Shown here one piece after another: positions 1-55,499 of a DNA stretch of 55,499 bases. The stretch is from the IMG/VR virus record IMGVR_UViG_3300013094_000003, positions 1 through 55,499 of that record; one strand, 5' to 3'. Source of the stretch: a virus. Its lineage: Duplodnaviria; Caudoviricetes. The position numbers and the translations under genes were made by a program. The notes beneath the pieces were generated by a model. That model was not told the DNA's origin and ran no database searches. It saw nothing but the letters and a program-made list of their open reading frames with translations. How positions within the stretch are numbered: position 1 is the stretch's first letter; each line of letters opens with the position of its first letter.

Positions 1-8776: not shown

Positions 8777-11023
8777 TTATTCTTGATTGCCATTTAAAAC
8801 ATTATATAAAGTTGGTAAATAATTAGGTTTAGTATATTTAACACCATAATCTTTAGTTAATAAATCCCTAGCATAAATAGGATCAGTTAATGCCTTCTCA
8901 AATATTTCATAATTTCGATTTGGGACTGTTATTCCTTTTAAGCGTTGAGGAATAAAAGGAAGTTTTCTAATACCAGGAAGATCACCCCAAGCAGTATAAG
9001 GAGTTAAATTTTCTTCTCCTAAATACTTTTTTACCCTTTGTGTTATTCTCCCTTTTGGCTCTGTTGCCGAACCAAAAGCAGAGTTACCCCTCGCTACTTC
9101 CGCTCTATTTTTCAAGTATTCGTTAATTTGCTTAAATACCCCTAGTTCTTCAGGAGAATAGATAGCATCAAGTTTATGACCTCTTTCCCTTAAAAATTGA
9201 CTAGATTTATCATAAGTCGGTAAATTATGATCAGTAGCCTTTCCAAGGTACATATCCCTAAAATAAGCCTTAGTTAATTTCTCTGCCGGTGTTCCTTTTA
9301 CCTGCTGCATATAATTAACTACACTAGCCTTAGGCGATGCCATGATATTGCGAGGTAAATCATCAACAGGAACTCTATAGGCATCCCATTCATCCTTTGA
9401 TACAAATTTTTTAAGTAGTTTATCTCTATTGATTTTATTAATCTCAGGAGAATGTTCCTTGTAAACTTGTCGATGAGCTAATCCTTCAGGAGTTGCTTCT
9501 AAATCTACTTCTAAAGCTTTTTTCTGTTTGGTAAAATGCCTAATTAGCGAATCATTACCACCCTTTGCAGACCTTTTTAACTCTGTAATATTATTGCCGA
9601 TCTCTGTAATTGCCTTATCAATATGACCTGGACTATAATGTCCGCTTTCTAAAGTAGCAATTTTCTCTTTTAAATCACCAATTTTTGAAATTTTTCCACG
9701 AAAACCAGGCATTAATTCATTTAGTATCTGATCTTTAGCTTGAAAACTTAAACCAGGATATTCCTTTTCTACCTGCGTAATTATTTTATTTACTTCTTTT
9801 TCAAGCTCTGTAAGTTCTGTTTTAGATTTTTCTGCTAGCCTTTTATATTTATCAGGTAACAAAGATTTATTCTTATTTAATCCCTTTTCTATATCGCCAA
9901 GCTCTTTGGCTACAGCTTGCTCCGTATAATTATTTAAATTTTCAGTAGGATATAAATTAGGTGATTCTTCCAGTTTTGCATACAATGGACTTGCTGCTTT
10001 TTCCCTTGCCTTTTCTAGCTTTCCCAGTTTTTTACTAATTACTTCTCTCCCTGCTTCTCCTACTTCTATCTGTGTTGGATTTGACTCACTGCCGATGTTA
10101 TTTAGTTTCCTACGTAAAATCTCATCATTAGCAGTCATTTTACTCTGTATTCCGGTAAAATTTGGAGCATAAGCATTATGTAAATTTGATATATCATTAT
10201 GTAAAGCTACTTCTGCCGTAACAGGAATAACATCAAGGCCCTCAGGATTAAAGTTCATTAAGTTATCAAGCCCTTTTTCTTTAGTAGTATCCTTAAATAA
10301 AGCACTAACCTTTTTTTCTCCTCTTTTAATTGGATTAAAATGGTCTCTCAATGCACTATTAGTTCTAGAAACGCCCCGTCTTCCCGCATAAGTAGTAAGA
10401 TCGGCAACTATTGGATTAACACCTCCATATTCTTGTAGCAATCCACTTCCAAGCCCTGTTGCTCCTTCAATAGCCATATTTGCAAGTTTTGCTTTCTTTG
10501 CCCACGCCCCAGGAACTGCAAAATCTATACCATGACCTATCATCCCTTGTATTTGATCTGGTGCTTCTGCATCTAAATTAAATCCAGCTTCCTTAAATAT
10601 TGGTCTAGTAATACGATTGGAGGGACGACCAATATTTTCTTCGCTAAAATAATCAGGTTTTTGGCTAAATTCTCTAAACTTCCGAGACCAATCATTCTTA
10701 TCTTCTTCATCATTTCCAATAATGCTATGATCAAATACGTCAATAGGGTTTTGTTCTTCATAGTCTGCTAATTTTCCTGCTATCCATTTTGCTCCTCTTT
10801 CTCCTGCATATGCAAGATCATGTGCTAAATCAATAGGGTATCTTGAAATTACATCTGCGGTCTTGTTTACTAAATAAGGATACTCATCATTATCTACAGC
10901 TTCTCTTTCATATTCGTTAGGAGTTGATATTTCATATTTTGAGAGATCAAATTTTTTAACAATAGGTATCTCATTTTCTTGAGGATTCTGAATTTTATAT
11001 TTAGAAAGATCAAATTTTGCCAT
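8777..11023 (-). CDS. Putative ejection / DNA-transfer protein
   Basis: Large helical protein in an operon with other ejectosome-like genes; KFDLSKY repeated at the N-terminus. Confidence 0.55.
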   Translation of the reverse strand: MAKFDLSKYKIQNPQENEIPIVKKFDLSKYEISTPNEYEREAVDNDEYPYLVNKTADVISRYPIDLAHDLAYAGERGAKWIAGKLADYEEQNPIDVFDHSIIGNDEEDKNDWSRKFREFSQKPDYFSEENIGRPSNRITRPIFKEAGFNLDAEAPDQIQGMIGHGIDFAVPGAWAKKAKLANMAIEGATGLGSGLLQEYGGVNPIVADLTTYAGRRGVSRTNSALRDHFNPIKRGEKKVSALFKDTTKEKGLDNLMNFNPEGLDVIPVTAEVALHNDISNLHNAYAPNFTGIQSKMTANDEILRRKLNNIGSESNPTQIEVGEAGREVISKKLGKLEKAREKAASPLYAKLEESPNLYPTENLNNYTEQAVAKELGDIEKGLNKNKSLLPDKYKRLAEKSKTELTELEKEVNKIITQVEKEYPGLSFQAKDQILNELMPGFRGKISKIGDLKEKIATLESGHYSPGHIDKAITEIGNNITELKRSAKGGNDSLIRHFTKQKKALEVDLEATPEGLAHRQVYKEHSPEINKINRDKLLKKFVSKDEWDAYRVPVDDLPRNIMASPKASVVNYMQQVKGTPAEKLTKAYFRDMYLGKATDHNLPTYDKSSQFLRERGHKLDAIYSPEELGVFKQINEYLKNRAEVARGNSAFGSATEPKGRITQRVKKYLGEENLTPYTAWGDLPGIRKLPFIPQRLKGITVPNRNYEIFEKALTDPIYARDLLTKDYGVKYTKPNYLPTLYNVLNGNQE

Positions 11024-11024
11024 T

Positions 11025-11984
11025 CTATTTCCTAATTAAATTTGGATGATCTTTCATAGCTAGCTCTACTTCATCAGCAGGAACACCAAAATATTGATTG
11101 GTATTAGGATCGTATAATCTCACTTTAGGCGTATCATTTTTATTTGTTTCTCTCGAATCTAGTCCTGCTTCTTCTGCGTCTCTAAGCATGATTTTCTGCA
11201 TTTTCTGCAATATAGCTAAATTATTTTCATCTGATTTGTATGGTGAGATATGCGGTAGTGATTCAAATTCAACTTGATTGGTATAATTCATTAACTTATT
11301 AGAATAACCCGCTAGCAATGAACCTAAAGTCTCTATTTCCTCCTGTTCAGGTGTAAATTGTGTTAACCCAACGCCCTTTGAAAATCTTTTAATCAACCCT
11401 GCTTCTCCTTTAGAATCCACGCCTGTAGCTTTGGCTAAAGCCTGATTTTTATTAATAGTAGTTACTGCATCATCAATTGTACGTTTTAGTCCTTCCAATC
11501 CTAATTTGTGTTTTTTATCAAAAGGAGTTTCTTTTTTCTCTGTAGCTTTTGCAAATTTTGCCAATAAAGAGTTATTATGATACCTCTTCTTCTCCTCCAA
11601 TGCCCTCTCCTGGAATTTATGATTCCAGGCTTTTTCTTCTCTAGCATTTTCTAACGCTTCTTGTGCTCTTTGATGTTGTAGAATTTGATTTGCTAGCTCA
11701 TTATTTTCTTGGATTGCAGTTTTTTTCTGATCACTAAAAGTTTTTAAAGCAGGAGTAAGTATACGCCCGAGAACCCCTAAATTATTATTAAAACCACGCT
11801 GGACAGGTTCTTTTGATAAAGCTTCACTCATAGTTAATATTGCATTATGTATCGAATCAAAATATTGCTGACGTGATGGTTCAAAACTATTTCTTGATTG
11901 ACCTACGGCTTTTGCTATCCCTTCATCAAAAGGATTTCTTCTCTCTGGGAGATTCTGTACCTGATTTAATATTTCTTCTTCCAT
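11025..11984 (-). CDS. Putative ejection protein
   Basis: Coiled-coil; C-terminal G-V-P-A-D-E-V..A motif; operon context. Confidence 0.5.
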   Translation of the reverse strand: MEEEILNQVQNLPERRNPFDEGIAKAVGQSRNSFEPSRQQYFDSIHNAILTMSEALSKEPVQRGFNNNLGVLGRILTPALKTFSDQKKTAIQENNELANQILQHQRAQEALENAREEKAWNHKFQERALEEKKRYHNNSLLAKFAKATEKKETPFDKKHKLGLEGLKRTIDDAVTTINKNQALAKATGVDSKGEAGLIKRFSKGVGLTQFTPEQEEIETLGSLLAGYSNKLMNYTNQVEFESLPHISPYKSDENNLAILQKMQKIMLRDAEEAGLDSRETNKNDTPKVRLYDPNTNQYFGVPADEVELAMKDHPNLIRK

Positions 11985-11997
11985 AATTTATATATCT

Positions 11998-14316
11998 TTA
12001 AATTGCTTTATACGGTCTAGCTTGAAAACTATAACCATCTACTATATTTTGCCCATATCTTCTAACCGGCATTATATTTTTTAAATTTGGATCGTTTATG
12101 TAATAACCTGGATCGTTACTAAAGTTCTGTTTCCAGAGATGCAGAATGCTGTTATCCATTCCATATACTCCGTTTTTCTTATATATGTTAGCATTTTCAG
12201 GATTAGCTCTCATATTATTCTGATAATTATTATACCAAGCTTGTTTTTCAGCTATTAATCTTTGCTTTTCATTTTGCTCATGAATTTGAGCGAGCTGCTC
12301 ATTATATTTTTTTTTATATTCCTTTTCTTGATTCTGTAAAATTATTCTTTGAGCTTCTAGGTTTCCTTTGTTTTCTTTTGGTACTGGAACATTTATTTGT
12401 TGCAAGTTATTTAAAGATACAGAATCTGGAAACATATTAGGATTATTAAAAACATAAGGTTTAGCTAATGTTGTTTGATGTGTTAGATCGTGCATGCCCG
12501 GTACTCCTATATATTTAGGATTATTAATAATCTCTTCAGGAGTTTGATTAGGAAAATAGCTTTTCCATTCAGCATTTAAATTTTTCCCCGTTTTCTTAAC
12601 TGTATTTACATAATTATTATACCATTGTTGTTTTTTGGCTCTTAATTCATCTAATGCTTGCTTTCTTTTATTTTCTTCAGCTATCTTCAAAACCATCTGC
12701 CTTTCCTGCTCTTTACGTCTTGCCTCATCTTTTTTCCTTTTTTGCAGCTTAATATTCTCAAAATCAGCATAATTCTTGATACCTCCCATATCCTGATTTA
12801 GGTTGCTCTCAAGCTCCGTCTCACTATGACTGACAGGTACAGTTTGCGCATATTGTGCCAAAGCATGAATATTAGGCCTTAAAGACGGCGTATAAACAGA
12901 GGGGTTACTACTAACATTGGGATTGGCAAAAATACTGCTAATTTCTGGGCTTACATTGTATTTGACAATATCGCTACCCGAACCTTGTGGCCATTCCTGA
13001 TTTCTTTGTTCTTCAAAACTCTCCCGCCTCTGATTTAACTCATCTTGCGTATTTAGCCATTTATCTACTCCGAGCTGGTTCATTCCGCTAATCTTGCCAA
13101 GTACGTCCTGATATTCAGATAATCCTTGCTGACCTAAACTATTTAACTGGTTTAAATCATTCATGTCGCCTTTATTTAAACTGCTCATTCTTCCACGAAG
13201 TACATCCTGCAACAGGTTGTTTCTATTACCAAAACGATTTTTAGCGATTCTATTAATAGCATCCTCGGTTTGTGATAAATGTGATTGTGATCCATAAGTA
13301 CCTTTTCGCTCATGATCCATGCTGATTCTAGCTTTTTCGGCCTTTAAAAGACGTTTTGTATCTTCATCAAGCCTATCTACTTGTGGATCATAAATTGTAG
13401 GTAAATCGTTAATACTGCGTGTTCCGACATTCTCTCGCCCCATTAACGAGCCATAAAGCTTATCTCTTTCTTCTCTTGAGGAATCATTATAATCATGACT
13501 TAAATCCCCTAGCAGGCGATGCGATACCGATAAATCTTCTGGTACATTAGCTAGTTGCTGACCGCTATAACTGGGAGTAGGGCTATTATAAAGATTTAGC
13601 CCTTTTTCAAGCACTTTAATTGCTGCTGCCTCACCATAAGGTCCCATGTCATCAGGATTACTCCCGCTATTTACTATATTGTACAAAGCCTTCATCTTTT
13701 GTTTTGGGGCGTTTAATTCTTCATAAAACCTATTTTTATCTACCGAATTTGCTAGATGTGAATATATATGCTGCTGATTGCCAAATTGTCCCAGCATATT
13801 AGTAAGTCCCGCTCTCTTTGCTTTTTCTGCGTTACCAAGTGCATTTAAATTATTTCCGAGTCCTTGATTAAATTCAGAGTCAAAGCTTTGTGCATCTTGA
13901 CTCAGTGCATCTATACCAACACGAGATAAATCAAGACCTTTATTTAAGGTCTTGTTAAATTTATTATAAAAAGCAGGTTGTCTGTTGTTAACTTGATTAC
14001 CAAACTGTTTTCCCATCAACCTCCATCCGGTATTACCCACCCCTCTTTGACCTGATGAGAGTATATCTAATAAAGAGGTTTTTTGCCCCTCATTAAAACC
14101 TTGTGGAGTTCTATTAAAAACGCTGTTTGCTTCCACAGAATAAGGAGCTGGAGCGTTATTAAACCTATCCTCTAATTCCCTTTTCTTCTGCGTTAAAACA
14201 GACATTGGCACACTGGTCTTTCCCCTATATACAGGAGTGGGGTTACTTACCATTCGCCCTACATCACGATTCATAATCCCAAGTGCCTGTTCTCTTAGGT
14301 CATTTAAGTTTTTCAT
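11998..14316 (-). CDS. Putative ejection / DNA-transfer protein
   Basis: Q/N/G-rich helical protein; duplicated KQ.WYNNY segment at the C-terminus. Confidence 0.55.
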   Translation of the reverse strand: MKNLNDLREQALGIMNRDVGRMVSNPTPVYRGKTSVPMSVLTQKKRELEDRFNNAPAPYSVEANSVFNRTPQGFNEGQKTSLLDILSSGQRGVGNTGWRLMGKQFGNQVNNRQPAFYNKFNKTLNKGLDLSRVGIDALSQDAQSFDSEFNQGLGNNLNALGNAEKAKRAGLTNMLGQFGNQQHIYSHLANSVDKNRFYEELNAPKQKMKALYNIVNSGSNPDDMGPYGEAAAIKVLEKGLNLYNSPTPSYSGQQLANVPEDLSVSHRLLGDLSHDYNDSSREERDKLYGSLMGRENVGTRSINDLPTIYDPQVDRLDEDTKRLLKAEKARISMDHERKGTYGSQSHLSQTEDAINRIAKNRFGNRNNLLQDVLRGRMSSLNKGDMNDLNQLNSLGQQGLSEYQDVLGKISGMNQLGVDKWLNTQDELNQRRESFEEQRNQEWPQGSGSDIVKYNVSPEISSIFANPNVSSNPSVYTPSLRPNIHALAQYAQTVPVSHSETELESNLNQDMGGIKNYADFENIKLQKRKKDEARRKEQERQMVLKIAEENKRKQALDELRAKKQQWYNNYVNTVKKTGKNLNAEWKSYFPNQTPEEIINNPKYIGVPGMHDLTHQTTLAKPYVFNNPNMFPDSVSLNNLQQINVPVPKENKGNLEAQRIILQNQEKEYKKKYNEQLAQIHEQNEKQRLIAEKQAWYNNYQNNMRANPENANIYKKNGVYGMDNSILHLWKQNFSNDPGYYINDPNLKNIMPVRRYGQNIVDGYSFQARPYKAI

Positions 14317-14317
14317 G

Positions 14318-16240
14318 CTAACCCATTAAATAATTTTGTAAAGATTTTGCCTTAGGTGGTAATGTAACTTGCCCCCCTCTCTTGTGTTTGCGAAGATTTT
14401 CTCTAAAAACATCAAGTTTACGTGCTCCAGCTGCATTATTACCATCCCCTAAATCAGACACTGTTGATGCATCAAATACATATTCTCCATCGCTAAGTCT
14501 TGCATTAATTAAATCATCCTGACCACCGCTATTACCTTTCAAATAACCTATAGGACTTCTAGGGTAATAGGTTTCTTCCATCAGATAAGCATAAGGACTA
14601 TGAGCACTACCGCCGCCTTTCATTCTAACCGGCCTACCTTCTTCATCCTCATACTCAAGCCAACGACCGGTTCTTGCAAACTCTTCTGGTGATAAAACTC
14701 GTCTCCGAACAGAACCCATGTTCTTTATATCTTCTTCTAGTTCCTTTTCTTTTTTCTTTTTTTTCCTTTTTTCCTTTTCCTCTTCAAGTTTTTCTTTTTC
14801 TTCTTCACGTGCTTTTTCTATTTTTGCATCTTCTAGAACTTCTGCTATTGTTTGACGAGAGGCGTTTTTATATCTTCTTTCTTCGTCTGCTTTTTGTTCG
14901 GGAGTTTTTTCCTTTGGGCGGTTTTTATAATTTAAATACAGAGTTCCTAAACCCAATAATTTTTCTGGTTCCGATAAATAATCCATTGTATTATCGGCTA
15001 GTTTTTCCCAAAAACCTCTATCATCCTTATATTTATTTTTCTTTGTAGAATAAGTATTAATATGATTATTATAATAATTGTTATAGTAATTTCTTTCACG
15101 AGCCTTATATTTAGCTTTTTCTTCATCTCCTGCACTGATACCTACGTTTGGTGGTAAAAAGTTATAAGTTTGCGGTAGAGTTCTATTATTATCTGTATTA
15201 ACAGGTTTATAATTCAAGATACCATTTTCAACAGTATCATAAGGAGTTTGAGGCTCATATCTATTGGAAGGTTGAGGATTTAAAAGTTTATTTTCAATAA
15301 TTTTATAAGGAGTTTGAGGTTTATAATCTATTGGTTTATTTAAACTCGTCTCAACAGCTCTATAAGAATTTATAGGCTTATATTCTTGTATTGGTTTATA
15401 ACTATTTAAAGTTATTTGAGGGTTATAGCCATTGGTAAATGGAGAAGAATAATTTAAATTATTTTGAAAGGAAAATTGAGAATTTGCTCCGGAATATCCC
15501 TGTCTAAATGGAGCAGAGGATGTACCTCCCGGAGCAAATTCTCTAAGTCCGGTAGCAGGATTTATCGTACCACTACCTCCTAAACTCTTTAATATGTGAG
15601 CTTCAATAGGATTAATATGGGCAAGCTCAGTATCGCCGTTTCTTCCGTGTCTTCGAATCAGATCGGCAAGTTTTGGTAAGTCCTCATCACCGACAGAGCC
15701 ACCTCTTTTAAATGAAGATTGTATTGGCTTATTATTAGTCATTCCATGAGCTTTTTCATAAAAATAACCTGGACTATCGTTAAATTGGTAATTTTTAAAA
15801 ATATTTTCAACAAACCTTTCTACTTGATTTTTTTCTGCTTCATTCAAATTTAAACTATTACCAATCTCAGTAAATTTGTTTATCAACGTTGGTTCGTCTA
15901 ACTTGCCATTATTTGCATTTAGTGCTTCATTAATGACCATTTGCGATAATTCTTTAGCTTTATTTACTATATCGCTTCTAACAGCTTCTTCTTCACCAAT
16001 AACATCTACTAAGCGTGGAAAGTTAGAATTTCCTTTTTCTACCGCTCCACCTTCTCTAAAAGAATATTGTTGTCCGTCGGTATCGTAAGCATTCCCATAA
16101 GACATATAAGGATCATCATAACCTCCATCTTCATAATGAGAATCAGGCATTTGATTGTCTTGATAAGGGTTTGAATTGTAAGGCTCGGAAGTATTATATG
16201 GAGTGTTATAAGTATTTAAATATGGATCGTAATTTTGCAT
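14318..16240 (-). CDS. Internal virion protein with repeated F/Y-x-x-G-G motifs
   Basis: GRNGDTELAHINP.E...L..LGGSGTINPATGLREF and GGQDD.I.A.LSDGEYV motifs recurrent in podovirus internal proteins. Confidence 0.65.
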   Translation of the reverse strand: MQNYDPYLNTYNTPYNTSEPYNSNPYQDNQMPDSHYEDGGYDDPYMSYGNAYDTDGQQYSFREGGAVEKGNSNFPRLVDVIGEEEAVRSDIVNKAKELSQMVINEALNANNGKLDEPTLINKFTEIGNSLNLNEAEKNQVERFVENIFKNYQFNDSPGYFYEKAHGMTNNKPIQSSFKRGGSVGDEDLPKLADLIRRHGRNGDTELAHINPIEAHILKSLGGSGTINPATGLREFAPGGTSSAPFRQGYSGANSQFSFQNNLNYSSPFTNGYNPQITLNSYKPIQEYKPINSYRAVETSLNKPIDYKPQTPYKIIENKLLNPQPSNRYEPQTPYDTVENGILNYKPVNTDNNRTLPQTYNFLPPNVGISAGDEEKAKYKARERNYYNNYYNNHINTYSTKKNKYKDDRGFWEKLADNTMDYLSEPEKLLGLGTLYLNYKNRPKEKTPEQKADEERRYKNASRQTIAEVLEDAKIEKAREEEKEKLEEEKEKRKKKKKEKELEEDIKNMGSVRRRVLSPEEFARTGRWLEYEDEEGRPVRMKGGGSAHSPYAYLMEETYYPRSPIGYLKGNSGGQDDLINARLSDGEYVFDASTVSDLGDGNNAAGARKLDVFRENLRKHKRGGQVTLPPKAKSLQNYLMG

Positions 16241-16341
16241 CTTGTTTTCCTAAGCTATAATAAAAATAAAAGCTTTATTTCCATTATATCATAAACAATT
16301 TTAATCCATGTTTTTTCGTTATTTTAGTTAGTCATGTTTTC

Positions 16342-16995
16342 TTAAGCTACTTCTTTCTTTTTGCAAAGGGTAAAATATTGATCTACATATTGCTTAATTT
16401 TAATAATACTTTCATCTAATACTTGTCCAATTTTCTTTTGCATTTCTTCATCCCGTAGTACTCTATAGATAAATATTTCCATATCGTTTACTGCATGTTG
16501 CGGATTATAAAGCACATAATCACACCAACTACGACCACAAACATACATATTAAATTGCATTTGTATATAATAATCATTTGGTATAGCTTTTAAACCTTCT
16601 GAAGATATTTGAAGCAACTGCCGGAAATAGTTGTTTGAGTCAGGTACTTTAATTTCTATAAGGCCGTCTTCATCAATTAAGCCATCTGGAGAACAGGCAA
16701 GGTAATCATCTACTATTACTATGCCAACCTCTTTTACAACAGAAAAAGTTTCTATTAGATATTTTGTTTTTGCTATATCTTCAAAATTTAATCCTCTTTG
16801 TATATGAATATTACTAAAACTATCCCCATCAGATTTACAGTGTGTTACTATTTCATTAGCTCTGTCATAACAATATTTGTCCTTAGCAGCTTCAGTGCCA
16901 AGTAACTTGCTAAAACATGAACCGGTAATCTTGCCTAGTCTAAGGTTATGCCATTCATCACTACACTGCTTGATATCAGTTCTGATCTGCAACAT
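16342..16995 (-). CDS. YqaJ / lambda-exonuclease family recombination nuclease (start reassigned to 16995)
   Basis: Q.SDEW...RLGKITGS, ACSPDGL, IEIKVP, YYIQMQ; aaggt RBS before ATG 16995. Confidence 0.9.
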   Translation of the reverse strand: MLQIRTDIKQCSDEWHNLRLGKITGSCFSKLLGTEAAKDKYCYDRANEIVTHCKSDGDSFSNIHIQRGLNFEDIAKTKYLIETFSVVKEVGIVIVDDYLACSPDGLIDEDGLIEIKVPDSNNYFRQLLQISSEGLKAIPNDYYIQMQFNMYVCGRSWCDYVLYNPQHAVNDMEIFIYRVLRDEEMQKKIGQVLDESIIKIKQYVDQYFTLCKKKEVA

Positions 16996-16997
16996 AA

Positions 16998-17264
16998 TTA
17001 CCTTTCTTTTGTATAATTTAAGATTTTTTCTGTTAATAATTCCAAATATTCTATGTCGCAAATTCTAGCTAAATTTAAAATAAAAATTAGTTCTAGAATT
17101 AGTATAGATATAGAACTACCCCATTCATGAAAATTACTAAAAACCATCATGTCTACTACAATAATTAAAACAAAAACAAGGTAGAAAAAAATAGTTTTTA
17201 TCTTTTTCCAATAAGATGGCTTTTCTTCAAGATAATCTTCATCTTCAAAATGAAACTCAGTCAT
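16998..17264 (-). CDS. Two-TM membrane protein, candidate toxin partner of the Panacea antitoxin
   Basis: Two hydrophobic stretches; overlaps the upstream Panacea gene. Confidence 0.55.
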   Translation of the reverse strand: MTEFHFEDEDYLEEKPSYWKKIKTIFFYLVFVLIIVVDMMVFSNFHEWGSSISILILELIFILNLARICDIEYLELLTEKILNYTKER

Positions 17265-17715
17265 ACTTTTTATAAAATTTATTGTATTCTTCTAAAATAT
17301 CGGACTCTTTAATAACAGAATATAATTGATTCTTTTGAGCTTTATCCCAAGCACCATCTTTTATATGAGTCATATCTACTAATTCACCCGCTGTTTTTTG
17401 CGCTAGTTTTTGATAAATATCAGCTAAAAACAAAGCTTCTTCTTTATATAATAAATTATCTTCCTCTATAGTCTTTATTCCATAGAAAACATTTAAAACA
17501 GGGCGGTTTTTAAAAATTTTAACACGTTGATACACATCCGGAGACACAGGCCCTAATTTCCATGCTTCAAATGGTCTTGAAATAAGAGGTTTACCTTTTC
17601 TACCTAAATAAAATAAATGGGATAAATACATAAGTTTTTGTAATTGAAGATTACTAATATTCCAATTACTTAATGAACATAATTTTTTTGCTGTTTTAAA
17701 TGAACTAATAGCCAT
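17257..17715 (-). CDS. Panacea-domain (DUF4065/GepA/SocA-like) antitoxin
   Basis: SNLQLQKLMY, FEAWKLGPV.PDVY, LVDMTH..GAW. Confidence 0.9.
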   Translation of the reverse strand: MAISSFKTAKKLCSLSNWNISNLQLQKLMYLSHLFYLGRKGKPLISRPFEAWKLGPVSPDVYQRVKIFKNRPVLNVFYGIKTIEEDNLLYKEEALFLADIYQKLAQKTAGELVDMTHIKDGAWDKAQKNQLYSVIKESDILEEYNKFYKKYD

Positions 17716-17729
17716 AAATCACATCTAAT

Positions 17730-18344
17730 TTAATTATTGATTTTTAAACTAGCATCTAAAAATTGCTTTTTCAATAGTTCAAAGTTAGCTATCCCACTTT
17801 TGACAGTTTCAATATTACTGCTGTCTATATTATGAAATTTAGTAAATTCTTTGATATTTACCCGATTATTATTACAAAGATTCATTAGTTCACTAATGAG
17901 GTCTTTACTTTCTTCTTCTTTTTTGAACTTTGGCACACTGTTGCCATCGTCATCTTCTTGAGTAAGGCCTATTATGGCAGATAAAGCATAACGTCTGGCA
18001 TAAGTAATTCCTGCTCCTATTTGTTGGAGTGAATTACATTGTTTCATTACGACGTTTTCTATGCCAAAAATAGATTTTAACCACTGGCCTGATTCATGAA
18101 TTAACAAAGTAACAAGAACCTGCTTATTATCTTTATCTTGAGTAACTAATTGTGAAATTGACAATCCATTATCAGCAAGAGGTTTCTTTACAGCTTGCAA
18201 ACAACTAGCAAGATCAGCATACTTATAACCATAAGCTTGTTTATCCTTGCTAACGTTTTCAATAAGTGATTGTGCCTTACTTAGTGCTATAGCTAAGGCA
18301 TCTATCTTTTCGCTCATTAAGTGTTCGTTCTGATTGTTTTCCAT
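17730..18344 (-). CDS. erf: ERF-family single-strand annealing protein
   Basis: YKYADL, LIHESGQW, Q.IGAGITYARRYALSAIIGL..EDDDG. Confidence 0.93.
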   Translation of the reverse strand: MENNQNEHLMSEKIDALAIALSKAQSLIENVSKDKQAYGYKYADLASCLQAVKKPLADNGLSISQLVTQDKDNKQVLVTLLIHESGQWLKSIFGIENVVMKQCNSLQQIGAGITYARRYALSAIIGLTQEDDDGNSVPKFKKEEESKDLISELMNLCNNNRVNIKEFTKFHNIDSSNIETVKSGIANFELLKKQFLDASLKINN

Positions 18345-18431
18345 ACTAATATCCGTATTTATGTATATTATTATTTACTAGTTTTAATATTTATTAATTT
18401 TAATATATTATAATTTATGTATATTCGTATT

Positions 18432-18680
18432 TTATAAATATTTTTTTAAAGCTTCAAAATTTTTTAATGTTTCTTTTTCAATTATAAGAAGATTATGTTT
18501 ATTAAATGCCTTAATCAATTGTAATAATAAATTACAATAAGTTTTAGGAACTACTACCCATTCATTATTGGTTTGAGACTTAACCCACATTGACAATTCG
18601 TGCGTATTCACACCATCAATTTTAGTAAATAACAACCTCATAAATTCTTCTTTCGGAATAAAGCGATCTTTTATAGCCAT
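18432..18680 (-). CDS. Hypothetical protein, paralogue of 27182..27427
   Basis: THELSMWVKSQTNNEWVVVP. Confidence 0.75.
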   Translation of the reverse strand: MAIKDRFIPKEEFMRLLFTKIDGVNTHELSMWVKSQTNNEWVVVPKTYCNLLLQLIKAFNKHNLLIIEKETLKNFEALKKYL

Positions 18681-18681
18681 A

Positions 18682-19365
18682 TTAAACCTCTACTCCTCTA
18701 GTTAACGAAAAGTAAGACCGCAATTCCTGATTGGCCGTGTAAGCATTATGCTCGGCGTCCTCTATTGCTTGCTCTAATCCTAGCAGGTCATATTCGGAAC
18801 TATCCCAATCAACACAGTGGTTTTTTGCTTTCTCAAGTAGAAACTCGTATTTATCAATATCAACCATTAGCTGGTAATAATTATCGCCGTAAGTTTGATG
18901 CGGAATGTTATAAAGGTTAGCCCGCTCTATTTGATCTTCCATAAACGCCTCTCTAGCTCTTGCTCCAATTCTAGCAAATGTATTCCTAGCAGAGTCGGAT
19001 AGTTCTACACCTTGCGTTTTAGCCTCATGAAACTTAGGCGTTTCTGTTATATTAGCAGGTAAATGATCTATTATTTTTTCTAGATTTTCCTGAGCCCGGT
19101 TTCTTTCTTCAAAAATTCTTATAGCCTCCTTCTTGGATTCTAAATTTTTTAGAACTTGTAAAGCTTCCTTTGGTGAGATCAACATTTGCCTCAAAGCTTC
19201 CTTAGCCTTGGCAACGCATGTATCTTCTAAACTCGGCATGGTAGATTCTAATAACTCATGGCTTGATTCTATTATACCATAATTTACTAGATTATTGATT
19301 TTATCGTGATTTTTTTCTCTAGAAAAACTACCTTGACATAAAGGTAGGGTTAAGATATTTTGCAT
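18682..19365 (-). CDS. Hypothetical helical protein, first gene of the leftward early operon
   Basis: ORF downstream of a consensus promoter. Confidence 0.7.
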   Translation of the reverse strand: MQNILTLPLCQGSFSREKNHDKINNLVNYGIIESSHELLESTMPSLEDTCVAKAKEALRQMLISPKEALQVLKNLESKKEAIRIFEERNRAQENLEKIIDHLPANITETPKFHEAKTQGVELSDSARNTFARIGARAREAFMEDQIERANLYNIPHQTYGDNYYQLMVDIDKYEFLLEKAKNHCVDWDSSEYDLLGLEQAIEDAEHNAYTANQELRSYFSLTRGVEV

Positions 19366-19367
19366 AT

Positions 19368-19483
19368 ATCAATCTCATTTTTATGTTGATAAAAAGTAAG
19401 AATTGTTGGTCTCAAAATTTATAATTCTTACCACTCATAAGGTTCTTAAAACGTCTTAAGTTTGCATCTTAAGGCGTTTTTTT
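19368..19483 (+). ncRNA. Putative antisense RNA to the early-operon leader
   Basis: TTGACA(19333)-17-TATTTT promoter; two hairpins with G-U pairs on the + strand; ends in a T-run. Confidence 0.55.
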
Positions 19484-19498
19484 ATGCCTTATGATGTG

Positions 19499-19527
19499 AG
19501 TATAGAGGGGAAAAATAATAAAGTCAA
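19499..19527 (-). promoter_or_regulatory. Sigma70 promoter of the leftward early operon
   Basis: TTGACT-17 bp-TATACT. Confidence 0.75.
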
Positions 19528-19536
19528 ATATTTTAT

Positions 19537-19851
19537 TTAATTATGTAAAATATTTTCTCTAACAGAGTAATATTTTATTATATCTTCAAATTTTTGTGGT
19601 TTTAATACAAAAGAACTTAGCCTGCTCCCAGGATTATTATTCCTAGTGATAAGTTTTTCTTTTTCCAACACTTTTAAAGAAGCATAAACCGCAGGGCGAG
19701 AGACTTTAGACAATTTACTTAAATCTTTTATACTAGTTATAACTATATCATCTATAGACAATTTAATAAGAGTCTTTAATACTTCCTGATAAGCTGGAGT
19801 TAATAGCGCATAACTATCAATAGCTTTTAATAATAATTCTTTGTCTTCCAT
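19537..19851 (-). CDS. Winged-HTH regulator (repressor candidate)
   Basis: SIKDLSKLSKVSRPAVYASLKVLEKEKLI; divergent from rep. Confidence 0.8.
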   Translation of the reverse strand: MEDKELLLKAIDSYALLTPAYQEVLKTLIKLSIDDIVITSIKDLSKLSKVSRPAVYASLKVLEKEKLITRNNNPGSRLSSFVLKPQKFEDIIKYYSVRENILHN

Positions 19852-20038
19852 CTAATTTTACAAAACTTAAAAGGTTAATTTATAATTAGTTTTACTTTAT
19901 ATATAACACTTTTTACTAAAACTTCAATAAAAGTCTTGATTTTACTAAAAGAGTTAATATTCTTGTTTGTTATGTAAGCAAAAATTAGGAGGTTATGGAG
20001 AATATTTGTAGGAATTAAAAATCAAGAACGATACTGAC

Positions 20039-20094
20039 AAAAAAGAAAGAGTGCCTACCCGCAAGAGAAAGCACCCTAAACTCCTAATATGATA
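20039..20094 (-). ncRNA. Putative countertranscript RNA (copy-number control) upstream of rep
   Basis: TTGACG-17-TATACT (20129-20101) followed ~20 nt later by a GC hairpin (20049-20076) and U-tract. Confidence 0.65.
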
Positions 20095-20175
20095 ATTTGG
20101 AGTATATGGGTATATTATCTCTTCGTCAAGGTACTTTTTCTAAAAAATTAGAAATTATTAAAATTTTTAGAGAAT

Positions 20176-21216
20176 ATGGCAAAACAACAAGAGCAAAAAT
20201 TAACCTTTACAGAATCATACCCAGACCAACTATGCAAACTCTACTCATTTAAGGAAGAAAAAGCCTCTTATCGTAAGAGTTATATTGAGTGGGATAAGAT
20301 AAAGAGAGCTAATAAAAAGATCAACCCTGTCCGTCAAAAGTCCTTTTTCCTCAGTAGCCCCGCCAATAAATTGCTTAGTGCAGTTATAGGTAAACTAAGA
20401 CAAGGCCAAAGAGTACTCTTAAATCATAAATATATTTCCACATTTACACTCGTTGAAAGAAGGCAGAATCAAAATATTATCAAGGAACTAGCAGATATTT
20501 TGGATATTACCTACCATAATTCCGTTACTCATAATAACAAAAAATATCGTTATAGTTATGAGTTTGGTTATAAGCAGCAAAACCTTGAAAATACTACCTT
20601 TATAGAATATTCTATTGAGAAAAAAATTTCCCGACAAAACGACCCTTTCTATATATATAAAGAAAATAAAGATATTGAAGATATAGATCTGGAATCTAAT
20701 TTTTTAGAAAATTCTGTAAGTTCTTTTTGTCCTAAAAAACCTGCTAAGGTTAAAAAACGACTTTCTAACCAGCGGAAGAAGTCTACTAACGCCGAGCGTA
20801 AGGCAAGAATTTATCATTTTAACCAGTACAAAGAACCTAAAGACCTAAAGCACCATTACCCGTTAAGCAAAGAGGACGGCAGCAAGTTACAAACCTTGTC
20901 AGGGCGGGATTTTAGCCTAAATGCGATGAACGAAATACTCCTCGACATGTCCCAGCGGCTAGATAACAGGTTTTGCTCAAAAGCCCAGTTTGTGGCATAT
21001 TTCGGTAAGTGTCTGCGGTTTGAGATGCGGGACGCTGTCAAAACTGGTAATGATAACTTCCGCATAAAAGCTAATATTTCCAAGGAAGAAGCTCCAAGAA
21101 AAACTAAGATATTCGAAGAACAGGAGCTAAAGGCGTATGACCTAGAGAATAGGAATAATGATGGTTTTCAACCATTGACAAATACAATTAAAGCTTTATC
21201 TTTTCTAAATTTATAA
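20176..21216 (+). CDS. Rickettsial-plasmid-type replication protein
   Basis: LQTLSGRDFSLNAMNEILLDMS...EMRDAVKT.N.NFRIKAN recalled from Rickettsia plasmid DnaA-like Rep proteins; appears short at the C-terminus. Confidence 0.7.
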   Translation: MAKQQEQKLTFTESYPDQLCKLYSFKEEKASYRKSYIEWDKIKRANKKINPVRQKSFFLSSPANKLLSAVIGKLRQGQRVLLNHKYISTFTLVERRQNQNIIKELADILDITYHNSVTHNNKKYRYSYEFGYKQQNLENTTFIEYSIEKKISRQNDPFYIYKENKDIEDIDLESNFLENSVSSFCPKKPAKVKKRLSNQRKKSTNAERKARIYHFNQYKEPKDLKHHYPLSKEDGSKLQTLSGRDFSLNAMNEILLDMSQRLDNRFCSKAQFVAYFGKCLRFEMRDAVKTGNDNFRIKANISKEEAPRKTKIFEEQELKAYDLENRNNDGFQPLTNTIKALSFLNL

Positions 21217-21233
21217 TCAATAAAAAAGAATAT

Positions 21234-21602
21234 ATGTTTAAAATATTTTTAGAAAAATTAAAAAACTTTTGGAAGGAAGACAAAAGTGATTATTCAAATT
21301 TGAATGGAAATGATGTTTTTATTGGTGATTTTAACCGCTACACAAGTTATAAAGGTATATTGTATATGGTATTATCTAATATAGAATTATTGGATAATAC
21401 AGAAAATCATATAGGTAAATTTATTTATATTAATGAGTATCACTTTAGTAATATCAATAATATTGGAGAATTTTTAGATAAAATAAAAGATAGACATAAA
21501 GTTATTTTTAATGCTAAGTTTAATCTTTTAGCAGAAAATAAAAATTATTATAACAATAAGGAATACTTTAGTGATGTTAAAATTATAGATTGTGGGTATT
21601 AA
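21234..21602 (+). CDS. Hypothetical protein
   Basis: ORF directly after rep. Confidence 0.6.
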   Translation: MFKIFLEKLKNFWKEDKSDYSNLNGNDVFIGDFNRYTSYKGILYMVLSNIELLDNTENHIGKFIYINEYHFSNINNIGEFLDKIKDRHKVIFNAKFNLLAENKNYYNNKEYFSDVKIIDCGY

Positions 21603-22482
21603 AAAAATTTAACTGTTCTGGTCTTTTTATATGCCGTTTTATTTTTAAAATTTCATATTCACTTTTTAATCCTCGATCAGTCTCAAACTGAGTAATTCTT
21701 ACTTGACAGAATAGCCTATCTCCCATAGAAAAGGAAATGCTACCATTTTCGATACCATCTAAAAAATCTGAATCTTTTATTATAGCATTGATTTCATTAT
21801 TACCATCAAAAAGCCTCCATTTATTATCTTTTTTAAAAATAACGGAAACTATAGAATAAACGTGTTCAAACTCCTTTGTAGATATTTCTTCATTTTGTAT
21901 TTCAGGTTTAACAAATAATATTCCTTCTTCTTTTTCTACCCGCTCCAAGATTTTATCTTCTGAAATAATAGCAAATTCATCATATCCATCTTTTGCTAAT
22001 GGTTTTGCTATAGCTTCATTTAAATTTTCTCTAATTTTTATATTGTTATAAAGTTCAAGGACACGTTTTTCAACTTCAATATATTGATCGTCTTCGCGAT
22101 ATATTCTAATATTTTTATTGTTTATAGGTTGAATTTTATTAACTTTCTTTTTTCCTAAAAATTTAATTATACCTACACAAGCTGATACTACGCTTAGTAT
22201 TTCTATACCGTTTAATGTTGCTTGCGCAGTATCAGAAATAAGAAACTCTTGTAAATTCTGTAAAAAACTTTGAACAGTTACAAAATCTATTTTAAATGAT
22301 CCAGTTTTAAAAGAGGCCTTGATATTTACTTCTGACTTAGTACGTCCATGGTTTAATACCTTATCTGCTTCCTCAAATATTTCTGCTATGGCTAATAAAG
22401 CAGATGCAAGAGATTTAGCATTTATCTCGTTATCTTTTAAGGCTGATCCATCGTATACAATGTGAAATATAGCTCTACTCAT
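21583..22482 (-). CDS. Conserved prophage accessory protein of unknown function
   Basis: FHIVYDG.AL...EI....LA.ALL...KASFKTGSF and C-terminal KWRLFDG OB-like segment; follows vapD. Confidence 0.7.
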   Translation of the reverse strand: MSRAIFHIVYDGSALKDNEINAKSLASALLAIAEIFEEADKVLNHGRTKSEVNIKASFKTGSFKIDFVTVQSFLQNLQEFLISDTAQATLNGIEILSVVSACVGIIKFLGKKKVNKIQPINNKNIRIYREDDQYIEVEKRVLELYNNIKIRENLNEAIAKPLAKDGYDEFAIISEDKILERVEKEEGILFVKPEIQNEEISTKEFEHVYSIVSVIFKKDNKWRLFDGNNEINAIIKDSDFLDGIENGSISFSMGDRLFCQVRITQFETDRGLKSEYEILKIKRHIKRPEQLNFFNTHNL

Positions 22483-22485
22483 TAG

Positions 22486-22752
22486 TTACCTATTATTTCT
22501 AACTATCTCGGTAAAATCCGACCAGTCTTCTACTTTAAAAGCTCTAATATCTCGTACTGAGTCAGAGAACCACTGAACATTAGAGAGTTTATTAATTACC
22601 TTATAAACAGTTGTAAGATCGTTTTTCTCATTTTTGGATAGATACAAACTACCTTGTGTTCCAATAAAGCCTAAATCTTCCATCATGGCTCTAATTTCAT
22701 CTTGATGCTCCTTTAATTTTGTTTCTTCTATATCAAATAATATTGCATACAT
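22486..22752 (-). CDS. vapD: VapD (Cas2-like) nuclease with an 8-residue internal deletion
   Basis: [32 protein letters not shown]; lacks the usual YGEPYNKAY segment. Confidence 0.9.
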
Positions 22753-22813
22753 TTTATTAAATACCTATTAGAAAATATTTGATTATGATTAAATAATAAG
22801 TAATATCTTTTTT

Positions 22814-22954
22814 GAACCTTGGTTTATCCAAGGCTCGGCCGCTGTCAATCGGCCAATGGTAGCATCGAGTAATTTGTGTTCTTAACATAAATTACCTCTT
22901 TAGTTACAAGCTCCTTGCTTTAGCTGGGGGTAGTTGACCATAAGCTTTGTTGTA
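22814..22954 (+). ncRNA. Orphan IS200/IS605 TnpB-type reRNA scaffold (22814-22938) plus 16-nt guide (22939-22954)
   Basis: Four consecutive hairpins; right-end-like acaagctccttgctttagctgggggtagttgac; loop gtcaat pairs with terminal gttgac; hairpin terminator follows the guide. Confidence 0.68.
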
Positions 22955-23014
22955 AGACCCTTTCTAAAGGGTCTTTAACTTAGCTACTTCCATGTTGAAT
23001 GATATTGCGTACAT
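22939..23014 (-). pseudogene. vapD: 5' fragment of a second vapD, truncated at the IS-like end
   Basis: Reads MYAISFNMEVAKLKTL*KGSYNKAY in frame and stops at the gtcaac boundary. Confidence 0.85.
22954..22980 (+). terminator. Hairpin directly after the guide
   Basis: aagacccttt-ct-aaagggtctt perfect inverted repeat. Confidence 0.55.
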
Positions 23015-23036
23015 ATACTTTTAAATCGCTGTTCAA

Positions 23037-23351
23037 TTAAAATTTACTAAATATCCATTTTAGTCCTGCACCAATTATTAATAAAACAATTGCATAGATA
23101 ACAGTTAATGATTTTTTAATTGTAAGCCATTTATCTTCTTTTATATATTTATCTATAATATCTTCAATCCGTTTTCTTATTTCTGAATCCGATGCAATTA
23201 ATTGCTTTATTATTAATTTTAATACTTCATCTATATTTTTTTGACTTTCTGCTGCTGCACAAAAGTCTTTAGCAAAGTTTTGGTGTTCAAATCTTTTTTC
23301 AATTTTTTCTATTTCAGCTTTTGGACTATAATTGTCAGTATTTTCACTCAT
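23037..23351 (-). CDS. Membrane-anchored hypothetical protein (start likely 23351)
   Basis: C-terminal TM; gaggtg RBS before ATG 23351, overlapping the upstream stop. Confidence 0.65.
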   Translation of the reverse strand: MSENTDNYSPKAEIEKIEKRFEHQNFAKDFCAAAESQKNIDEVLKLIIKQLIASDSEIRKRIEDIIDKYIKEDKWLTIKKSLTVIYAIVLLIIGAGLKWIFSKF

Positions 23352-23580
23352 TATCACCTCTGATAGAATGTTTAGCAGGTGCAATAAGGGTAGATTCTCC
23401 ATTTGATTTGATCCAAAGAGCTTTATCTTCTGTTTCAAGTAAAACACTAACAGAGAATCTTAATAAAGATTGCATATCTTTAAAATTCCATTTTTTTAAA
23501 GCTTCTTCTATTTTTGCTTTATCTCCGTTATCTAATTCAAGAATTAACTTATTCCCTTCTTCTTTAGTTTGAACTGACAT
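23344..23580 (-). CDS. Small hypothetical protein, possibly RHH-like
   Basis: Short strand-helix-helix pattern; coupled to the next gene. Confidence 0.55.
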   Translation of the reverse strand: MSVQTKEEGNKLILELDNGDKAKIEEALKKWNFKDMQSLLRFSVSVLLETEDKALWIKSNGESTLIAPAKHSIRGDNE

Positions 23581-23678
23581 AGCATACTATCCTAATTTAA
23601 GAGGTTATGTATACTCTTATAGCACGAAACCAAGCTTAGTTCTATAGCCTTTTTAGGCGTGCGTATACTAGTATACGT

Positions 23679-24290
23679 CTAAAGTTTAAGCCTTTTGGTT
23701 GCGCGCGCGCGAAGCTCTCCTTTTGGGCTAACATACATATATAGTGTACTGCGTGTTATTTTTAATTCTTTGCAAAGATCGGTTACAGAAGTATCTCTAT
23801 TTTTCATAGCGGCTTGAGCCATTCGCACTTGCGCTTTACTTAATTGAAATTTTCTACCACCATTCGTACCTCTAGCACGAGCTGCAGCGAGTCCTGCTTT
23901 TACGCGCTCGCTAATTAAATCACTTTCAAACTCAGCAAGCGATGCAAATATTCCAAAAGTTAAACGTCCTGCAGCGGTAGTTGTGTCAATATTAGCTCCT
24001 TGTCCTGATAAAATACGAAAACCGATATTTCGTTTTGTAAGATCGGTGATAGTTTTGACTAAGTGAGAAAGATTACGCCCTAATCTGTCAAGTTTCCAGA
24101 CTACTAAGACATCATGTTCTCTCAAGGATTTTAAACAAGCCTCTAATCCCGGTCTTTTATCATTTCTACCTGAGGCATAATCTTCGTAGATATAAGCCCC
24201 TTGTACGCCGTGTGCTTTTAGAGCATCTAATTGGAGATTTGTTGTTTGAGAGCCATCTGCTTTTGAGACTCGCATATAACCGACAAGCAT
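23679..24290 (-). CDS. Serine resolvase/invertase with C-terminal HTH
   Basis: GYMRVS catalytic Ser, WKLDRLGR, AEFE..LI.ER...GL.AARARG, HTH; 203 aa. Confidence 0.95.
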   Translation of the reverse strand: MLVGYMRVSKADGSQTTNLQLDALKAHGVQGAYIYEDYASGRNDKRPGLEACLKSLREHDVLVVWKLDRLGRNLSHLVKTITDLTKRNIGFRILSGQGANIDTTTAAGRLTFGIFASLAEFESDLISERVKAGLAAARARGTNGGRKFQLSKAQVRMAQAAMKNRDTSVTDLCKELKITRSTLYMYVSPKGELRARATKRLKL

Positions 24291-24723
24291 AATATTTGTA
24301 ATTTTTCACCTGTTTAAATAACAACTCAATTAAAACATGTATTTTTAAATAATGTGTTGTTCATTATATCATTTATTCAATGTATTGTAAACCTATTATC
24401 AAATAAATGACAAATTGTATAAAATTATTACTTTGTACGACTTTATTTATGTTTTGAGCGATTTTCTTTATTTTTTTGTAAATTCTCCAATGCCTGAGTT
24501 AATATGGCGATAAAGGCATTTTTTGCAGAAAAACGCAGGTTGAGCGCGCGTTTTAAATGAAATCGCACTTGACTTTAGGAGAGCAAAAGCACTTCTCCAA
24601 AAGTTTATGGGTTTTCCCCAGAAACTCATGGAAAGGCAAGTCTTCTCTATCTTGTAAGGTAATTAATTTAAGCGAAGTATGTAAAATCGCAGCGAAATGC
24701 ACAAAATCGCAGAAAAGTCAAAA

Positions 24724-24876
24724 AATGAATTTTGTTTCTTGGAAATGAATTTTGTTTCTTAGTCTGAAAAAGCTTATTGTATAAGGGATAGAAGTTAAAA
24801 AATACTAAAAAAAAAGAATGAATTTTGTTTCTTGGAAATGAATTTTGTTTCTTGGGAATGAATTTCATTCTTAGTC
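24724..24876 (+). repeat. Five iteron-like repeats with 20-bp period in two clusters
   Basis: aatgaattttgtttctt at 24724, 24744, 24817, 24837 and degenerate at 24857; both clusters end cttagtct. Confidence 0.85.
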
Positions 24877-25236
24877 TTACTGATGCATATAAAAAATAGA
24901 TAAATCGACACATAACTTTTAGGATAGCCGAAAATCTAATCTTTTAAATAATTCCTATTTTCCCAGAAAAACCAGTCTACATATATCTTTTAGGCATCCC
25001 AAACAAGTACTTTTTCGGCACGAAAATCACATGTTCGCTCACACATTTTAAAAAAATACATTAGAATCATTCCCCCTTAAATATTTCCACAGTTGGTGGT
25101 GGGGGAATATGGCAAAAAAGTTACTCCCCGATTTTTAGGGATGTCCATGTATAAAATATTACAATAGTAAAATTATTTGTATTATTCTCAATTGACAGGA
25201 CTTGACAGTTTTTTAAGTGTTAGTTAACTTATCTGA

Positions 25237-25364
25237 GCTAATGGTGAGTGACATCATCGTTACAAGCAACCTCTCATGCTAGGGGTTATGTTATCTATAA
25301 ATGCCTCTGGCATGAAGGATATCATTGGTTTGTAACAACCATGTCACGGCCCCTGGCACTTTTT
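25237..25364 (+). ncRNA. Multibranch structured RNA / leader
   Basis: Nested stems gtgacat/atgtcac, gttacaagc/gtttgtaac, aacctct/aggggtt, atgcc/ggcat; TTGACA promoter at 25202; T-run at the end. Confidence 0.55.
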
Positions 25365-25383
25365 AATCAAACATAATTGGTAT

Positions 25384-25674
25384 ATGAAAAGCAATTGGGA
25401 GGATTGTATAACATCGCTAACGGCACAGTTAGAGATGGTAAACAAAAGTTTAGAAGAACGGCATAAGGAGGTACAAAAATATTTAGAAGAAAACCCTAAT
25501 TGTCATAATAAAGCTTTGTTATTGATAGCAGAGCAAAAAGCAGCTCAAAATGCTTTTCAGAGTTTAGAAGACAAAATACATGACATGATTATCTATTTAT
25601 GTCGTGCGATGACTGTAAGTAAAATGCACAGCTTAAGTAATTTAGTAGGGGAGGATAGCTATGAACTGGAATGA
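25384..25674 (+). CDS. Hypothetical coiled-coil protein
   Basis: ORF after the structured leader. Confidence 0.65.
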   Translation: MKSNWEDCITSLTAQLEMVNKSLEERHKEVQKYLEENPNCHNKALLLIAEQKAAQNAFQSLEDKIHDMIIYLCRAMTVSKMHSLSNLVGEDSYELE

Positions 25675-25771
25675 TGATGACCCATTTATAAAATGGGGTA
25701 CGAGGATTTATGTTGTGTCAGTGCTTATTGGGATGCCGATAGCTTGTTATTTAATATTGGGGAAGTTATGA
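25661..25771 (+). CDS. 36-aa membrane peptide (not in ORF track)
   Basis: ggagg RBS; MNWNDDDPFIKWGTRIYVVSVLIGMPIACYLILGKL; ATGA-coupled to the next gene. Confidence 0.55.
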   Translation: MNWNDDDPFIKWGTRIYVVSVLIGMPIACYLILGKL

Positions 25772-26568
25772 GAAAAAAATCAAAAAACAATAATTACCAT
25801 ACAATTTTGGATTATCAAAAATTAGGAAATGAACTTGCACTTAGGTACTATAGTAATCCTGAGTACCTGAGGATTAAAAATTTATCAAAAGAAGAGTTAA
25901 ACCAATTACCACGTTCATTTTTAGACTATTTTGGTTCATCGTTTCCAGAAATTCTAACCATAACTGACCATTACCATGACATAGTTACTCCAGATGGCAG
26001 ACCTGATTATAGAACAATTGAAATTTTATATTTATTAACACAGTATCAGTATACTCTCCGTTCTGATTTCCCTGATGGATTTGTTGTATATAATGGCTTT
26101 AAAGTAAAGTTTTGGGATGGAGGAAATGATAATCTTATTTACCTAGGAGCTTTGCTAGAATTAGGAAGCAATTTAAATTTGCATTTATTATCTTATATAG
26201 TTACTGATGCTCCCTATAAAAAATTTCCATCTATAAAAAATTCTTATATCAAATTACAGGAGTTTTTCAATGAAACAGAAGAGAATATAAAACATGCTCT
26301 AGTTTCTTTACAAAACCTAAATTTAATAACTTTTTCCGAAGAAAATAATGGTGATCTAATTATTAACTTAAATAAAGATAATATTTTAAAATTAGAGAAA
26401 AAACATAGTAAATATTCTAATTTAGAAGAAGACATCAAAATTAATAACCATTATAAAGAACGTATTATACCAAAAACTCCCGCCTGTCCTCACTGCTTAA
26501 AAGAACTTAATATGGATAATATAAAATCTATACTAAAAAATTATGATGAAGAGGGAAACGAACTTTAG
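25768..26568 (+). CDS. Winged-HTH protein related to the N-terminus of 29985..31838 (start likely 25768)
   Basis: DIVTPDGRPD...IEILY resembles IVVDSRGNPD.LAINLY; SY.KL.E.F...I..AL..L..LNLI HTH. Confidence 0.55.
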   Translation: MRKKSKNNNYHTILDYQKLGNELALRYYSNPEYLRIKNLSKEELNQLPRSFLDYFGSSFPEILTITDHYHDIVTPDGRPDYRTIEILYLLTQYQYTLRSDFPDGFVVYNGFKVKFWDGGNDNLIYLGALLELGSNLNLHLLSYIVTDAPYKKFPSIKNSYIKLQEFFNETEENIKHALVSLQNLNLITFSEENNGDLIINLNKDNILKLEKKHSKYSNLEEDIKINNHYKERIIPKTPACPHCLKELNMDNIKSILKNYDEEGNEL

Positions 26569-26604
26569 TAAGCAGGATATAGAATCTATGCTAGAAAACT
26601 CTGA

Positions 26605-27165
26605 TTATGTGTATTTACCATAATAAGCTTTTATCTTATCATCATATTTCTTACATATTTTTTCAAATCCACTGCCTGCTTCTACTTTTATTTTGTCTAC
26701 ATCACTTTTTAAAAGCCAACGTTTACTTTTTTTATAGGAACTTTTAATCAAATTCCAACACGTAAGCTGATTAAGTTTTTGTAAACTTATATTTAAAATT
26801 TCAGCAGCTAATCTTACTGATATATATTCTTTTCCTTCTATCATTATTGTTGATACATCAGCTGGAATTGCATATTTTTCTCTTAGTTCTTTAAGCTTAA
26901 TATCCATTTCTTTTTTATATTGTGCCATTATAAGAGTTTCCTTTTCAGCAAACTCTTTTATTAGTAATTCACTTTCTTTGTGAAAAATTACTAAATTTTC
27001 AACATTAACCTTTTTTATAAAATTTTTGTTTTTTATTTTATATTTAAAACTGTAAAGATATCTAATTAGTTTAATATTTTTACTCTTTAAAATTTCCGCA
27101 GCTTCTTTTAAGCTTACATACTCCTCGCCTTCTATTATCAAGGGATTAGTTATATTATTTTTCAT
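26605..27165 (-). CDS. Tandem HTH_17/MerR-like DNA-binding protein
   Basis: Two IEG.EY.S...AAEIL repeats. Confidence 0.7.
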   Translation of the reverse strand: MKNNITNPLIIEGEEYVSLKEAAEILKSKNIKLIRYLYSFKYKIKNKNFIKKVNVENLVIFHKESELLIKEFAEKETLIMAQYKKEMDIKLKELREKYAIPADVSTIMIEGKEYISVRLAAEILNISLQKLNQLTCWNLIKSSYKKSKRWLLKSDVDKIKVEAGSGFEKICKKYDDKIKAYYGKYT

Positions 27166-27181
27166 ATAGACATTATTATAT

Positions 27182-27427
27182 TTACAAATATTTTTTTAGT
27201 TCACACAAAAACTGGTTTTGACCTAATCTATCAGTAACCCCAAATTCTTTAAACTCGTTTTCTAAGAAGTTAACAACACTTACAGCAAAACCCCTCGGCA
27301 CTACCACCCACTCATCATCAGTTTTAGATTTAATCCACATTGACAAATCATGAGTTGATATCTCTTTATCTATAATCTTAACTAAATCAGTTATTTCTTC
27401 TTTTTTAATTTTGTAATCATTTATCAT
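27182..27427 (-). CDS. Hypothetical protein, paralogue of 18432..18680
   Basis: THDLSMWIKSKTDDEWVVVP. Confidence 0.75.
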   Translation of the reverse strand: MINDYKIKKEEITDLVKIIDKEISTHDLSMWIKSKTDDEWVVVPRGFAVSVVNFLENEFKEFGVTDRLGQNQFLCELKKYL

Positions 27428-27433
27428 TATATT

Positions 27434-29143
27434 TTACCTAATTTTTGCATAATATTCATCTCTTAATTCTTTAATTGCTTTTAACTTTTGGTTTTTAATT
27501 TCTTTTTCTATAAAGACTCTTTTTTCAGCACTTCCTTTTACCATAAACTTACTTTTTATAGCAAATTCTTTGCGTAAAAATTCTAATTTTTGATTAAATT
27601 CTTTATAATTTTCTACATTAATTTTTTTAATCCAAATTTTATCTTTGATTTTTAAATATTTTAAAAGTGGGTCTCTATAAATCTGGTAAACTGATTTAAA
27701 TTTTATCTTTAAAAGCCAAGCACATTGTCTTAAATCTACATATTCTTCGTTGTCGATTATTGTAAATTCACCTTCTTGTTTTTTTAATTCTGATTCCACC
27801 ATCTCGAGTTTTTCTAAATTTTTTACCTCTGTTTGTATTTCTAGGGCTTTTTCTTTCTTATCAAAAAAGAATAATGCTATAGTATAGCCAATTAATGTTG
27901 GAATAAATAAAACTGATAATCCAAAATGTCCGAACCATTCTATTAAGTAAATAAGCCCAAATGAAGTTATAGCAAACATAAATCCTCTTCCTAAAGAATA
28001 TTGAAGACCAGCAGATGTAAAACGTTGTAATATGTTAATATGTTTGTAAAATATTGAAAAAGCTGGGAGTCCATGAAGAGCAAATAATGTTATTCCTACT
28101 TGAATTAGAGTTAATTGATAAGGTTCACTGACATTATTTAATAGGAAAGGTAATAGAATTACTAATACTGCTGATATAACAAGCTGTATTTTTAATATTC
28201 TTAGCGGATGTATGTAATAACTAGCTACCATCAAAAATACTATTCTAAAGATCTCTAATAAAGAAATAAAAAAATTATGATGAATTATCTCAGCAGATGA
28301 ATAATTAAAAAAGTTTTTAAATAAAATTCCGCAGTGAATGTAAATAAAATAATAATATAACGGAAAAACAGCTTGAATTATAAATAAAGCAAATAAAACT
28401 TTTTTATCAGACTGGTGTTTTTTCGTGTTTTTTACTAAAATTTTTGCTTCTTTTATTGAAATATTCATAGTTTCTACAAGAGTATCTATCTTATATTTAA
28501 TACTAGAGAAGTCATGACTTTCAACAAGTGATTTTCGTGCCTGCATTCCAACTATCGCAACTATTCCCCCTATCCAAAAAGCAATCCGCCAATCAAATCC
28601 TTGTGTCGTTACTAAAGAGGCTATCCCTAAAGCGAAAGTTCCACCTAATGCTCCAAATAAAGAGGTAATTCCTGATAATGGATATTGTATAGGAGGTCTT
28701 GAAGTTTCCATAAGATAAAGATCACAACTTGTTATTTCTCCTACTGATGAGATGCTTTGTAATATTCGACATAAAGAAATCCCTACAGAAGCGCCAATAC
28801 CAATTTGAGCATAGGTAGGTAAATTAGCCATAATTACACAGGTACCTCCCATAATCATAGTTGTTATAGATAGTACTATTGTACGTCCAAAATTATCTCC
28901 TATTTTACCGAATATCCAAGCCCCTAATGGTCTAAATGCAAATGTTGTAGTAATTGAGGCAGCAGTTACCCATTTCATTATCTGGGGATTATTGATATCA
29001 AAAAATAGTTCATTAAGTAGTACACCCATATGAACGTACAACATTAAATCGGCGTATTCTAGGAAAGTTCCAAATGATAATAAGGCAACAGCTTTTTTCA
29101 AAAGTGGAGACAAAGAATGGCTTGGAAGTGTTTTTATTTTCAT
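27434..29143 (-). CDS. ProP-like MFS transporter fused to a C-terminal HTH_17-like domain
   Basis: GTFLEY.DLMLY, FRPLGAWIFGKIGD.FGR, LPTYAQIG, WRIAFWIG; last ~115 aa align with 26605..27165. Confidence 0.85.
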   Translation of the reverse strand: MKIKTLPSHSLSPLLKKAVALLSFGTFLEYADLMLYVHMGVLLNELFFDINNPQIMKWVTAASITTTFAFRPLGAWIFGKIGDNFGRTIVLSITTMIMGGTCVIMANLPTYAQIGIGASVGISLCRILQSISSVGEITSCDLYLMETSRPPIQYPLSGITSLFGALGGTFALGIASLVTTQGFDWRIAFWIGGIVAIVGMQARKSLVESHDFSSIKYKIDTLVETMNISIKEAKILVKNTKKHQSDKKVLFALFIIQAVFPLYYYFIYIHCGILFKNFFNYSSAEIIHHNFFISLLEIFRIVFLMVASYYIHPLRILKIQLVISAVLVILLPFLLNNVSEPYQLTLIQVGITLFALHGLPAFSIFYKHINILQRFTSAGLQYSLGRGFMFAITSFGLIYLIEWFGHFGLSVLFIPTLIGYTIALFFFDKKEKALEIQTEVKNLEKLEMVESELKKQEGEFTIIDNEEYVDLRQCAWLLKIKFKSVYQIYRDPLLKYLKIKDKIWIKKINVENYKEFNQKLEFLRKEFAIKSKFMVKGSAEKRVFIEKEIKNQKLKAIKELRDEYYAKIR

Positions 29144-29295
29144 AATTTTAACTTTATTTACTTTGTTACAATCTGCATTTATATCAAAAAATTTTAAATT
29201 AAGCTAGGCAAAATTATTAGTAAATTTTTGCCATCTGTTTTTTATAAATATTATGCAATATAATTACCACTTCTTTTATTAAAGATATTAATTAC

Positions 29296-29694
29296 ATGAG
29301 TAAATGGGACATAAAGATAGAACAAAGTATTATCGGAATAAAGGTAAAATGTGTAAAAAAGGATAAATTAAGAAAAAGTTTTAAAACTTTACAATATGTA
29401 ATTGATGTATTGATGGAACTATCTAAAGAACTAAATCAATTTCCTATAAAACTTGATGATTTAGCAGACAAAATAAAGAGACATAATAGAAATGTACAAA
29501 AATATATAAGCATACTGGAAATATATGGATTTATTATAAAAAGTTATGACTCTGAGAGGTTATGTATAACACTTATAAAATATTCAACCAATATAGAATC
29601 AATAATTTGCCCTATAGATCATTTAGTAGAAAAAATAAAAAGTCTTATCGAAGAAGAAAATTCTAAATTTAATAACATAGAAAAGGTTTTATGA
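29296..29694 (+). CDS. Winged-HTH protein
   Basis: LDDLADKIKRHNRNVQKYISILE..GFI. Confidence 0.7.
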   Translation: MSKWDIKIEQSIIGIKVKCVKKDKLRKSFKTLQYVIDVLMELSKELNQFPIKLDDLADKIKRHNRNVQKYISILEIYGFIIKSYDSERLCITLIKYSTNIESIICPIDHLVEKIKSLIEEENSKFNNIEKVL

Positions 29695-29846
29695 TTTACC
29701 TCCTCTCCCCCCTCCTCAAAAGAATCCGCCACTTACTAGCATCAAGAGCCGAACACAAACGCCTTAAGGAAATAAGGAAAGCTTTGCAAAGCTACGGCTT
29801 AAGACGGGGATTTAACCGGAATAATAATAACAAAGGTAATTTATGA
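29691..29846 (+). CDS. 51-aa basic protein (not in ORF track)
   Basis: ATGA overlaps at both ends. Confidence 0.5.
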   Translation: MIYLLSPLLKRIRHLLASRAEHKRLKEIRKALQSYGLRRGFNRNNNNKGNL

Positions 29847-29992
29847 CTCCACAAAGACAGGAAGATATCAAAACAATAGCATCTCGCATACGTAGGATTG
29901 TGAAAGGAACAGAAGGGATGCCTATGTACACTAACTTCTGGGACGATTTAGATACATTATTGCACTTGATTTTAGAGGAAAAAGGTGAGTAA
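29843..29992 (+). CDS. 49-aa hypothetical protein (not in ORF track)
   Basis: aaggt RBS; MTPQRQEDIKTIASRIRR...; overlaps the next start. Confidence 0.55.
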   Translation: MTPQRQEDIKTIASRIRRIVKGTEGMPMYTNFWDDLDTLLHLILEEKGE

Positions 29993-31838
29993 GGCCGTAA
30001 AAACAAATACTCCTACTCTTACCAATAAACAGCAATTATATAAAATTGTTGTGGATTCAAGAGGTAATCCTGACGCATTGGCTATTAACTTATATTGGGA
30101 TGAGTTTAGATCATGGTATAACCATAAGAAGATACATACAAGTAGTAAGATAATAAGAATCCCTAAATTATATAAGTATGGAGTATATGCCTCTTATAAA
30201 GAGTTAGCCGAAAAATATGGAGTTACGACCGATACTATTAGAAGGAAAATAGTTAAGCTAGAAGAACTAGAGTTATTAAGTAGAGATTTTTATACAAATA
30301 AAGAAAACCATAAAGTTTTATACAATCAACTAATTATTTACATCTGGCAACAAACTCCTCATTTTTTTAATCCTATAGGGCTTGATAGGATGCTTATTGA
30401 GGAGTTAACGCCATCAACAAATCACGAATATATATCATCAAAATATAATAATGAAAACAAAGAGGCCTATAAACAAAATCAGCACACCCCCCCTGTTGAA
30501 TTTAAGGATACCCCTCTCCTTACAAATAAGGACACCCCCTATACTGAAATTAAGGATATTATAACCCAAGAAAATAAGGATACCCCAATACCCTTGCAAG
30601 TTAGTAATTCCTTAGGGTTGGAGGTAGAGAGGGGTATACTTACAAATCAGCACACCCCTCTCCTTACCGGTAAGGATACAAATATACTAAGAGTAAATAA
30701 TCTCTATACCTTTGGTATAGAGAGATTATTTACGGTATATAATATTAATAATAATACGCACGCGCGGATATTTACCGATAAAAACGATAAAACTGATTTT
30801 GTTGATAAAAATAATAACATTGATCAATCAGTTCATACAAATTCTGTAGAAACAAAAATTTTAAACTCTAAAAAAGAATCTAGTTACGCAGATTTTGCTT
30901 TTGGCTCTCTTGCGAAGCCAACGCAATCTGCTGTTGATGAATGGGAAGAAAATGAAACAAAAGAACTTGCAGTTTTGCTAGATAATGATTGCATTACTGA
31001 TCCTGTAATTCCGATAGACCACGAAGAAATTGTTGATGATGAACAAGCAACCCGAAAAATGCTACTCTCTAAAGCTCTGTGGAGTACTTTTGGCGAGCAG
31101 CGATCAGGCGAGATACAAGATGATTACAAGTTTGTAGAAACAGAACCGCACAAGGTCTGTATTCAAACCGAAGAAATGCGGTTAAACGATATTGAAAAAG
31201 CTAAAATACGGAAAGCTATTCAGTCTGTCTACGGCGAGGATGTAACGATAGCAATGCAGATAATCGCTCCGGTAGAAAATGAACCGATACCTAGTGATGA
31301 AGATGCTAACTTAGAATATTCGGTAAGTAAGCCTAATTGGCTTAATTTTAAATCTGTAATAAAAAATCATTCTTTGTTTGCTGCCTTAAATAATCCGTCA
31401 TTAAAGATTACTGAGGAGTCACTTGAAAAAATTATCATAGAGGGGGTAGCATTTCTTATTGAAAGGATAATCGAGCCTGGAAGTTTAGAAGAGCTTGAGA
31501 ATGCTATTTTAAAAACAGGTTTGACTTTAGAATTACACACTAAAAACGTTCATCCTGAGTATAAAAATTTTGAAAAACAACCAATTGTTTTAACTCCTGA
31601 AAAGGTACTAGAGGATAAAGCATGGTTATCGAACATAAGAATAGCTGAGTTACAAAAGTCAAATACAACTGGAAGGTTTATTGAGGTTAGGGAAGAAGAG
31701 CCGGTAAATGATTATGATAGTGAGTCGACTACAAAATGTAGTCAACTGAAATTAACAGCAAGAGAAGAAGCAATTGTTAATAATTTTAATGATATGGAAT
31801 TGTTGGCCTTAATAGAAAAACAAGCAAGTCAAGCATAG
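29985..31838 (+). CDS. Phage replication initiator / replisome organiser (wHTH) with intragenic iterons
   Basis: SYKELAEKYGVTTDTIRRKIVKLEELELL HTH; central 24-bp periodic repeats; upstream of ssDNA-binding genes. Confidence 0.7.
   Translation: MSKAVKTNTPTLTNKQQLYKIVVDSRGNPDALAINLYWDEFRSWYNHKKIHTSSKIIRIPKLYKYGVYASYKELAEKYGVTTDTIRRKIVKLEELELLSRDFYTNKENHKVLYNQLIIYIWQQTPHFFNPIGLDRMLIEELTPSTNHEYISSKYNNENKEAYKQNQHTPPVEFKDTPLLTNKDTPYTEIKDIITQENKDTPIPLQVSNSLGLEVERGILTNQHTPLLTGKDTNILRVNNLYTFGIERLFTVYNINNNTHARIFTDKNDKTDFVDKNNNIDQSVHTNSVETKILNSKKESSYADFAFGSLAKPTQSAVDEWEENETKELAVLLDNDCITDPVIPIDHEEIVDDEQATRKMLLSKALWSTFGEQRSGEIQDDYKFVETEPHKVCIQTEEMRLNDIEKAKIRKAIQSVYGEDVTIAMQIIAPVENEPIPSDEDANLEYSVSKPNWLNFKSVIKNHSLFAALNNPSLKITEESLEKIIIEGVAFLIERIIEPGSLEELENAILKTGLTLELHTKNVHPEYKNFEKQPIVLTPEKVLEDKAWLSNIRIAELQKSNTTGRFIEVREEEPVNDYDSESTTKCSQLKLTAREEAIVNNFNDMELLALIEKQASQA
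30476..30680 (+). repeat. 24-bp-period iteron array, candidate lytic origin
   Basis: tcagca/taagga cores at 30479, 30503, 30527, 30551, 30575, 30647, 30671, plus an inverted copy at about 30628-30642. Confidence 0.75.
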
Positions 31839-31847
31839 GAGGAGTAA

Positions 31848-32096
31848 ATGAGTGAACTAGAAGCTAGAAAATACACGTCAATTCGCAATTTAAGAGAAGA
31901 GATTAGGGCGGATATGGAGGATTATAAGCTTTTATGGACTGATGAAAATGTAGGACAAGAAGGTAGAAATGGTCCAAGTTTCTTATTTGATGCTAATAAA
32001 GAGGGTATTCGTAACTGGTTTTCAAAATATTTAATATCACAAATTAACAACAATTTATCAAAATTAAAAGAATTAGTGGAGCAAAACAATGAGTAA
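31848..32096 (+). CDS. Hypothetical protein
   Basis: ggagg RBS; operon context. Confidence 0.7.
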   Translation: MSELEARKYTSIRNLREEIRADMEDYKLLWTDENVGQEGRNGPSFLFDANKEGIRNWFSKYLISQINNNLSKLKELVEQNNE

Positions 32097-32676
32097 ATGG
32101 ATTAATTTCAACGATGCCGAAGACCAAACCTTTTACACGTTGATACCTCATAGAACCATAGCAAAAGTAGTAATGCTTATAAAAAAAGGCGGTTATGTTA
32201 CAAAAGAGTTTCCTGATGGATATGCGACTAAAAGCGATTTTACAAGCAGTGTATACCTTGCTTGCGAATTTGTAATTTTGAATGGAGAATACGAGAATAG
32301 AAAAATATGGAGTTATATCGGTCTTCATAGTGATAATTCCGAGAAATATGGTGAAATCGGTAGAAGCACGATTAAGGCAATACTTAACTCTGCGTATAGT
32401 ATACACCCAAAAGACAATTCTTCAGACGCCGTAAAACAGAGAGAGATAAAAAACTTTGCTGATTTGGATAACCTTGAATTTGTTGCTGAAATTACCATTA
32501 ACGATAAAGGACAGAATCCAAAGAACGAAATAAAAACAATAATTACTCCTGATCATCCAAAATACACTGAGTACATGGATAGCAGGAATAGTAAGATAAA
32601 AGTAAAAATAAATTACAGTCAAGCTAAACCTGAGAAGAGAAACGAAAAGTTTGTAGGTGATGAACTTCCATTTTGA
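32089..32676 (+). CDS. Phage ssDNA-binding-like protein (DUF669-like OB fold)
   Basis: FNDAEDQ..LIP, YL.CEF.IL.GEY..RKIW, acidic DELPF tail. Confidence 0.65.
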   Translation: MSKWINFNDAEDQTFYTLIPHRTIAKVVMLIKKGGYVTKEFPDGYATKSDFTSSVYLACEFVILNGEYENRKIWSYIGLHSDNSEKYGEIGRSTIKAILNSAYSIHPKDNSSDAVKQREIKNFADLDNLEFVAEITINDKGQNPKNEIKTIITPDHPKYTEYMDSRNSKIKVKINYSQAKPEKRNEKFVGDELPF

Positions 32677-32690
32677 AAGAAGGTAAATCA

Positions 32691-33026
32691 ATGAGAGATA
32701 GCGTTGAAATAGAAATTATAGGTTATGTAGCGAGTGATCCTGTTATGCCAAGCCCTGAGAAGTATCCTGATTTTATAACTTTTCAGATTGCGATTACAAA
32801 CAGCAATAAAGATACAACATGGTTTAAATGCCAAGTAGGTACTAAAGGATTAACAGAGGTCGTTAAATCATATGTAAAGAAAGGAAATGGAGTATTTGTT
32901 AAAGGTTACCCGAAAGTGAATGCGTATATTGCTAAAGACGGAACTGCTAAAGGGGCGATTGAAATAAATGTTAACTATTTGAATTTACTGGGTAATTGTA
33001 AAAAGAAAAAGTCGGATAACTATTGA
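32691..33026 (+). CDS. ssb: Single-stranded DNA-binding protein
   Basis: IIGYVASDP, TTWFKC, YVKKG.GVFVKG OB-fold motifs. Confidence 0.82.
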   Translation: MRDSVEIEIIGYVASDPVMPSPEKYPDFITFQIAITNSNKDTTWFKCQVGTKGLTEVVKSYVKKGNGVFVKGYPKVNAYIAKDGTAKGAIEINVNYLNLLGNCKKKKSDNY

Positions 33027-33036
33027 TTTTAAAGCC

Positions 33037-33387
33037 TTGGGTGTAATTATGAGACAAGAAATACAAAGCTGCATTACTAACCTTTATGAAGCAATAGAGA
33101 ATTATAATACATGTCGTGAATTTAGTGAAATACGTTATTGGTTTTTGCGTAGTGTTCTTGGACAAAACGATAATTTTTTAGCTTGCGTATCTCAAATAGA
33201 TAAGCAGAAAAAGTTAATAACTAAGAACTTAACTCAGTTATCGGAATCAGTGGATGATCTTGAGATATTTATAAACCAGTGTAAACATCTGGTATTGCTA
33301 GAAAGAAACAAAAACCAAAAGTTTGCAAAGCATTACGAGAGATACCATATAAAATTAAATGGAGTAGTATATGAAACAAAAGTGTGA
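33037..33387 (+). CDS. Hypothetical protein
   Basis: Operon context. Confidence 0.6.
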   Translation: MGVIMRQEIQSCITNLYEAIENYNTCREFSEIRYWFLRSVLGQNDNFLACVSQIDKQKKLITKNLTQLSESVDDLEIFINQCKHLVLLERNKNQKFAKHYERYHIKLNGVVYETKV

Positions 33388-33694
33388 AGAAATAATCATA
33401 GATCAGTATTTAAAGGGAAATATTACCAATGAATTTAAAAATAATATCCTGGCGGGTTTTAAATTAATAAAAGAGAATAATCCTGTTTTAAAAGAACTCC
33501 TTATGGAATTACAAAATAATCCGATAGAAGCTCTTAAATATGGTGAAAAAATGTTTAAAGATATAGGTGATAATTATAAAGAAGGAATTTTAAAACATAA
33601 TCCTAAACCTTCACATGAAGAATTGTCTTTACTGTTAAACGAATTAATAAAAGAAGATGAGGAAGAAAATAAAGATCTGGGAGAATCAGAATGA
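33371..33694 (+). CDS. Hypothetical protein
   Basis: Overlapping neighbours; ggag RBS. Confidence 0.6.
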   Translation: MKQKCEEIIIDQYLKGNITNEFKNNILAGFKLIKENNPVLKELLMELQNNPIEALKYGEKMFKDIGDNYKEGILKHNPKPSHEELSLLLNELIKEDEEENKDLGESE

Positions 33695-34896
33695 GCAAAA
33701 ACACTCCTATAAAATGGCATACTGCTAATATAAAACTTTCCGAGCTAAAAGAGTATCCTGATAATCCAAGGAAAATAAGCAAGGAAATGCTGGATAAATT
33801 AGTTGCTCATATAAAGGAAGATGGATATCACCAAAGAATAATAGTAGATAACGATTATACTATTATCGGCGGTCATCAGCGCAAAAAAGCTTTATATATG
33901 GCAGGTTACGATGATGATACAGAAATAGAAGTGTTAATGCCGAGTAGAAAACTACTACCTGCAGAAATAGACAGGTTAAATATTAGAGATAATCTAGCGT
34001 TCGGTGAATATGACTTTGATGTACTAACAGAGCGATTTGATATGGAGGAGCTATTATCTTTTGGTATGGATAAGGAAATACTCGCACCTGTATTTGATAA
34101 AACCATATTAGAAGAAATAGGGGAAGAAGAGGAAATAGAACTCCCAGCAGAAGCCACTTCTAAGCTAGGTGATATTTACCTGCTTGGGTCTCATCGTTTA
34201 ATGTGCGGTGATAGTACTAATCCGCAGCATGTTGAAAAACTAATGAATGGAGTAAAGCCGATTTTAATGGTAACTGATCCGCCGTATGGGGTCAATTATG
34301 AGCCTGAGTGGAGGATAGAGAGAGGTAATACAGTTACAGGTAAAGTGCTAAACGATGATAGATACGACTGGTCTGATGCTTATGCGTTATTTACTGGTGA
34401 TATTGCTTATATCTGGCATAGTGCTAAGTATACTCATAAATTTGCTGAACATATAGAGAATAATGGCTTTGAATTAATTAGCCTTATATTTTGGAATAAG
34501 CATATGCATGTTTTGAGTCGTGGTGATTATCATAACAAACACGAGCCAGTATGGTACGGCGTTCGGAAAGGAAAAAATCATAATTGGCAAGGTAAACGTG
34601 ATCAATCTACTGTATGGGATATAGATAATAATATTTATGGGTCTAAAACAAAGGAAGAATCGACAGGACACGGCACACAGAAACCAATAGAGTGTATGCT
34701 TCGGCCTATACTAAATAACTCTGCGCAAGGTGAGAGTGTATACGATCCGTTTGGCGGTAGCGGTACTACGTTAATTGCCTGCGAGAGGTCAAAACGTAAC
34801 TGTTACATGATGGAATTATCCCCAGCTTATGTTGATGTTATAATAAAGAGATGGGAAAAAGAAACTAATAAAAAAGCTGTATTATTGAATGAGTAA
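33691..34896 (+). CDS. ParB-like N-domain plus N6/N4 DNA methyltransferase
   Basis: YPDNPR, IIGGHQR; HRLMCGDS, TDPPYG, HGTQKP, DPFGGSGTT. Confidence 0.92.
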   Translation: MSKNTPIKWHTANIKLSELKEYPDNPRKISKEMLDKLVAHIKEDGYHQRIIVDNDYTIIGGHQRKKALYMAGYDDDTEIEVLMPSRKLLPAEIDRLNIRDNLAFGEYDFDVLTERFDMEELLSFGMDKEILAPVFDKTILEEIGEEEEIELPAEATSKLGDIYLLGSHRLMCGDSTNPQHVEKLMNGVKPILMVTDPPYGVNYEPEWRIERGNTVTGKVLNDDRYDWSDAYALFTGDIAYIWHSAKYTHKFAEHIENNGFELISLIFWNKHMHVLSRGDYHNKHEPVWYGVRKGKNHNWQGKRDQSTVWDIDNNIYGSKTKEESTGHGTQKPIECMLRPILNNSAQGESVYDPFGGSGTTLIACERSKRNCYMMELSPAYVDVIIKRWEKETNKKAVLLNE

Positions 34897-35476
34897 ACCA
34901 AAAAAAGATATTACGCCGGAGGAGTCCGCACAGGTTGAATCATTAGCGGCGCATGGTCATACACAAAGAGAGATTGCTTATTTCCTAAAAATACCTTACA
35001 GGACTTTTCAAAGAAAGCTTAAAGAGGATAGTCTTTTAATGACGTCCTGGAGGAGGGGTCGCTTTAAGGGCAAGGAGTATGTTCTTTCAAGGCTTATGAG
35101 GTTTATAAAAAATGATGATTTAAACGCCGTCAATTTAAATGCAATTCAGTTTTATTTACGCAATACTGGTTTTGGCGTGGAAAATAATGATGATAATAAT
35201 GAGTTGCAAGTATCATTTGGTAATAAATCTGCTTTAGAAATAATAGATAGTACCTTAACTGCTTTAGAAGAAAGAGAGATAGGTGTTTCTAAAGCTCAAC
35301 AACTCACTAGTCTAGCCTTAGCTAAACTTAATATAGAAAACAACGGCTCTAAGGATGATCAAGCACTATACCAACAAAGGAGTAAAGAGGAAGCACTGGA
35401 ATTTGCAGCTAAAATAAAGGAAGCAAGAGAGAATTTGCAAGTGATTAAGAAAAACAAGATTAAATCAAATGATTAA
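34889..35476 (+). CDS. terS: Probable terminase small subunit
   Basis: HTH (GHTQREIAYFL.I..RTF), AIQFYL motif; follows the MTase as in many phages. Confidence 0.65.
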   Translation: MSKPKKDITPEESAQVESLAAHGHTQREIAYFLKIPYRTFQRKLKEDSLLMTSWRRGRFKGKEYVLSRLMRFIKNDDLNAVNLNAIQFYLRNTGFGVENNDDNNELQVSFGNKSALEIIDSTLTALEEREIGVSKAQQLTSLALAKLNIENNGSKDDQALYQQRSKEEALEFAAKIKEARENLQVIKKNKIKSND

Positions 35477-35678
35477 AATGATAAATTTCATGGTACTTAC
35501 ATTAGTAAGTAGTTTTATTCTCATGTGTTTGGTTAATCCAGATAAGTTATTATTAATAATAAAGGGATTACAGTATAAAAAATTTTTAATATTTGTTCTT
35601 GGTATTATATATATTACTTATATTTACTATCTTATAAGGTATTTATTAGTAAAATTAATATTAGATCAAAATGACTAG
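35469..35678 (+). CDS. Small two-TM protein
   Basis: Highly hydrophobic; overlapping neighbours. Confidence 0.5.
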   Translation: MIKMINFMVLTLVSSFILMCLVNPDKLLLIIKGLQYKKFLIFVLGIIYITYIYYLIRYLLVKLILDQND

Positions 35679-35907
35679 TAAAAAAAGATTATATGGCACT
35701 AACAGCAAACAAGCTACTATATCGTTATTTAAAAAGCCTCAAAAAGCAGATTTTGATATAAAGGACAAAGATATAGAAAGTGCAGAAAGATCAGATCGGA
35801 ATTACGCACTAGCCCGTTATAGGGAAATCGTAGCAGCTCGTAAGGTAAAGGAAAAACTACGTCCAAGAGAACCTGAAGTATATCACCACGACATCTTTAA
35901 AAGATAA
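35671..35907 (+). CDS. Hypothetical basic protein
   Basis: Operon context. Confidence 0.6.
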   Translation: MTSKKRLYGTNSKQATISLFKKPQKADFDIKDKDIESAERSDRNYALARYREIVAARKVKEKLRPREPEVYHHDIFKR

Positions 35908-36045
35908 CTAATTATTTCTTTATATTAATATTTCACTGTATAAATATTATATTTAAAATATATATCTTTATTTTATTTAATAAAAATAACTTTACATATT
36001 AAAATAGTATGATATATATATCTTTAACTAAAGTTATAAAGATAT

Positions 36046-36669
36046 ATGAAAATAGTTTCCATACTAAATCAAAAAGGCGGTGTGGGTAAAACTACACTTG
36101 CAACAAATATCGCAAGCAAACTTCACTTAAATGGTTCAAAAGTATTACTTGTTGATTCGGACCCTCAAGGCTCTGCTAGAGATTGGCATGCAGTAGGTAA
36201 TAGTGAAATAGCTGTTATAGGAATGGACAGACCAACTCTTGAAAGGGACGTAAAGAAAATAGCTAATGATTTTGATTGGGTTATCATTGACGGCGCACCT
36301 CAATTAACCAATATGGCGGTTTCTGCTATAAAATGTTCTGATTTAATCATTATACCTGTCCAACCATCACCATACGATATATGGGCATCTGAAGAGCTGG
36401 TAGACGTGATAAAACATAGGCAACAAATTACTGATGGAAATCCAAAAGCTTATTTCTGTATCAGTAGAAAAATATCTACAACTTCTTTAAGCAGTGAAGT
36501 AACCGAAGCTTTAAAAGGATATTCTATGCCGATAATGAAAAGCTATACATCCCAAAGAATTGCGTATGCCAAGTCAGCAGTAGATGGGCAATCTGTTTTT
36601 GATACTACTAACAATGATGCAATACATGAGATTACAAATATAGTAAATGAGATTAAAGAGATATTATGA
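36046..36669 (+). CDS. parA: ParA/ParF partition ATPase (type Ib)
   Basis: NQKGGVGKTT, VDSDPQGS, IIDGAP, IPVQPSPYD. Confidence 0.95.
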   Translation: MKIVSILNQKGGVGKTTLATNIASKLHLNGSKVLLVDSDPQGSARDWHAVGNSEIAVIGMDRPTLERDVKKIANDFDWVIIDGAPQLTNMAVSAIKCSDLIIIPVQPSPYDIWASEELVDVIKHRQQITDGNPKAYFCISRKISTTSLSSEVTEALKGYSMPIMKSYTSQRIAYAKSAVDGQSVFDTTNNDAIHEITNIVNEIKEIL

Positions 36670-36863
36670 GTTCACTAAAAACCGGTCGTCCATCAATAAA
36701 TAAAGAGAAAGCACTTAAACAATTAGAAGATAATAAAAATGCTAATTTAGTAGTTAAGGTTGAGAGGAGCTTTCACAAGGAAATAAAGCGTTATTCTCTA
36801 GAACATGATTTGACACTTGGTGAACTGGTGCATAAGTCTTTACGAGCATATATGGGTAAATAA
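36666..36863 (+). CDS. ParG-like RHH centromere-binding protein
   Basis: Coupled to parA; C-terminal RHH pattern. Confidence 0.75.
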   Translation: MSSLKTGRPSINKEKALKQLEDNKNANLVVKVERSFHKEIKRYSLEHDLTLGELVHKSLRAYMGK

Positions 36864-37092
36864 TGAACTTTATAGAAATAATAAAAACGATATACGAACG
36901 ATATGCCGTTTTCTGAACTGTACGAAAAAAATCGTATAATTGACAACATTACTATCCAATAACTCATTCCAGTTATCTATGCTAGTTTTACCCTTATAAT
37001 TTATCTTTTCTTGTATACAATTATATTTACAATGTATATAATATATAATACAATGTATTTATATCCATTAAAATATAATATAGGTTAATATA

Positions 37093-37344
37093 ATGTATAC
37101 AATTAGCGCTCGTATTCCAGATGAATTGAACGAAGCTTTGTCTAAAGTTGCAAAAGTAATGGAAAGACCAAAAGCATTTTTGATAAACAAAGCTATTGAG
37201 CTATATATTAGAGAAGCAGAAGAAGATATAGAAGATGCTGAAATAGCTCTTGCTGTTATGAACGATAAAACTATGAAATGTTATACTTCTGAAGAAATAA
37301 AAGAAAGATTAGAGGCTAAATATCGTGCAGAACACAATTTATAA
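37093..37344 (+). CDS. RHH antitoxin (RelB-like)
   Basis: ISARIPDEL..L..VA....RPK.FLI..AI; acidic EDIED; palindromic operators upstream (ttgtatacaa). Confidence 0.85.
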   Translation: MYTISARIPDELNEALSKVAKVMERPKAFLINKAIELYIREAEEDIEDAEIALAVMNDKTMKCYTSEEIKERLEAKYRAEHNL

Positions 37345-37591
37345 AGTTAAGTGGAAAGAAGCTGCTGAAGATAACCTAGACGAGCTTCCTTCAGAGATTG
37401 CCTTAAAAATTTACGATAGAGTTGAAAGCCATTTAGTACAAGCACCAAAACAGCTAGGAAAAGCCCTAGTCGGTCAGTATAAAGGTTTATATCGGTATAG
37501 GTATGGAGATTATAGAGTACTATATGAAATAGATCTGCATAGTAAATCAATTATTATTGTTAGAATTGGAAATAGGAAAGAAGTTTATTAA
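37325..37591 (+). CDS. relE: RelE/StbE-family toxin
   Basis: GKAL.G...GLYRYRYGDYRVLYEI, IGNRKEVY. Confidence 0.92.
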   Translation: MQNTIYKVKWKEAAEDNLDELPSEIALKIYDRVESHLVQAPKQLGKALVGQYKGLYRYRYGDYRVLYEIDLHSKSIIIVRIGNRKEVY

Positions 37592-37657
37592 GAATGCGGG
37601 GTCATTATGAATCATGTAGAAAACGATGAGGTTAAACTTGTTCTGCTTAAAAAAAAA

Positions 37658-38599
37658 TCAATAGTCTATATCACCACTTAAATTAATATCTTTAACTTCT
37701 TCATTACTACAAATAAATTCTATTTCTGTATTTTGACGTATATTTTTTCCCTCTTCAAATGCAAAATAAAAATCATAAAGCTCCTTATTTGTCATTGGGT
37801 GTTTTAAATTATATTTTAAAACAATATTTTCCAAATTTTTTCCGATAAAAAACTGTGCGCCTTCAATAGTTATTTCACTATCATATAAATATAATTTTTG
37901 TAAAGTTGGATGTACACTTAAAAATCCAGCTCCTACATTAGTGATTTTAGAGCTATCTATACTTAATTCTTTTAAACTAGTGTTTCTAGATATATATCCC
38001 GCTCCTTGATCTGTTATCTGATTCTCCGGTAAATACAAATTTTGTAATGTTGTATTATTTTCAATAAATTGTAGAGCTTCATCAGTTAAATATCTACTTA
38101 AGACTAATTTCTTTATTGTTGTATTATTCATAATCAATTGTGCAATCATCATATCAGGGCAGTAACAATCATTAAGATTAAGATCAATAATAGTTTTATT
38201 ACATATAAAAGCATTTATCATTTCTAAAAATTGTTCAAAGGTTTCTTCATCAAATTGTATGAGATTTGCTTCTAAAGATAATTTTTTTAAAGCACTTTCT
38301 GCTAACGCTTTTGCACCGATAGGTCCTATATTATTTTCATAAAGATTAAGCTCTTCTAAATTATTAATACTTGCTAAAGCAATTGCTCCATTATCTCCAA
38401 TACTATTACATGATAAATCCATTTCTGTTATACATGGATTGTTCTTAAGGGCATTTACAAGTAAGGTAACTTGTTCATCATTAAGCCCCTCTTCAATTCT
38501 TTCTCCATCAAAAGTTTCAGCAGATATTGCTAATTTTGTACCAATAAATGTTTTATTTTCAATAGCCTGTAGGAGTATATTAAGTTCTTGATCTTTCAT
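37658..38599 (-). CDS. Leucine-rich repeat protein (RI-like, eukaryote-like)
   Basis: L.L..N.I.D.GA..LA repeats. Confidence 0.9.
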   Translation of the reverse strand: MKDQELNILLQAIENKTFIGTKLAISAETFDGERIEEGLNDEQVTLLVNALKNNPCITEMDLSCNSIGDNGAIALASINNLEELNLYENNIGPIGAKALAESALKKLSLEANLIQFDEETFEQFLEMINAFICNKTIIDLNLNDCYCPDMMIAQLIMNNTTIKKLVLSRYLTDEALQFIENNTTLQNLYLPENQITDQGAGYISRNTSLKELSIDSSKITNVGAGFLSVHPTLQKLYLYDSEITIEGAQFFIGKNLENIVLKYNLKHPMTNKELYDFYFAFEEGKNIRQNTEIEFICSNEEVKDINLSGDIDY

Positions 38600-38677
38600 A
38601 AAAAAATACTTTTATTGTATTTAGGATAGAATAATTGTACCATTATATAATTATAAATCATAATACTTTTAAGTCAT

Positions 38678-39805
38678 ATGGCAAAAGAACGCGAGAATGA
38701 TGGAGAATTCAAACAATATAACCCTACTATTCCTGGAAAATGGAATAACCAGAATCTAAATAATATTGATTATAGACAATATGACCCTAGAGGCATTTTT
38801 ACCAATCAAAATCAAGGTCCAATGATTACTAACGATAATGCCTTAGCAACTGCTTTTTTTAATGCAAGATATAACTATAATCCTGTTGATCGTTCAGCAA
38901 CTTTAAATAGAGATGATAATTGGGGAAGCAATGCAGGAGCTGTACAATTATTTAATGTTAATGCTCCTTTGACACGAGCATTTAGCAGTATGTCAACTCC
39001 CATAAAGAGCACTGCTTTTGGACATTCTGAAAAAATAGGTATGCGTGATGTACTGGATCAGTATATGCAACAGCCGCAAAATGTTAATAATGGAGGATTA
39101 GAACGCCCAAGTCATTATTTTCAATCAAATCACCCGCGAGAGCAACCTCAAGAAATACTTCAAAATTTAGTTCGTAATGCTAATCAATATCGTGATTACT
39201 TACAAAATCAAAACGCTGTTGTAAAAATGTGGTCTGAATACCCAGCTTGTCAAAGAGGTGATGAAAATTGTCAAGATTTTATAAAGAATATATTTCCTCC
39301 TGACAGTAGTTATGGATATACAGTAACTGGTTATAATAAAGAACATAATCCCAAAAAAATTGCTACTGATAGTTTGAAAGATGCATATCTAGCATATATG
39401 GCAAATCTACAGCCACAAAACCAGAATCAAGAAGAAAAAAACGGCGAACATCTACCAAGAGTTCAACAAATAAGGGTAAATCAAAATCTTCCAGGCCAGC
39501 CACAACAAAAACGTCTGAGAACACAAAAACCATTGTTAAGCCATATACTACCGCCATTCAAGTATAATCAATTATCAGCTGAGCAAAAAGCAAGCGGAAA
39601 GTATACTATACAAAATCAATTTAAGCCTCCACGACCAAATGCTCAAAATATTCTTGGTCAACAGCAATATCCACAACATGGAGAGGAAGAAAAAAATGAT
39701 GATTTCAGAAGCGGTGGCCATGTTATGAAATTCAAGCCTAGAAATGGCTTATCTCGTTATCCGAGAAAAAGTTTAGCGAATTTTATAAAAACGGGAAGAG
39801 TGTAA
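38678..39805 (+). CDS. Putative zinc-dependent nucleic-acid deaminase toxin/effector
   Basis: GHSE ... WSEYPAC-x5-C (HxE...PCxnC-like); Q/N-rich tail; C-terminal FRSGGHV. Confidence 0.65.
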   Translation: MAKERENDGEFKQYNPTIPGKWNNQNLNNIDYRQYDPRGIFTNQNQGPMITNDNALATAFFNARYNYNPVDRSATLNRDDNWGSNAGAVQLFNVNAPLTRAFSSMSTPIKSTAFGHSEKIGMRDVLDQYMQQPQNVNNGGLERPSHYFQSNHPREQPQEILQNLVRNANQYRDYLQNQNAVVKMWSEYPACQRGDENCQDFIKNIFPPDSSYGYTVTGYNKEHNPKKIATDSLKDAYLAYMANLQPQNQNQEEKNGEHLPRVQQIRVNQNLPGQPQQKRLRTQKPLLSHILPPFKYNQLSAEQKASGKYTIQNQFKPPRPNAQNILGQQQYPQHGEEEKNDDFRSGGHVMKFKPRNGLSRYPRKSLANFIKTGRV

Positions 39806-39895
39806 AAATAAAATCCGCTATCCCTTATTATGAAATAAATTCAAAAGCATCATGAGAATTGATACTCTATTAAATTTTTTCCTGTTAATCAAGAG

Positions 39896-40645
39896 TTAAA
39901 TCAATTCAAAATCAAAAAACTCATTTTTAGACTCTATATTATAATCACCCACTAAATTAGTTTCAGCAACTTGGCAAGTTGCTGTGTTAATATTGATAGT
40001 ATGCCAATCTACTTCAATAAGAGATATTTGAACTAATAACTCTTCTTTTTCTATTTCTTTTATTAAAAGCAACTCTTTTAACTTGTCTATTTTTTTATCC
40101 TTATCAATTAAAAGATTATCTTTATTATTTAACAACTGATCTTTTTGAGATAATAATTGTTCTTTTTCTAGGTTCTCTTCTTTTAACTTTTTAGCCTCTT
40201 CCAGCTTTTTAGCTTTAATCTTTTCTATTTCTTTTTTATAAATCTTGGTATTATATTCCATTACGTAAAAATTATTATTATCATAATGAACTTTCATTGG
40301 ATGAGCTTTTCCGTCTTTATTAAACCACTTGGTAGGATCAGTTGAATAGCTATCAGGATATAATTCATTTAAACTTTTAATAAATTCTTTCTTTATATTT
40401 TCTTGTTCTTTTTCAGCTAATTGTTTTTTATAAATAAATAAATTACTCTCAATAGTTTTAAATTCTTCCCTATCGACAACCCCTTTACCCCAACTATCAA
40501 CTGGCCAGTCTTTAAAATTTATAGGATACCAATTAGGGTATAATTTAGGTAAAATCTCAATAAATTCCTTAATGGTTTCTTGTTCTTTGCCTTCTTGAAG
40601 TTCAAGTTGATCTGCAACCTGCTCAATAAATTCTTGCTTATTCAT
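39896..40645 (-). CDS. Coiled-coil hypothetical protein, possible effector
   Basis: Duplicated IKEFI..L..LYP unit, KD repeats, C-terminal NLVGD. Confidence 0.65.
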   Translation of the reverse strand: MNKQEFIEQVADQLELQEGKEQETIKEFIEILPKLYPNWYPINFKDWPVDSWGKGVVDREEFKTIESNLFIYKKQLAEKEQENIKKEFIKSLNELYPDSYSTDPTKWFNKDGKAHPMKVHYDNNNFYVMEYNTKIYKKEIEKIKAKKLEEAKKLKEENLEKEQLLSQKDQLLNNKDNLLIDKDKKIDKLKELLLIKEIEKEELLVQISLIEVDWHTININTATCQVAETNLVGDYNIESKNEFFDFELI

Positions 40646-40654
40646 TTGTTTACC

Positions 40655-40831
40655 TCAATTATTTTTTTCCTCTCCTTTTAATTTCTCTTGCTTAGCAAAT
40701 CCACTTTCAAAAACAGCGAAAGCTCCAAATTTAATGTTTAAATCTGATGCAACAGGTAAAGCTTCACTTGCTAAGGCCGTACTGCAACTAAGGATAATTG
40801 TTGATATAAGTGGTATTTTTCTAATTTTCAT
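40655..40831 (-). pseudogene. 58-aa signal-peptide ORF resembling the N-terminus of a rickettsial porin
   Basis: MKIRKIPLISTIILSCSTALA-SEALPVASDLNIKFGAFAVFESGFAKQEKLKGEEKNN*. Confidence 0.55.
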
Positions 40832-40991
40832 AATTTAATTTCTGTAATTCTAATTTGTTTTGGATACTTTTAATAAACTATTATTACATAAAATAAACTA
40901 AAGACCAAATCCAAAAACGTACGAGAAAATCAAGATTAGAAAACAGTGTGTTATAATTATTTTAAGTAGAAAATATTTTTAATAAATTTTA

Positions 40992-42626
40992 ATGCATCAG
41001 AATTGTAATCCTATTCATGCCTTTAGTATCTCTGATTTAACAGGGATGTCTATTGCAGATATAAATAATTGGGATCAAAAACTCTCTGTTCTTGAAGAAA
41101 GATGCCTTGCTGAAGGTTCTTTATATGAGTTTTTTAAGGCGGCATGGCCTTATATTGAGGGTAATATGCCTTATGTTGATAGCTGGCATATAAGGGCAAT
41201 AGCTGAACATTTAGAGGCGGTTTACGCGCGGCAAATAAGGAAGCTGATCATAAATGTACCTCCTCGAACTGGTAAAACCAATTTAATATCAGTAGCCTTT
41301 CCGGCATGGGTTTGGATACATAATCCTTGTGAGCGATTTTTAACTGTATCCTGCGTTAATTCCTTAAGCCTTGAGCATGCGCAGAAAAACAGAGCTTTAC
41401 TCGAAAGCAACTGGTATCAGGATAATTGGGGACACAGATTCCCTCTTCTTAAAGACCAGAACGTTAAAAGCTTTTTCCAGAATACCAAAACAGGATACCG
41501 GCAATCAACAAGCGTAGTATCTAAAACTGTCGGTAAAGGCGGTTCAATTATTATTATTGATGACCCTAACGACCCAGGGGACTTATCCGAAATAAAACGT
41601 GAGAACGTAATTAACTGGTGGACGCAAAGAATGTCTACCCGTTCAAATAACCCTGCTAATGACTGCCGAATAGTTGTCCAGCAAAGGACGCACGAGAACG
41701 ATTTAACTGGTTATATCAGAAAGAATGACAGCGAGGATGACTGGGTAGAGTTGGTGCTACCACTGGAATTTGAGCCAAGTCGTAAGTGTATCACTGTTTC
41801 CCTTGGCATAGATCAGGTTACTTGGGAAGACCCAAGAAACAAAGAAGGAGAAGTGCTTAATGACTTACGCTTTGGCGAAAAGCAAGTAAATGAGTTAAAA
41901 AAGTTACTTGGCTCTTACGGATATGCAGGTCAGTGTCAGCAAAGACCTTCTCCGATTGGCGGTGGAATTCTCAAGAAAAAATGGTTTCAGCTATGGGGTA
42001 GCCCTATTAAGCCTAAATTTGATTACATTATCCAGAGCTGGGATACGGCAATTTCCGATGAACCAACAGCGGCATATTCTGCCTGTACTACATGGGGAGT
42101 ATGGGGTGAAAAATCCGAGGATGAGTTATTTAGAATAATGTTGCTCTCTAGTTGGCGTGATCGAGTAGGCTACCCAGAACTCCGTACTAGAGCACAGAGA
42201 CTTGCTAAAGATTATAAGGATACAGGCGAGCATAAGAACTTAACCCCTGCTCAAAGCACTATTGATATTTGTCTTATTGAGGCAAAGGCAACAGGTGATC
42301 CGTTAATTCGGGATTTAAGGCTCGCAGGTATTCCTGCTATTGGTTACACCCCAAAAGGCGATAAGAATGCAAGAGTACAGAGAGCAGCACCATTTATTGA
42401 GTGCGGGCTTATTTATCTGCCAACTGAGGAAAAAAACCATGAAAGGCTAACTCCATTTGCTGAGGAGTTTTTAGAAACAGTGATAACTTTTCCAAACGGG
42501 GAATCAAAAGATTTGGTTGACTCGATGACACAGACAATTTTGTACCTCCGAGACTTTGATACTTTAATTCATACAAGTGATGTTAAGGAAGATGACACCA
42601 TTACTAAAATCAGGAAGTTATACTAA
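40992..42626 (+). CDS. terL: Terminase large subunit
   Basis: INVPPRTGKT Walker A, IIIIDDP Walker B, VVQQRTHENDL, QSWDTA, IEAKATG, DLVDSMTQ. Confidence 0.96.
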   Translation: MHQNCNPIHAFSISDLTGMSIADINNWDQKLSVLEERCLAEGSLYEFFKAAWPYIEGNMPYVDSWHIRAIAEHLEAVYARQIRKLIINVPPRTGKTNLISVAFPAWVWIHNPCERFLTVSCVNSLSLEHAQKNRALLESNWYQDNWGHRFPLLKDQNVKSFFQNTKTGYRQSTSVVSKTVGKGGSIIIIDDPNDPGDLSEIKRENVINWWTQRMSTRSNNPANDCRIVVQQRTHENDLTGYIRKNDSEDDWVELVLPLEFEPSRKCITVSLGIDQVTWEDPRNKEGEVLNDLRFGEKQVNELKKLLGSYGYAGQCQQRPSPIGGGILKKKWFQLWGSPIKPKFDYIIQSWDTAISDEPTAAYSACTTWGVWGEKSEDELFRIMLLSSWRDRVGYPELRTRAQRLAKDYKDTGEHKNLTPAQSTIDICLIEAKATGDPLIRDLRLAGIPAIGYTPKGDKNARVQRAAPFIECGLIYLPTEEKNHERLTPFAEEFLETVITFPNGESKDLVDSMTQTILYLRDFDTLIHTSDVKEDDTITKIRKLY

Positions 42627-44977
42627 TGGCAGTAGGAAGTAGAGCCTTAAAAGAGGCAAAATTAAATAAAGCTGTAAAAAGGCAAACAAAGAAAGAAAAG
42701 GATATTGCGGATTTATCTATCCTTGAGAATCTTGAGCCTGAATTTCTAAATTTTGCTCAAGAAATGCCGATGGAAGAACAAATCCTGCCACAAGAAACAG
42801 GTAGTTTAGATGAACTGGTTTTACCGGAAGAAGAAGCACTTATTTCCCTAGAGGATCAAATCTTATCACGTATGGATAACGAAGAAAAAGAGTTACCCCC
42901 TGATTCTATTCCGTTTAACAGTAATTTTGCCGATGATATTCCAGAAGCAATAAGAGATAAAATAGCTGCTTACTTAGAAGAAGTAACAGCAAAAGATAAG
43001 AAAAACCGCCAACCATGGCTTGATATAATCGAAAAGGCTAAAACCTTACTTGGCTTTAAAATTGAGGAAATACAAGACCCAAACGACGCAAATACTCGCA
43101 AATCTAATTCTTCTATCGGAAATAGTGCGCAAGTTAAGACTTATGATACTACTTTCTCTAGCAGCGTGCTCCGGCTCTGGGCAACGCTTCGTTCCGAGTT
43201 GCTTCCCTCAACTGGTCCTGTAGGATTTAAAACTGATGTTAGTGTGAGCGAAGATTACGAATTAAAAGGCGAGATGGTTAGGGATGCATTAAATGAGTAT
43301 CTTACTGTTGAAGATAAGGGATTTTATCCTGATTACGATCGGTTCTTATTGTACTTAATTTTATACGGGTGTGTATTTCGTAAAATCTACTACGACCCTA
43401 TTACGGGTAAGCCCTTGAGCCGTTTTATCATGCCTGAGGACTTTTTATTTGATAATAATTGCTCAAGTATTACCGAATCAAATCGTCTGACCCATATTAG
43501 GTATCTCTCTAAAAGAGAAATCCTTTTTAACATACAGAGTGGGATATTTTCAAAAGTTGACCTTGATTACCTAGATAGCTTAGGTAGTAGCGATACGGAA
43601 GAAGCAACAGATGAACCTAAACAAAAACAGGTTGATCCAACCGGTTCCCGTTTTCCTTTTTATGAGACACACGAATATCTCGTTTTAAATGATTTTTTTG
43701 ATGAAACTAGCACGTCAGAAGATTATAGCATACCACTACCATATGTTATTACCAGATGCGGTATTACTAATCAGATCGTTTCAGTAGCACCAAACTGGAA
43801 TGAAAACGATCCAACTAGAACAAGAATCAACTGCTTTATTCATTATAATTTATTTCCCGGATTTGATGTTTTTGGACTCGGCCTTGCTCAAATACTCGGC
43901 TCTAATTCAAAGAGCTTAACCTCCATGCAGCAAATGGCCATTGATGCAGCTATTTTCCAGAATTTTCCCGGAGGGATGAAATCCAAGGGAATAAAGACTA
44001 CCAATAATGATTTAACAATATTACCTGGACAATTTGTCACTGTTGAAACCGGTAATTTGTCCTTGCGGGATTCAATTATGCCGCTTCCTTATAATGGTCC
44101 TTCTCCCGCTTTACTTGAATATATTAATCGGATAACCGCTCAGACACAGGAGTTAGCGTCTGCAACAGAGATGGGGCTTACTGAAAATAATCAAAATACG
44201 CCTGTTGGTACTACTATTGCTTTGCTTGAAGTATCAAATCGGATGCAATCGGCAATAATGAGAACAGTTCATAGTAGTTTTAGTGAGGAGTTACAACTCT
44301 TTTATAAAATGTTCAACTTGCCGTCGCTACCTCTGGATAAAGAAAGTTTAAAGGTCATACCTGTATCTGATCCGTCTGTTGAATCTTCTACGCAGAGAAT
44401 CATTAAGGCAGAAAGTATTTTAAAGTTAGCTAGCAGCAATCCTGAGCTACATAACATGAGAGAGGTATATTTAAAAGTATATCAGGCACTTGGTATTAAC
44501 GATATTGATAAAATACTTCTTCCCGAAGCAGCACCGCAAGAACAACAGCAAGAGCAACCTATAGACCCAGCTCTACAGGTACAGATTGCCGATATTGAGC
44601 AGCGGAAACTCGAAGTAGAATCAAAGGAACGTCTAGCTCACTTAAATATTGAAGCTGACGGATATAAAACACAAATGAATATTGAACTTGATAAAGCAAA
44701 GCTAGAACAAGAGAAGTATTTAGCCGAGTTAAAGGCTTCAGAACAACAACAGCTTGCGGAGCAGAAATATCAAATTGAACTTTTAAAACTCGAGCTAAAT
44801 GAGAAAGAAAAAGTAATAGATACGTTAACTAAGGAGCAGGAAATTAACAGTAAGAACGAGCTTGAATTGTTAAAGCTGGAATATAAAGCAAGGGAAGCTG
44901 AGCTTAAAAACCAGATTGAGGGTTTAAGGTCGCAAATTTCATCCATACCAGAAAAAGAGGAGGTTATTTATGGATAA
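42626..44977 (+). CDS. Portal protein
   Basis: Follows TerL; ELLP.TGPV, FRKIYYDP, GLGLAQ.LG, PVGTTIALLE; coiled-coil barrel C-terminus. Confidence 0.9.
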   Translation: MAVGSRALKEAKLNKAVKRQTKKEKDIADLSILENLEPEFLNFAQEMPMEEQILPQETGSLDELVLPEEEALISLEDQILSRMDNEEKELPPDSIPFNSNFADDIPEAIRDKIAAYLEEVTAKDKKNRQPWLDIIEKAKTLLGFKIEEIQDPNDANTRKSNSSIGNSAQVKTYDTTFSSSVLRLWATLRSELLPSTGPVGFKTDVSVSEDYELKGEMVRDALNEYLTVEDKGFYPDYDRFLLYLILYGCVFRKIYYDPITGKPLSRFIMPEDFLFDNNCSSITESNRLTHIRYLSKREILFNIQSGIFSKVDLDYLDSLGSSDTEEATDEPKQKQVDPTGSRFPFYETHEYLVLNDFFDETSTSEDYSIPLPYVITRCGITNQIVSVAPNWNENDPTRTRINCFIHYNLFPGFDVFGLGLAQILGSNSKSLTSMQQMAIDAAIFQNFPGGMKSKGIKTTNNDLTILPGQFVTVETGNLSLRDSIMPLPYNGPSPALLEYINRITAQTQELASATEMGLTENNQNTPVGTTIALLEVSNRMQSAIMRTVHSSFSEELQLFYKMFNLPSLPLDKESLKVIPVSDPSVESSTQRIIKAESILKLASSNPELHNMREVYLKVYQALGINDIDKILLPEAAPQEQQQEQPIDPALQVQIADIEQRKLEVESKERLAHLNIEADGYKTQMNIELDKAKLEQEKYLAELKASEQQQLAEQKYQIELLKLELNEKEKVIDTLTKEQEINSKNELELLKLEYKAREAELKNQIEGLRSQISSIPEKEEVIYG

Positions 44978-45146
44978 GCAAACAAGAGAATTAGCACTAC
45001 GCAAAATGCAGGAAAGAGCTAAAGAACAAGAAACAAGTTGTAATAAATATGCTGCAGGGGGAGCTGCAAAAGTTAGAAAAGGCGTAGCTACTAAAAGCGG
45101 CATGGCAATAAAATCTGATAGAAATAGTGGAAGAAGCGGCAAATGA
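44970..45146 (+). CDS. 58-aa basic peptide with YAAGG motif (not in ORF track)
   Basis: ggagg RBS; overlaps the portal stop and the next ATG. Confidence 0.7.
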   Translation: MDKQTRELALRKMQERAKEQETSCNKYAAGGAAKVRKGVATKSGMAIKSDRNSGRSGK

Positions 45147-45367
45147 TAGGAATTAATAGAAATAATATTTATAGCCGAGGTTCTTTTATGTCCAGCGTTA
45201 TAGGAAACATCAGCGCCGAGATTGATAGATACAAGAACATTTTAAGTAATCCGGCATCAATTTCTACGCTAGAGGATTACAAGTATCATGTTGGAGTAAT
45301 TGCCGGTCTTGATATAGCACTTGAACTATTTAACAGACACATAATAGAGGTAAATAACAATGATTAA
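45143..45367 (+). CDS. Conserved small head-module protein
   Basis: EDYKYHVGVIAGL motif between portal and GroES. Confidence 0.7.
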   Translation: MIGINRNNIYSRGSFMSSVIGNISAEIDRYKNILSNPASISTLEDYKYHVGVIAGLDIALELFNRHIIEVNNND

Positions 45368-45788
45368 CCATGAAATAGCCAATTTCAAACCGGAAGATTT
45401 TAAAACCAAAGGAATTGATCTGGAATCTTTTAATAAGGAAGCAATGCTAGAGAGATTTAAAGAGGTGTCAGTTACCGGAATCAATGTCTTAATTCTTATT
45501 TATAAACCTCCGCTAGAAGAGGTTACAAGAGGAGGAGTTATCATTCCGCAAACGGCGGTAAAAGACGACCTAGAATATAACTCAATGGTTGGCATGGTAT
45601 TAAAGCTTGGTCCTGATAGTTATAAGGGCGATCAGTTTCCAAGCGGTCCTTATGTAAAAGTAGGGGACTGGGTCATATTCCCCCGTGGTTCATCATTGCA
45701 ATCAAAATATGAGGGTGAACCAATAATTATGGTAGAAGATTTTAAGATCAAGCTACTTGTCGATAATCCGTCAAAAGTATCAAGGTAA
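45360..45788 (+). CDS. groES: GroES-like co-chaperonin
   Basis: TRGGVIIP mobile loop, G.VLKLGP, VKVGDWVIF. Confidence 0.8.
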   Translation: MINHEIANFKPEDFKTKGIDLESFNKEAMLERFKEVSVTGINVLILIYKPPLEEVTRGGVIIPQTAVKDDLEYNSMVGMVLKLGPDSYKGDQFPSGPYVKVGDWVIFPRGSSLQSKYEGEPIIMVEDFKIKLLVDNPSKVSR

Positions 45789-45792
45789 AAAT

Positions 45793-46767
45793 ATGTTTAA
45801 AATAGATATTGAAGGCAGCTCTGATGCAAGTACCAATCCACCTTTAAAAGAAGTAACTGAAAATAAGGAGTCAAATGGCGAAGTTAAAGATAATGAGGTG
45901 ATAAGTAAAGAACCAGAGCAAGATACGGAAGACTCAGATAGTGGCGATGATAAAAGAGATATTTCGGAGGATACCACCAGTAAAGACGAAAAACCTGCTA
46001 AAACATCCACGCCAGAAAAAGATAAATACTGGTCTAAATTAAAAAAAGAACGTGAAGAAAAGGCCGCAATGGCCGAACAGCTAGAGCAGTTACATCAAGA
46101 AAAACTGCAAATGGAGCAGATGCTTGCCCAGGCTATAAATGCCGGTTCTACTCAATATAAGAATAATGTTAGTAGCGCACTTGAAATGGCTCAGGCAAGA
46201 TTACAATTGGCACTTGAAAATGGGGATGCTGCCTCTGTTGCTCGTGCTACGGCTGACATTTCAAAGGTAACTCATGCTTTAAATGAAGCATCTAAAATAG
46301 CTAATTTTCCAGAGCCACAATATTCCGATGATTATGCCAACCAGATTCGAGCCAAGGAATATGAGGATAGATTATATACGTGGCTTGACAATAACCCCGA
46401 AGTAGACAGGGACGCTCCCGAGTATGATGAGAAGCTGGCAGGTCAGGTATTATCATTCATCAAGAAACTCGATCGTAAATATGAAACAACAAACAAGGGG
46501 CATTTAATAGGCTCAGGTAATTATTACAGCATGATTGATGATTATATCGATAATTTAAAGGGGCAGCATACTTCTCTTACATCATCTGCCAAGCATTTTG
46601 GAGCAGTTCGCAGCCGTGCTCCCATGGAGTCAGTTCCTGATTCAAAAACAAGGGAATTAAGCGATAGAGAGAAAAAAGCAGCTCTTGCTTTTGGTATGTC
46701 TTACGAGAGATATCGAGAGCTTCTAGATCAACGTAACAAAGAAATGAGGTCAAAAAATGGCAATTAA
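45793..46767 (+). CDS. Scaffolding protein (start likely 45793)
   Basis: Acidic N-terminus, coiled coil, LSDREK.AA.AFGMSYERY C-terminus. Confidence 0.7.
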   Translation: MFKIDIEGSSDASTNPPLKEVTENKESNGEVKDNEVISKEPEQDTEDSDSGDDKRDISEDTTSKDEKPAKTSTPEKDKYWSKLKKEREEKAAMAEQLEQLHQEKLQMEQMLAQAINAGSTQYKNNVSSALEMAQARLQLALENGDAASVARATADISKVTHALNEASKIANFPEPQYSDDYANQIRAKEYEDRLYTWLDNNPEVDRDAPEYDEKLAGQVLSFIKKLDRKYETTNKGHLIGSGNYYSMIDDYIDNLKGQHTSLTSSAKHFGAVRSRAPMESVPDSKTRELSDREKKAALAFGMSYERYRELLDQRNKEMRSKNGN

Positions 46768-47221
46768 ATATAAACAAGACAAAAATAACGAATTTAAATC
46801 CATAGATAGAGATATCAGGGAACATGAACTTGAAAACAATGATTTTGATTTGAATTTTACCGATTCAAGCTGTCCTTTTCAGGCGATAATTGACGAGATA
46901 AAACAACCAGGTGAAGAATATTACTTTGCCCTTAACGCTCCTGAGCGTATTAACAGGTTACTAGCAAAGAAGTGGTATGTCGTATCTCCTGAGAGACTAA
47001 AAAATAAAAGAACTTATAGGAAAGACCTGCGGGAGGAATCAGACTCTATTACTACTGGTGATACTATTGTTCTTGCAAGAGATGAACGCTATGGAATCAA
47101 AGAGAAACAATACTATGAGAAAAAGGCAGAAAAAGTAATGATTGATACTTTGCAGAAAGTACAGACAGACATCTACAACCCAGTGATGCCATTTTCAGAA
47201 AAAGGATATTCCGGAAGGTAA
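46757..47221 (+). CDS. Conserved head-module protein
   Basis: Position after the scaffold. Confidence 0.6.
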   Translation: MAIKYKQDKNNEFKSIDRDIREHELENNDFDLNFTDSSCPFQAIIDEIKQPGEEYYFALNAPERINRLLAKKWYVVSPERLKNKRTYRKDLREESDSITTGDTIVLARDERYGIKEKQYYEKKAEKVMIDTLQKVQTDIYNPVMPFSEKGYSGR

Positions 47222-47239
47222 ACATAAAAATTTAAAATC

Positions 47240-48331
47240 ATGTCCTATTCAAAAATCACTCTTAATAGCGATGTTATCCTCTCTTGGTCTTATCCTCGTA
47301 CCGATGGTGAAATTGTTAGCGATATTAATGATGTTAGCTCTGGGAGTGATTCCTATACTATTACTCTTCCCCCAAGCAATACTGTCCAAACAGGAACTAC
47401 CATGTTATTTAACAATATAGGTAGTTATGATTTTACTATTTTAGATAATGCTGGTGCACCTGTAGGAACTGTGATGGTTGCCGGAGAAGTCAGGCAGATA
47501 TATTTAACTGATTCTTCAACTGCTGCCGGCGTTTGGAATGTAATACCTTTTGGAGGAGGAACAAGCGGAATTATTACTTTTTCAACAGAATCTTTAAACA
47601 ATTCGTTAAGTATTACCAATTCCACTATTACGCCTCCTTCAGGTAACATAAGCTTTAATATTTCCGATTCGTTAAATAATTTAAATAATCTAACTACTCA
47701 AGTACAGAATGGGTTTTTAGTAATAAACGCTAATACTCCTTTAAGTTTTATAACAAGAACAATAGGGGGAGGTACTAATATAGATGTGCAAAACGGCGAT
47801 GGGGAAACAAACGATGTAATTATTAATTTAGCTGATTCTCTAGTTGAATTATCCAGTATCAACGTAGGTAATCTCTTAATCTCTGTAAATACGATTACAA
47901 CGGCAAGCGGTGATCAGGATATTAACGTGGCTACTGTAGATGATGGAGTCATCAACTTAAATAGCATTCAAATAGATACTAGCGGAAATATGACAATAGC
48001 AGGGGTTATTGACAATCCCGGTGCTGCCAAAGCTTATTGTTTTTTCTACGATAATAATGCATCAAGTAATAATATTCAGATAGAAAGCAGTTTTAATATA
48101 GAATCGGTAACCGGATCAAATGGATCGTATGTTGTAACTTTTACTACTTCTTTTTCCGATGGTAATTATACAGTATTACCGGCACTTAGCAGAGGGACGG
48201 AAGTAGTAGCTCCGTTTCAGGTATTTTTTAGATCAAAAACGGCAACAGAGGTAATAATTTTTACAACTGATACGCTTGGTAACTTACTCCCTGCACTTGA
48301 TGGTGTGTCTGTCGTGGTATTTGGTAGTTAA
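47240..48331 (+). CDS. Putative structural fibre-like protein
   Basis: S/T/N/G-rich beta protein; AKAYCFF...SFNI.SV...GSY.V.F C-terminal domain. Confidence 0.6.
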   Translation: MSYSKITLNSDVILSWSYPRTDGEIVSDINDVSSGSDSYTITLPPSNTVQTGTTMLFNNIGSYDFTILDNAGAPVGTVMVAGEVRQIYLTDSSTAAGVWNVIPFGGGTSGIITFSTESLNNSLSITNSTITPPSGNISFNISDSLNNLNNLTTQVQNGFLVINANTPLSFITRTIGGGTNIDVQNGDGETNDVIINLADSLVELSSINVGNLLISVNTITTASGDQDINVATVDDGVINLNSIQIDTSGNMTIAGVIDNPGAAKAYCFFYDNNASSNNIQIESSFNIESVTGSNGSYVVTFTTSFSDGNYTVLPALSRGTEVVAPFQVFFRSKTATEVIIFTTDTLGNLLPALDGVSVVVFGS

Positions 48332-48362
48332 TTTTTAAAGAATTTAATCGAGAGAATATGTT

Positions 48363-48743
48363 ATGTATGAATATCAAATAGAAGAAATATTTTTACACTC
48401 AGAGGGTTATGTAGAAGTTAAAGTTTCTTTAAATATTGAGAAAGATTACAAAATTATTTTAAGGTTCACGAAGGGTTTTATTGAAGATTTTATTTTAGGG
48501 ACAGCTTCCGAAGAAGAAGTGAAGACCAAATTAGAGCATTTATTGTTAAATAAGGATAAGTTTTTATTAATTAGGTTAGTTAGACTAGCACTTGGCCATC
48601 CAATTATAAAAAAACAATTACGAACCGATCAAAATGGAGTGTTTAGTATTGATTTATCAAAATGGAAGCAAATACTTAAAAAATTAAAAGAGGAAAAATT
48701 AGAAGCAATATTAGCCGAAGGTTTAGATGATGTCGTAAACTAA
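48363..48743 (+). CDS. Hypothetical protein
   Basis: ORF only. Confidence 0.6.
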   Translation: MYEYQIEEIFLHSEGYVEVKVSLNIEKDYKIILRFTKGFIEDFILGTASEEEVKTKLEHLLLNKDKFLLIRLVRLALGHPIIKKQLRTDQNGVFSIDLSKWKQILKKLKEEKLEAILAEGLDDVVN

Positions 48744-48762
48744 CTCTAAATAGTAGTACGAT

Positions 48763-48792
48763 TTGCAAAATGGATAATCTTTTTGCTATAAT
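48763..48792 (+). promoter_or_regulatory. Promoter for the capsid genes
   Basis: TTGCAA -35 and extended -10 TGcTATAAT. Confidence 0.65.
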
Positions 48793-48811
48793 ATAATTAG
48801 ATAGAAAAAAA

Positions 48812-48982
48812 GTCATGACTAGACTTAAAAAGGTCGTAGTTTGTAGCTAAATCTTTTAAAAAGCTATGCTTACGTCATCGCTAGACGTTAAAAGGCTAGT
48901 TTTGAAACTTATCTGTAATAAAGTTTATCGTCATAACTAGACGTTAAAAGGTCTCCGAAGCTTGAATTAGCTTATCTTTTTT
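48812..48982 (+). repeat. Three tandem ~56-62-nt structured RNA units
   Basis: gtcatNNctagac(g/t)t(t/a)aaaagg at 48812, 48874, 48930, each followed by a hairpin. Confidence 0.8.
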
Positions 48983-49032
48983 AAATTTAAAATATTTACG
49001 TTTTTTAATAATTAATAATATACGAGGAAATT

Positions 49033-49815
49033 ATGTCTAACGGCATTAATAGACCTTATGGTTTGCAAGTTGTGCAGTCCCAAATAGGAAACGGCGGAAC
49101 ACAAAAACTAGGTCAATATTACATTTATGCAGATGATGACGGCTTAATTACACAGCCAAACAGTATTTTTCAAGGTGATCCAGTAAAATTTGTCAGTAAC
49201 CCTGGTCTTGCTACCATGGCAGGAACTATAGCACCTCAAAAGCTATCTGCTTCAACAGATGGTACTGCAGTGCAAGGCATTGCAACAGCTGACGCTGATG
49301 CTTTCATCGGTGTGTTTATAAGTTGTCAGTATACAAGTGCGCAGACTGGCTATCAAATAAATTCTGATTACTGGCCAGGAAGTACACAAGTAAAAGCAGG
49401 TACATCCATTATTGCTTACGTTAATGATGACCCAATGGCAGTATTTAGAGTGCAGGTATCAAGTTCTGTAGCAGCTGCCACAGGAATTACTTTTTTAGCA
49501 ACTCAGGTTGGGCGTAATGCTTATTTATCAGTGGCAGGCATAACTTTTACGGATGCAACTGCTATTGCTGGTGGTCAAAATCCACGTACCGGTAGTACGA
49601 TATATGGTTCTGTTTACTATCTCGATGGTTCAACAATTGCAAATACCGGTACTTTAGATGTAAAAATTATTGGCATTGATCCAGTAATTACCGCAGATAG
49701 TAATCCTACAGGATTAGTCCCGGGTGTAGATATGCCGTTTACTAACCTTTTAGTAAAGTTTAACAAACATATTTACGGTTCAAGTGGTGTAGCAGGTCCA
49801 ACAGCCGGAGTATAG
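49033..49815 (+). CDS. Capsid-associated (decoration/cement-like) protein
   Basis: N.PYGL..V, IFQGDPV, AYVNDDP..VF.VQ; directly before the MCP. Confidence 0.65.
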   Translation: MSNGINRPYGLQVVQSQIGNGGTQKLGQYYIYADDDGLITQPNSIFQGDPVKFVSNPGLATMAGTIAPQKLSASTDGTAVQGIATADADAFIGVFISCQYTSAQTGYQINSDYWPGSTQVKAGTSIIAYVNDDPMAVFRVQVSSSVAAATGITFLATQVGRNAYLSVAGITFTDATAIAGGQNPRTGSTIYGSVYYLDGSTIANTGTLDVKIIGIDPVITADSNPTGLVPGVDMPFTNLLVKFNKHIYGSSGVAGPTAGV

Positions 49816-49827
49816 GAGTATAAGGTT

Positions 49828-49959
49828 ATGTCCATAATAACAAGCGGCAATATGCCTTCTCTTTTAAAGGAAGGATTATATTTACCAAAAGAGAAGAAAA
49901 AAACGTCTGTTAAAGCAGAATCAATCAAGAAAACTAAAACTAAAAATAAAGGTAATTAA
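49828..49959 (+). CDS. 43-aa peptide: copy of the MCP N-terminus plus a Lys-rich tail (not in ORF track)
   Basis: MSIITSGNMPSLLKEGLY versus MCP MSIITTGDIPSLLWPGLY; RBS upstream. Confidence 0.7.
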   Translation: MSIITSGNMPSLLKEGLYLPKEKKKTSVKAESIKKTKTKNKGN

Positions 49960-49961
49960 TT

Positions 49962-50891
49962 ATGTCTATTATAACCACTGGTGATATTCCTAGTCTCTTA
50001 TGGCCTGGTTTGTATGAAGTAAAGTCTCAGTATGATCGGTTCAAAGGGGAATATACCAAAGTCTATGAACAGGGTAATTCTATCAAACATACTGAAAGGT
50101 TGGTTGACATTAGAGGCACTGGCTATGCACTTGAGAAAACTCAAGGTGCTCCTATTAAAATGGATAGCATGGCTGAGCGTTTTATTTATGAATTTGTCCA
50201 TCGGGAATTTGCCCTCGGTTTTCAGATTACTAATATTGCCATGGAAGATGATCTTTATGCCGATCAGTTCTTTAATGGTACTAAATCTCTTACTACTTCC
50301 TATGAACAAACCAGAGAAGTAGTAGCAATGAATCCGTTTAATCAGGCATTTAACACCTCAGCTACAATCGCTAACGGCCAAACTCTTTGCTCTGGCTCTC
50401 AACCTTACGATGGCGGTGTTTATTCTAATCAGGTTGGAGCGTATAACGGCACGAGTAATTATGTCGATTTTAGTGAAACCGGTGTTGAACAGGGGGTAAT
50501 TCTTGCCGGTAAAATGAAAGATCAGGCAGGACTGCTAATTAATGGTCAGATTGAGAGATTGCTATTACCACAAGACTTAATGTTCTCAGGTTGTAGATTG
50601 CTTGAATCTGTATTTAGAACAGGAACAGCTAATAATGACGTAAATGCAATTTACAACATGAAGGCTATTCCACAAGGTTATGAAGTAAGCCACTTCTTAA
50701 CAAATCCAAGTAACTGGTTTGCGTTAACTAATGTTAAAGGAACACGTAAACATTTTGTTAGACGTCCGCTTAAAGTAAACGTAACAACCGATCCTGTAAC
50801 CGAAACTATGTCAGTGCTTGCATCAGGTCGTTATTCTTTTGGCATGTTTACTCCTCTTGGCGTGATTGGCGCAGAAGGTTCAACAGCTTAA
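49962..50891 (+). CDS. Major capsid protein
   Basis: LWPGL...YDRF, FALGFQIT..A.EDDLY, RYSFG...PLG..G; size and position. Confidence 0.88.
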   Translation: MSIITTGDIPSLLWPGLYEVKSQYDRFKGEYTKVYEQGNSIKHTERLVDIRGTGYALEKTQGAPIKMDSMAERFIYEFVHREFALGFQITNIAMEDDLYADQFFNGTKSLTTSYEQTREVVAMNPFNQAFNTSATIANGQTLCSGSQPYDGGVYSNQVGAYNGTSNYVDFSETGVEQGVILAGKMKDQAGLLINGQIERLLLPQDLMFSGCRLLESVFRTGTANNDVNAIYNMKAIPQGYEVSHFLTNPSNWFALTNVKGTRKHFVRRPLKVNVTTDPVTETMSVLASGRYSFGMFTPLGVIGAEGSTA

Positions 50892-50909
50892 GATTTAAGG
50901 AGAAACAAC

Positions 50910-51110
50910 ATGGAAACCGATCTAAATAATATGTTGCAGGAAGCAGAAGCACAACACACAAAACTTGTTGTGCTTCACGTGCAAATGACAGAGCAGATTA
51001 ATAAACTCACCGAAGAGAATAAGAAGCTTATTCATACTTTAACTATATCTACAGGTGAAATTCAAGCTTACAGGAAAGCTCTGGAAATAATAAATAAACA
51101 TAAGGAATAA
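50910..51110 (+). CDS. Small coiled-coil protein
   Basis: aggag RBS. Confidence 0.7.
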   Translation: METDLNNMLQEAEAQHTKLVVLHVQMTEQINKLTEENKKLIHTLTISTGEIQAYRKALEIINKHKE

Positions 51111-51112
51111 TT

Positions 51113-51778
51113 ATGTCTCAATTTTATCAATATAATTGGCCAGCTCCTATAACAAACGGAATATCTACGGCTCAAACTACCACAACAAATACTCCGCTGC
51201 TGTTAAATGGTTCTTATGTTAATAAAACTACGGGTATAGTTAATTTTATTGATTTTGGTATTGTTCCAAGAATTACTCTTAATTCAGCGGCCAATCTTTC
51301 TGCAATTAATTTTCTTATTACTGGTTATCAGAATGGGGTTTTTATTAGTGAAACCTTAGCTGGTCCAGATGCAAATACAGTTACAAGCGTTAACTGCTTT
51401 GATAATGTGGTGCAGATAATTCCAACCGGTACTACAGGCTCTACCCTTCAAGTCGGCGTTGCTTCTGTTGGGTATTTTCCAATGATTCTATTAAATACCG
51501 CTAAGACCAATACTTCTTCTATAAGCTATGCCTTAAATATCGTAGCAGCAACGGCTAATCCTGCTACTTATCAGGTATTTTTATCGCTAAAGAATAATTT
51601 AGGCCTAGGGAAATATGATGACTTAACGTCTGCAGCTAATGGTAATTTTGCAGCTTCAGCCGCCACAGCTACTGCGTCTGCATTACTACAATATAATTCT
51701 TTAGCTTCCAATTTACTCATTAAAATTAATCCTAATAATAATGGTTCGGTTCTTAAAGCTCAATTCCTGCAATTATAA
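51113..51778 (+). CDS. Putative virion protein
   Basis: Beta-rich; structural operon. Confidence 0.6.
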   Translation: MSQFYQYNWPAPITNGISTAQTTTTNTPLLLNGSYVNKTTGIVNFIDFGIVPRITLNSAANLSAINFLITGYQNGVFISETLAGPDANTVTSVNCFDNVVQIIPTGTTGSTLQVGVASVGYFPMILLNTAKTNTSSISYALNIVAATANPATYQVFLSLKNNLGLGKYDDLTSAANGNFAASAATATASALLQYNSLASNLLIKINPNNNGSVLKAQFLQL

Positions 51779-51795
51779 GTAAAGAGGTAAGTAAA

Positions 51796-52866
51796 ATGCC
51801 GAATACTAGCGGAAGTTATAGTTTTAATAGTATAAAAGGAGAGCTGATTATCAGAAAAGCTTATGAGCTAATTAACATGCCTCTTAGCATGGTAACTGCC
51901 GAGCAATATAATTCAGCACTTAATATTATTAATTTTATTTTAAGCGATTGGACTAACTCTAATGTCAATTTATGGACATTAAAATTAAATCCTATTTTTT
52001 TAACTACGGGGCAAGCATCCTATACCTTGCCAAGCAATATTACTAAAATATTTCAAGTGTTCCTTAGAAGTAATGTAAGACAATTAAATGGGACACCGCA
52101 ATCAAATACCGCAAATACTTATGATGGAAACGGCGGAGGAATTGCTGCTTATGCTTTTGATGGTAATCCAGCAACAAGATGTACACAAAACGTTCAAAAC
52201 GGCAATATTTCTTATGATTATGGTTTGGGAGTTACAAAACAAATCAGCATTATTGGCATTCAAAGTTATGTTTCTAATCGTCCATATAGCTTAGTTTTAG
52301 AAGCATCACAAGATACGATAAATTGGTTTACTGTTTTTACTTGTCCTACCCTTTATCCATACAAAGCGGACGTAATTTCATGGTTTTATGTACCTGATCC
52401 AATTTATGCAAGGGCATATAGAATTAAAGAAACAGGAGGATACACACTCGATATTGAAGAACTTTATTTTAATAGTATAAGCCAGGATACTACCATGAGC
52501 GAGGTATCCAGATATGAATATTTAACCTACCCAAACAAGTCGTTAATGGGACGGCCTACCATTTACTATGTTGACTACCAGCGAACCCCGTCTTTGTATA
52601 TATGGCAGACTGCTTCTTCTATGTATAATTTAATAATGTATAGCGGTCAAAGCAGTATAGAAACACTAGAGAGTTATACGCAAAGCATTGATATTCCATC
52701 ATATTTTTATACTCCTCTAATATATGGACTCGCAAGCATGTTAGCGGCTCAATATGCTCCTGAAAAAGAAGAAAGTTTAAAAATGAGGTATCAGGAAACG
52801 CTGAGTCCGGCAGTAATTAATAATACGACGGAAGTACCGCTTAAACTGGAGGTATATAGTGACTAG
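51796..52866 (+). CDS. Head-tail adaptor / tail tubular protein with an inserted F5/8 (discoidin)-like domain
   Basis: TSGSYSF, W.N..VNLWT, GRPT.YY.D, GLA..LA; insert AFDGNP.T...YDYG...LEASQD.INW...ARAYRI. Confidence 0.65.
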   Translation: MPNTSGSYSFNSIKGELIIRKAYELINMPLSMVTAEQYNSALNIINFILSDWTNSNVNLWTLKLNPIFLTTGQASYTLPSNITKIFQVFLRSNVRQLNGTPQSNTANTYDGNGGGIAAYAFDGNPATRCTQNVQNGNISYDYGLGVTKQISIIGIQSYVSNRPYSLVLEASQDTINWFTVFTCPTLYPYKADVISWFYVPDPIYARAYRIKETGGYTLDIEELYFNSISQDTTMSEVSRYEYLTYPNKSLMGRPTIYYVDYQRTPSLYIWQTASSMYNLIMYSGQSSIETLESYTQSIDIPSYFYTPLIYGLASMLAAQYAPEKEESLKMRYQETLSPAVINNTTEVPLKLEVYSD

Positions 52867-53299
52867 TTTAAAGAACTGTCCTGTAAATACGCAAATGGGA
52901 GATTACGTTAGAAAGGACGTAATCGAACCTATAGGAGTTTGCGACTACTCAGGATTTTTTTTTAGCAAGTCTGATTTAGTCAAGCAATATGAATGGAGAG
53001 GAAATCAGTTAGTCTGGACAGGAGCAATAGTTGGCCGCCCTTTTGTTGATGAACCAAACCAGCAGAATAGACCACCACAAATAAAGGGTGATCCAAAAGT
53101 TGTGCAAAATCCTCGCCCGTTCGGCATTGAAACACCTATTGGACCAGATGCTAACTCTAATACTTCTCCTGTTATTTTAGAAAATATCAACTTTACAAAT
53201 GATGATATACCTCCTGATTTACCTGATTTTGCCGGTGAAGATATTAGTAACATAGATGAAGAAGAACGTTTAAAATCATTGTATCAAATTCAGTTTTAA
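52859..53299 (+). CDS. Conserved phage protein
   Basis: GVCDYSGF...DL.KQ.EW.G, DP..V.NPRP. Confidence 0.65.
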   Translation: MTSLKNCPVNTQMGDYVRKDVIEPIGVCDYSGFFFSKSDLVKQYEWRGNQLVWTGAIVGRPFVDEPNQQNRPPQIKGDPKVVQNPRPFGIETPIGPDANSNTSPVILENINFTNDDIPPDLPDFAGEDISNIDEEERLKSLYQIQF

Positions 53300-53302
53300 G
53301 TA

Positions 53303-55499
53303 ATGAGTAATAATTTTAATCCAGGATTTGACAGAGAAAAAGCAGCGTTTCTAGAACTAGCTAATAGAGGAGATGGTCTGACTCCAATTGACTATTTATA
53401 TGCAAAAGAAGCTAGTTTTGGAAGCGTATTATCTTCTGCTATTACCGGTGGAACGGCCGAGTTTTATACAATATATGTAAATGGAATTGAGTCTTCCAAT
53501 ATTACTAACAGTAATGATATTATCACTAACAGCTTAAAGTTGAGGAATCAGTTAAATGATTATTATGTTGGCTTTACTGCCGGTAGCTTGACTCAAAGTA
53601 CAATCTGGAGCTTACCATTACAGGATGGAACTGATGGGCAGGTACTTGCTACAAACGGCAATCGTATTCTATCGTTTATAGATGCTGGCGGAGGAGGTGA
53701 AGGTGCACCAAAGGATGCTACTTATATTATTAGGCAAGAAAATGAAGCTTTAACTAATGCCCAAGTATTAAGTTCACTTGAAACGGGAATCGCTAAAATT
53801 GAAACAGATGGATATATCGCTATTGCTGTTCCAGATGTCGATTATGCAACTGTTGAAACATTAGAAGAGTTAGCAGCAGAAGCTGAGGCTAGTGCAGAAG
53901 CTGCTGCAACTTCTGCTACAGAGGCTACGGGAGCTGCAGCAGAAGCAACAGGAGCTGCCAGCGAAGCTAGTGTTTCAGCAATAGCTTCTTCTGCCTCAGC
54001 AGCAGCGGCAGCAGCTTCTGCTGCAGCTGCCTCTGACTATAGTGATAAGGCATACGAATATAAGGAAAAAGCCAGAGAATATAAAAATGATGCTTTTGAT
54101 TATAAAGAATCAGCATCTAACTCTGCAAGTAGTGCTTCTAGTTCTGCTTCAAATGCCTCGTCAAGTGCATCTGAAGCTCATACTTATTTAGAAACACTAC
54201 TTTCTACAGGATTAAATCAGCTTCCTAATAGTGGTGATGTAGACATCAATAATTATAAAATTATTAATTTAGCAAATGGTGTTTCTGGAACAGATGCCGT
54301 AAATGTTAATCAATTGAGTTCTGCAATTTCCGGTTCAGCAGCACCAAATACTGCTACATATATTATACAAACTGCAAATACTTCATTAACAAATGCACAA
54401 GTTTTGGGGTCTTTAAGTACAGGGTTACTAAAGAACACGACAAGTACTGGTGTTCTAACAATAGGAATAGCTGGAACGGATTACTATAGTCCAGGTAATC
54501 CTACAACTATAAAAGATGATGGTAATAGCCTATTTATCGGAGCTAATACCGGCCTTCTTTCTCCTGCGGGATACAGTAATTTAGGTATTGGTTCATATGC
54601 ATTAAATTCATTAAGTACTAGCACTTCAGGAGATGCCAATATAGCATTAGGATATGGTGCTCTTAATTTAAATACAGATGGTTTTAATAATATTGCAATA
54701 GGCCAATATAGCTTACCTTCAAATACTATTGGTCATCTTAATATAGGAATTGGTGCTAATAGTCTTAATAATAATACAACTGGTTTTAATAATATTGCAA
54801 TAGGAGATTCCTGCTTAAAAGTAAATACTACGGGAAATTGCAATATTGGAATTGGTTATCTCGTCTTAAATACTAACTTTACAGGAAGTTATAACATTGG
54901 AATTGGCGATGGTTCTTTACTGGGAAGTGGATCTAGAAGTGTAGCTATCGGATATCAAGCTTTACAAGCTTCCATCTTAAACGACTGTACTGCAATAGGA
55001 TACCAGGCCGGCTACAATACTACGTATTATGGTGCTAACGAATGCGTTTTTATAGGTTCAGGAACAACTATTGGGGCAAATAACCTAACGAATGCGATAG
55101 CGATTGGTTACAACTCTACAATTGGTGTTTCTAATGCGATGCGATTAGGAAATGGTGTGAATGTAGGAATCAATCAGGCATCACCAGCTTATCCATTACA
55201 CATAAGCAATGTTAATAACATTTCAGCATTATATTTAGAAGCAACAACAAGTACTCCATCTATTCCTGCGTCTGGTGGATTGATGTATACAAGTGGCGGC
55301 GAGCTTTACTACAAAGGTAATTCTAAAACAGTTAGTTTAACTGCTGTTAGCGGCGTTACTGCTGGCAGTTATACGAATGCTAGTATTACGGTAAATGCAC
55401 AAGGGCAATTAACGGCAGCAAGTAGTGGCGCAACTCCATTATTAGTTAGCAATAATTTATCAGATTTAAACAATGCAGCAACAGCTAGGACAAACTTAG
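53303..55499 (+). CDS. Tail fibre, N-terminal part (missing from the ORF track; continues at base 1)
   Basis: Open from ATG 53303; Ala/Ser-rich coil, YadA-neck-like KIINLANGVSGTDAVNVNQL, head repeats, NNLSDLNNAATARTNLG. Confidence 0.9.
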   Translation, partial: MSNNFNPGFDREKAAFLELANRGDGLTPIDYLYAKEASFGSVLSSAITGGTAEFYTIYVNGIESSNITNSNDIITNSLKLRNQLNDYYVGFTAGSLTQSTIWSLPLQDGTDGQVLATNGNRILSFIDAGGGGEGAPKDATYIIRQENEALTNAQVLSSLETGIAKIETDGYIAIAVPDVDYATVETLEELAAEAEASAEAAATSATEATGAAAEATGAASEASVSAIASSASAAAAAASAAAASDYSDKAYEYKEKAREYKNDAFDYKESASNSASSASSSASNASSSASEAHTYLETLLSTGLNQLPNSGDVDINNYKIINLANGVSGTDAVNVNQLSSAISGSAAPNTATYIIQTANTSLTNAQVLGSLSTGLLKNTTSTGVLTIGIAGTDYYSPGNPTTIKDDGNSLFIGANTGLLSPAGYSNLGIGSYALNSLSTSTSGDANIALGYGALNLNTDGFNNIAIGQYSLPSNTIGHLNIGIGANSLNNNTTGFNNIAIGDSCLKVNTTGNCNIGIGYLVLNTNFTGSYNIGIGDGSLLGSGSRSVAIGYQALQASILNDCTAIGYQAGYNTTYYGANECVFIGSGTTIGANNLTNAIAIGYNSTIGVSNAMRLGNGVNVGINQASPAYPLHISNVNNISALYLEATTSTPSIPASGGLMYTSGGELYYKGNSKTVSLTAVSGVTAGSYTNASITVNAQGQLTAASSGATPLLVSNNLSDLNNAATARTNL

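Follow-up and report, generated by a model that had tools for sequence, protein, structure and literature searches.

The window analysed here, a stretch of 55,499 nucleotides (55.5 kb), corresponded to a complete tailed-phage record (100%-complete), in which terminase, portal and structural matches were present. Within it, a cassette was located between two pieces of a vapD gene. The first piece was the resident vapD, a short allele of 88 residues taken from the ORF list (22486–22752, minus strand). The second was an N-terminal remnant of an interrupted canonical vapD (22939–23014, minus strand), whose 25 codons were translated as MYAISFNMEVAKLKTL-stop-KGSYNKAYG. This remnant, together with the upstream operon, was collinear with L035 (positions 1500–1576), with an identity of 97%. 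The left edge of the insertion was marked on the plus strand by TTCAT, the putative transposon-adjacent motif (22696–22700), and was followed by a 78-bp segment (22701–22778, minus strand) that took the place of a transposon left-end hairpin and was absent from the collinear relative L035. The remaining features were all located on the plus strand. A promoter-like TTGATT-16-TAATAT (22779–22806; TTGATT at 22779–22784 and TAATAT at 22801–22806) was aligned with its relatives, and was followed by a decayed TnpB C-terminal coding remnant (22814–22885; EPWFIQGSAAVNRPMVASSNLCS, then a stop), which was detected by tblastn against the TnpB of L017. A putative ωRNA/reRNA scaffold (22817–22938) was defined by a consensus fold and by homology to L016, L017, and L018. 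The candidate 16-nt guide, CATAAGCTTTGTTGTA (22939–22954), was flanking vapD DNA, antisense to the YNKAY-D coding stretch. A perfect 8-bp hairpin, AGACCCTT-TCTA-AAGGGTCT (22955–22974), was positioned directly 3′ of the guide. The promoter-like site, the loop, the tail, the 16 nt, the hairpin, and the vapD remnant had been listed in the first-pass annotation, which was made from the letters of the window, and each was recovered at the same position. No second copy of the element was present in the window.

The scaffold region was homologous to the ends of known transposons. In blastn searches, 38 nt of the scaffold (22898–22935) were ~87% identical to Helicobacter IS605-type ends located directly 3′ of tnpB, in Helicobacter plasmids and phages. 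In the Helicobacter phage Pt11444_1, the match was located directly 3′ of an annotated TnpB-type ORF and beside a divergent transposase, an arrangement that marks it as an IS605-type right end. Pattern scans of IMG/VR then retrieved close relatives that covered the whole stretch. L017, on the contig of a sibling phage, was a full element (5469–6720, 1252 bp) encoding a TnpB of 361 residues, and its last tnpB codons and downstream sequence matched the window scaffold with 87% identity over 126 nt. The terminus that the first-pass annotation had called IS200/IS605 right-end-like was thus a real homology, and the comparison with TnpB loci that it had proposed yielded the L017 scaffold. L016, located on the same contig as L017, was a TnpB-less copy of 211 bp with both ends, which fits the PATE definition, and L018 was another TnpB-less copy. 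The scaffold identities were 86.7, 87.3, and 84.3% for L016, L017, and L018, respectively. A metagenome scan returned only L030, a duplicate of L018, and the GC-rich relative L028/L029. The coding trace in the window (22814–22879) comprised 22 residues corresponding to residues 339–360 of the L017 TnpB, with 68% identity (tblastn). The promoter-like site scored 8 of 12 consensus positions and was not called by a consensus scanner; it was aligned with the TTGACT/TTGATT boxes of L016, L017, and L018. Judged from this alignment, it is the transposon's own tnpB promoter, inherited from its left end.

The two ends of the element were defined by comparison of the copies. The homology stopped abruptly at 22938, at the sequence ...GT(A/T)(G/A)TTGA(C/T), in all four copies, and copy-specific sequence was present thereafter. 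L016 and L017 shared an identical 51-nt left-end start containing a hairpin, and TTCAT directly preceded both left ends although their flanks were unrelated. Therefore, TTCAT was assigned as the insertion and recognition motif. This bore out the TAM-like role proposed for TTCAT in the first-pass annotation, and the motif also preceded the protospacer in 12 of the 34 vapD loci described below. The guide of TnpB is 16 nt in length, and, as elsewhere among IS200/IS605 elements, the 16 nt located 3′ of the right end constitute the guide. For an IscB element within this superfamily, TTCAT has likewise been published as the motif (PMC10055086). The three TnpB-less copies (window, L016, and L018) had one internal deletion junction between promoter and scaffold in common. 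Given this shared junction and promoter, the TnpB-less copies form one non-autonomous lineage, which was inserted at three or more sites. The IS1341-type element L017 had the same promoter box, scaffold (87%), right-end terminus, and TTCAT as the window, whereas its 361-residue tnpB and its 51-nt left-end terminus with the hairpin were both missing from the window. As a TnpB ωRNA overlaps or adjoins tnpB and no such gene was found here, the window contained a stand-alone copy. On the basis of these homologies, 22779–22954 is almost certainly a guide-RNA gene left by a TnpB-only (IS1341-type) transposon of the IS605 family, from which tnpB has disappeared. The scaffold was homologous to the tnpB 3′ end of L017, in agreement with the earlier claim of a TnpB-type guide RNA module on a phage that encodes no such nuclease.

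The plus strand was folded with an energy of −67.8 kcal/mol and a z-score of −6.2, and none of 200 shuffles was equally good, whereas the minus strand gave a weaker fold (z −4.7). When the window was aligned with three relatives, the plus-strand consensus contained four hairpins and a long-range helix. Hairpin 1 was formed by 22817–22833, and hairpin 2 by 22837–22854 with the loop GTCAAT (22844–22849). The long-range helix paired 22859–22863 with 22903–22907, and hairpins 3 and 4 were located at 22867–22898 and 22910–22931, respectively. The 3′ tail, GTTGAC (22933–22938), was the pseudoknot partner of the hairpin-2 loop. This 6-bp pseudoknot, first proposed from the window by itself, held in the alignment, with 6 of 6 pairs intact in all four sequences. 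With the pseudoknot included, the structure had 44 pairs, and 98.3% of 176 cells were paired, compared with 28–43% for slid partners in the same four sequences. The observed value of pair-level covariation was reached in 26 of 500 shuffles, with a structure alignment of four sequences. In this four-sequence alignment, hairpin 1 retained its pairing and two of its pairs were altered on both sides. The coding sequence of hairpin 1 was SWNIRDK in 12 of the 12 full-length close TnpB copies listed; the window read WFIQGS, and L018 had two stop codons. The retention of pairing in hairpin 1 despite the decay of its TnpB frame suggests continued function of the RNA.

The element gave no match at the gathering score in Rfam. 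A beta_tmRNA candidate (17.8 bits versus 84 required) was rejected, and no tRNA or tmRNA was found by ARAGORN. An IscB-type ωRNA (HEARO, RF02033) read from the minus strand, for which these 16 nt would be a 5′ guide, was also considered, since a weak Rfam match was obtained at 22869–22938 of that strand (17.4 bits, E 0.26). However, this score was far under the gathering score of 83 bits, and 145 of the 211 model positions were skipped. Furthermore, it was the plus strand that folded better and that was homologous to the tnpB 3′ end of L017. The probability of the HEARO assignment is negligible, and the L017 homology refuted it for practical purposes. The search for PF14239 (IscB) gave no match in the phage record and none in its control genomes either.

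Positions 90–1542 of L035 corresponded to 24424–22973 of the window with 96.9% identity, and positions 1576–1786 corresponded to 22701–22491 with 93.4% identity. Compared with L035, the window had 237–238 extra bp (one base ambiguous) exactly between TTCAT and CATAAGC within vapD. Since the window and L035 were collinear except at TTCAT followed by C, the 16-nt guide is the flank of an ordinary transposon insertion. The first-pass annotation had described the guide as programmed against vapD, and this wording had to be given up given the collinearity. From its position, the guide is a by-product of insertion, yet it matches an allele that is common in the phage group. Among related viral contigs vapD was frequent, with 34 loci examined; its usual allele encoded 94–97 residues, and the antisense strand of intact vapD read TTCAT followed directly by C[A/G]TAAGCTTT[G/A]TT[G/A]TA. 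The antisense relation of the 16 nt to the YNKAY stretch was confirmed, and uninterrupted alleles read TTCAT with a near-matching sequence. TTCAT with the guide was found with mismatches in 12 of the 34 vapD loci, with one mismatch in three, two in seven, and three in two. The allele of L039 and L044 had a single distal mismatch, and that of L033 a single proximal one. Four further loci had TTCGT or CTCAT in place of TTCAT. TTCAT with the exact guide was not matched in the viral contigs or in 69 retrieved loci, so that the targets sought by the first-pass annotation exist among the vapD loci with one to three mismatches and an exact target was absent from the viral contigs.

Compared with the allele of L035, the closest relative, the guide differed at 22940, 22949, and 22952 (three mismatches). 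By our own reading of the aligned codons, these three differences are all synonymous changes at third codon positions. Within the window, TTCAT with the guide was matched only at the element's own end, with two mismatches that were both within the motif. The guides of L016, L017, and L018 had no TTCAT-linked match with two or fewer mismatches in the window. The scaffold was absent from the records containing L032, L033, L035, L039, and L044, and vapD was undetected in the partial records with L017 (45% complete), L018 (64%), and L009 (9%).

The 78-bp segment supplied the old vapD body with a new beginning. On its minus strand, it contained a ribosome-binding region, an ATG, and 17 codons in frame with the body, and it was 88% identical to the L032 short allele, compared with 74–81% to canonical alleles. 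The C-terminal part of vapD was attributable to neither parent (93.4–93.8% versus 91.5%). The resulting 88-residue VapD lacked 8 codons (the YGEPYNKA-Y region, which contains the protospacer) that were found in the canonical alleles of 94–97 residues, and after its TTCAT the guide matched 7 of 16 positions. With the canonical allele as reference, the VapD family comprised 980 homologs (E≤1e-10), of which several were named VapD by JGI and many carried PF09827. The short allele was assigned to VapD (Cas2-like) by homology, and scored 21.7 bits against a Pfam Cas2-fold cut-off of 23.8. The protospacer region was otherwise near-invariant among the 120 homologs listed, and a single further cluster among these 120 of the 980, P0028 (the allele of L032), shared the short deletion. 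When the short alleles of the window and L032 were compared, 18 codons differed synonymously and 5 non-synonymously, which indicates that the short VapD is under purifying selection.

These observations bear on whether the cassette is an inert scar. By that account, a miniature TnpB-less insertion recombined with a phage carrying the short allele, which removed the left end and restored vapD. The promoter, scaffold, and guide would persist as the event was recent, and the hairpin and the association with the short allele would be accidental. No cassette was found close to the L032 short allele or in the rest of its partial record, which favours a scar, as does the strong mosaicism of these phages: L031 had no vapD module, and the 299-residue gene was missing from L033 and L039 at this place. 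On the other side, the protospacer-deleted allele was present at only 1 of the 34 vapD loci besides the window. A scar also leaves unexplained why two copies whose flanks are unrelated had the same left boundary, immediately before the −35 box. These were the window and L018, two of the three TnpB-less copies, in which everything to the left of the −35 box was lost and the rest from the −35 box onward was kept. The 51-nt left-end terminus of L016 and L017 was missing from the window, and vapD-coding DNA was present there instead. A PATE or miniature IS200/IS605 element has both ends, subterminal hairpins, and no ORF; with its left end missing, the window copy falls outside this class. Weighing these points with those given below, we consider an inert scar a possible reading, though less likely than not.

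The left boundary also raised the question of a local regulatory role. A minus-strand gene, newly provided with a ribosome-binding site, began 10–26 nt from the left edge of the element in the window and also in L018; in L018 it was the neighbouring ProQ-like gene that had gained this site, judged against the empty sites L067 and L069. The remaining promoter with the hairpin could form a divergent promoter or insulator for the rebuilt vapD, or could give an RNA antisense to the upstream operon, and the abutting hairpin does hold the stop codon of the vapD remnant. However, a regulatory part of this kind would leave unexplained the conservation of the whole 120-nt scaffold with its pseudoknot and the absence of the protospacer from the resident vapD, and no minus-strand promoter was called here. 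It is therefore considered improbable.

The hairpin abutting the guide was distinguished from its surroundings by its divergence. In the 20 bp after the guide, 11 of 20 positions differed from L035, whereas the flanks differed at 5 of 142 (binomial P ~1e-11). These changes created the perfect hairpin and a TAG stop in the vapD remnant, as the first-pass annotation had noted in describing a palindrome with a stop codon after the guide, and the palindrome is a non-random change. The 8-bp hairpin was unique in the window, with none expected in shuffles, and the variant sequence of the patch was encoded by none of the 120 VapD homologs listed. An intrinsic terminator was not called at the hairpin, as too few T residues were located downstream. 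The position of the patch, directly after guide position 16, suggests continued function. An inert scar would not account for a substitution cluster forming a perfect hairpin exactly at this position, nor for the retained pairing of hairpin 1 after its coding capacity was lost.

The phage record contained no nuclease or transposase for the element. In the 100%-complete record, no TnpB domain (PF07282 or PF01385) was matched, and tblastn detected only the 22-residue remnant; a Y1 TnpA (PF01797) was likewise not matched in the record. The earlier statement that the phage carries neither TnpB nor TnpA thus holds, apart from this remnant. The ORF of L017 matched PF07282 with 72.5 bits and PF01385 with 40.3 bits (OrfB_IS605, Cas12f1-like TNB), and its product matched solved Cas12f/TnpB structures. 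The motifs GIDLG, the LED glutamate, and the ANAD aspartate were identified in its sequence by our own reading, from which the catalytic residues appear to be retained and nothing points to TldR. The contig of L016 and L017 contained kilobase stretches that were 72–93% identical to this phage; therefore, the carrier of the L017 TnpB was regarded as a sibling phage. In addition, 11 clusters in a protein database were 76–95% identical to the L017 TnpB, and four of these were located on 50–60 kb contigs. A sibling phage is thus the likeliest source of the nuclease on present homology.

The first-pass annotation had envisaged a domesticated guide acting with a borrowed protein, either a TnpB of the host or a TldR (nuclease-dead), so that vapD of the host or of other elements would be cut or silenced. 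The absence of a nuclease from the phage fits this proposal, as does the published trans action of stand-alone ωRNAs (PMC10691335). However, the cognate TnpB was found on sibling-phage and phage-sized contigs, and the L017 TnpB appeared to be catalytically intact in our motif reading. Furthermore, a 22-nt scaffold word had no match among 185,579 species-representative genomes, and no TnpB above 44% identity was found in them; the only relatives (37–44%) were in Chloroflexota-type MAGs. With these relatives only, no host could be named, and the large terminase subunit, TerL, was only 41% identical to Roseobacter phages and gave no host inference. The loan of a TnpB in trans accordingly stood in one part, as a cognate TnpB exists on a sibling-phage contig, and did not stand in the other, as a host TnpB or TldR was not found (genomes at 44% or below). 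Nothing supported the versions with a host TnpB, a TldR, or silencing, and the host-borne reading is very improbable.

The cassette was recovered in a second study. Contigs X3 and X4 contained vapD, the scaffold, the guide, the hairpin, and the remnant with no differences from the window. The cassette was seen in one genomic background only, with no sign of spread. The contigs of the RNA run X16 contained only canonical, uninterrupted vapD relatives, so that no transcript of the cassette was seen among them, which does not speak against its expression. The single background and the lack of a transcript in these RNA contigs are both in keeping with an inert scar, as are the weak consensus matches of the promoter and terminator and the lack of an exact target. 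If trans function fails, the cassette is a recent, inert scar.

With regard to function, four features suggest domestication of the cassette. The points counted for function included the lost left end with everything from the −35 box onward kept (two of three copies), the rare protospacer-free allele, and the identity in another study. Also counted were the available TnpB relatives (76–95%) and the kilobases shared with the sibling contig. The points counted against it included the lack of an exact target and the occurrence of the short allele without the cassette in L032, by which the link between the two may be a recombination accident. Because five unusual features speak for function, and the RNA gap, the weak promoter and terminator consensus, the lack of an exact target, the single background, and the few sequences speak against it, we place the chance that the cassette still works in trans as a guide slightly below even. 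Identity and trans function taken together were given an even chance.

The history of the element follows, almost certainly, from its identity. A TnpB-less copy was inserted 3′ of TTCAT on the antisense strand of the phage vapD, and the DNA adjoining its right end became the guide, as in all elements of the family. The left-end hairpin was lost later, which leaves the Y1 transposase unable to move the element. The 78-bp piece in its place gives the old vapD body a new start, and thus an 88-residue VapD without the target. The following course of events is proposed for a cassette that works in trans. From the transposon's own promoter, the cassette would produce an ωRNA of ~150–170 nt that ends at or near the hairpin. 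This ωRNA would be inert alone, and would be loaded by the cognate TnpB when a sibling phage shares the cell. The complex of TnpB and ωRNA could then cut the canonical vapD (TTCAT with the protospacer) of related phages. The cut may harm the competitor, or its repair from this phage may give the competitor a copy of the cassette. With its protospacer deleted, the resident vapD would be immune, and so would the cassette itself, because TTGAC replaces TTCAT.

In two reports, stand-alone ωRNAs are said to function in trans when the effector is compatible, and PATEs of IS200/IS605 are described whose ωRNAs depend on a TnpB supplied in trans (PMC10691335, PMC10055086). The biological role of stand-alone ωRNAs is stated as not known in one of them (PMC10691335). 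The cassette resembled the OMEGA stand-alone ωRNAs and PATEs in having a right-end-derived scaffold without an effector or transposase gene in the locus, and in combining a guide from flanking DNA with a need for TnpB in trans. It differed in being on a phage whose complete genome had no effector, whereas the cases described there share a genome with the effector; a stand-alone ωRNA has its compatible effector elsewhere in the same genome, and here the effector was found on a related phage contig. It also differed in the loss of the left end, by which it is no longer a mobile PATE, in lying beside a rebuilt version of the interrupted gene that has no protospacer, and in the new hairpin abutting the guide. 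The guide RNAs of TldR are similar in that a TnpB-family scaffold is used away from transposition. However, they adjoin a nuclease-dead tldR gene, whereas the cassette had no such gene and its cognate protein looked catalytically intact.

Virus-borne mini-CRISPR arrays use resident Cas machinery against rival viruses. They are like the cassette in that an orphan guide is carried by the virus, the nuclease is encoded elsewhere, and the guide matches related viruses. The cassette differs from them in its transposon-derived scaffold, in the lack of a repeat-spacer array, and in a guide that was obtained by insertion and not by acquisition. Full-text literature searches returned no paper on a stand-alone ωRNA that is carried by a phage and adjoins an allele from which the protospacer is deleted; supplementary lists of ωRNAs were outside their scope, so that this is not proof that none exists. 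The kind of element, a stand-alone ωRNA, is thus known, and the phage setting, the left-end loss, the rebuilt target-free gene, and the hairpin are new.

The locus is a compact natural case whose parts are distinguishable: the guide was on one phage and TnpB on its siblings, the target allele was common, and the resistant allele was beside the guide. If the proposal is true, transposon nucleases guided by RNA contribute to the competition of co-infecting phages and to gene conversion among them, as has until now been documented for homing endonucleases made of protein. The survival of a guide beyond the loss of its nuclease would also be illustrated, with the 3′ hairpin as a natural means of setting guide length. 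If the cassette is inactive, it is a clean, datable example of the resolution of an IS605-family insertion in a phage gene.

In a 2026 review, transposon homing between co-infecting phages is given as a category (PMC13565253), and free-standing phage homing endonuclease genes are described in terms of intronless homing and marker exclusion (PMC13565253, PMC11620839). As described there, homing endonucleases follow a logic like the one proposed, in which the allele of a co-infecting phage is cut, the own allele is immune, and the gene spreads by repair or harm. They differ from the proposed cassette in that its specificity would reside in RNA and its nuclease would belong to a third party. The furthest extension of the proposal, which we regard as unlikely, is that the insert of 238 bp is a self-contained cassette that replaces alleles under RNA guidance in phage–phage conflict. 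The ωRNA would steer the sibling TnpB to canonical vapD in relatives infecting the same cell, and repair would proceed from this phage. The converted genome would keep a working and immune vapD, with its own start and no protospacer. This logic would be that of an intron with a homing endonuclease, split so that one phage carries the RNA and a second phage the nuclease. A deletion that escaped TnpB cuts would then be the origin of the short vapD allele. The deletion in this allele, of 24 nt, presumably covers the region where TnpB reportedly cuts, and it was flanked by TAC repeats.

In the guide-RNA module of the window, the GTCAAT loop of hairpin 2 is predicted to pair with the terminal GTTGAC (22933–22938). 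The last 40 nt of the IS605-type right end carried by Helicobacter pylori plasmids and phages (L005 1311–1362; L006 2001–2039) shared about 85% identity with the freshwater phage element, which shows conservation of the terminal stem-loop across distant TnpB lineages. A GC-rich metagenome relative (L028 1689–1766; L029 12125–12202) had the hairpin-2 and loop sequence and a ...GGTAGTTGAC end in common with the window element, and by eye the DNA upstream of it did not resemble tnpB coding sequence. The viral contig L009 contained a shorter right-end-like module on its minus strand (about 8037–8130), composed of a hairpin with a GTCAAC loop and ...GGGGGTTGTTGAC, and preceded by a promoter-like TTGAAA-N17-TATAAC. 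It matched the window in blastn with 87% identity over 54 nt, right end included, and no TnpB domain was found in the record, which was 9% complete. By reading, 11 of 14 bases in its 3' flank were the same as in the window guide, a likeness probably due to chance. On the minus strand, the reverse complement of the right-end terminus (window 22869–22938) weakly matched the first 55 positions of HEARO, the Rfam model of the IscB ωRNA (17.4 bits).

In L018, a TnpB-less copy of the module (9682–9841, plus strand) and a ProQ/FinO-domain gene (9237–9671, minus strand; PF04352, 65.6 bits) lay side by side, the gene starting 10 nt away. Relative to the empty sites in L067 and L069, this gene had a short new ribosome-binding site in place of ~58 nt of its 5' region. 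Because structured small RNAs are the ligands of ProQ-type proteins, the association may not be accidental.

The freshwater metatranscriptome library X16 contained contigs from relatives with a canonical vapD that is not interrupted, and therefore the target allele of the guide occurs in an RNA library. These contigs aligned to window 22491–22701 and 22974–23015, and their loose end at 22701 ran on as ATAAGCTTTATTATAGGG....

Downstream of vapD, a 299-aa ORF (window 21583–22482, minus strand) without a match in Pfam was missing from the corresponding place in the related phage loci L033 and L039. A 96% identical counterpart was found in L031, where the upstream DNA was unrelated and lacked vapD. 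The region is accordingly a mosaic produced by recombination. A 203-aa ORF (window 23679–24290, minus strand) looks, by eye, like a candidate serine recombinase or invertase.

Follow-up and report, generated by a model that had tools for sequence, protein, structure and literature searches.

A deaminase-like phage protein with a virion-protein-like C-terminal tail and a leucine-rich-repeat neighbor: a candidate packaged toxin

Gene layout at the locus

The window, i.e. the whole 55,499-nt stretch of phage DNA analyzed here, carries at 38678-39805 on its plus strand a real open reading frame of 375 aa with an ATG start. The choice of ATG is backed by homologues that begin M-[AS/V]-K, and the gene call by three near homologues and by the 95 family representatives considered below. 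The product is laid out, in order, as a disordered N-terminus, a deaminase domain, a Q/N/P-rich linker and a basic tail, all on the plus strand. The deaminase-fold domain as modeled with AF2 and compared by VIA-align and Foldseek spans residues 40-250 (38795..39427). Within it H116-S-E118, predicted to supply a zinc ligand and the catalytic glutamate where helix 2 begins, occupies 39023..39031, its histidine and glutamate being invariant in 70 of 70 sequences, and the alignment and model place W185-S-E187-Y-P-A-C191-x6-C198, which runs from the end of strand 3 into helix 3, at 39230..39271. An earlier note on this DNA had pointed to an HSE motif, and H116-S117-E118 is found exactly there; the same note read a second motif as SEYPAC-x5-C, of which S186-E-Y-P-A-C191 is correct and the spacing is not, since six residues precede C198. 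The low-complexity linker, residues 246-342 (39413..39703), is predicted from pLDDT to be disordered and is unalignable between homologues; in the full-length AF2 model residues 244-369 have pLDDT below 50. The basic C-terminal tail comprises the last 33 aa, residues 343-375 (39704..39802), and was delimited by a motif scan and by the tails of homologues.

Divergent from this gene, on the minus strand at 37658..38599, lies the gene of a 313-aa leucine-rich-repeat (LRR) protein with repeats of the ribonuclease-inhibitor type (Pfam LRR_6, 3.6e-18), a candidate inhibitor or immunity partner. The 78-bp AT-rich gap between the two (38600..38677) presumably holds their promoters; a promoter and terminator scan around the gene gave matches no richer than in shuffled sequence, so that these promoters remain presumptive. 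The deaminase-like gene is positioned just upstream of the terminase gene, and in a related phage (locus L002) it lies between terminase and portal. A ParA gene and a RelE/ParE-type toxin-antitoxin pair adjoin the deaminase/LRR module, the same phage encodes a patatin-like phospholipase, and the window contains no tRNA genes.

The deaminase-like domain and its placement

A profile search gathered 95 cluster representatives of the family at E<=1e-3, and 38 of these reach E<=1e-30. The 70 family sequences aligned for conservation have a mean column identity of 9%, and their only invariant columns are five, N85, H116, E118, C191 and P207; C198 is conserved in at least 90% of them, W185 and E187 never vary in a set of 14 sequences, and WSER appears in the 70-sequence consensus. 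Because the histidine, the glutamate and both cysteines are invariant or nearly so at such low overall identity, the active site appears to be maintained. The same conservation makes it very improbable that the protein is a catalytically dead member of the fold that acts only as a structural or binding module, a reading favored by the unusual spacing of its cysteines: C-x6-C in the target and about x6-10 across the family, as against the usual deaminase spacing of x2-4.

Direct searches with the target return little. Against Pfam it matches only RhoGEF, at E 0.14; it has no match in PHROGs, none at E<=10 among the sequences of solved structures, and none by tblastn in 50,697 phage records. The family profile has a sole solved-structure match at E<=10, a sortase at E 0.064, which was treated as chance.

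The fold is better seen in a model. An AF2 model of the domain built on a 93-row alignment has a pLDDT of 92.6 and a pTM of 0.90, and replaced an earlier one built on 4 sequences (pLDDT 47.7), for which Foldseek was uninformative. Its features are those of the deaminase superfamily: a three-layer alpha/beta topology, HxE at helix 2 and two cysteines at helix 3. Helix 2 begins at residue 78 of the model (residue 117 of the protein), with HxE at its start; a strand occupies model residues 142-147, and helix 3, from model residue 159, is opened by C198. The final elements are a strand at 172-175 and a helix at 186-205 of the model, with no strand 5, and a two-helix insert is present between helix 2 and strand 3. 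Compared by VIA-align with 48,161 chains, the model reaches Z>=5 with 21 of them. The best 20, at Z 5.0-6.8, a range that according to the tool is common for unrelated folds, are all deaminases except 7f00_B, headed by blasticidin-S deaminase (Z 6.8, rmsd 2.8, 99 aligned) and followed by guanine deaminase (6.5), ADAT2 (6.4), TadA-8e and cytidine deaminase (6.2 each); all but three of the best 50 rows are named deaminases or deaminase-like-fold domains. Since the Z scores are middling, support for the fold rests on the uniformity of this list and on the positions of the motifs. The earlier note had proposed a Foldseek check of the predicted fold, and for the 93-row model the top rows are indeed almost all deaminases, although none, in the PDB or BFVD, reaches E<=0.001, and the fold is of deaminase topology. 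The identity of the domain as a zinc-dependent deaminase is thus well supported by modeling, with zinc binding and catalysis predicted.

The dCMP deaminases of phages share this fold. The S-TIM5, T4 and PBCV-1 enzymes are found at VIA-align Z 4.5-5.1, and dCMP deaminases are among the non-significant BFVD rows, as would be expected if the target were an ordinary dCMP, dCTP or cytidine deaminase that tunes nucleotide pools for phage DNA synthesis. That function is nevertheless the most improbable of those weighed here: there is no Pfam match to the dCMP or cytidine deaminase families, the nearest neighbors in both sequence and features are toxin deaminases, the gene lies outside the replication module, and a disordered linker, a basic tail and an LRR partner are not typical of metabolic enzymes.

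Among toxin deaminases the closest relationship appears to be with the XOO_2897-like clade. PF14440 (XOO_2897-deam) is the commonest Pfam match of the family, found in 8 of 70 members at E<=0.1 with a best value of 1e-4; the matches sit on strand 3 to helix 3, at profile positions ~42-91 of 101, and the member scores seen, 13-17 bits, as those of all family members, fall short of the gathering cut-off of 27 bits. The target itself has no PF14440 match at E<=1, and neither the window nor 401 genomes of the phylum yielded a PF14440 member, in a search whose own controls were likewise silent. Among ESM-Atlas clusters the closest three are XOO_2897-like (0.89, 0.89 and 0.88), with MafB19, Toxin-deaminase, SCP1.201 and SsdA clusters ranked lower; all of these scores are below 0.9, and recognition was 2197 against the tool's mark of 2300. 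As described in PMC3239186, the XOO_2897-like clade has a Glu in an insert between strand 3 and helix 3 and is truncated after helix 4, with strand 5 absent. The target has in common with it the HxE and two-cysteine motif, the lack of strand 5 and the glutamate between strand 3 and helix 3, which is E187, just past the strand at model residues 142-147. Y214 is kept in near homologues and sits at the end of modeled strand 4, not clearly in a loop. XOO_2897-like deaminases, like the target, also occur without a classical small immunity gene, according to the same source in endosymbiont-type genomes.

Other features differ. XOO_2897-like domains are C-terminal in T2SS/T6SS/T7SS, RHS and PAAR toxins with SUKH4, whereas the target domain is N-terminal with an LRR partner, and Pfam finds no domain of the T2SS/T6SS/T7SS, RHS or PAAR type in the target or its neighbors. 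The two-helix insert between helix 2 and strand 3, the C-x6-10-C spacing and the Pfam scores below cut-off also set the target apart. Taken with the shared features, this suggests that the domain belongs to the helix-4 division as a divergent sister of the XOO_2897-like toxin deaminases. Members of that clade deaminated cytidine in ssDNA in a reporter screen (bioRxiv 10.1101/2023.05.21.541555), and by analogy the likeliest reaction of the target would be conversion of cytosine to uracil in nucleic acid, with ssDNA as a first guess for the substrate.

More distant toxin clades, DddA/SCP1.201-like, MafB19, SsdA and Toxin-deaminase, share fold and motif with the target. DddB (Z 5.1), a P. syringae T6S deaminase toxin (4.4) and DddA (3.9) appear in the VIA-align comparison, and there is one sub-threshold match to the DddA-like Pfam family, E 0.019, around the C191/C198 region. 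The target's family ends after helix 4, however, unlike the SCP1.201 and MafB19 clades, which PMC3239186 assigns to the C-terminal-hairpin division. The AID/APOBEC enzymes resemble the target in belonging to the helix-4 division and in a W-S-x-x-P-C-like context before the first cysteine, and APOBEC3G and 3H are in the Foldseek top rows; but the best AID/APOBEC Foldseek E is 0.15, their VIA-align Z is at most 5.2, and the classical enzymes have a strand 5 and two further C-terminal helices (PMC3239186) that the target lacks. Membership in AID/APOBEC was rejected, there being no significant match and these elements being missing. The earlier note had likened the zinc site both to polymorphic-toxin and to APOBEC-like deaminases; the first likeness is upheld by the conserved motif, Pfam and ESM-Atlas, and the second is narrower than warranted, since XOO_2897-like and other toxin deaminases are the closest families. 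On sequence comparison the family is a previously unclassified relative of the bacterial toxin deaminases, and we consider a deaminase fold with toxin-deaminase kinship highly probable for the target.

The C-terminal tail and the 640-residue protein

The tail has nine Lys/Arg and no acidic residues, and pairs a [FY]-[KR]-x-GG-x-V motif with an ending of the form K-S-L-x-N-[FY]-[IL]. In the target these are FRSGGHV and KSLANFI, and a 640-aa protein encoded elsewhere in the window ends HKRGGQV...KSLQNYL. This second protein (14318..16240, minus strand), tape-measure-like or of ejection type by PHROG and GB2A homology, has four copies of GG-x-V, beginning at residues 61, 177, 540 and 619; the C-terminal motif copy, identified by motif scan at residues 619-640 (14321..14386, minus strand), is the one echoed by the target. 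Of the 392 six-frame ORFs that reach 40 aa, only 2 contain the pattern [FHMYW][KRE]xGGx[VAH]: the target has one copy of it and the 640-aa protein four. The idea that the tail is a DNA-level repeat in the window was rejected, the motif scan finding only two genes. The PHROG tape-measure matches of the 640-aa protein are at E 7e-4 and 5e-3, and its C-terminus is 49% identical to gp065c of Caulobacter phage GB2A, which lies amid annotated structural genes; homology and synteny with GB2A and the weak PHROG matches tentatively indicate a virion protein, the earlier note having called it an internal one.

The motif recurs in the family. Of 96 family proteins, 19 have GGx[VI] among their 50 C-terminal residues, as compared to a mean of 1.24 and a maximum of 6 in 500 composition-preserving shuffles and to 8 of 549 non-terminal 50-aa windows of the same proteins. 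The tails of two relatives, P0003 (309 aa) and P0072 (84 aa), are the same as that of the target save for two residues flanking GG. The GG half is missing from P0005, the deaminase of a related phage, and hence the tail motif can be dispensed with. When the tail by itself served as query, P0002 and P0003 were the sole matches in the 206-657 aa size range, and no wider set of cargo was seen. There is also a natural fusion: in P0093, a 926-aa protein from a 53,581-bp contig, a deaminase-like domain at residues 3-224 (hhalign 96.8%, E 2.2e-10) is combined with a part homologous to the 640-aa protein (BLASTP E 4e-22 and 4e-18). P0093 and P0007 have no match in IMG/VR. The resemblance to the end of the 640-aa protein that the earlier note had remarked is therefore real, recurrent in the family and backed by this fusion.

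The distribution and domain partners of the family bear on a different explanation, that the deaminase and the LRR protein are accessory effectors encoded by a phage-plasmid in an intracellular bacterium. Having left the bacterium by lysis or secretion, they would work inside the eukaryotic host cell, with the tail as a secretion or localization signal. The eukaryotic association module of Wolbachia phage WO offers a comparison. A search for related loci with small alignments found one viral, three short metagenome and one genome locus. A chromosomal family member occurs in a Rickettsiaceae MAG that also holds a terminase homologue of 37% identity; the member of locus L006 is fused to ankyrin repeats, SWIRM matches are found in 4 of 70 members, and many members have long low-complexity tails. 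Each of these is in keeping with eukaryote-directed effectors, as are the ribonuclease-inhibitor/RanGAP-like type of the LRR protein and the patatin-like phospholipase of the same phage. So is the account in PMC3239186 of genomes and prophages of Orientia, Rickettsia, Wolbachia and Amoebophilus in which toxin deaminases of the XOO_2897-, OTT_1508- and APOBEC-like kinds lack an immunity gene. A targeting signal, however, leaves unexplained why the tail copies a motif of the structural module and why a relative is fused to that very protein. Moreover, the Rickettsiaceae chromosomal copy has neither the tail nor phage neighbors, and the family is present in 1 of 301 genomes of the MAG's order, namely the MAG itself. 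Action in a eukaryotic host is on balance unlikely.

The leucine-rich-repeat neighbor and the proposed role

The deaminase/LRR pairing is conserved in three loci: the window, L002, where the two proteins are 53% and 45% identical to those of the window, and L004. The pair is placed differently in the two phages. Three more deaminase and LRR genes, matched by identical lengths of their longest contigs (58,398, 16,667 and 6,410 bp), may be such pairs. Structure prediction of the deaminase-LRR complex gave 0.56 (runs 0.56, 0.51 and 0.67) as compared to 0.00 for the best control, with a verdict of "weak support"; calibration covered 80 solved complexes, of which 58 reached the mark, and 110 mismatched pairs, of which 2 did, and at <=0.60 stand only 7 of the 80 solved complexes together with both passing mismatches. 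At least 68% of the contacts recur from run to run, and the pLDDT of the LRR partner is at least 82. No plus-strand ORF of at least 50 aa lies between 39805 and 40992, and so there is no small immunity gene downstream, in keeping with the earlier note, to which no adjacent one was obvious; its suggestion of the LRR protein as the immunity candidate has gained the conservation of the gene pairing and a weak complex prediction. LRR immunity proteins are described in PMC3482391. These Imm-LRR proteins are toxin-linked and bind and neutralize the toxin; the present case offers LRR_6 repeats, linkage in three loci and the complex score, whereas the 313-aa size and divergent orientation of the gene are atypical of immunity genes. 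Function of the LRR protein as an inhibitor of the deaminase is a tentative assignment, somewhat less likely than not, drawn from gene linkage and modeling.

A conserved pair might also be an unpackaged toxin-immunity, superinfection-exclusion or abortive-infection module of a prophage or plasmid, in which a trigger frees the deaminase from its restraint by the LRR protein and the tail binds a component of incoming related phages, e.g. the partner of their ejection protein. Conservation across three loci, the complex prediction (a weak pass, in the score range just described), the adjoining ParA and RelE/ParE-type toxin-antitoxin genes, and the differing positions of the pair in the two phages, like those of accessory "moron" genes, are all compatible with such a module. 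It is improbable, since the fusion of P0093 to a virion protein fits a structural association better and since both phages have the gene in or next to the packaging module.

The preferred reading is that of a deaminase loaded into virions by way of its tail and inhibited by the LRR protein in the producing or lysogenic cell, to which we assign a probability of roughly 0.55. Because of its kinship to toxin deaminases, the copied virion-protein motif and the LRR partner, the target may be a nucleic-acid-editing enzyme of the phage particle. About 40 disordered N-terminal residues would precede a zinc-dependent deaminase domain at about residues 45-245, with H116, C191 and C198 as predicted zinc ligands and E118 as proton shuttle, and a disordered linker of ~100 aa would join this domain to the tail. 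The tail is envisaged as a short linear motif, [FY]-[KR]-x-GG-x-[VI], followed by a basic stretch and then by a short, hydrophobic terminus of LxxYL-like type, which would dock the enzyme onto the partner used by the 640-aa virion protein. The enzyme would be a late product that enters particles and accompanies the DNA on its ejection into the next bacterial cell, while in the producing or lysogenic cell the LRR protein would bind and inhibit it in the manner of Imm-LRR proteins. Loading through the tail, taken by itself, falls somewhat short of an even chance. A co-injected DNA deaminase could harm the phage's own genome, which counts against the proposal. The most extended version is doubtful, viz. 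that a portable tail motif loads a new toxin-type clade of cytosine deaminases, with an LRR inhibitor expressed from the divergent promoter, in ~53-58-kb phage-plasmids of alphaproteobacterial, possibly Rickettsiales-like, hosts.

Loading of proteins into the head and their injection with the DNA are known from the T4 internal proteins, which have an N-terminal capsid-targeting sequence, and from the P1 Dar proteins. Those signals and proteins are unrelated in sequence to the target, whose putative signal is C-terminal and derives from a tape-measure-like protein. Another parallel is found in the MuF polymorphic toxins of temperate phages, in which, as presented in PMC3482391 and PMC5576092, a toxin domain is linked to a phage particle protein and capsid loading, delivery on infection and immunity in lysogens have been proposed. 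The target likewise ties a toxin-type domain, by sequence, to a putative phage particle protein; unlike in the MuF toxins, the toxin domain is N-terminal and the link is a C-terminal motif or, in P0093, a tape-measure-like fusion. Pfam finds no MuF domain in the target, nor is one among the 25 commonest families of 70 members, and the main text of PMC5576092 never uses the word "deaminase".

Even the deaminase assignment alone is a useful annotation for an orphan family. If the full reading is true, the 95 representatives would constitute a new deaminase clade marked by an insert between helix 2 and strand 3, C-x6-10-C spacing and the lack of strand 5; neighboring toxin-deaminase clades have already yielded base-editing tools. 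A short motif taken from the phage's own ejection or tape-measure-type protein would represent a simple and transferable signal for cargo loading, and LRR proteins would be extended to dedicated inhibitors of nucleic-acid deaminases. The system would then also help to explain the manipulation of hosts, whether bacterial or eukaryotic, by the poorly known phages of intracellular or symbiotic bacteria.

Predicted fold and probable active site of the 375-residue protein

The gene at 38678-39805(+) encodes a 375-residue protein that matches nothing in Pfam or PHROGs, and a word-indexed search yielded three homologues at 33-45% identity; G115, H116, E118, W185, E187, C191 and C198 are invariant when the four are aligned. 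Searching 1.84 billion representatives with a profile extended the family to 95 proteins at E<=1e-3, of which 73 reach E<=1e-10 and 38 E<=1e-30. Nearly always the conserved domain (profile positions ~20-245) is found at the N-terminus; the proteins are 200-750 residues long, and their C-terminal parts are low-complexity and mutually unrelated. The 70 of 96 proteins retained for alignment (omitting nine short or partial rows among family proteins P0048-P0077 and all rows past P0080) show a mean column identity of 9%, with only N85, H116, E118, C191 and P207 invariant and C198 at least 90% conserved; in a 93-row alignment, fragments included, the E, both Cys, the N and two Pro are at least 90% conserved. 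Such conservation is what a maintained active site looks like. H116-S-E118 lies exactly at 39023-39031, where the earlier note had located HSE, and its SEYPAC-x5-C element is present as S186-E-Y-P-A-C191 and C198, but with six rather than five residues between the two cysteines.

Many family members have Ser- or Gln-rich tails, and one (P0009) carries two deaminase-like domains in tandem. At the short metagenome locus L006 (1062-2388) a member is apparently frameshifted into two overlapping ORFs, the C-terminal part of which runs into ankyrin repeats. Transposase and IS-helper fragments adjoin members on two low-GC metagenome contigs (L004:1760-2491 and L005:1340-1576), which suggests that the deaminase genes are also located in IS-rich, symbiont-like genomes.

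AlphaFold2 run from four sequences was unconvincing (pLDDT 47.7); run from the 93 rows on residues 40-250 it reached pLDDT 92.6 and pTM 0.90. In model numbering (78 being protein residue 117) the chain runs through a helix, three or four strands, helix 78-91, a pair of insert helices (114-138), strand 142-147 (VVKMWS), helix 159-166, strand 172-175 and helix 186-205. HSE stands at the start of helix 78-91, C198 starts helix 159-166, with C191 in the preceding loop. In the Foldseek comparison proposed earlier as a check of the fold, nearly all top rows are deaminases (APOBEC3G, APOBEC3H, Rib2, guanine deaminase, TadA, cytidine deaminase), but none in the PDB reached E<=0.001, the best being 0.12. 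VIA-align against 48,161 representative chains returned 99 at Z>=2, of which 21 reached Z>=5 and none Z>=8, values under 8 being such as may reflect a common arrangement. The best match was blasticidin-S deaminase (Z 6.8, rmsd 2.8, 99 aligned), followed by guanine deaminase (6.5), ADAT2 (6.4), TadA-8e (6.2) and cytidine deaminase (6.2). Among the best 50 of the 99 rows, all but three (7f00_B, a ribosomal chain and EspB-EspK) are named deaminases or domains of deaminase-like fold; ATIC and FdhD, also among the structural matches, are presumably domains of that fold. A deaminase fold is called despite Z <8 because the match list is uniform and the invariant residues are exactly placed. JAB/MPN domains are assigned to the deaminase-like fold by Iyer et al. 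2011 (PMC3239186).

The commonest Pfam family among the 70 members is XOO_2897-deam (8 of 70 at E<=0.1, best 1e-4), followed by weak matches to SWIRM (4 of 70 in the family alignment, best 8.3e-4) and to a DddA-like family in one member. The XOO_2897-deam and DddA-like matches whose coordinates were inspected span strand 3 to strand 4, and the inspected XOO_2897-deam scores, 13-17 bits, are under that family's 27-bit cut-off. The nearest ESM-Atlas neighbours are three XOO_2897-like clusters (0.89, 0.89 and 0.88), then MafB19, Toxin-deaminase, SCP1.201 and SsdA clusters, each only a lead since the scores are under 0.9. E187, the end of the model past helix 186-205 and the extra strand 63-66 fit the XOO_2897-like clade as outlined in PMC3239186. 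From the Pfam matches, neighbours and clade features together, we regard the family as a divergent sister of that clade and not as a member of PF14440. Members of the XOO_2897 clade are reported to deaminate cytidine in ssDNA in a reporter screen (bioRxiv 10.1101/2023.05.21.541555).

The C-terminal tail and the tape-measure-like protein

The C-terminal echo noticed earlier holds: the deaminase-like protein ends in a 33-residue basic tail with FRSGGHV and KSLANFI, and the 640-residue product of 14318-16240(-) ends in HKRGGQV...KSLQNYL. Of 392 six-frame ORFs, two contain the pattern [FHMYW][KRE]xGGx[VAH]: the former has a single copy at its C-terminus, the latter four (residues 61, 177, 540 and 619). 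Within the last 50 residues, GGx[VI] is found in 19 of 96 family proteins, against a mean of 1.24 and a maximum of 6 when the same residues were shuffled (n=500), and in 8 of 549 other 50-residue windows of those proteins. Aligned tails have in common [FY]-x-[KR]-GG-x-[VI], a run of basic residues and an LxxYL-like hydrophobic end. The 33-residue tail recurs in P0003, 33% identical elsewhere, and in the 84-residue P0072, with differences at two GG-flanking residues only. The chromosomal family copy of a Rickettsiaceae MAG, set among housekeeping and flagellar genes, has no such tail. P0005, the copy of a related phage, retains just the second half of the tail, and the tail used alone as query retrieved no further class of proteins that carry it; both count against a simple tail rule.

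P0093, 926 residues long and encoded on a 53,581-bp contig, is a natural fusion: its residues 3-224 align with the profile of the deaminase family (hhalign 96.8%, E 2.2e-10) and residues ~470-926 with the 640-residue protein (BLASTP E 4e-22 and 4e-18), C-terminal end included.

On homology and synteny only, the 640-residue protein is a putative virion protein. Its PHROG tape-measure matches are weak (E 7e-4 and 5e-3), and over its last 76 residues it shares 49% identity with the end of Caulobacter phage GB2A gp065c, a gene annotated as tape measure and flanked by "virion structural", "tail fiber" and "lytic tail" genes. The 560- and 219-residue proteins of the window match GB2A gp067c and gp069c, and homologues of the 560-, 640- and 772-residue proteins are adjacent in a related phage. 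A conserved block at residues 187-235 (GDTELAHINP...GGSG..NP.TGL), also present in P0093, recurs at 47-65% identity in diverse uncultured freshwater phages and one Methylophilales phage, in proteins labelled hypothetical or "tape measure".

The divergent LRR neighbour

In keeping with the earlier remark that no small adjacent immunity gene is obvious, there is no plus-strand ORF of at least 50 residues between the deaminase-like gene and the large terminase (40992-42626). The 313-residue product of 37658-38599(-) has ribonuclease-inhibitor-type repeats (LRR_6 at 3.6e-18) and, itself excluded, 33 homologues at E<=1e-20. The divergent pair recurs at 53% and 45% identity in L002, a related 53-kb phage locus, where its place is between terminase and portal and not, as in the window (portal 42626-44977), upstream of the terminase; it recurs also in the metagenome contig L004. 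The LRR gene was not seen at the short loci L005 and L006 or at the Rickettsiaceae MAG locus. Three further pairs have longest contigs of equal size within the pair (58,398, 16,667 and 6,410 bp), which suggests that they too are co-located. LRR immunity proteins are already in print, being listed by Zhang et al. 2012 (PMC3482391).

Complex prediction for the deaminase domain and LRR protein scored 0.56 (runs 0.56, 0.51, 0.67) against 0.00 for the best control, with contact agreement of at least 68% and partner pLDDT of at least 82. When the tool was calibrated, 58 of the 80 solved complexes reached its mark, as did 2 of the 110 mismatched pairs; among these, only 7 of the solved complexes, and both mismatches, scored <=0.60. 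The prediction gives weak support to a possible deaminase-LRR complex.

A 249-residue protein (39896-40645, -) has a pair of similar repeats at its N-terminus (EFIE...LYP..Y) and a coiled coil rich in Lys and Glu; it has no family match and no detected counterpart in L002. The 58-residue ORF at 40655-40831(-) may be what is left of a gene: after a signal-peptide-like start it resembles the first part of an outer-membrane beta-strand protein.

Genome setting and proposed role

The complete 55,499-bp IMG/VR record (CheckV completeness estimate 100%, G+C ~25-39%) has, besides terminase and portal, tail-spike genes and plasmid-type maintenance genes: ParA with a small partner, a RelE/ParE-type toxin-antitoxin pair, a serine resolvase and a ParB-N-terminal/DNA-methylase fusion (36046-37591, 23679-24290 and 33691-34896). 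Together these suggest a phage-plasmid lifestyle. The nearest GenBank-phage terminases are those of Roseobacter phages CRP-902 (41% identity) and CRP-901 (40%), the next best belonging to other phages, mostly of alphaproteobacteria. Two tail-spike-like ORFs, 53303-55498(+) and 2-1978(+), reach opposite record ends and match identical PHROGs (4636, 6002, 23837); they may be a single long gene that was divided when a circular or permuted genome was linearised. Directly 3' of the tail-spike gene, a patatin-like phospholipase (1993-3087, +; Pfam 1.1e-21) is an effector-type or lysis-type enzyme within the structural region, an arrangement also known from Wolbachia phage WO. A recombination- and defence-related cluster at 16342-18344(-) encodes a RecE/Cas4-like exonuclease (PHROG 4.7e-33), a SocA/Panacea antitoxin-domain protein (5.9e-18) and an ERF recombinase (2.2e-20).

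The patatin gene, the SWIRM matches, the ankyrin fusion and the family copy in the Rickettsiaceae MAG are the basis of the main rival explanation, that the deaminase and LRR protein are eukaryote-directed effectors of an intracellular bacterium's phage-plasmid; it is partly compatible with the mechanism proposed below. Toxin deaminases of endosymbiont prophages are already in print: PMC3239186 describes, from genomes and prophages of Orientia, Rickettsia, Wolbachia and Amoebophilus, XOO_2897-, OTT_1508- and APOBEC-like toxins that lack an immunity gene, and raises the idea that a Clostridium deaminase toxin is packaged in capsids. Also in print are capsid-linked MuF toxins (PMC5576092, whose main text lacks the word "deaminase"). 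A narrow literature search, supplements excluded, found no paper describing the family or the tail motif; the deaminase clade, the motif that the tail shares with a tape-measure-like protein, the fusion found in nature and the conserved pairing with an LRR gene appear to be new.

What is established here is the anatomy of the protein; its activity, packaging and inhibition we infer as follows. The protein would be a nucleic-acid deaminase, probably acting on cytosine, that is made with the late genes and tethered by its tail to the partner of the tape-measure-like protein. It would be packaged and, on ejection, enter the next cell, and the LRR protein would restrain it in producing or lysogenic cells.
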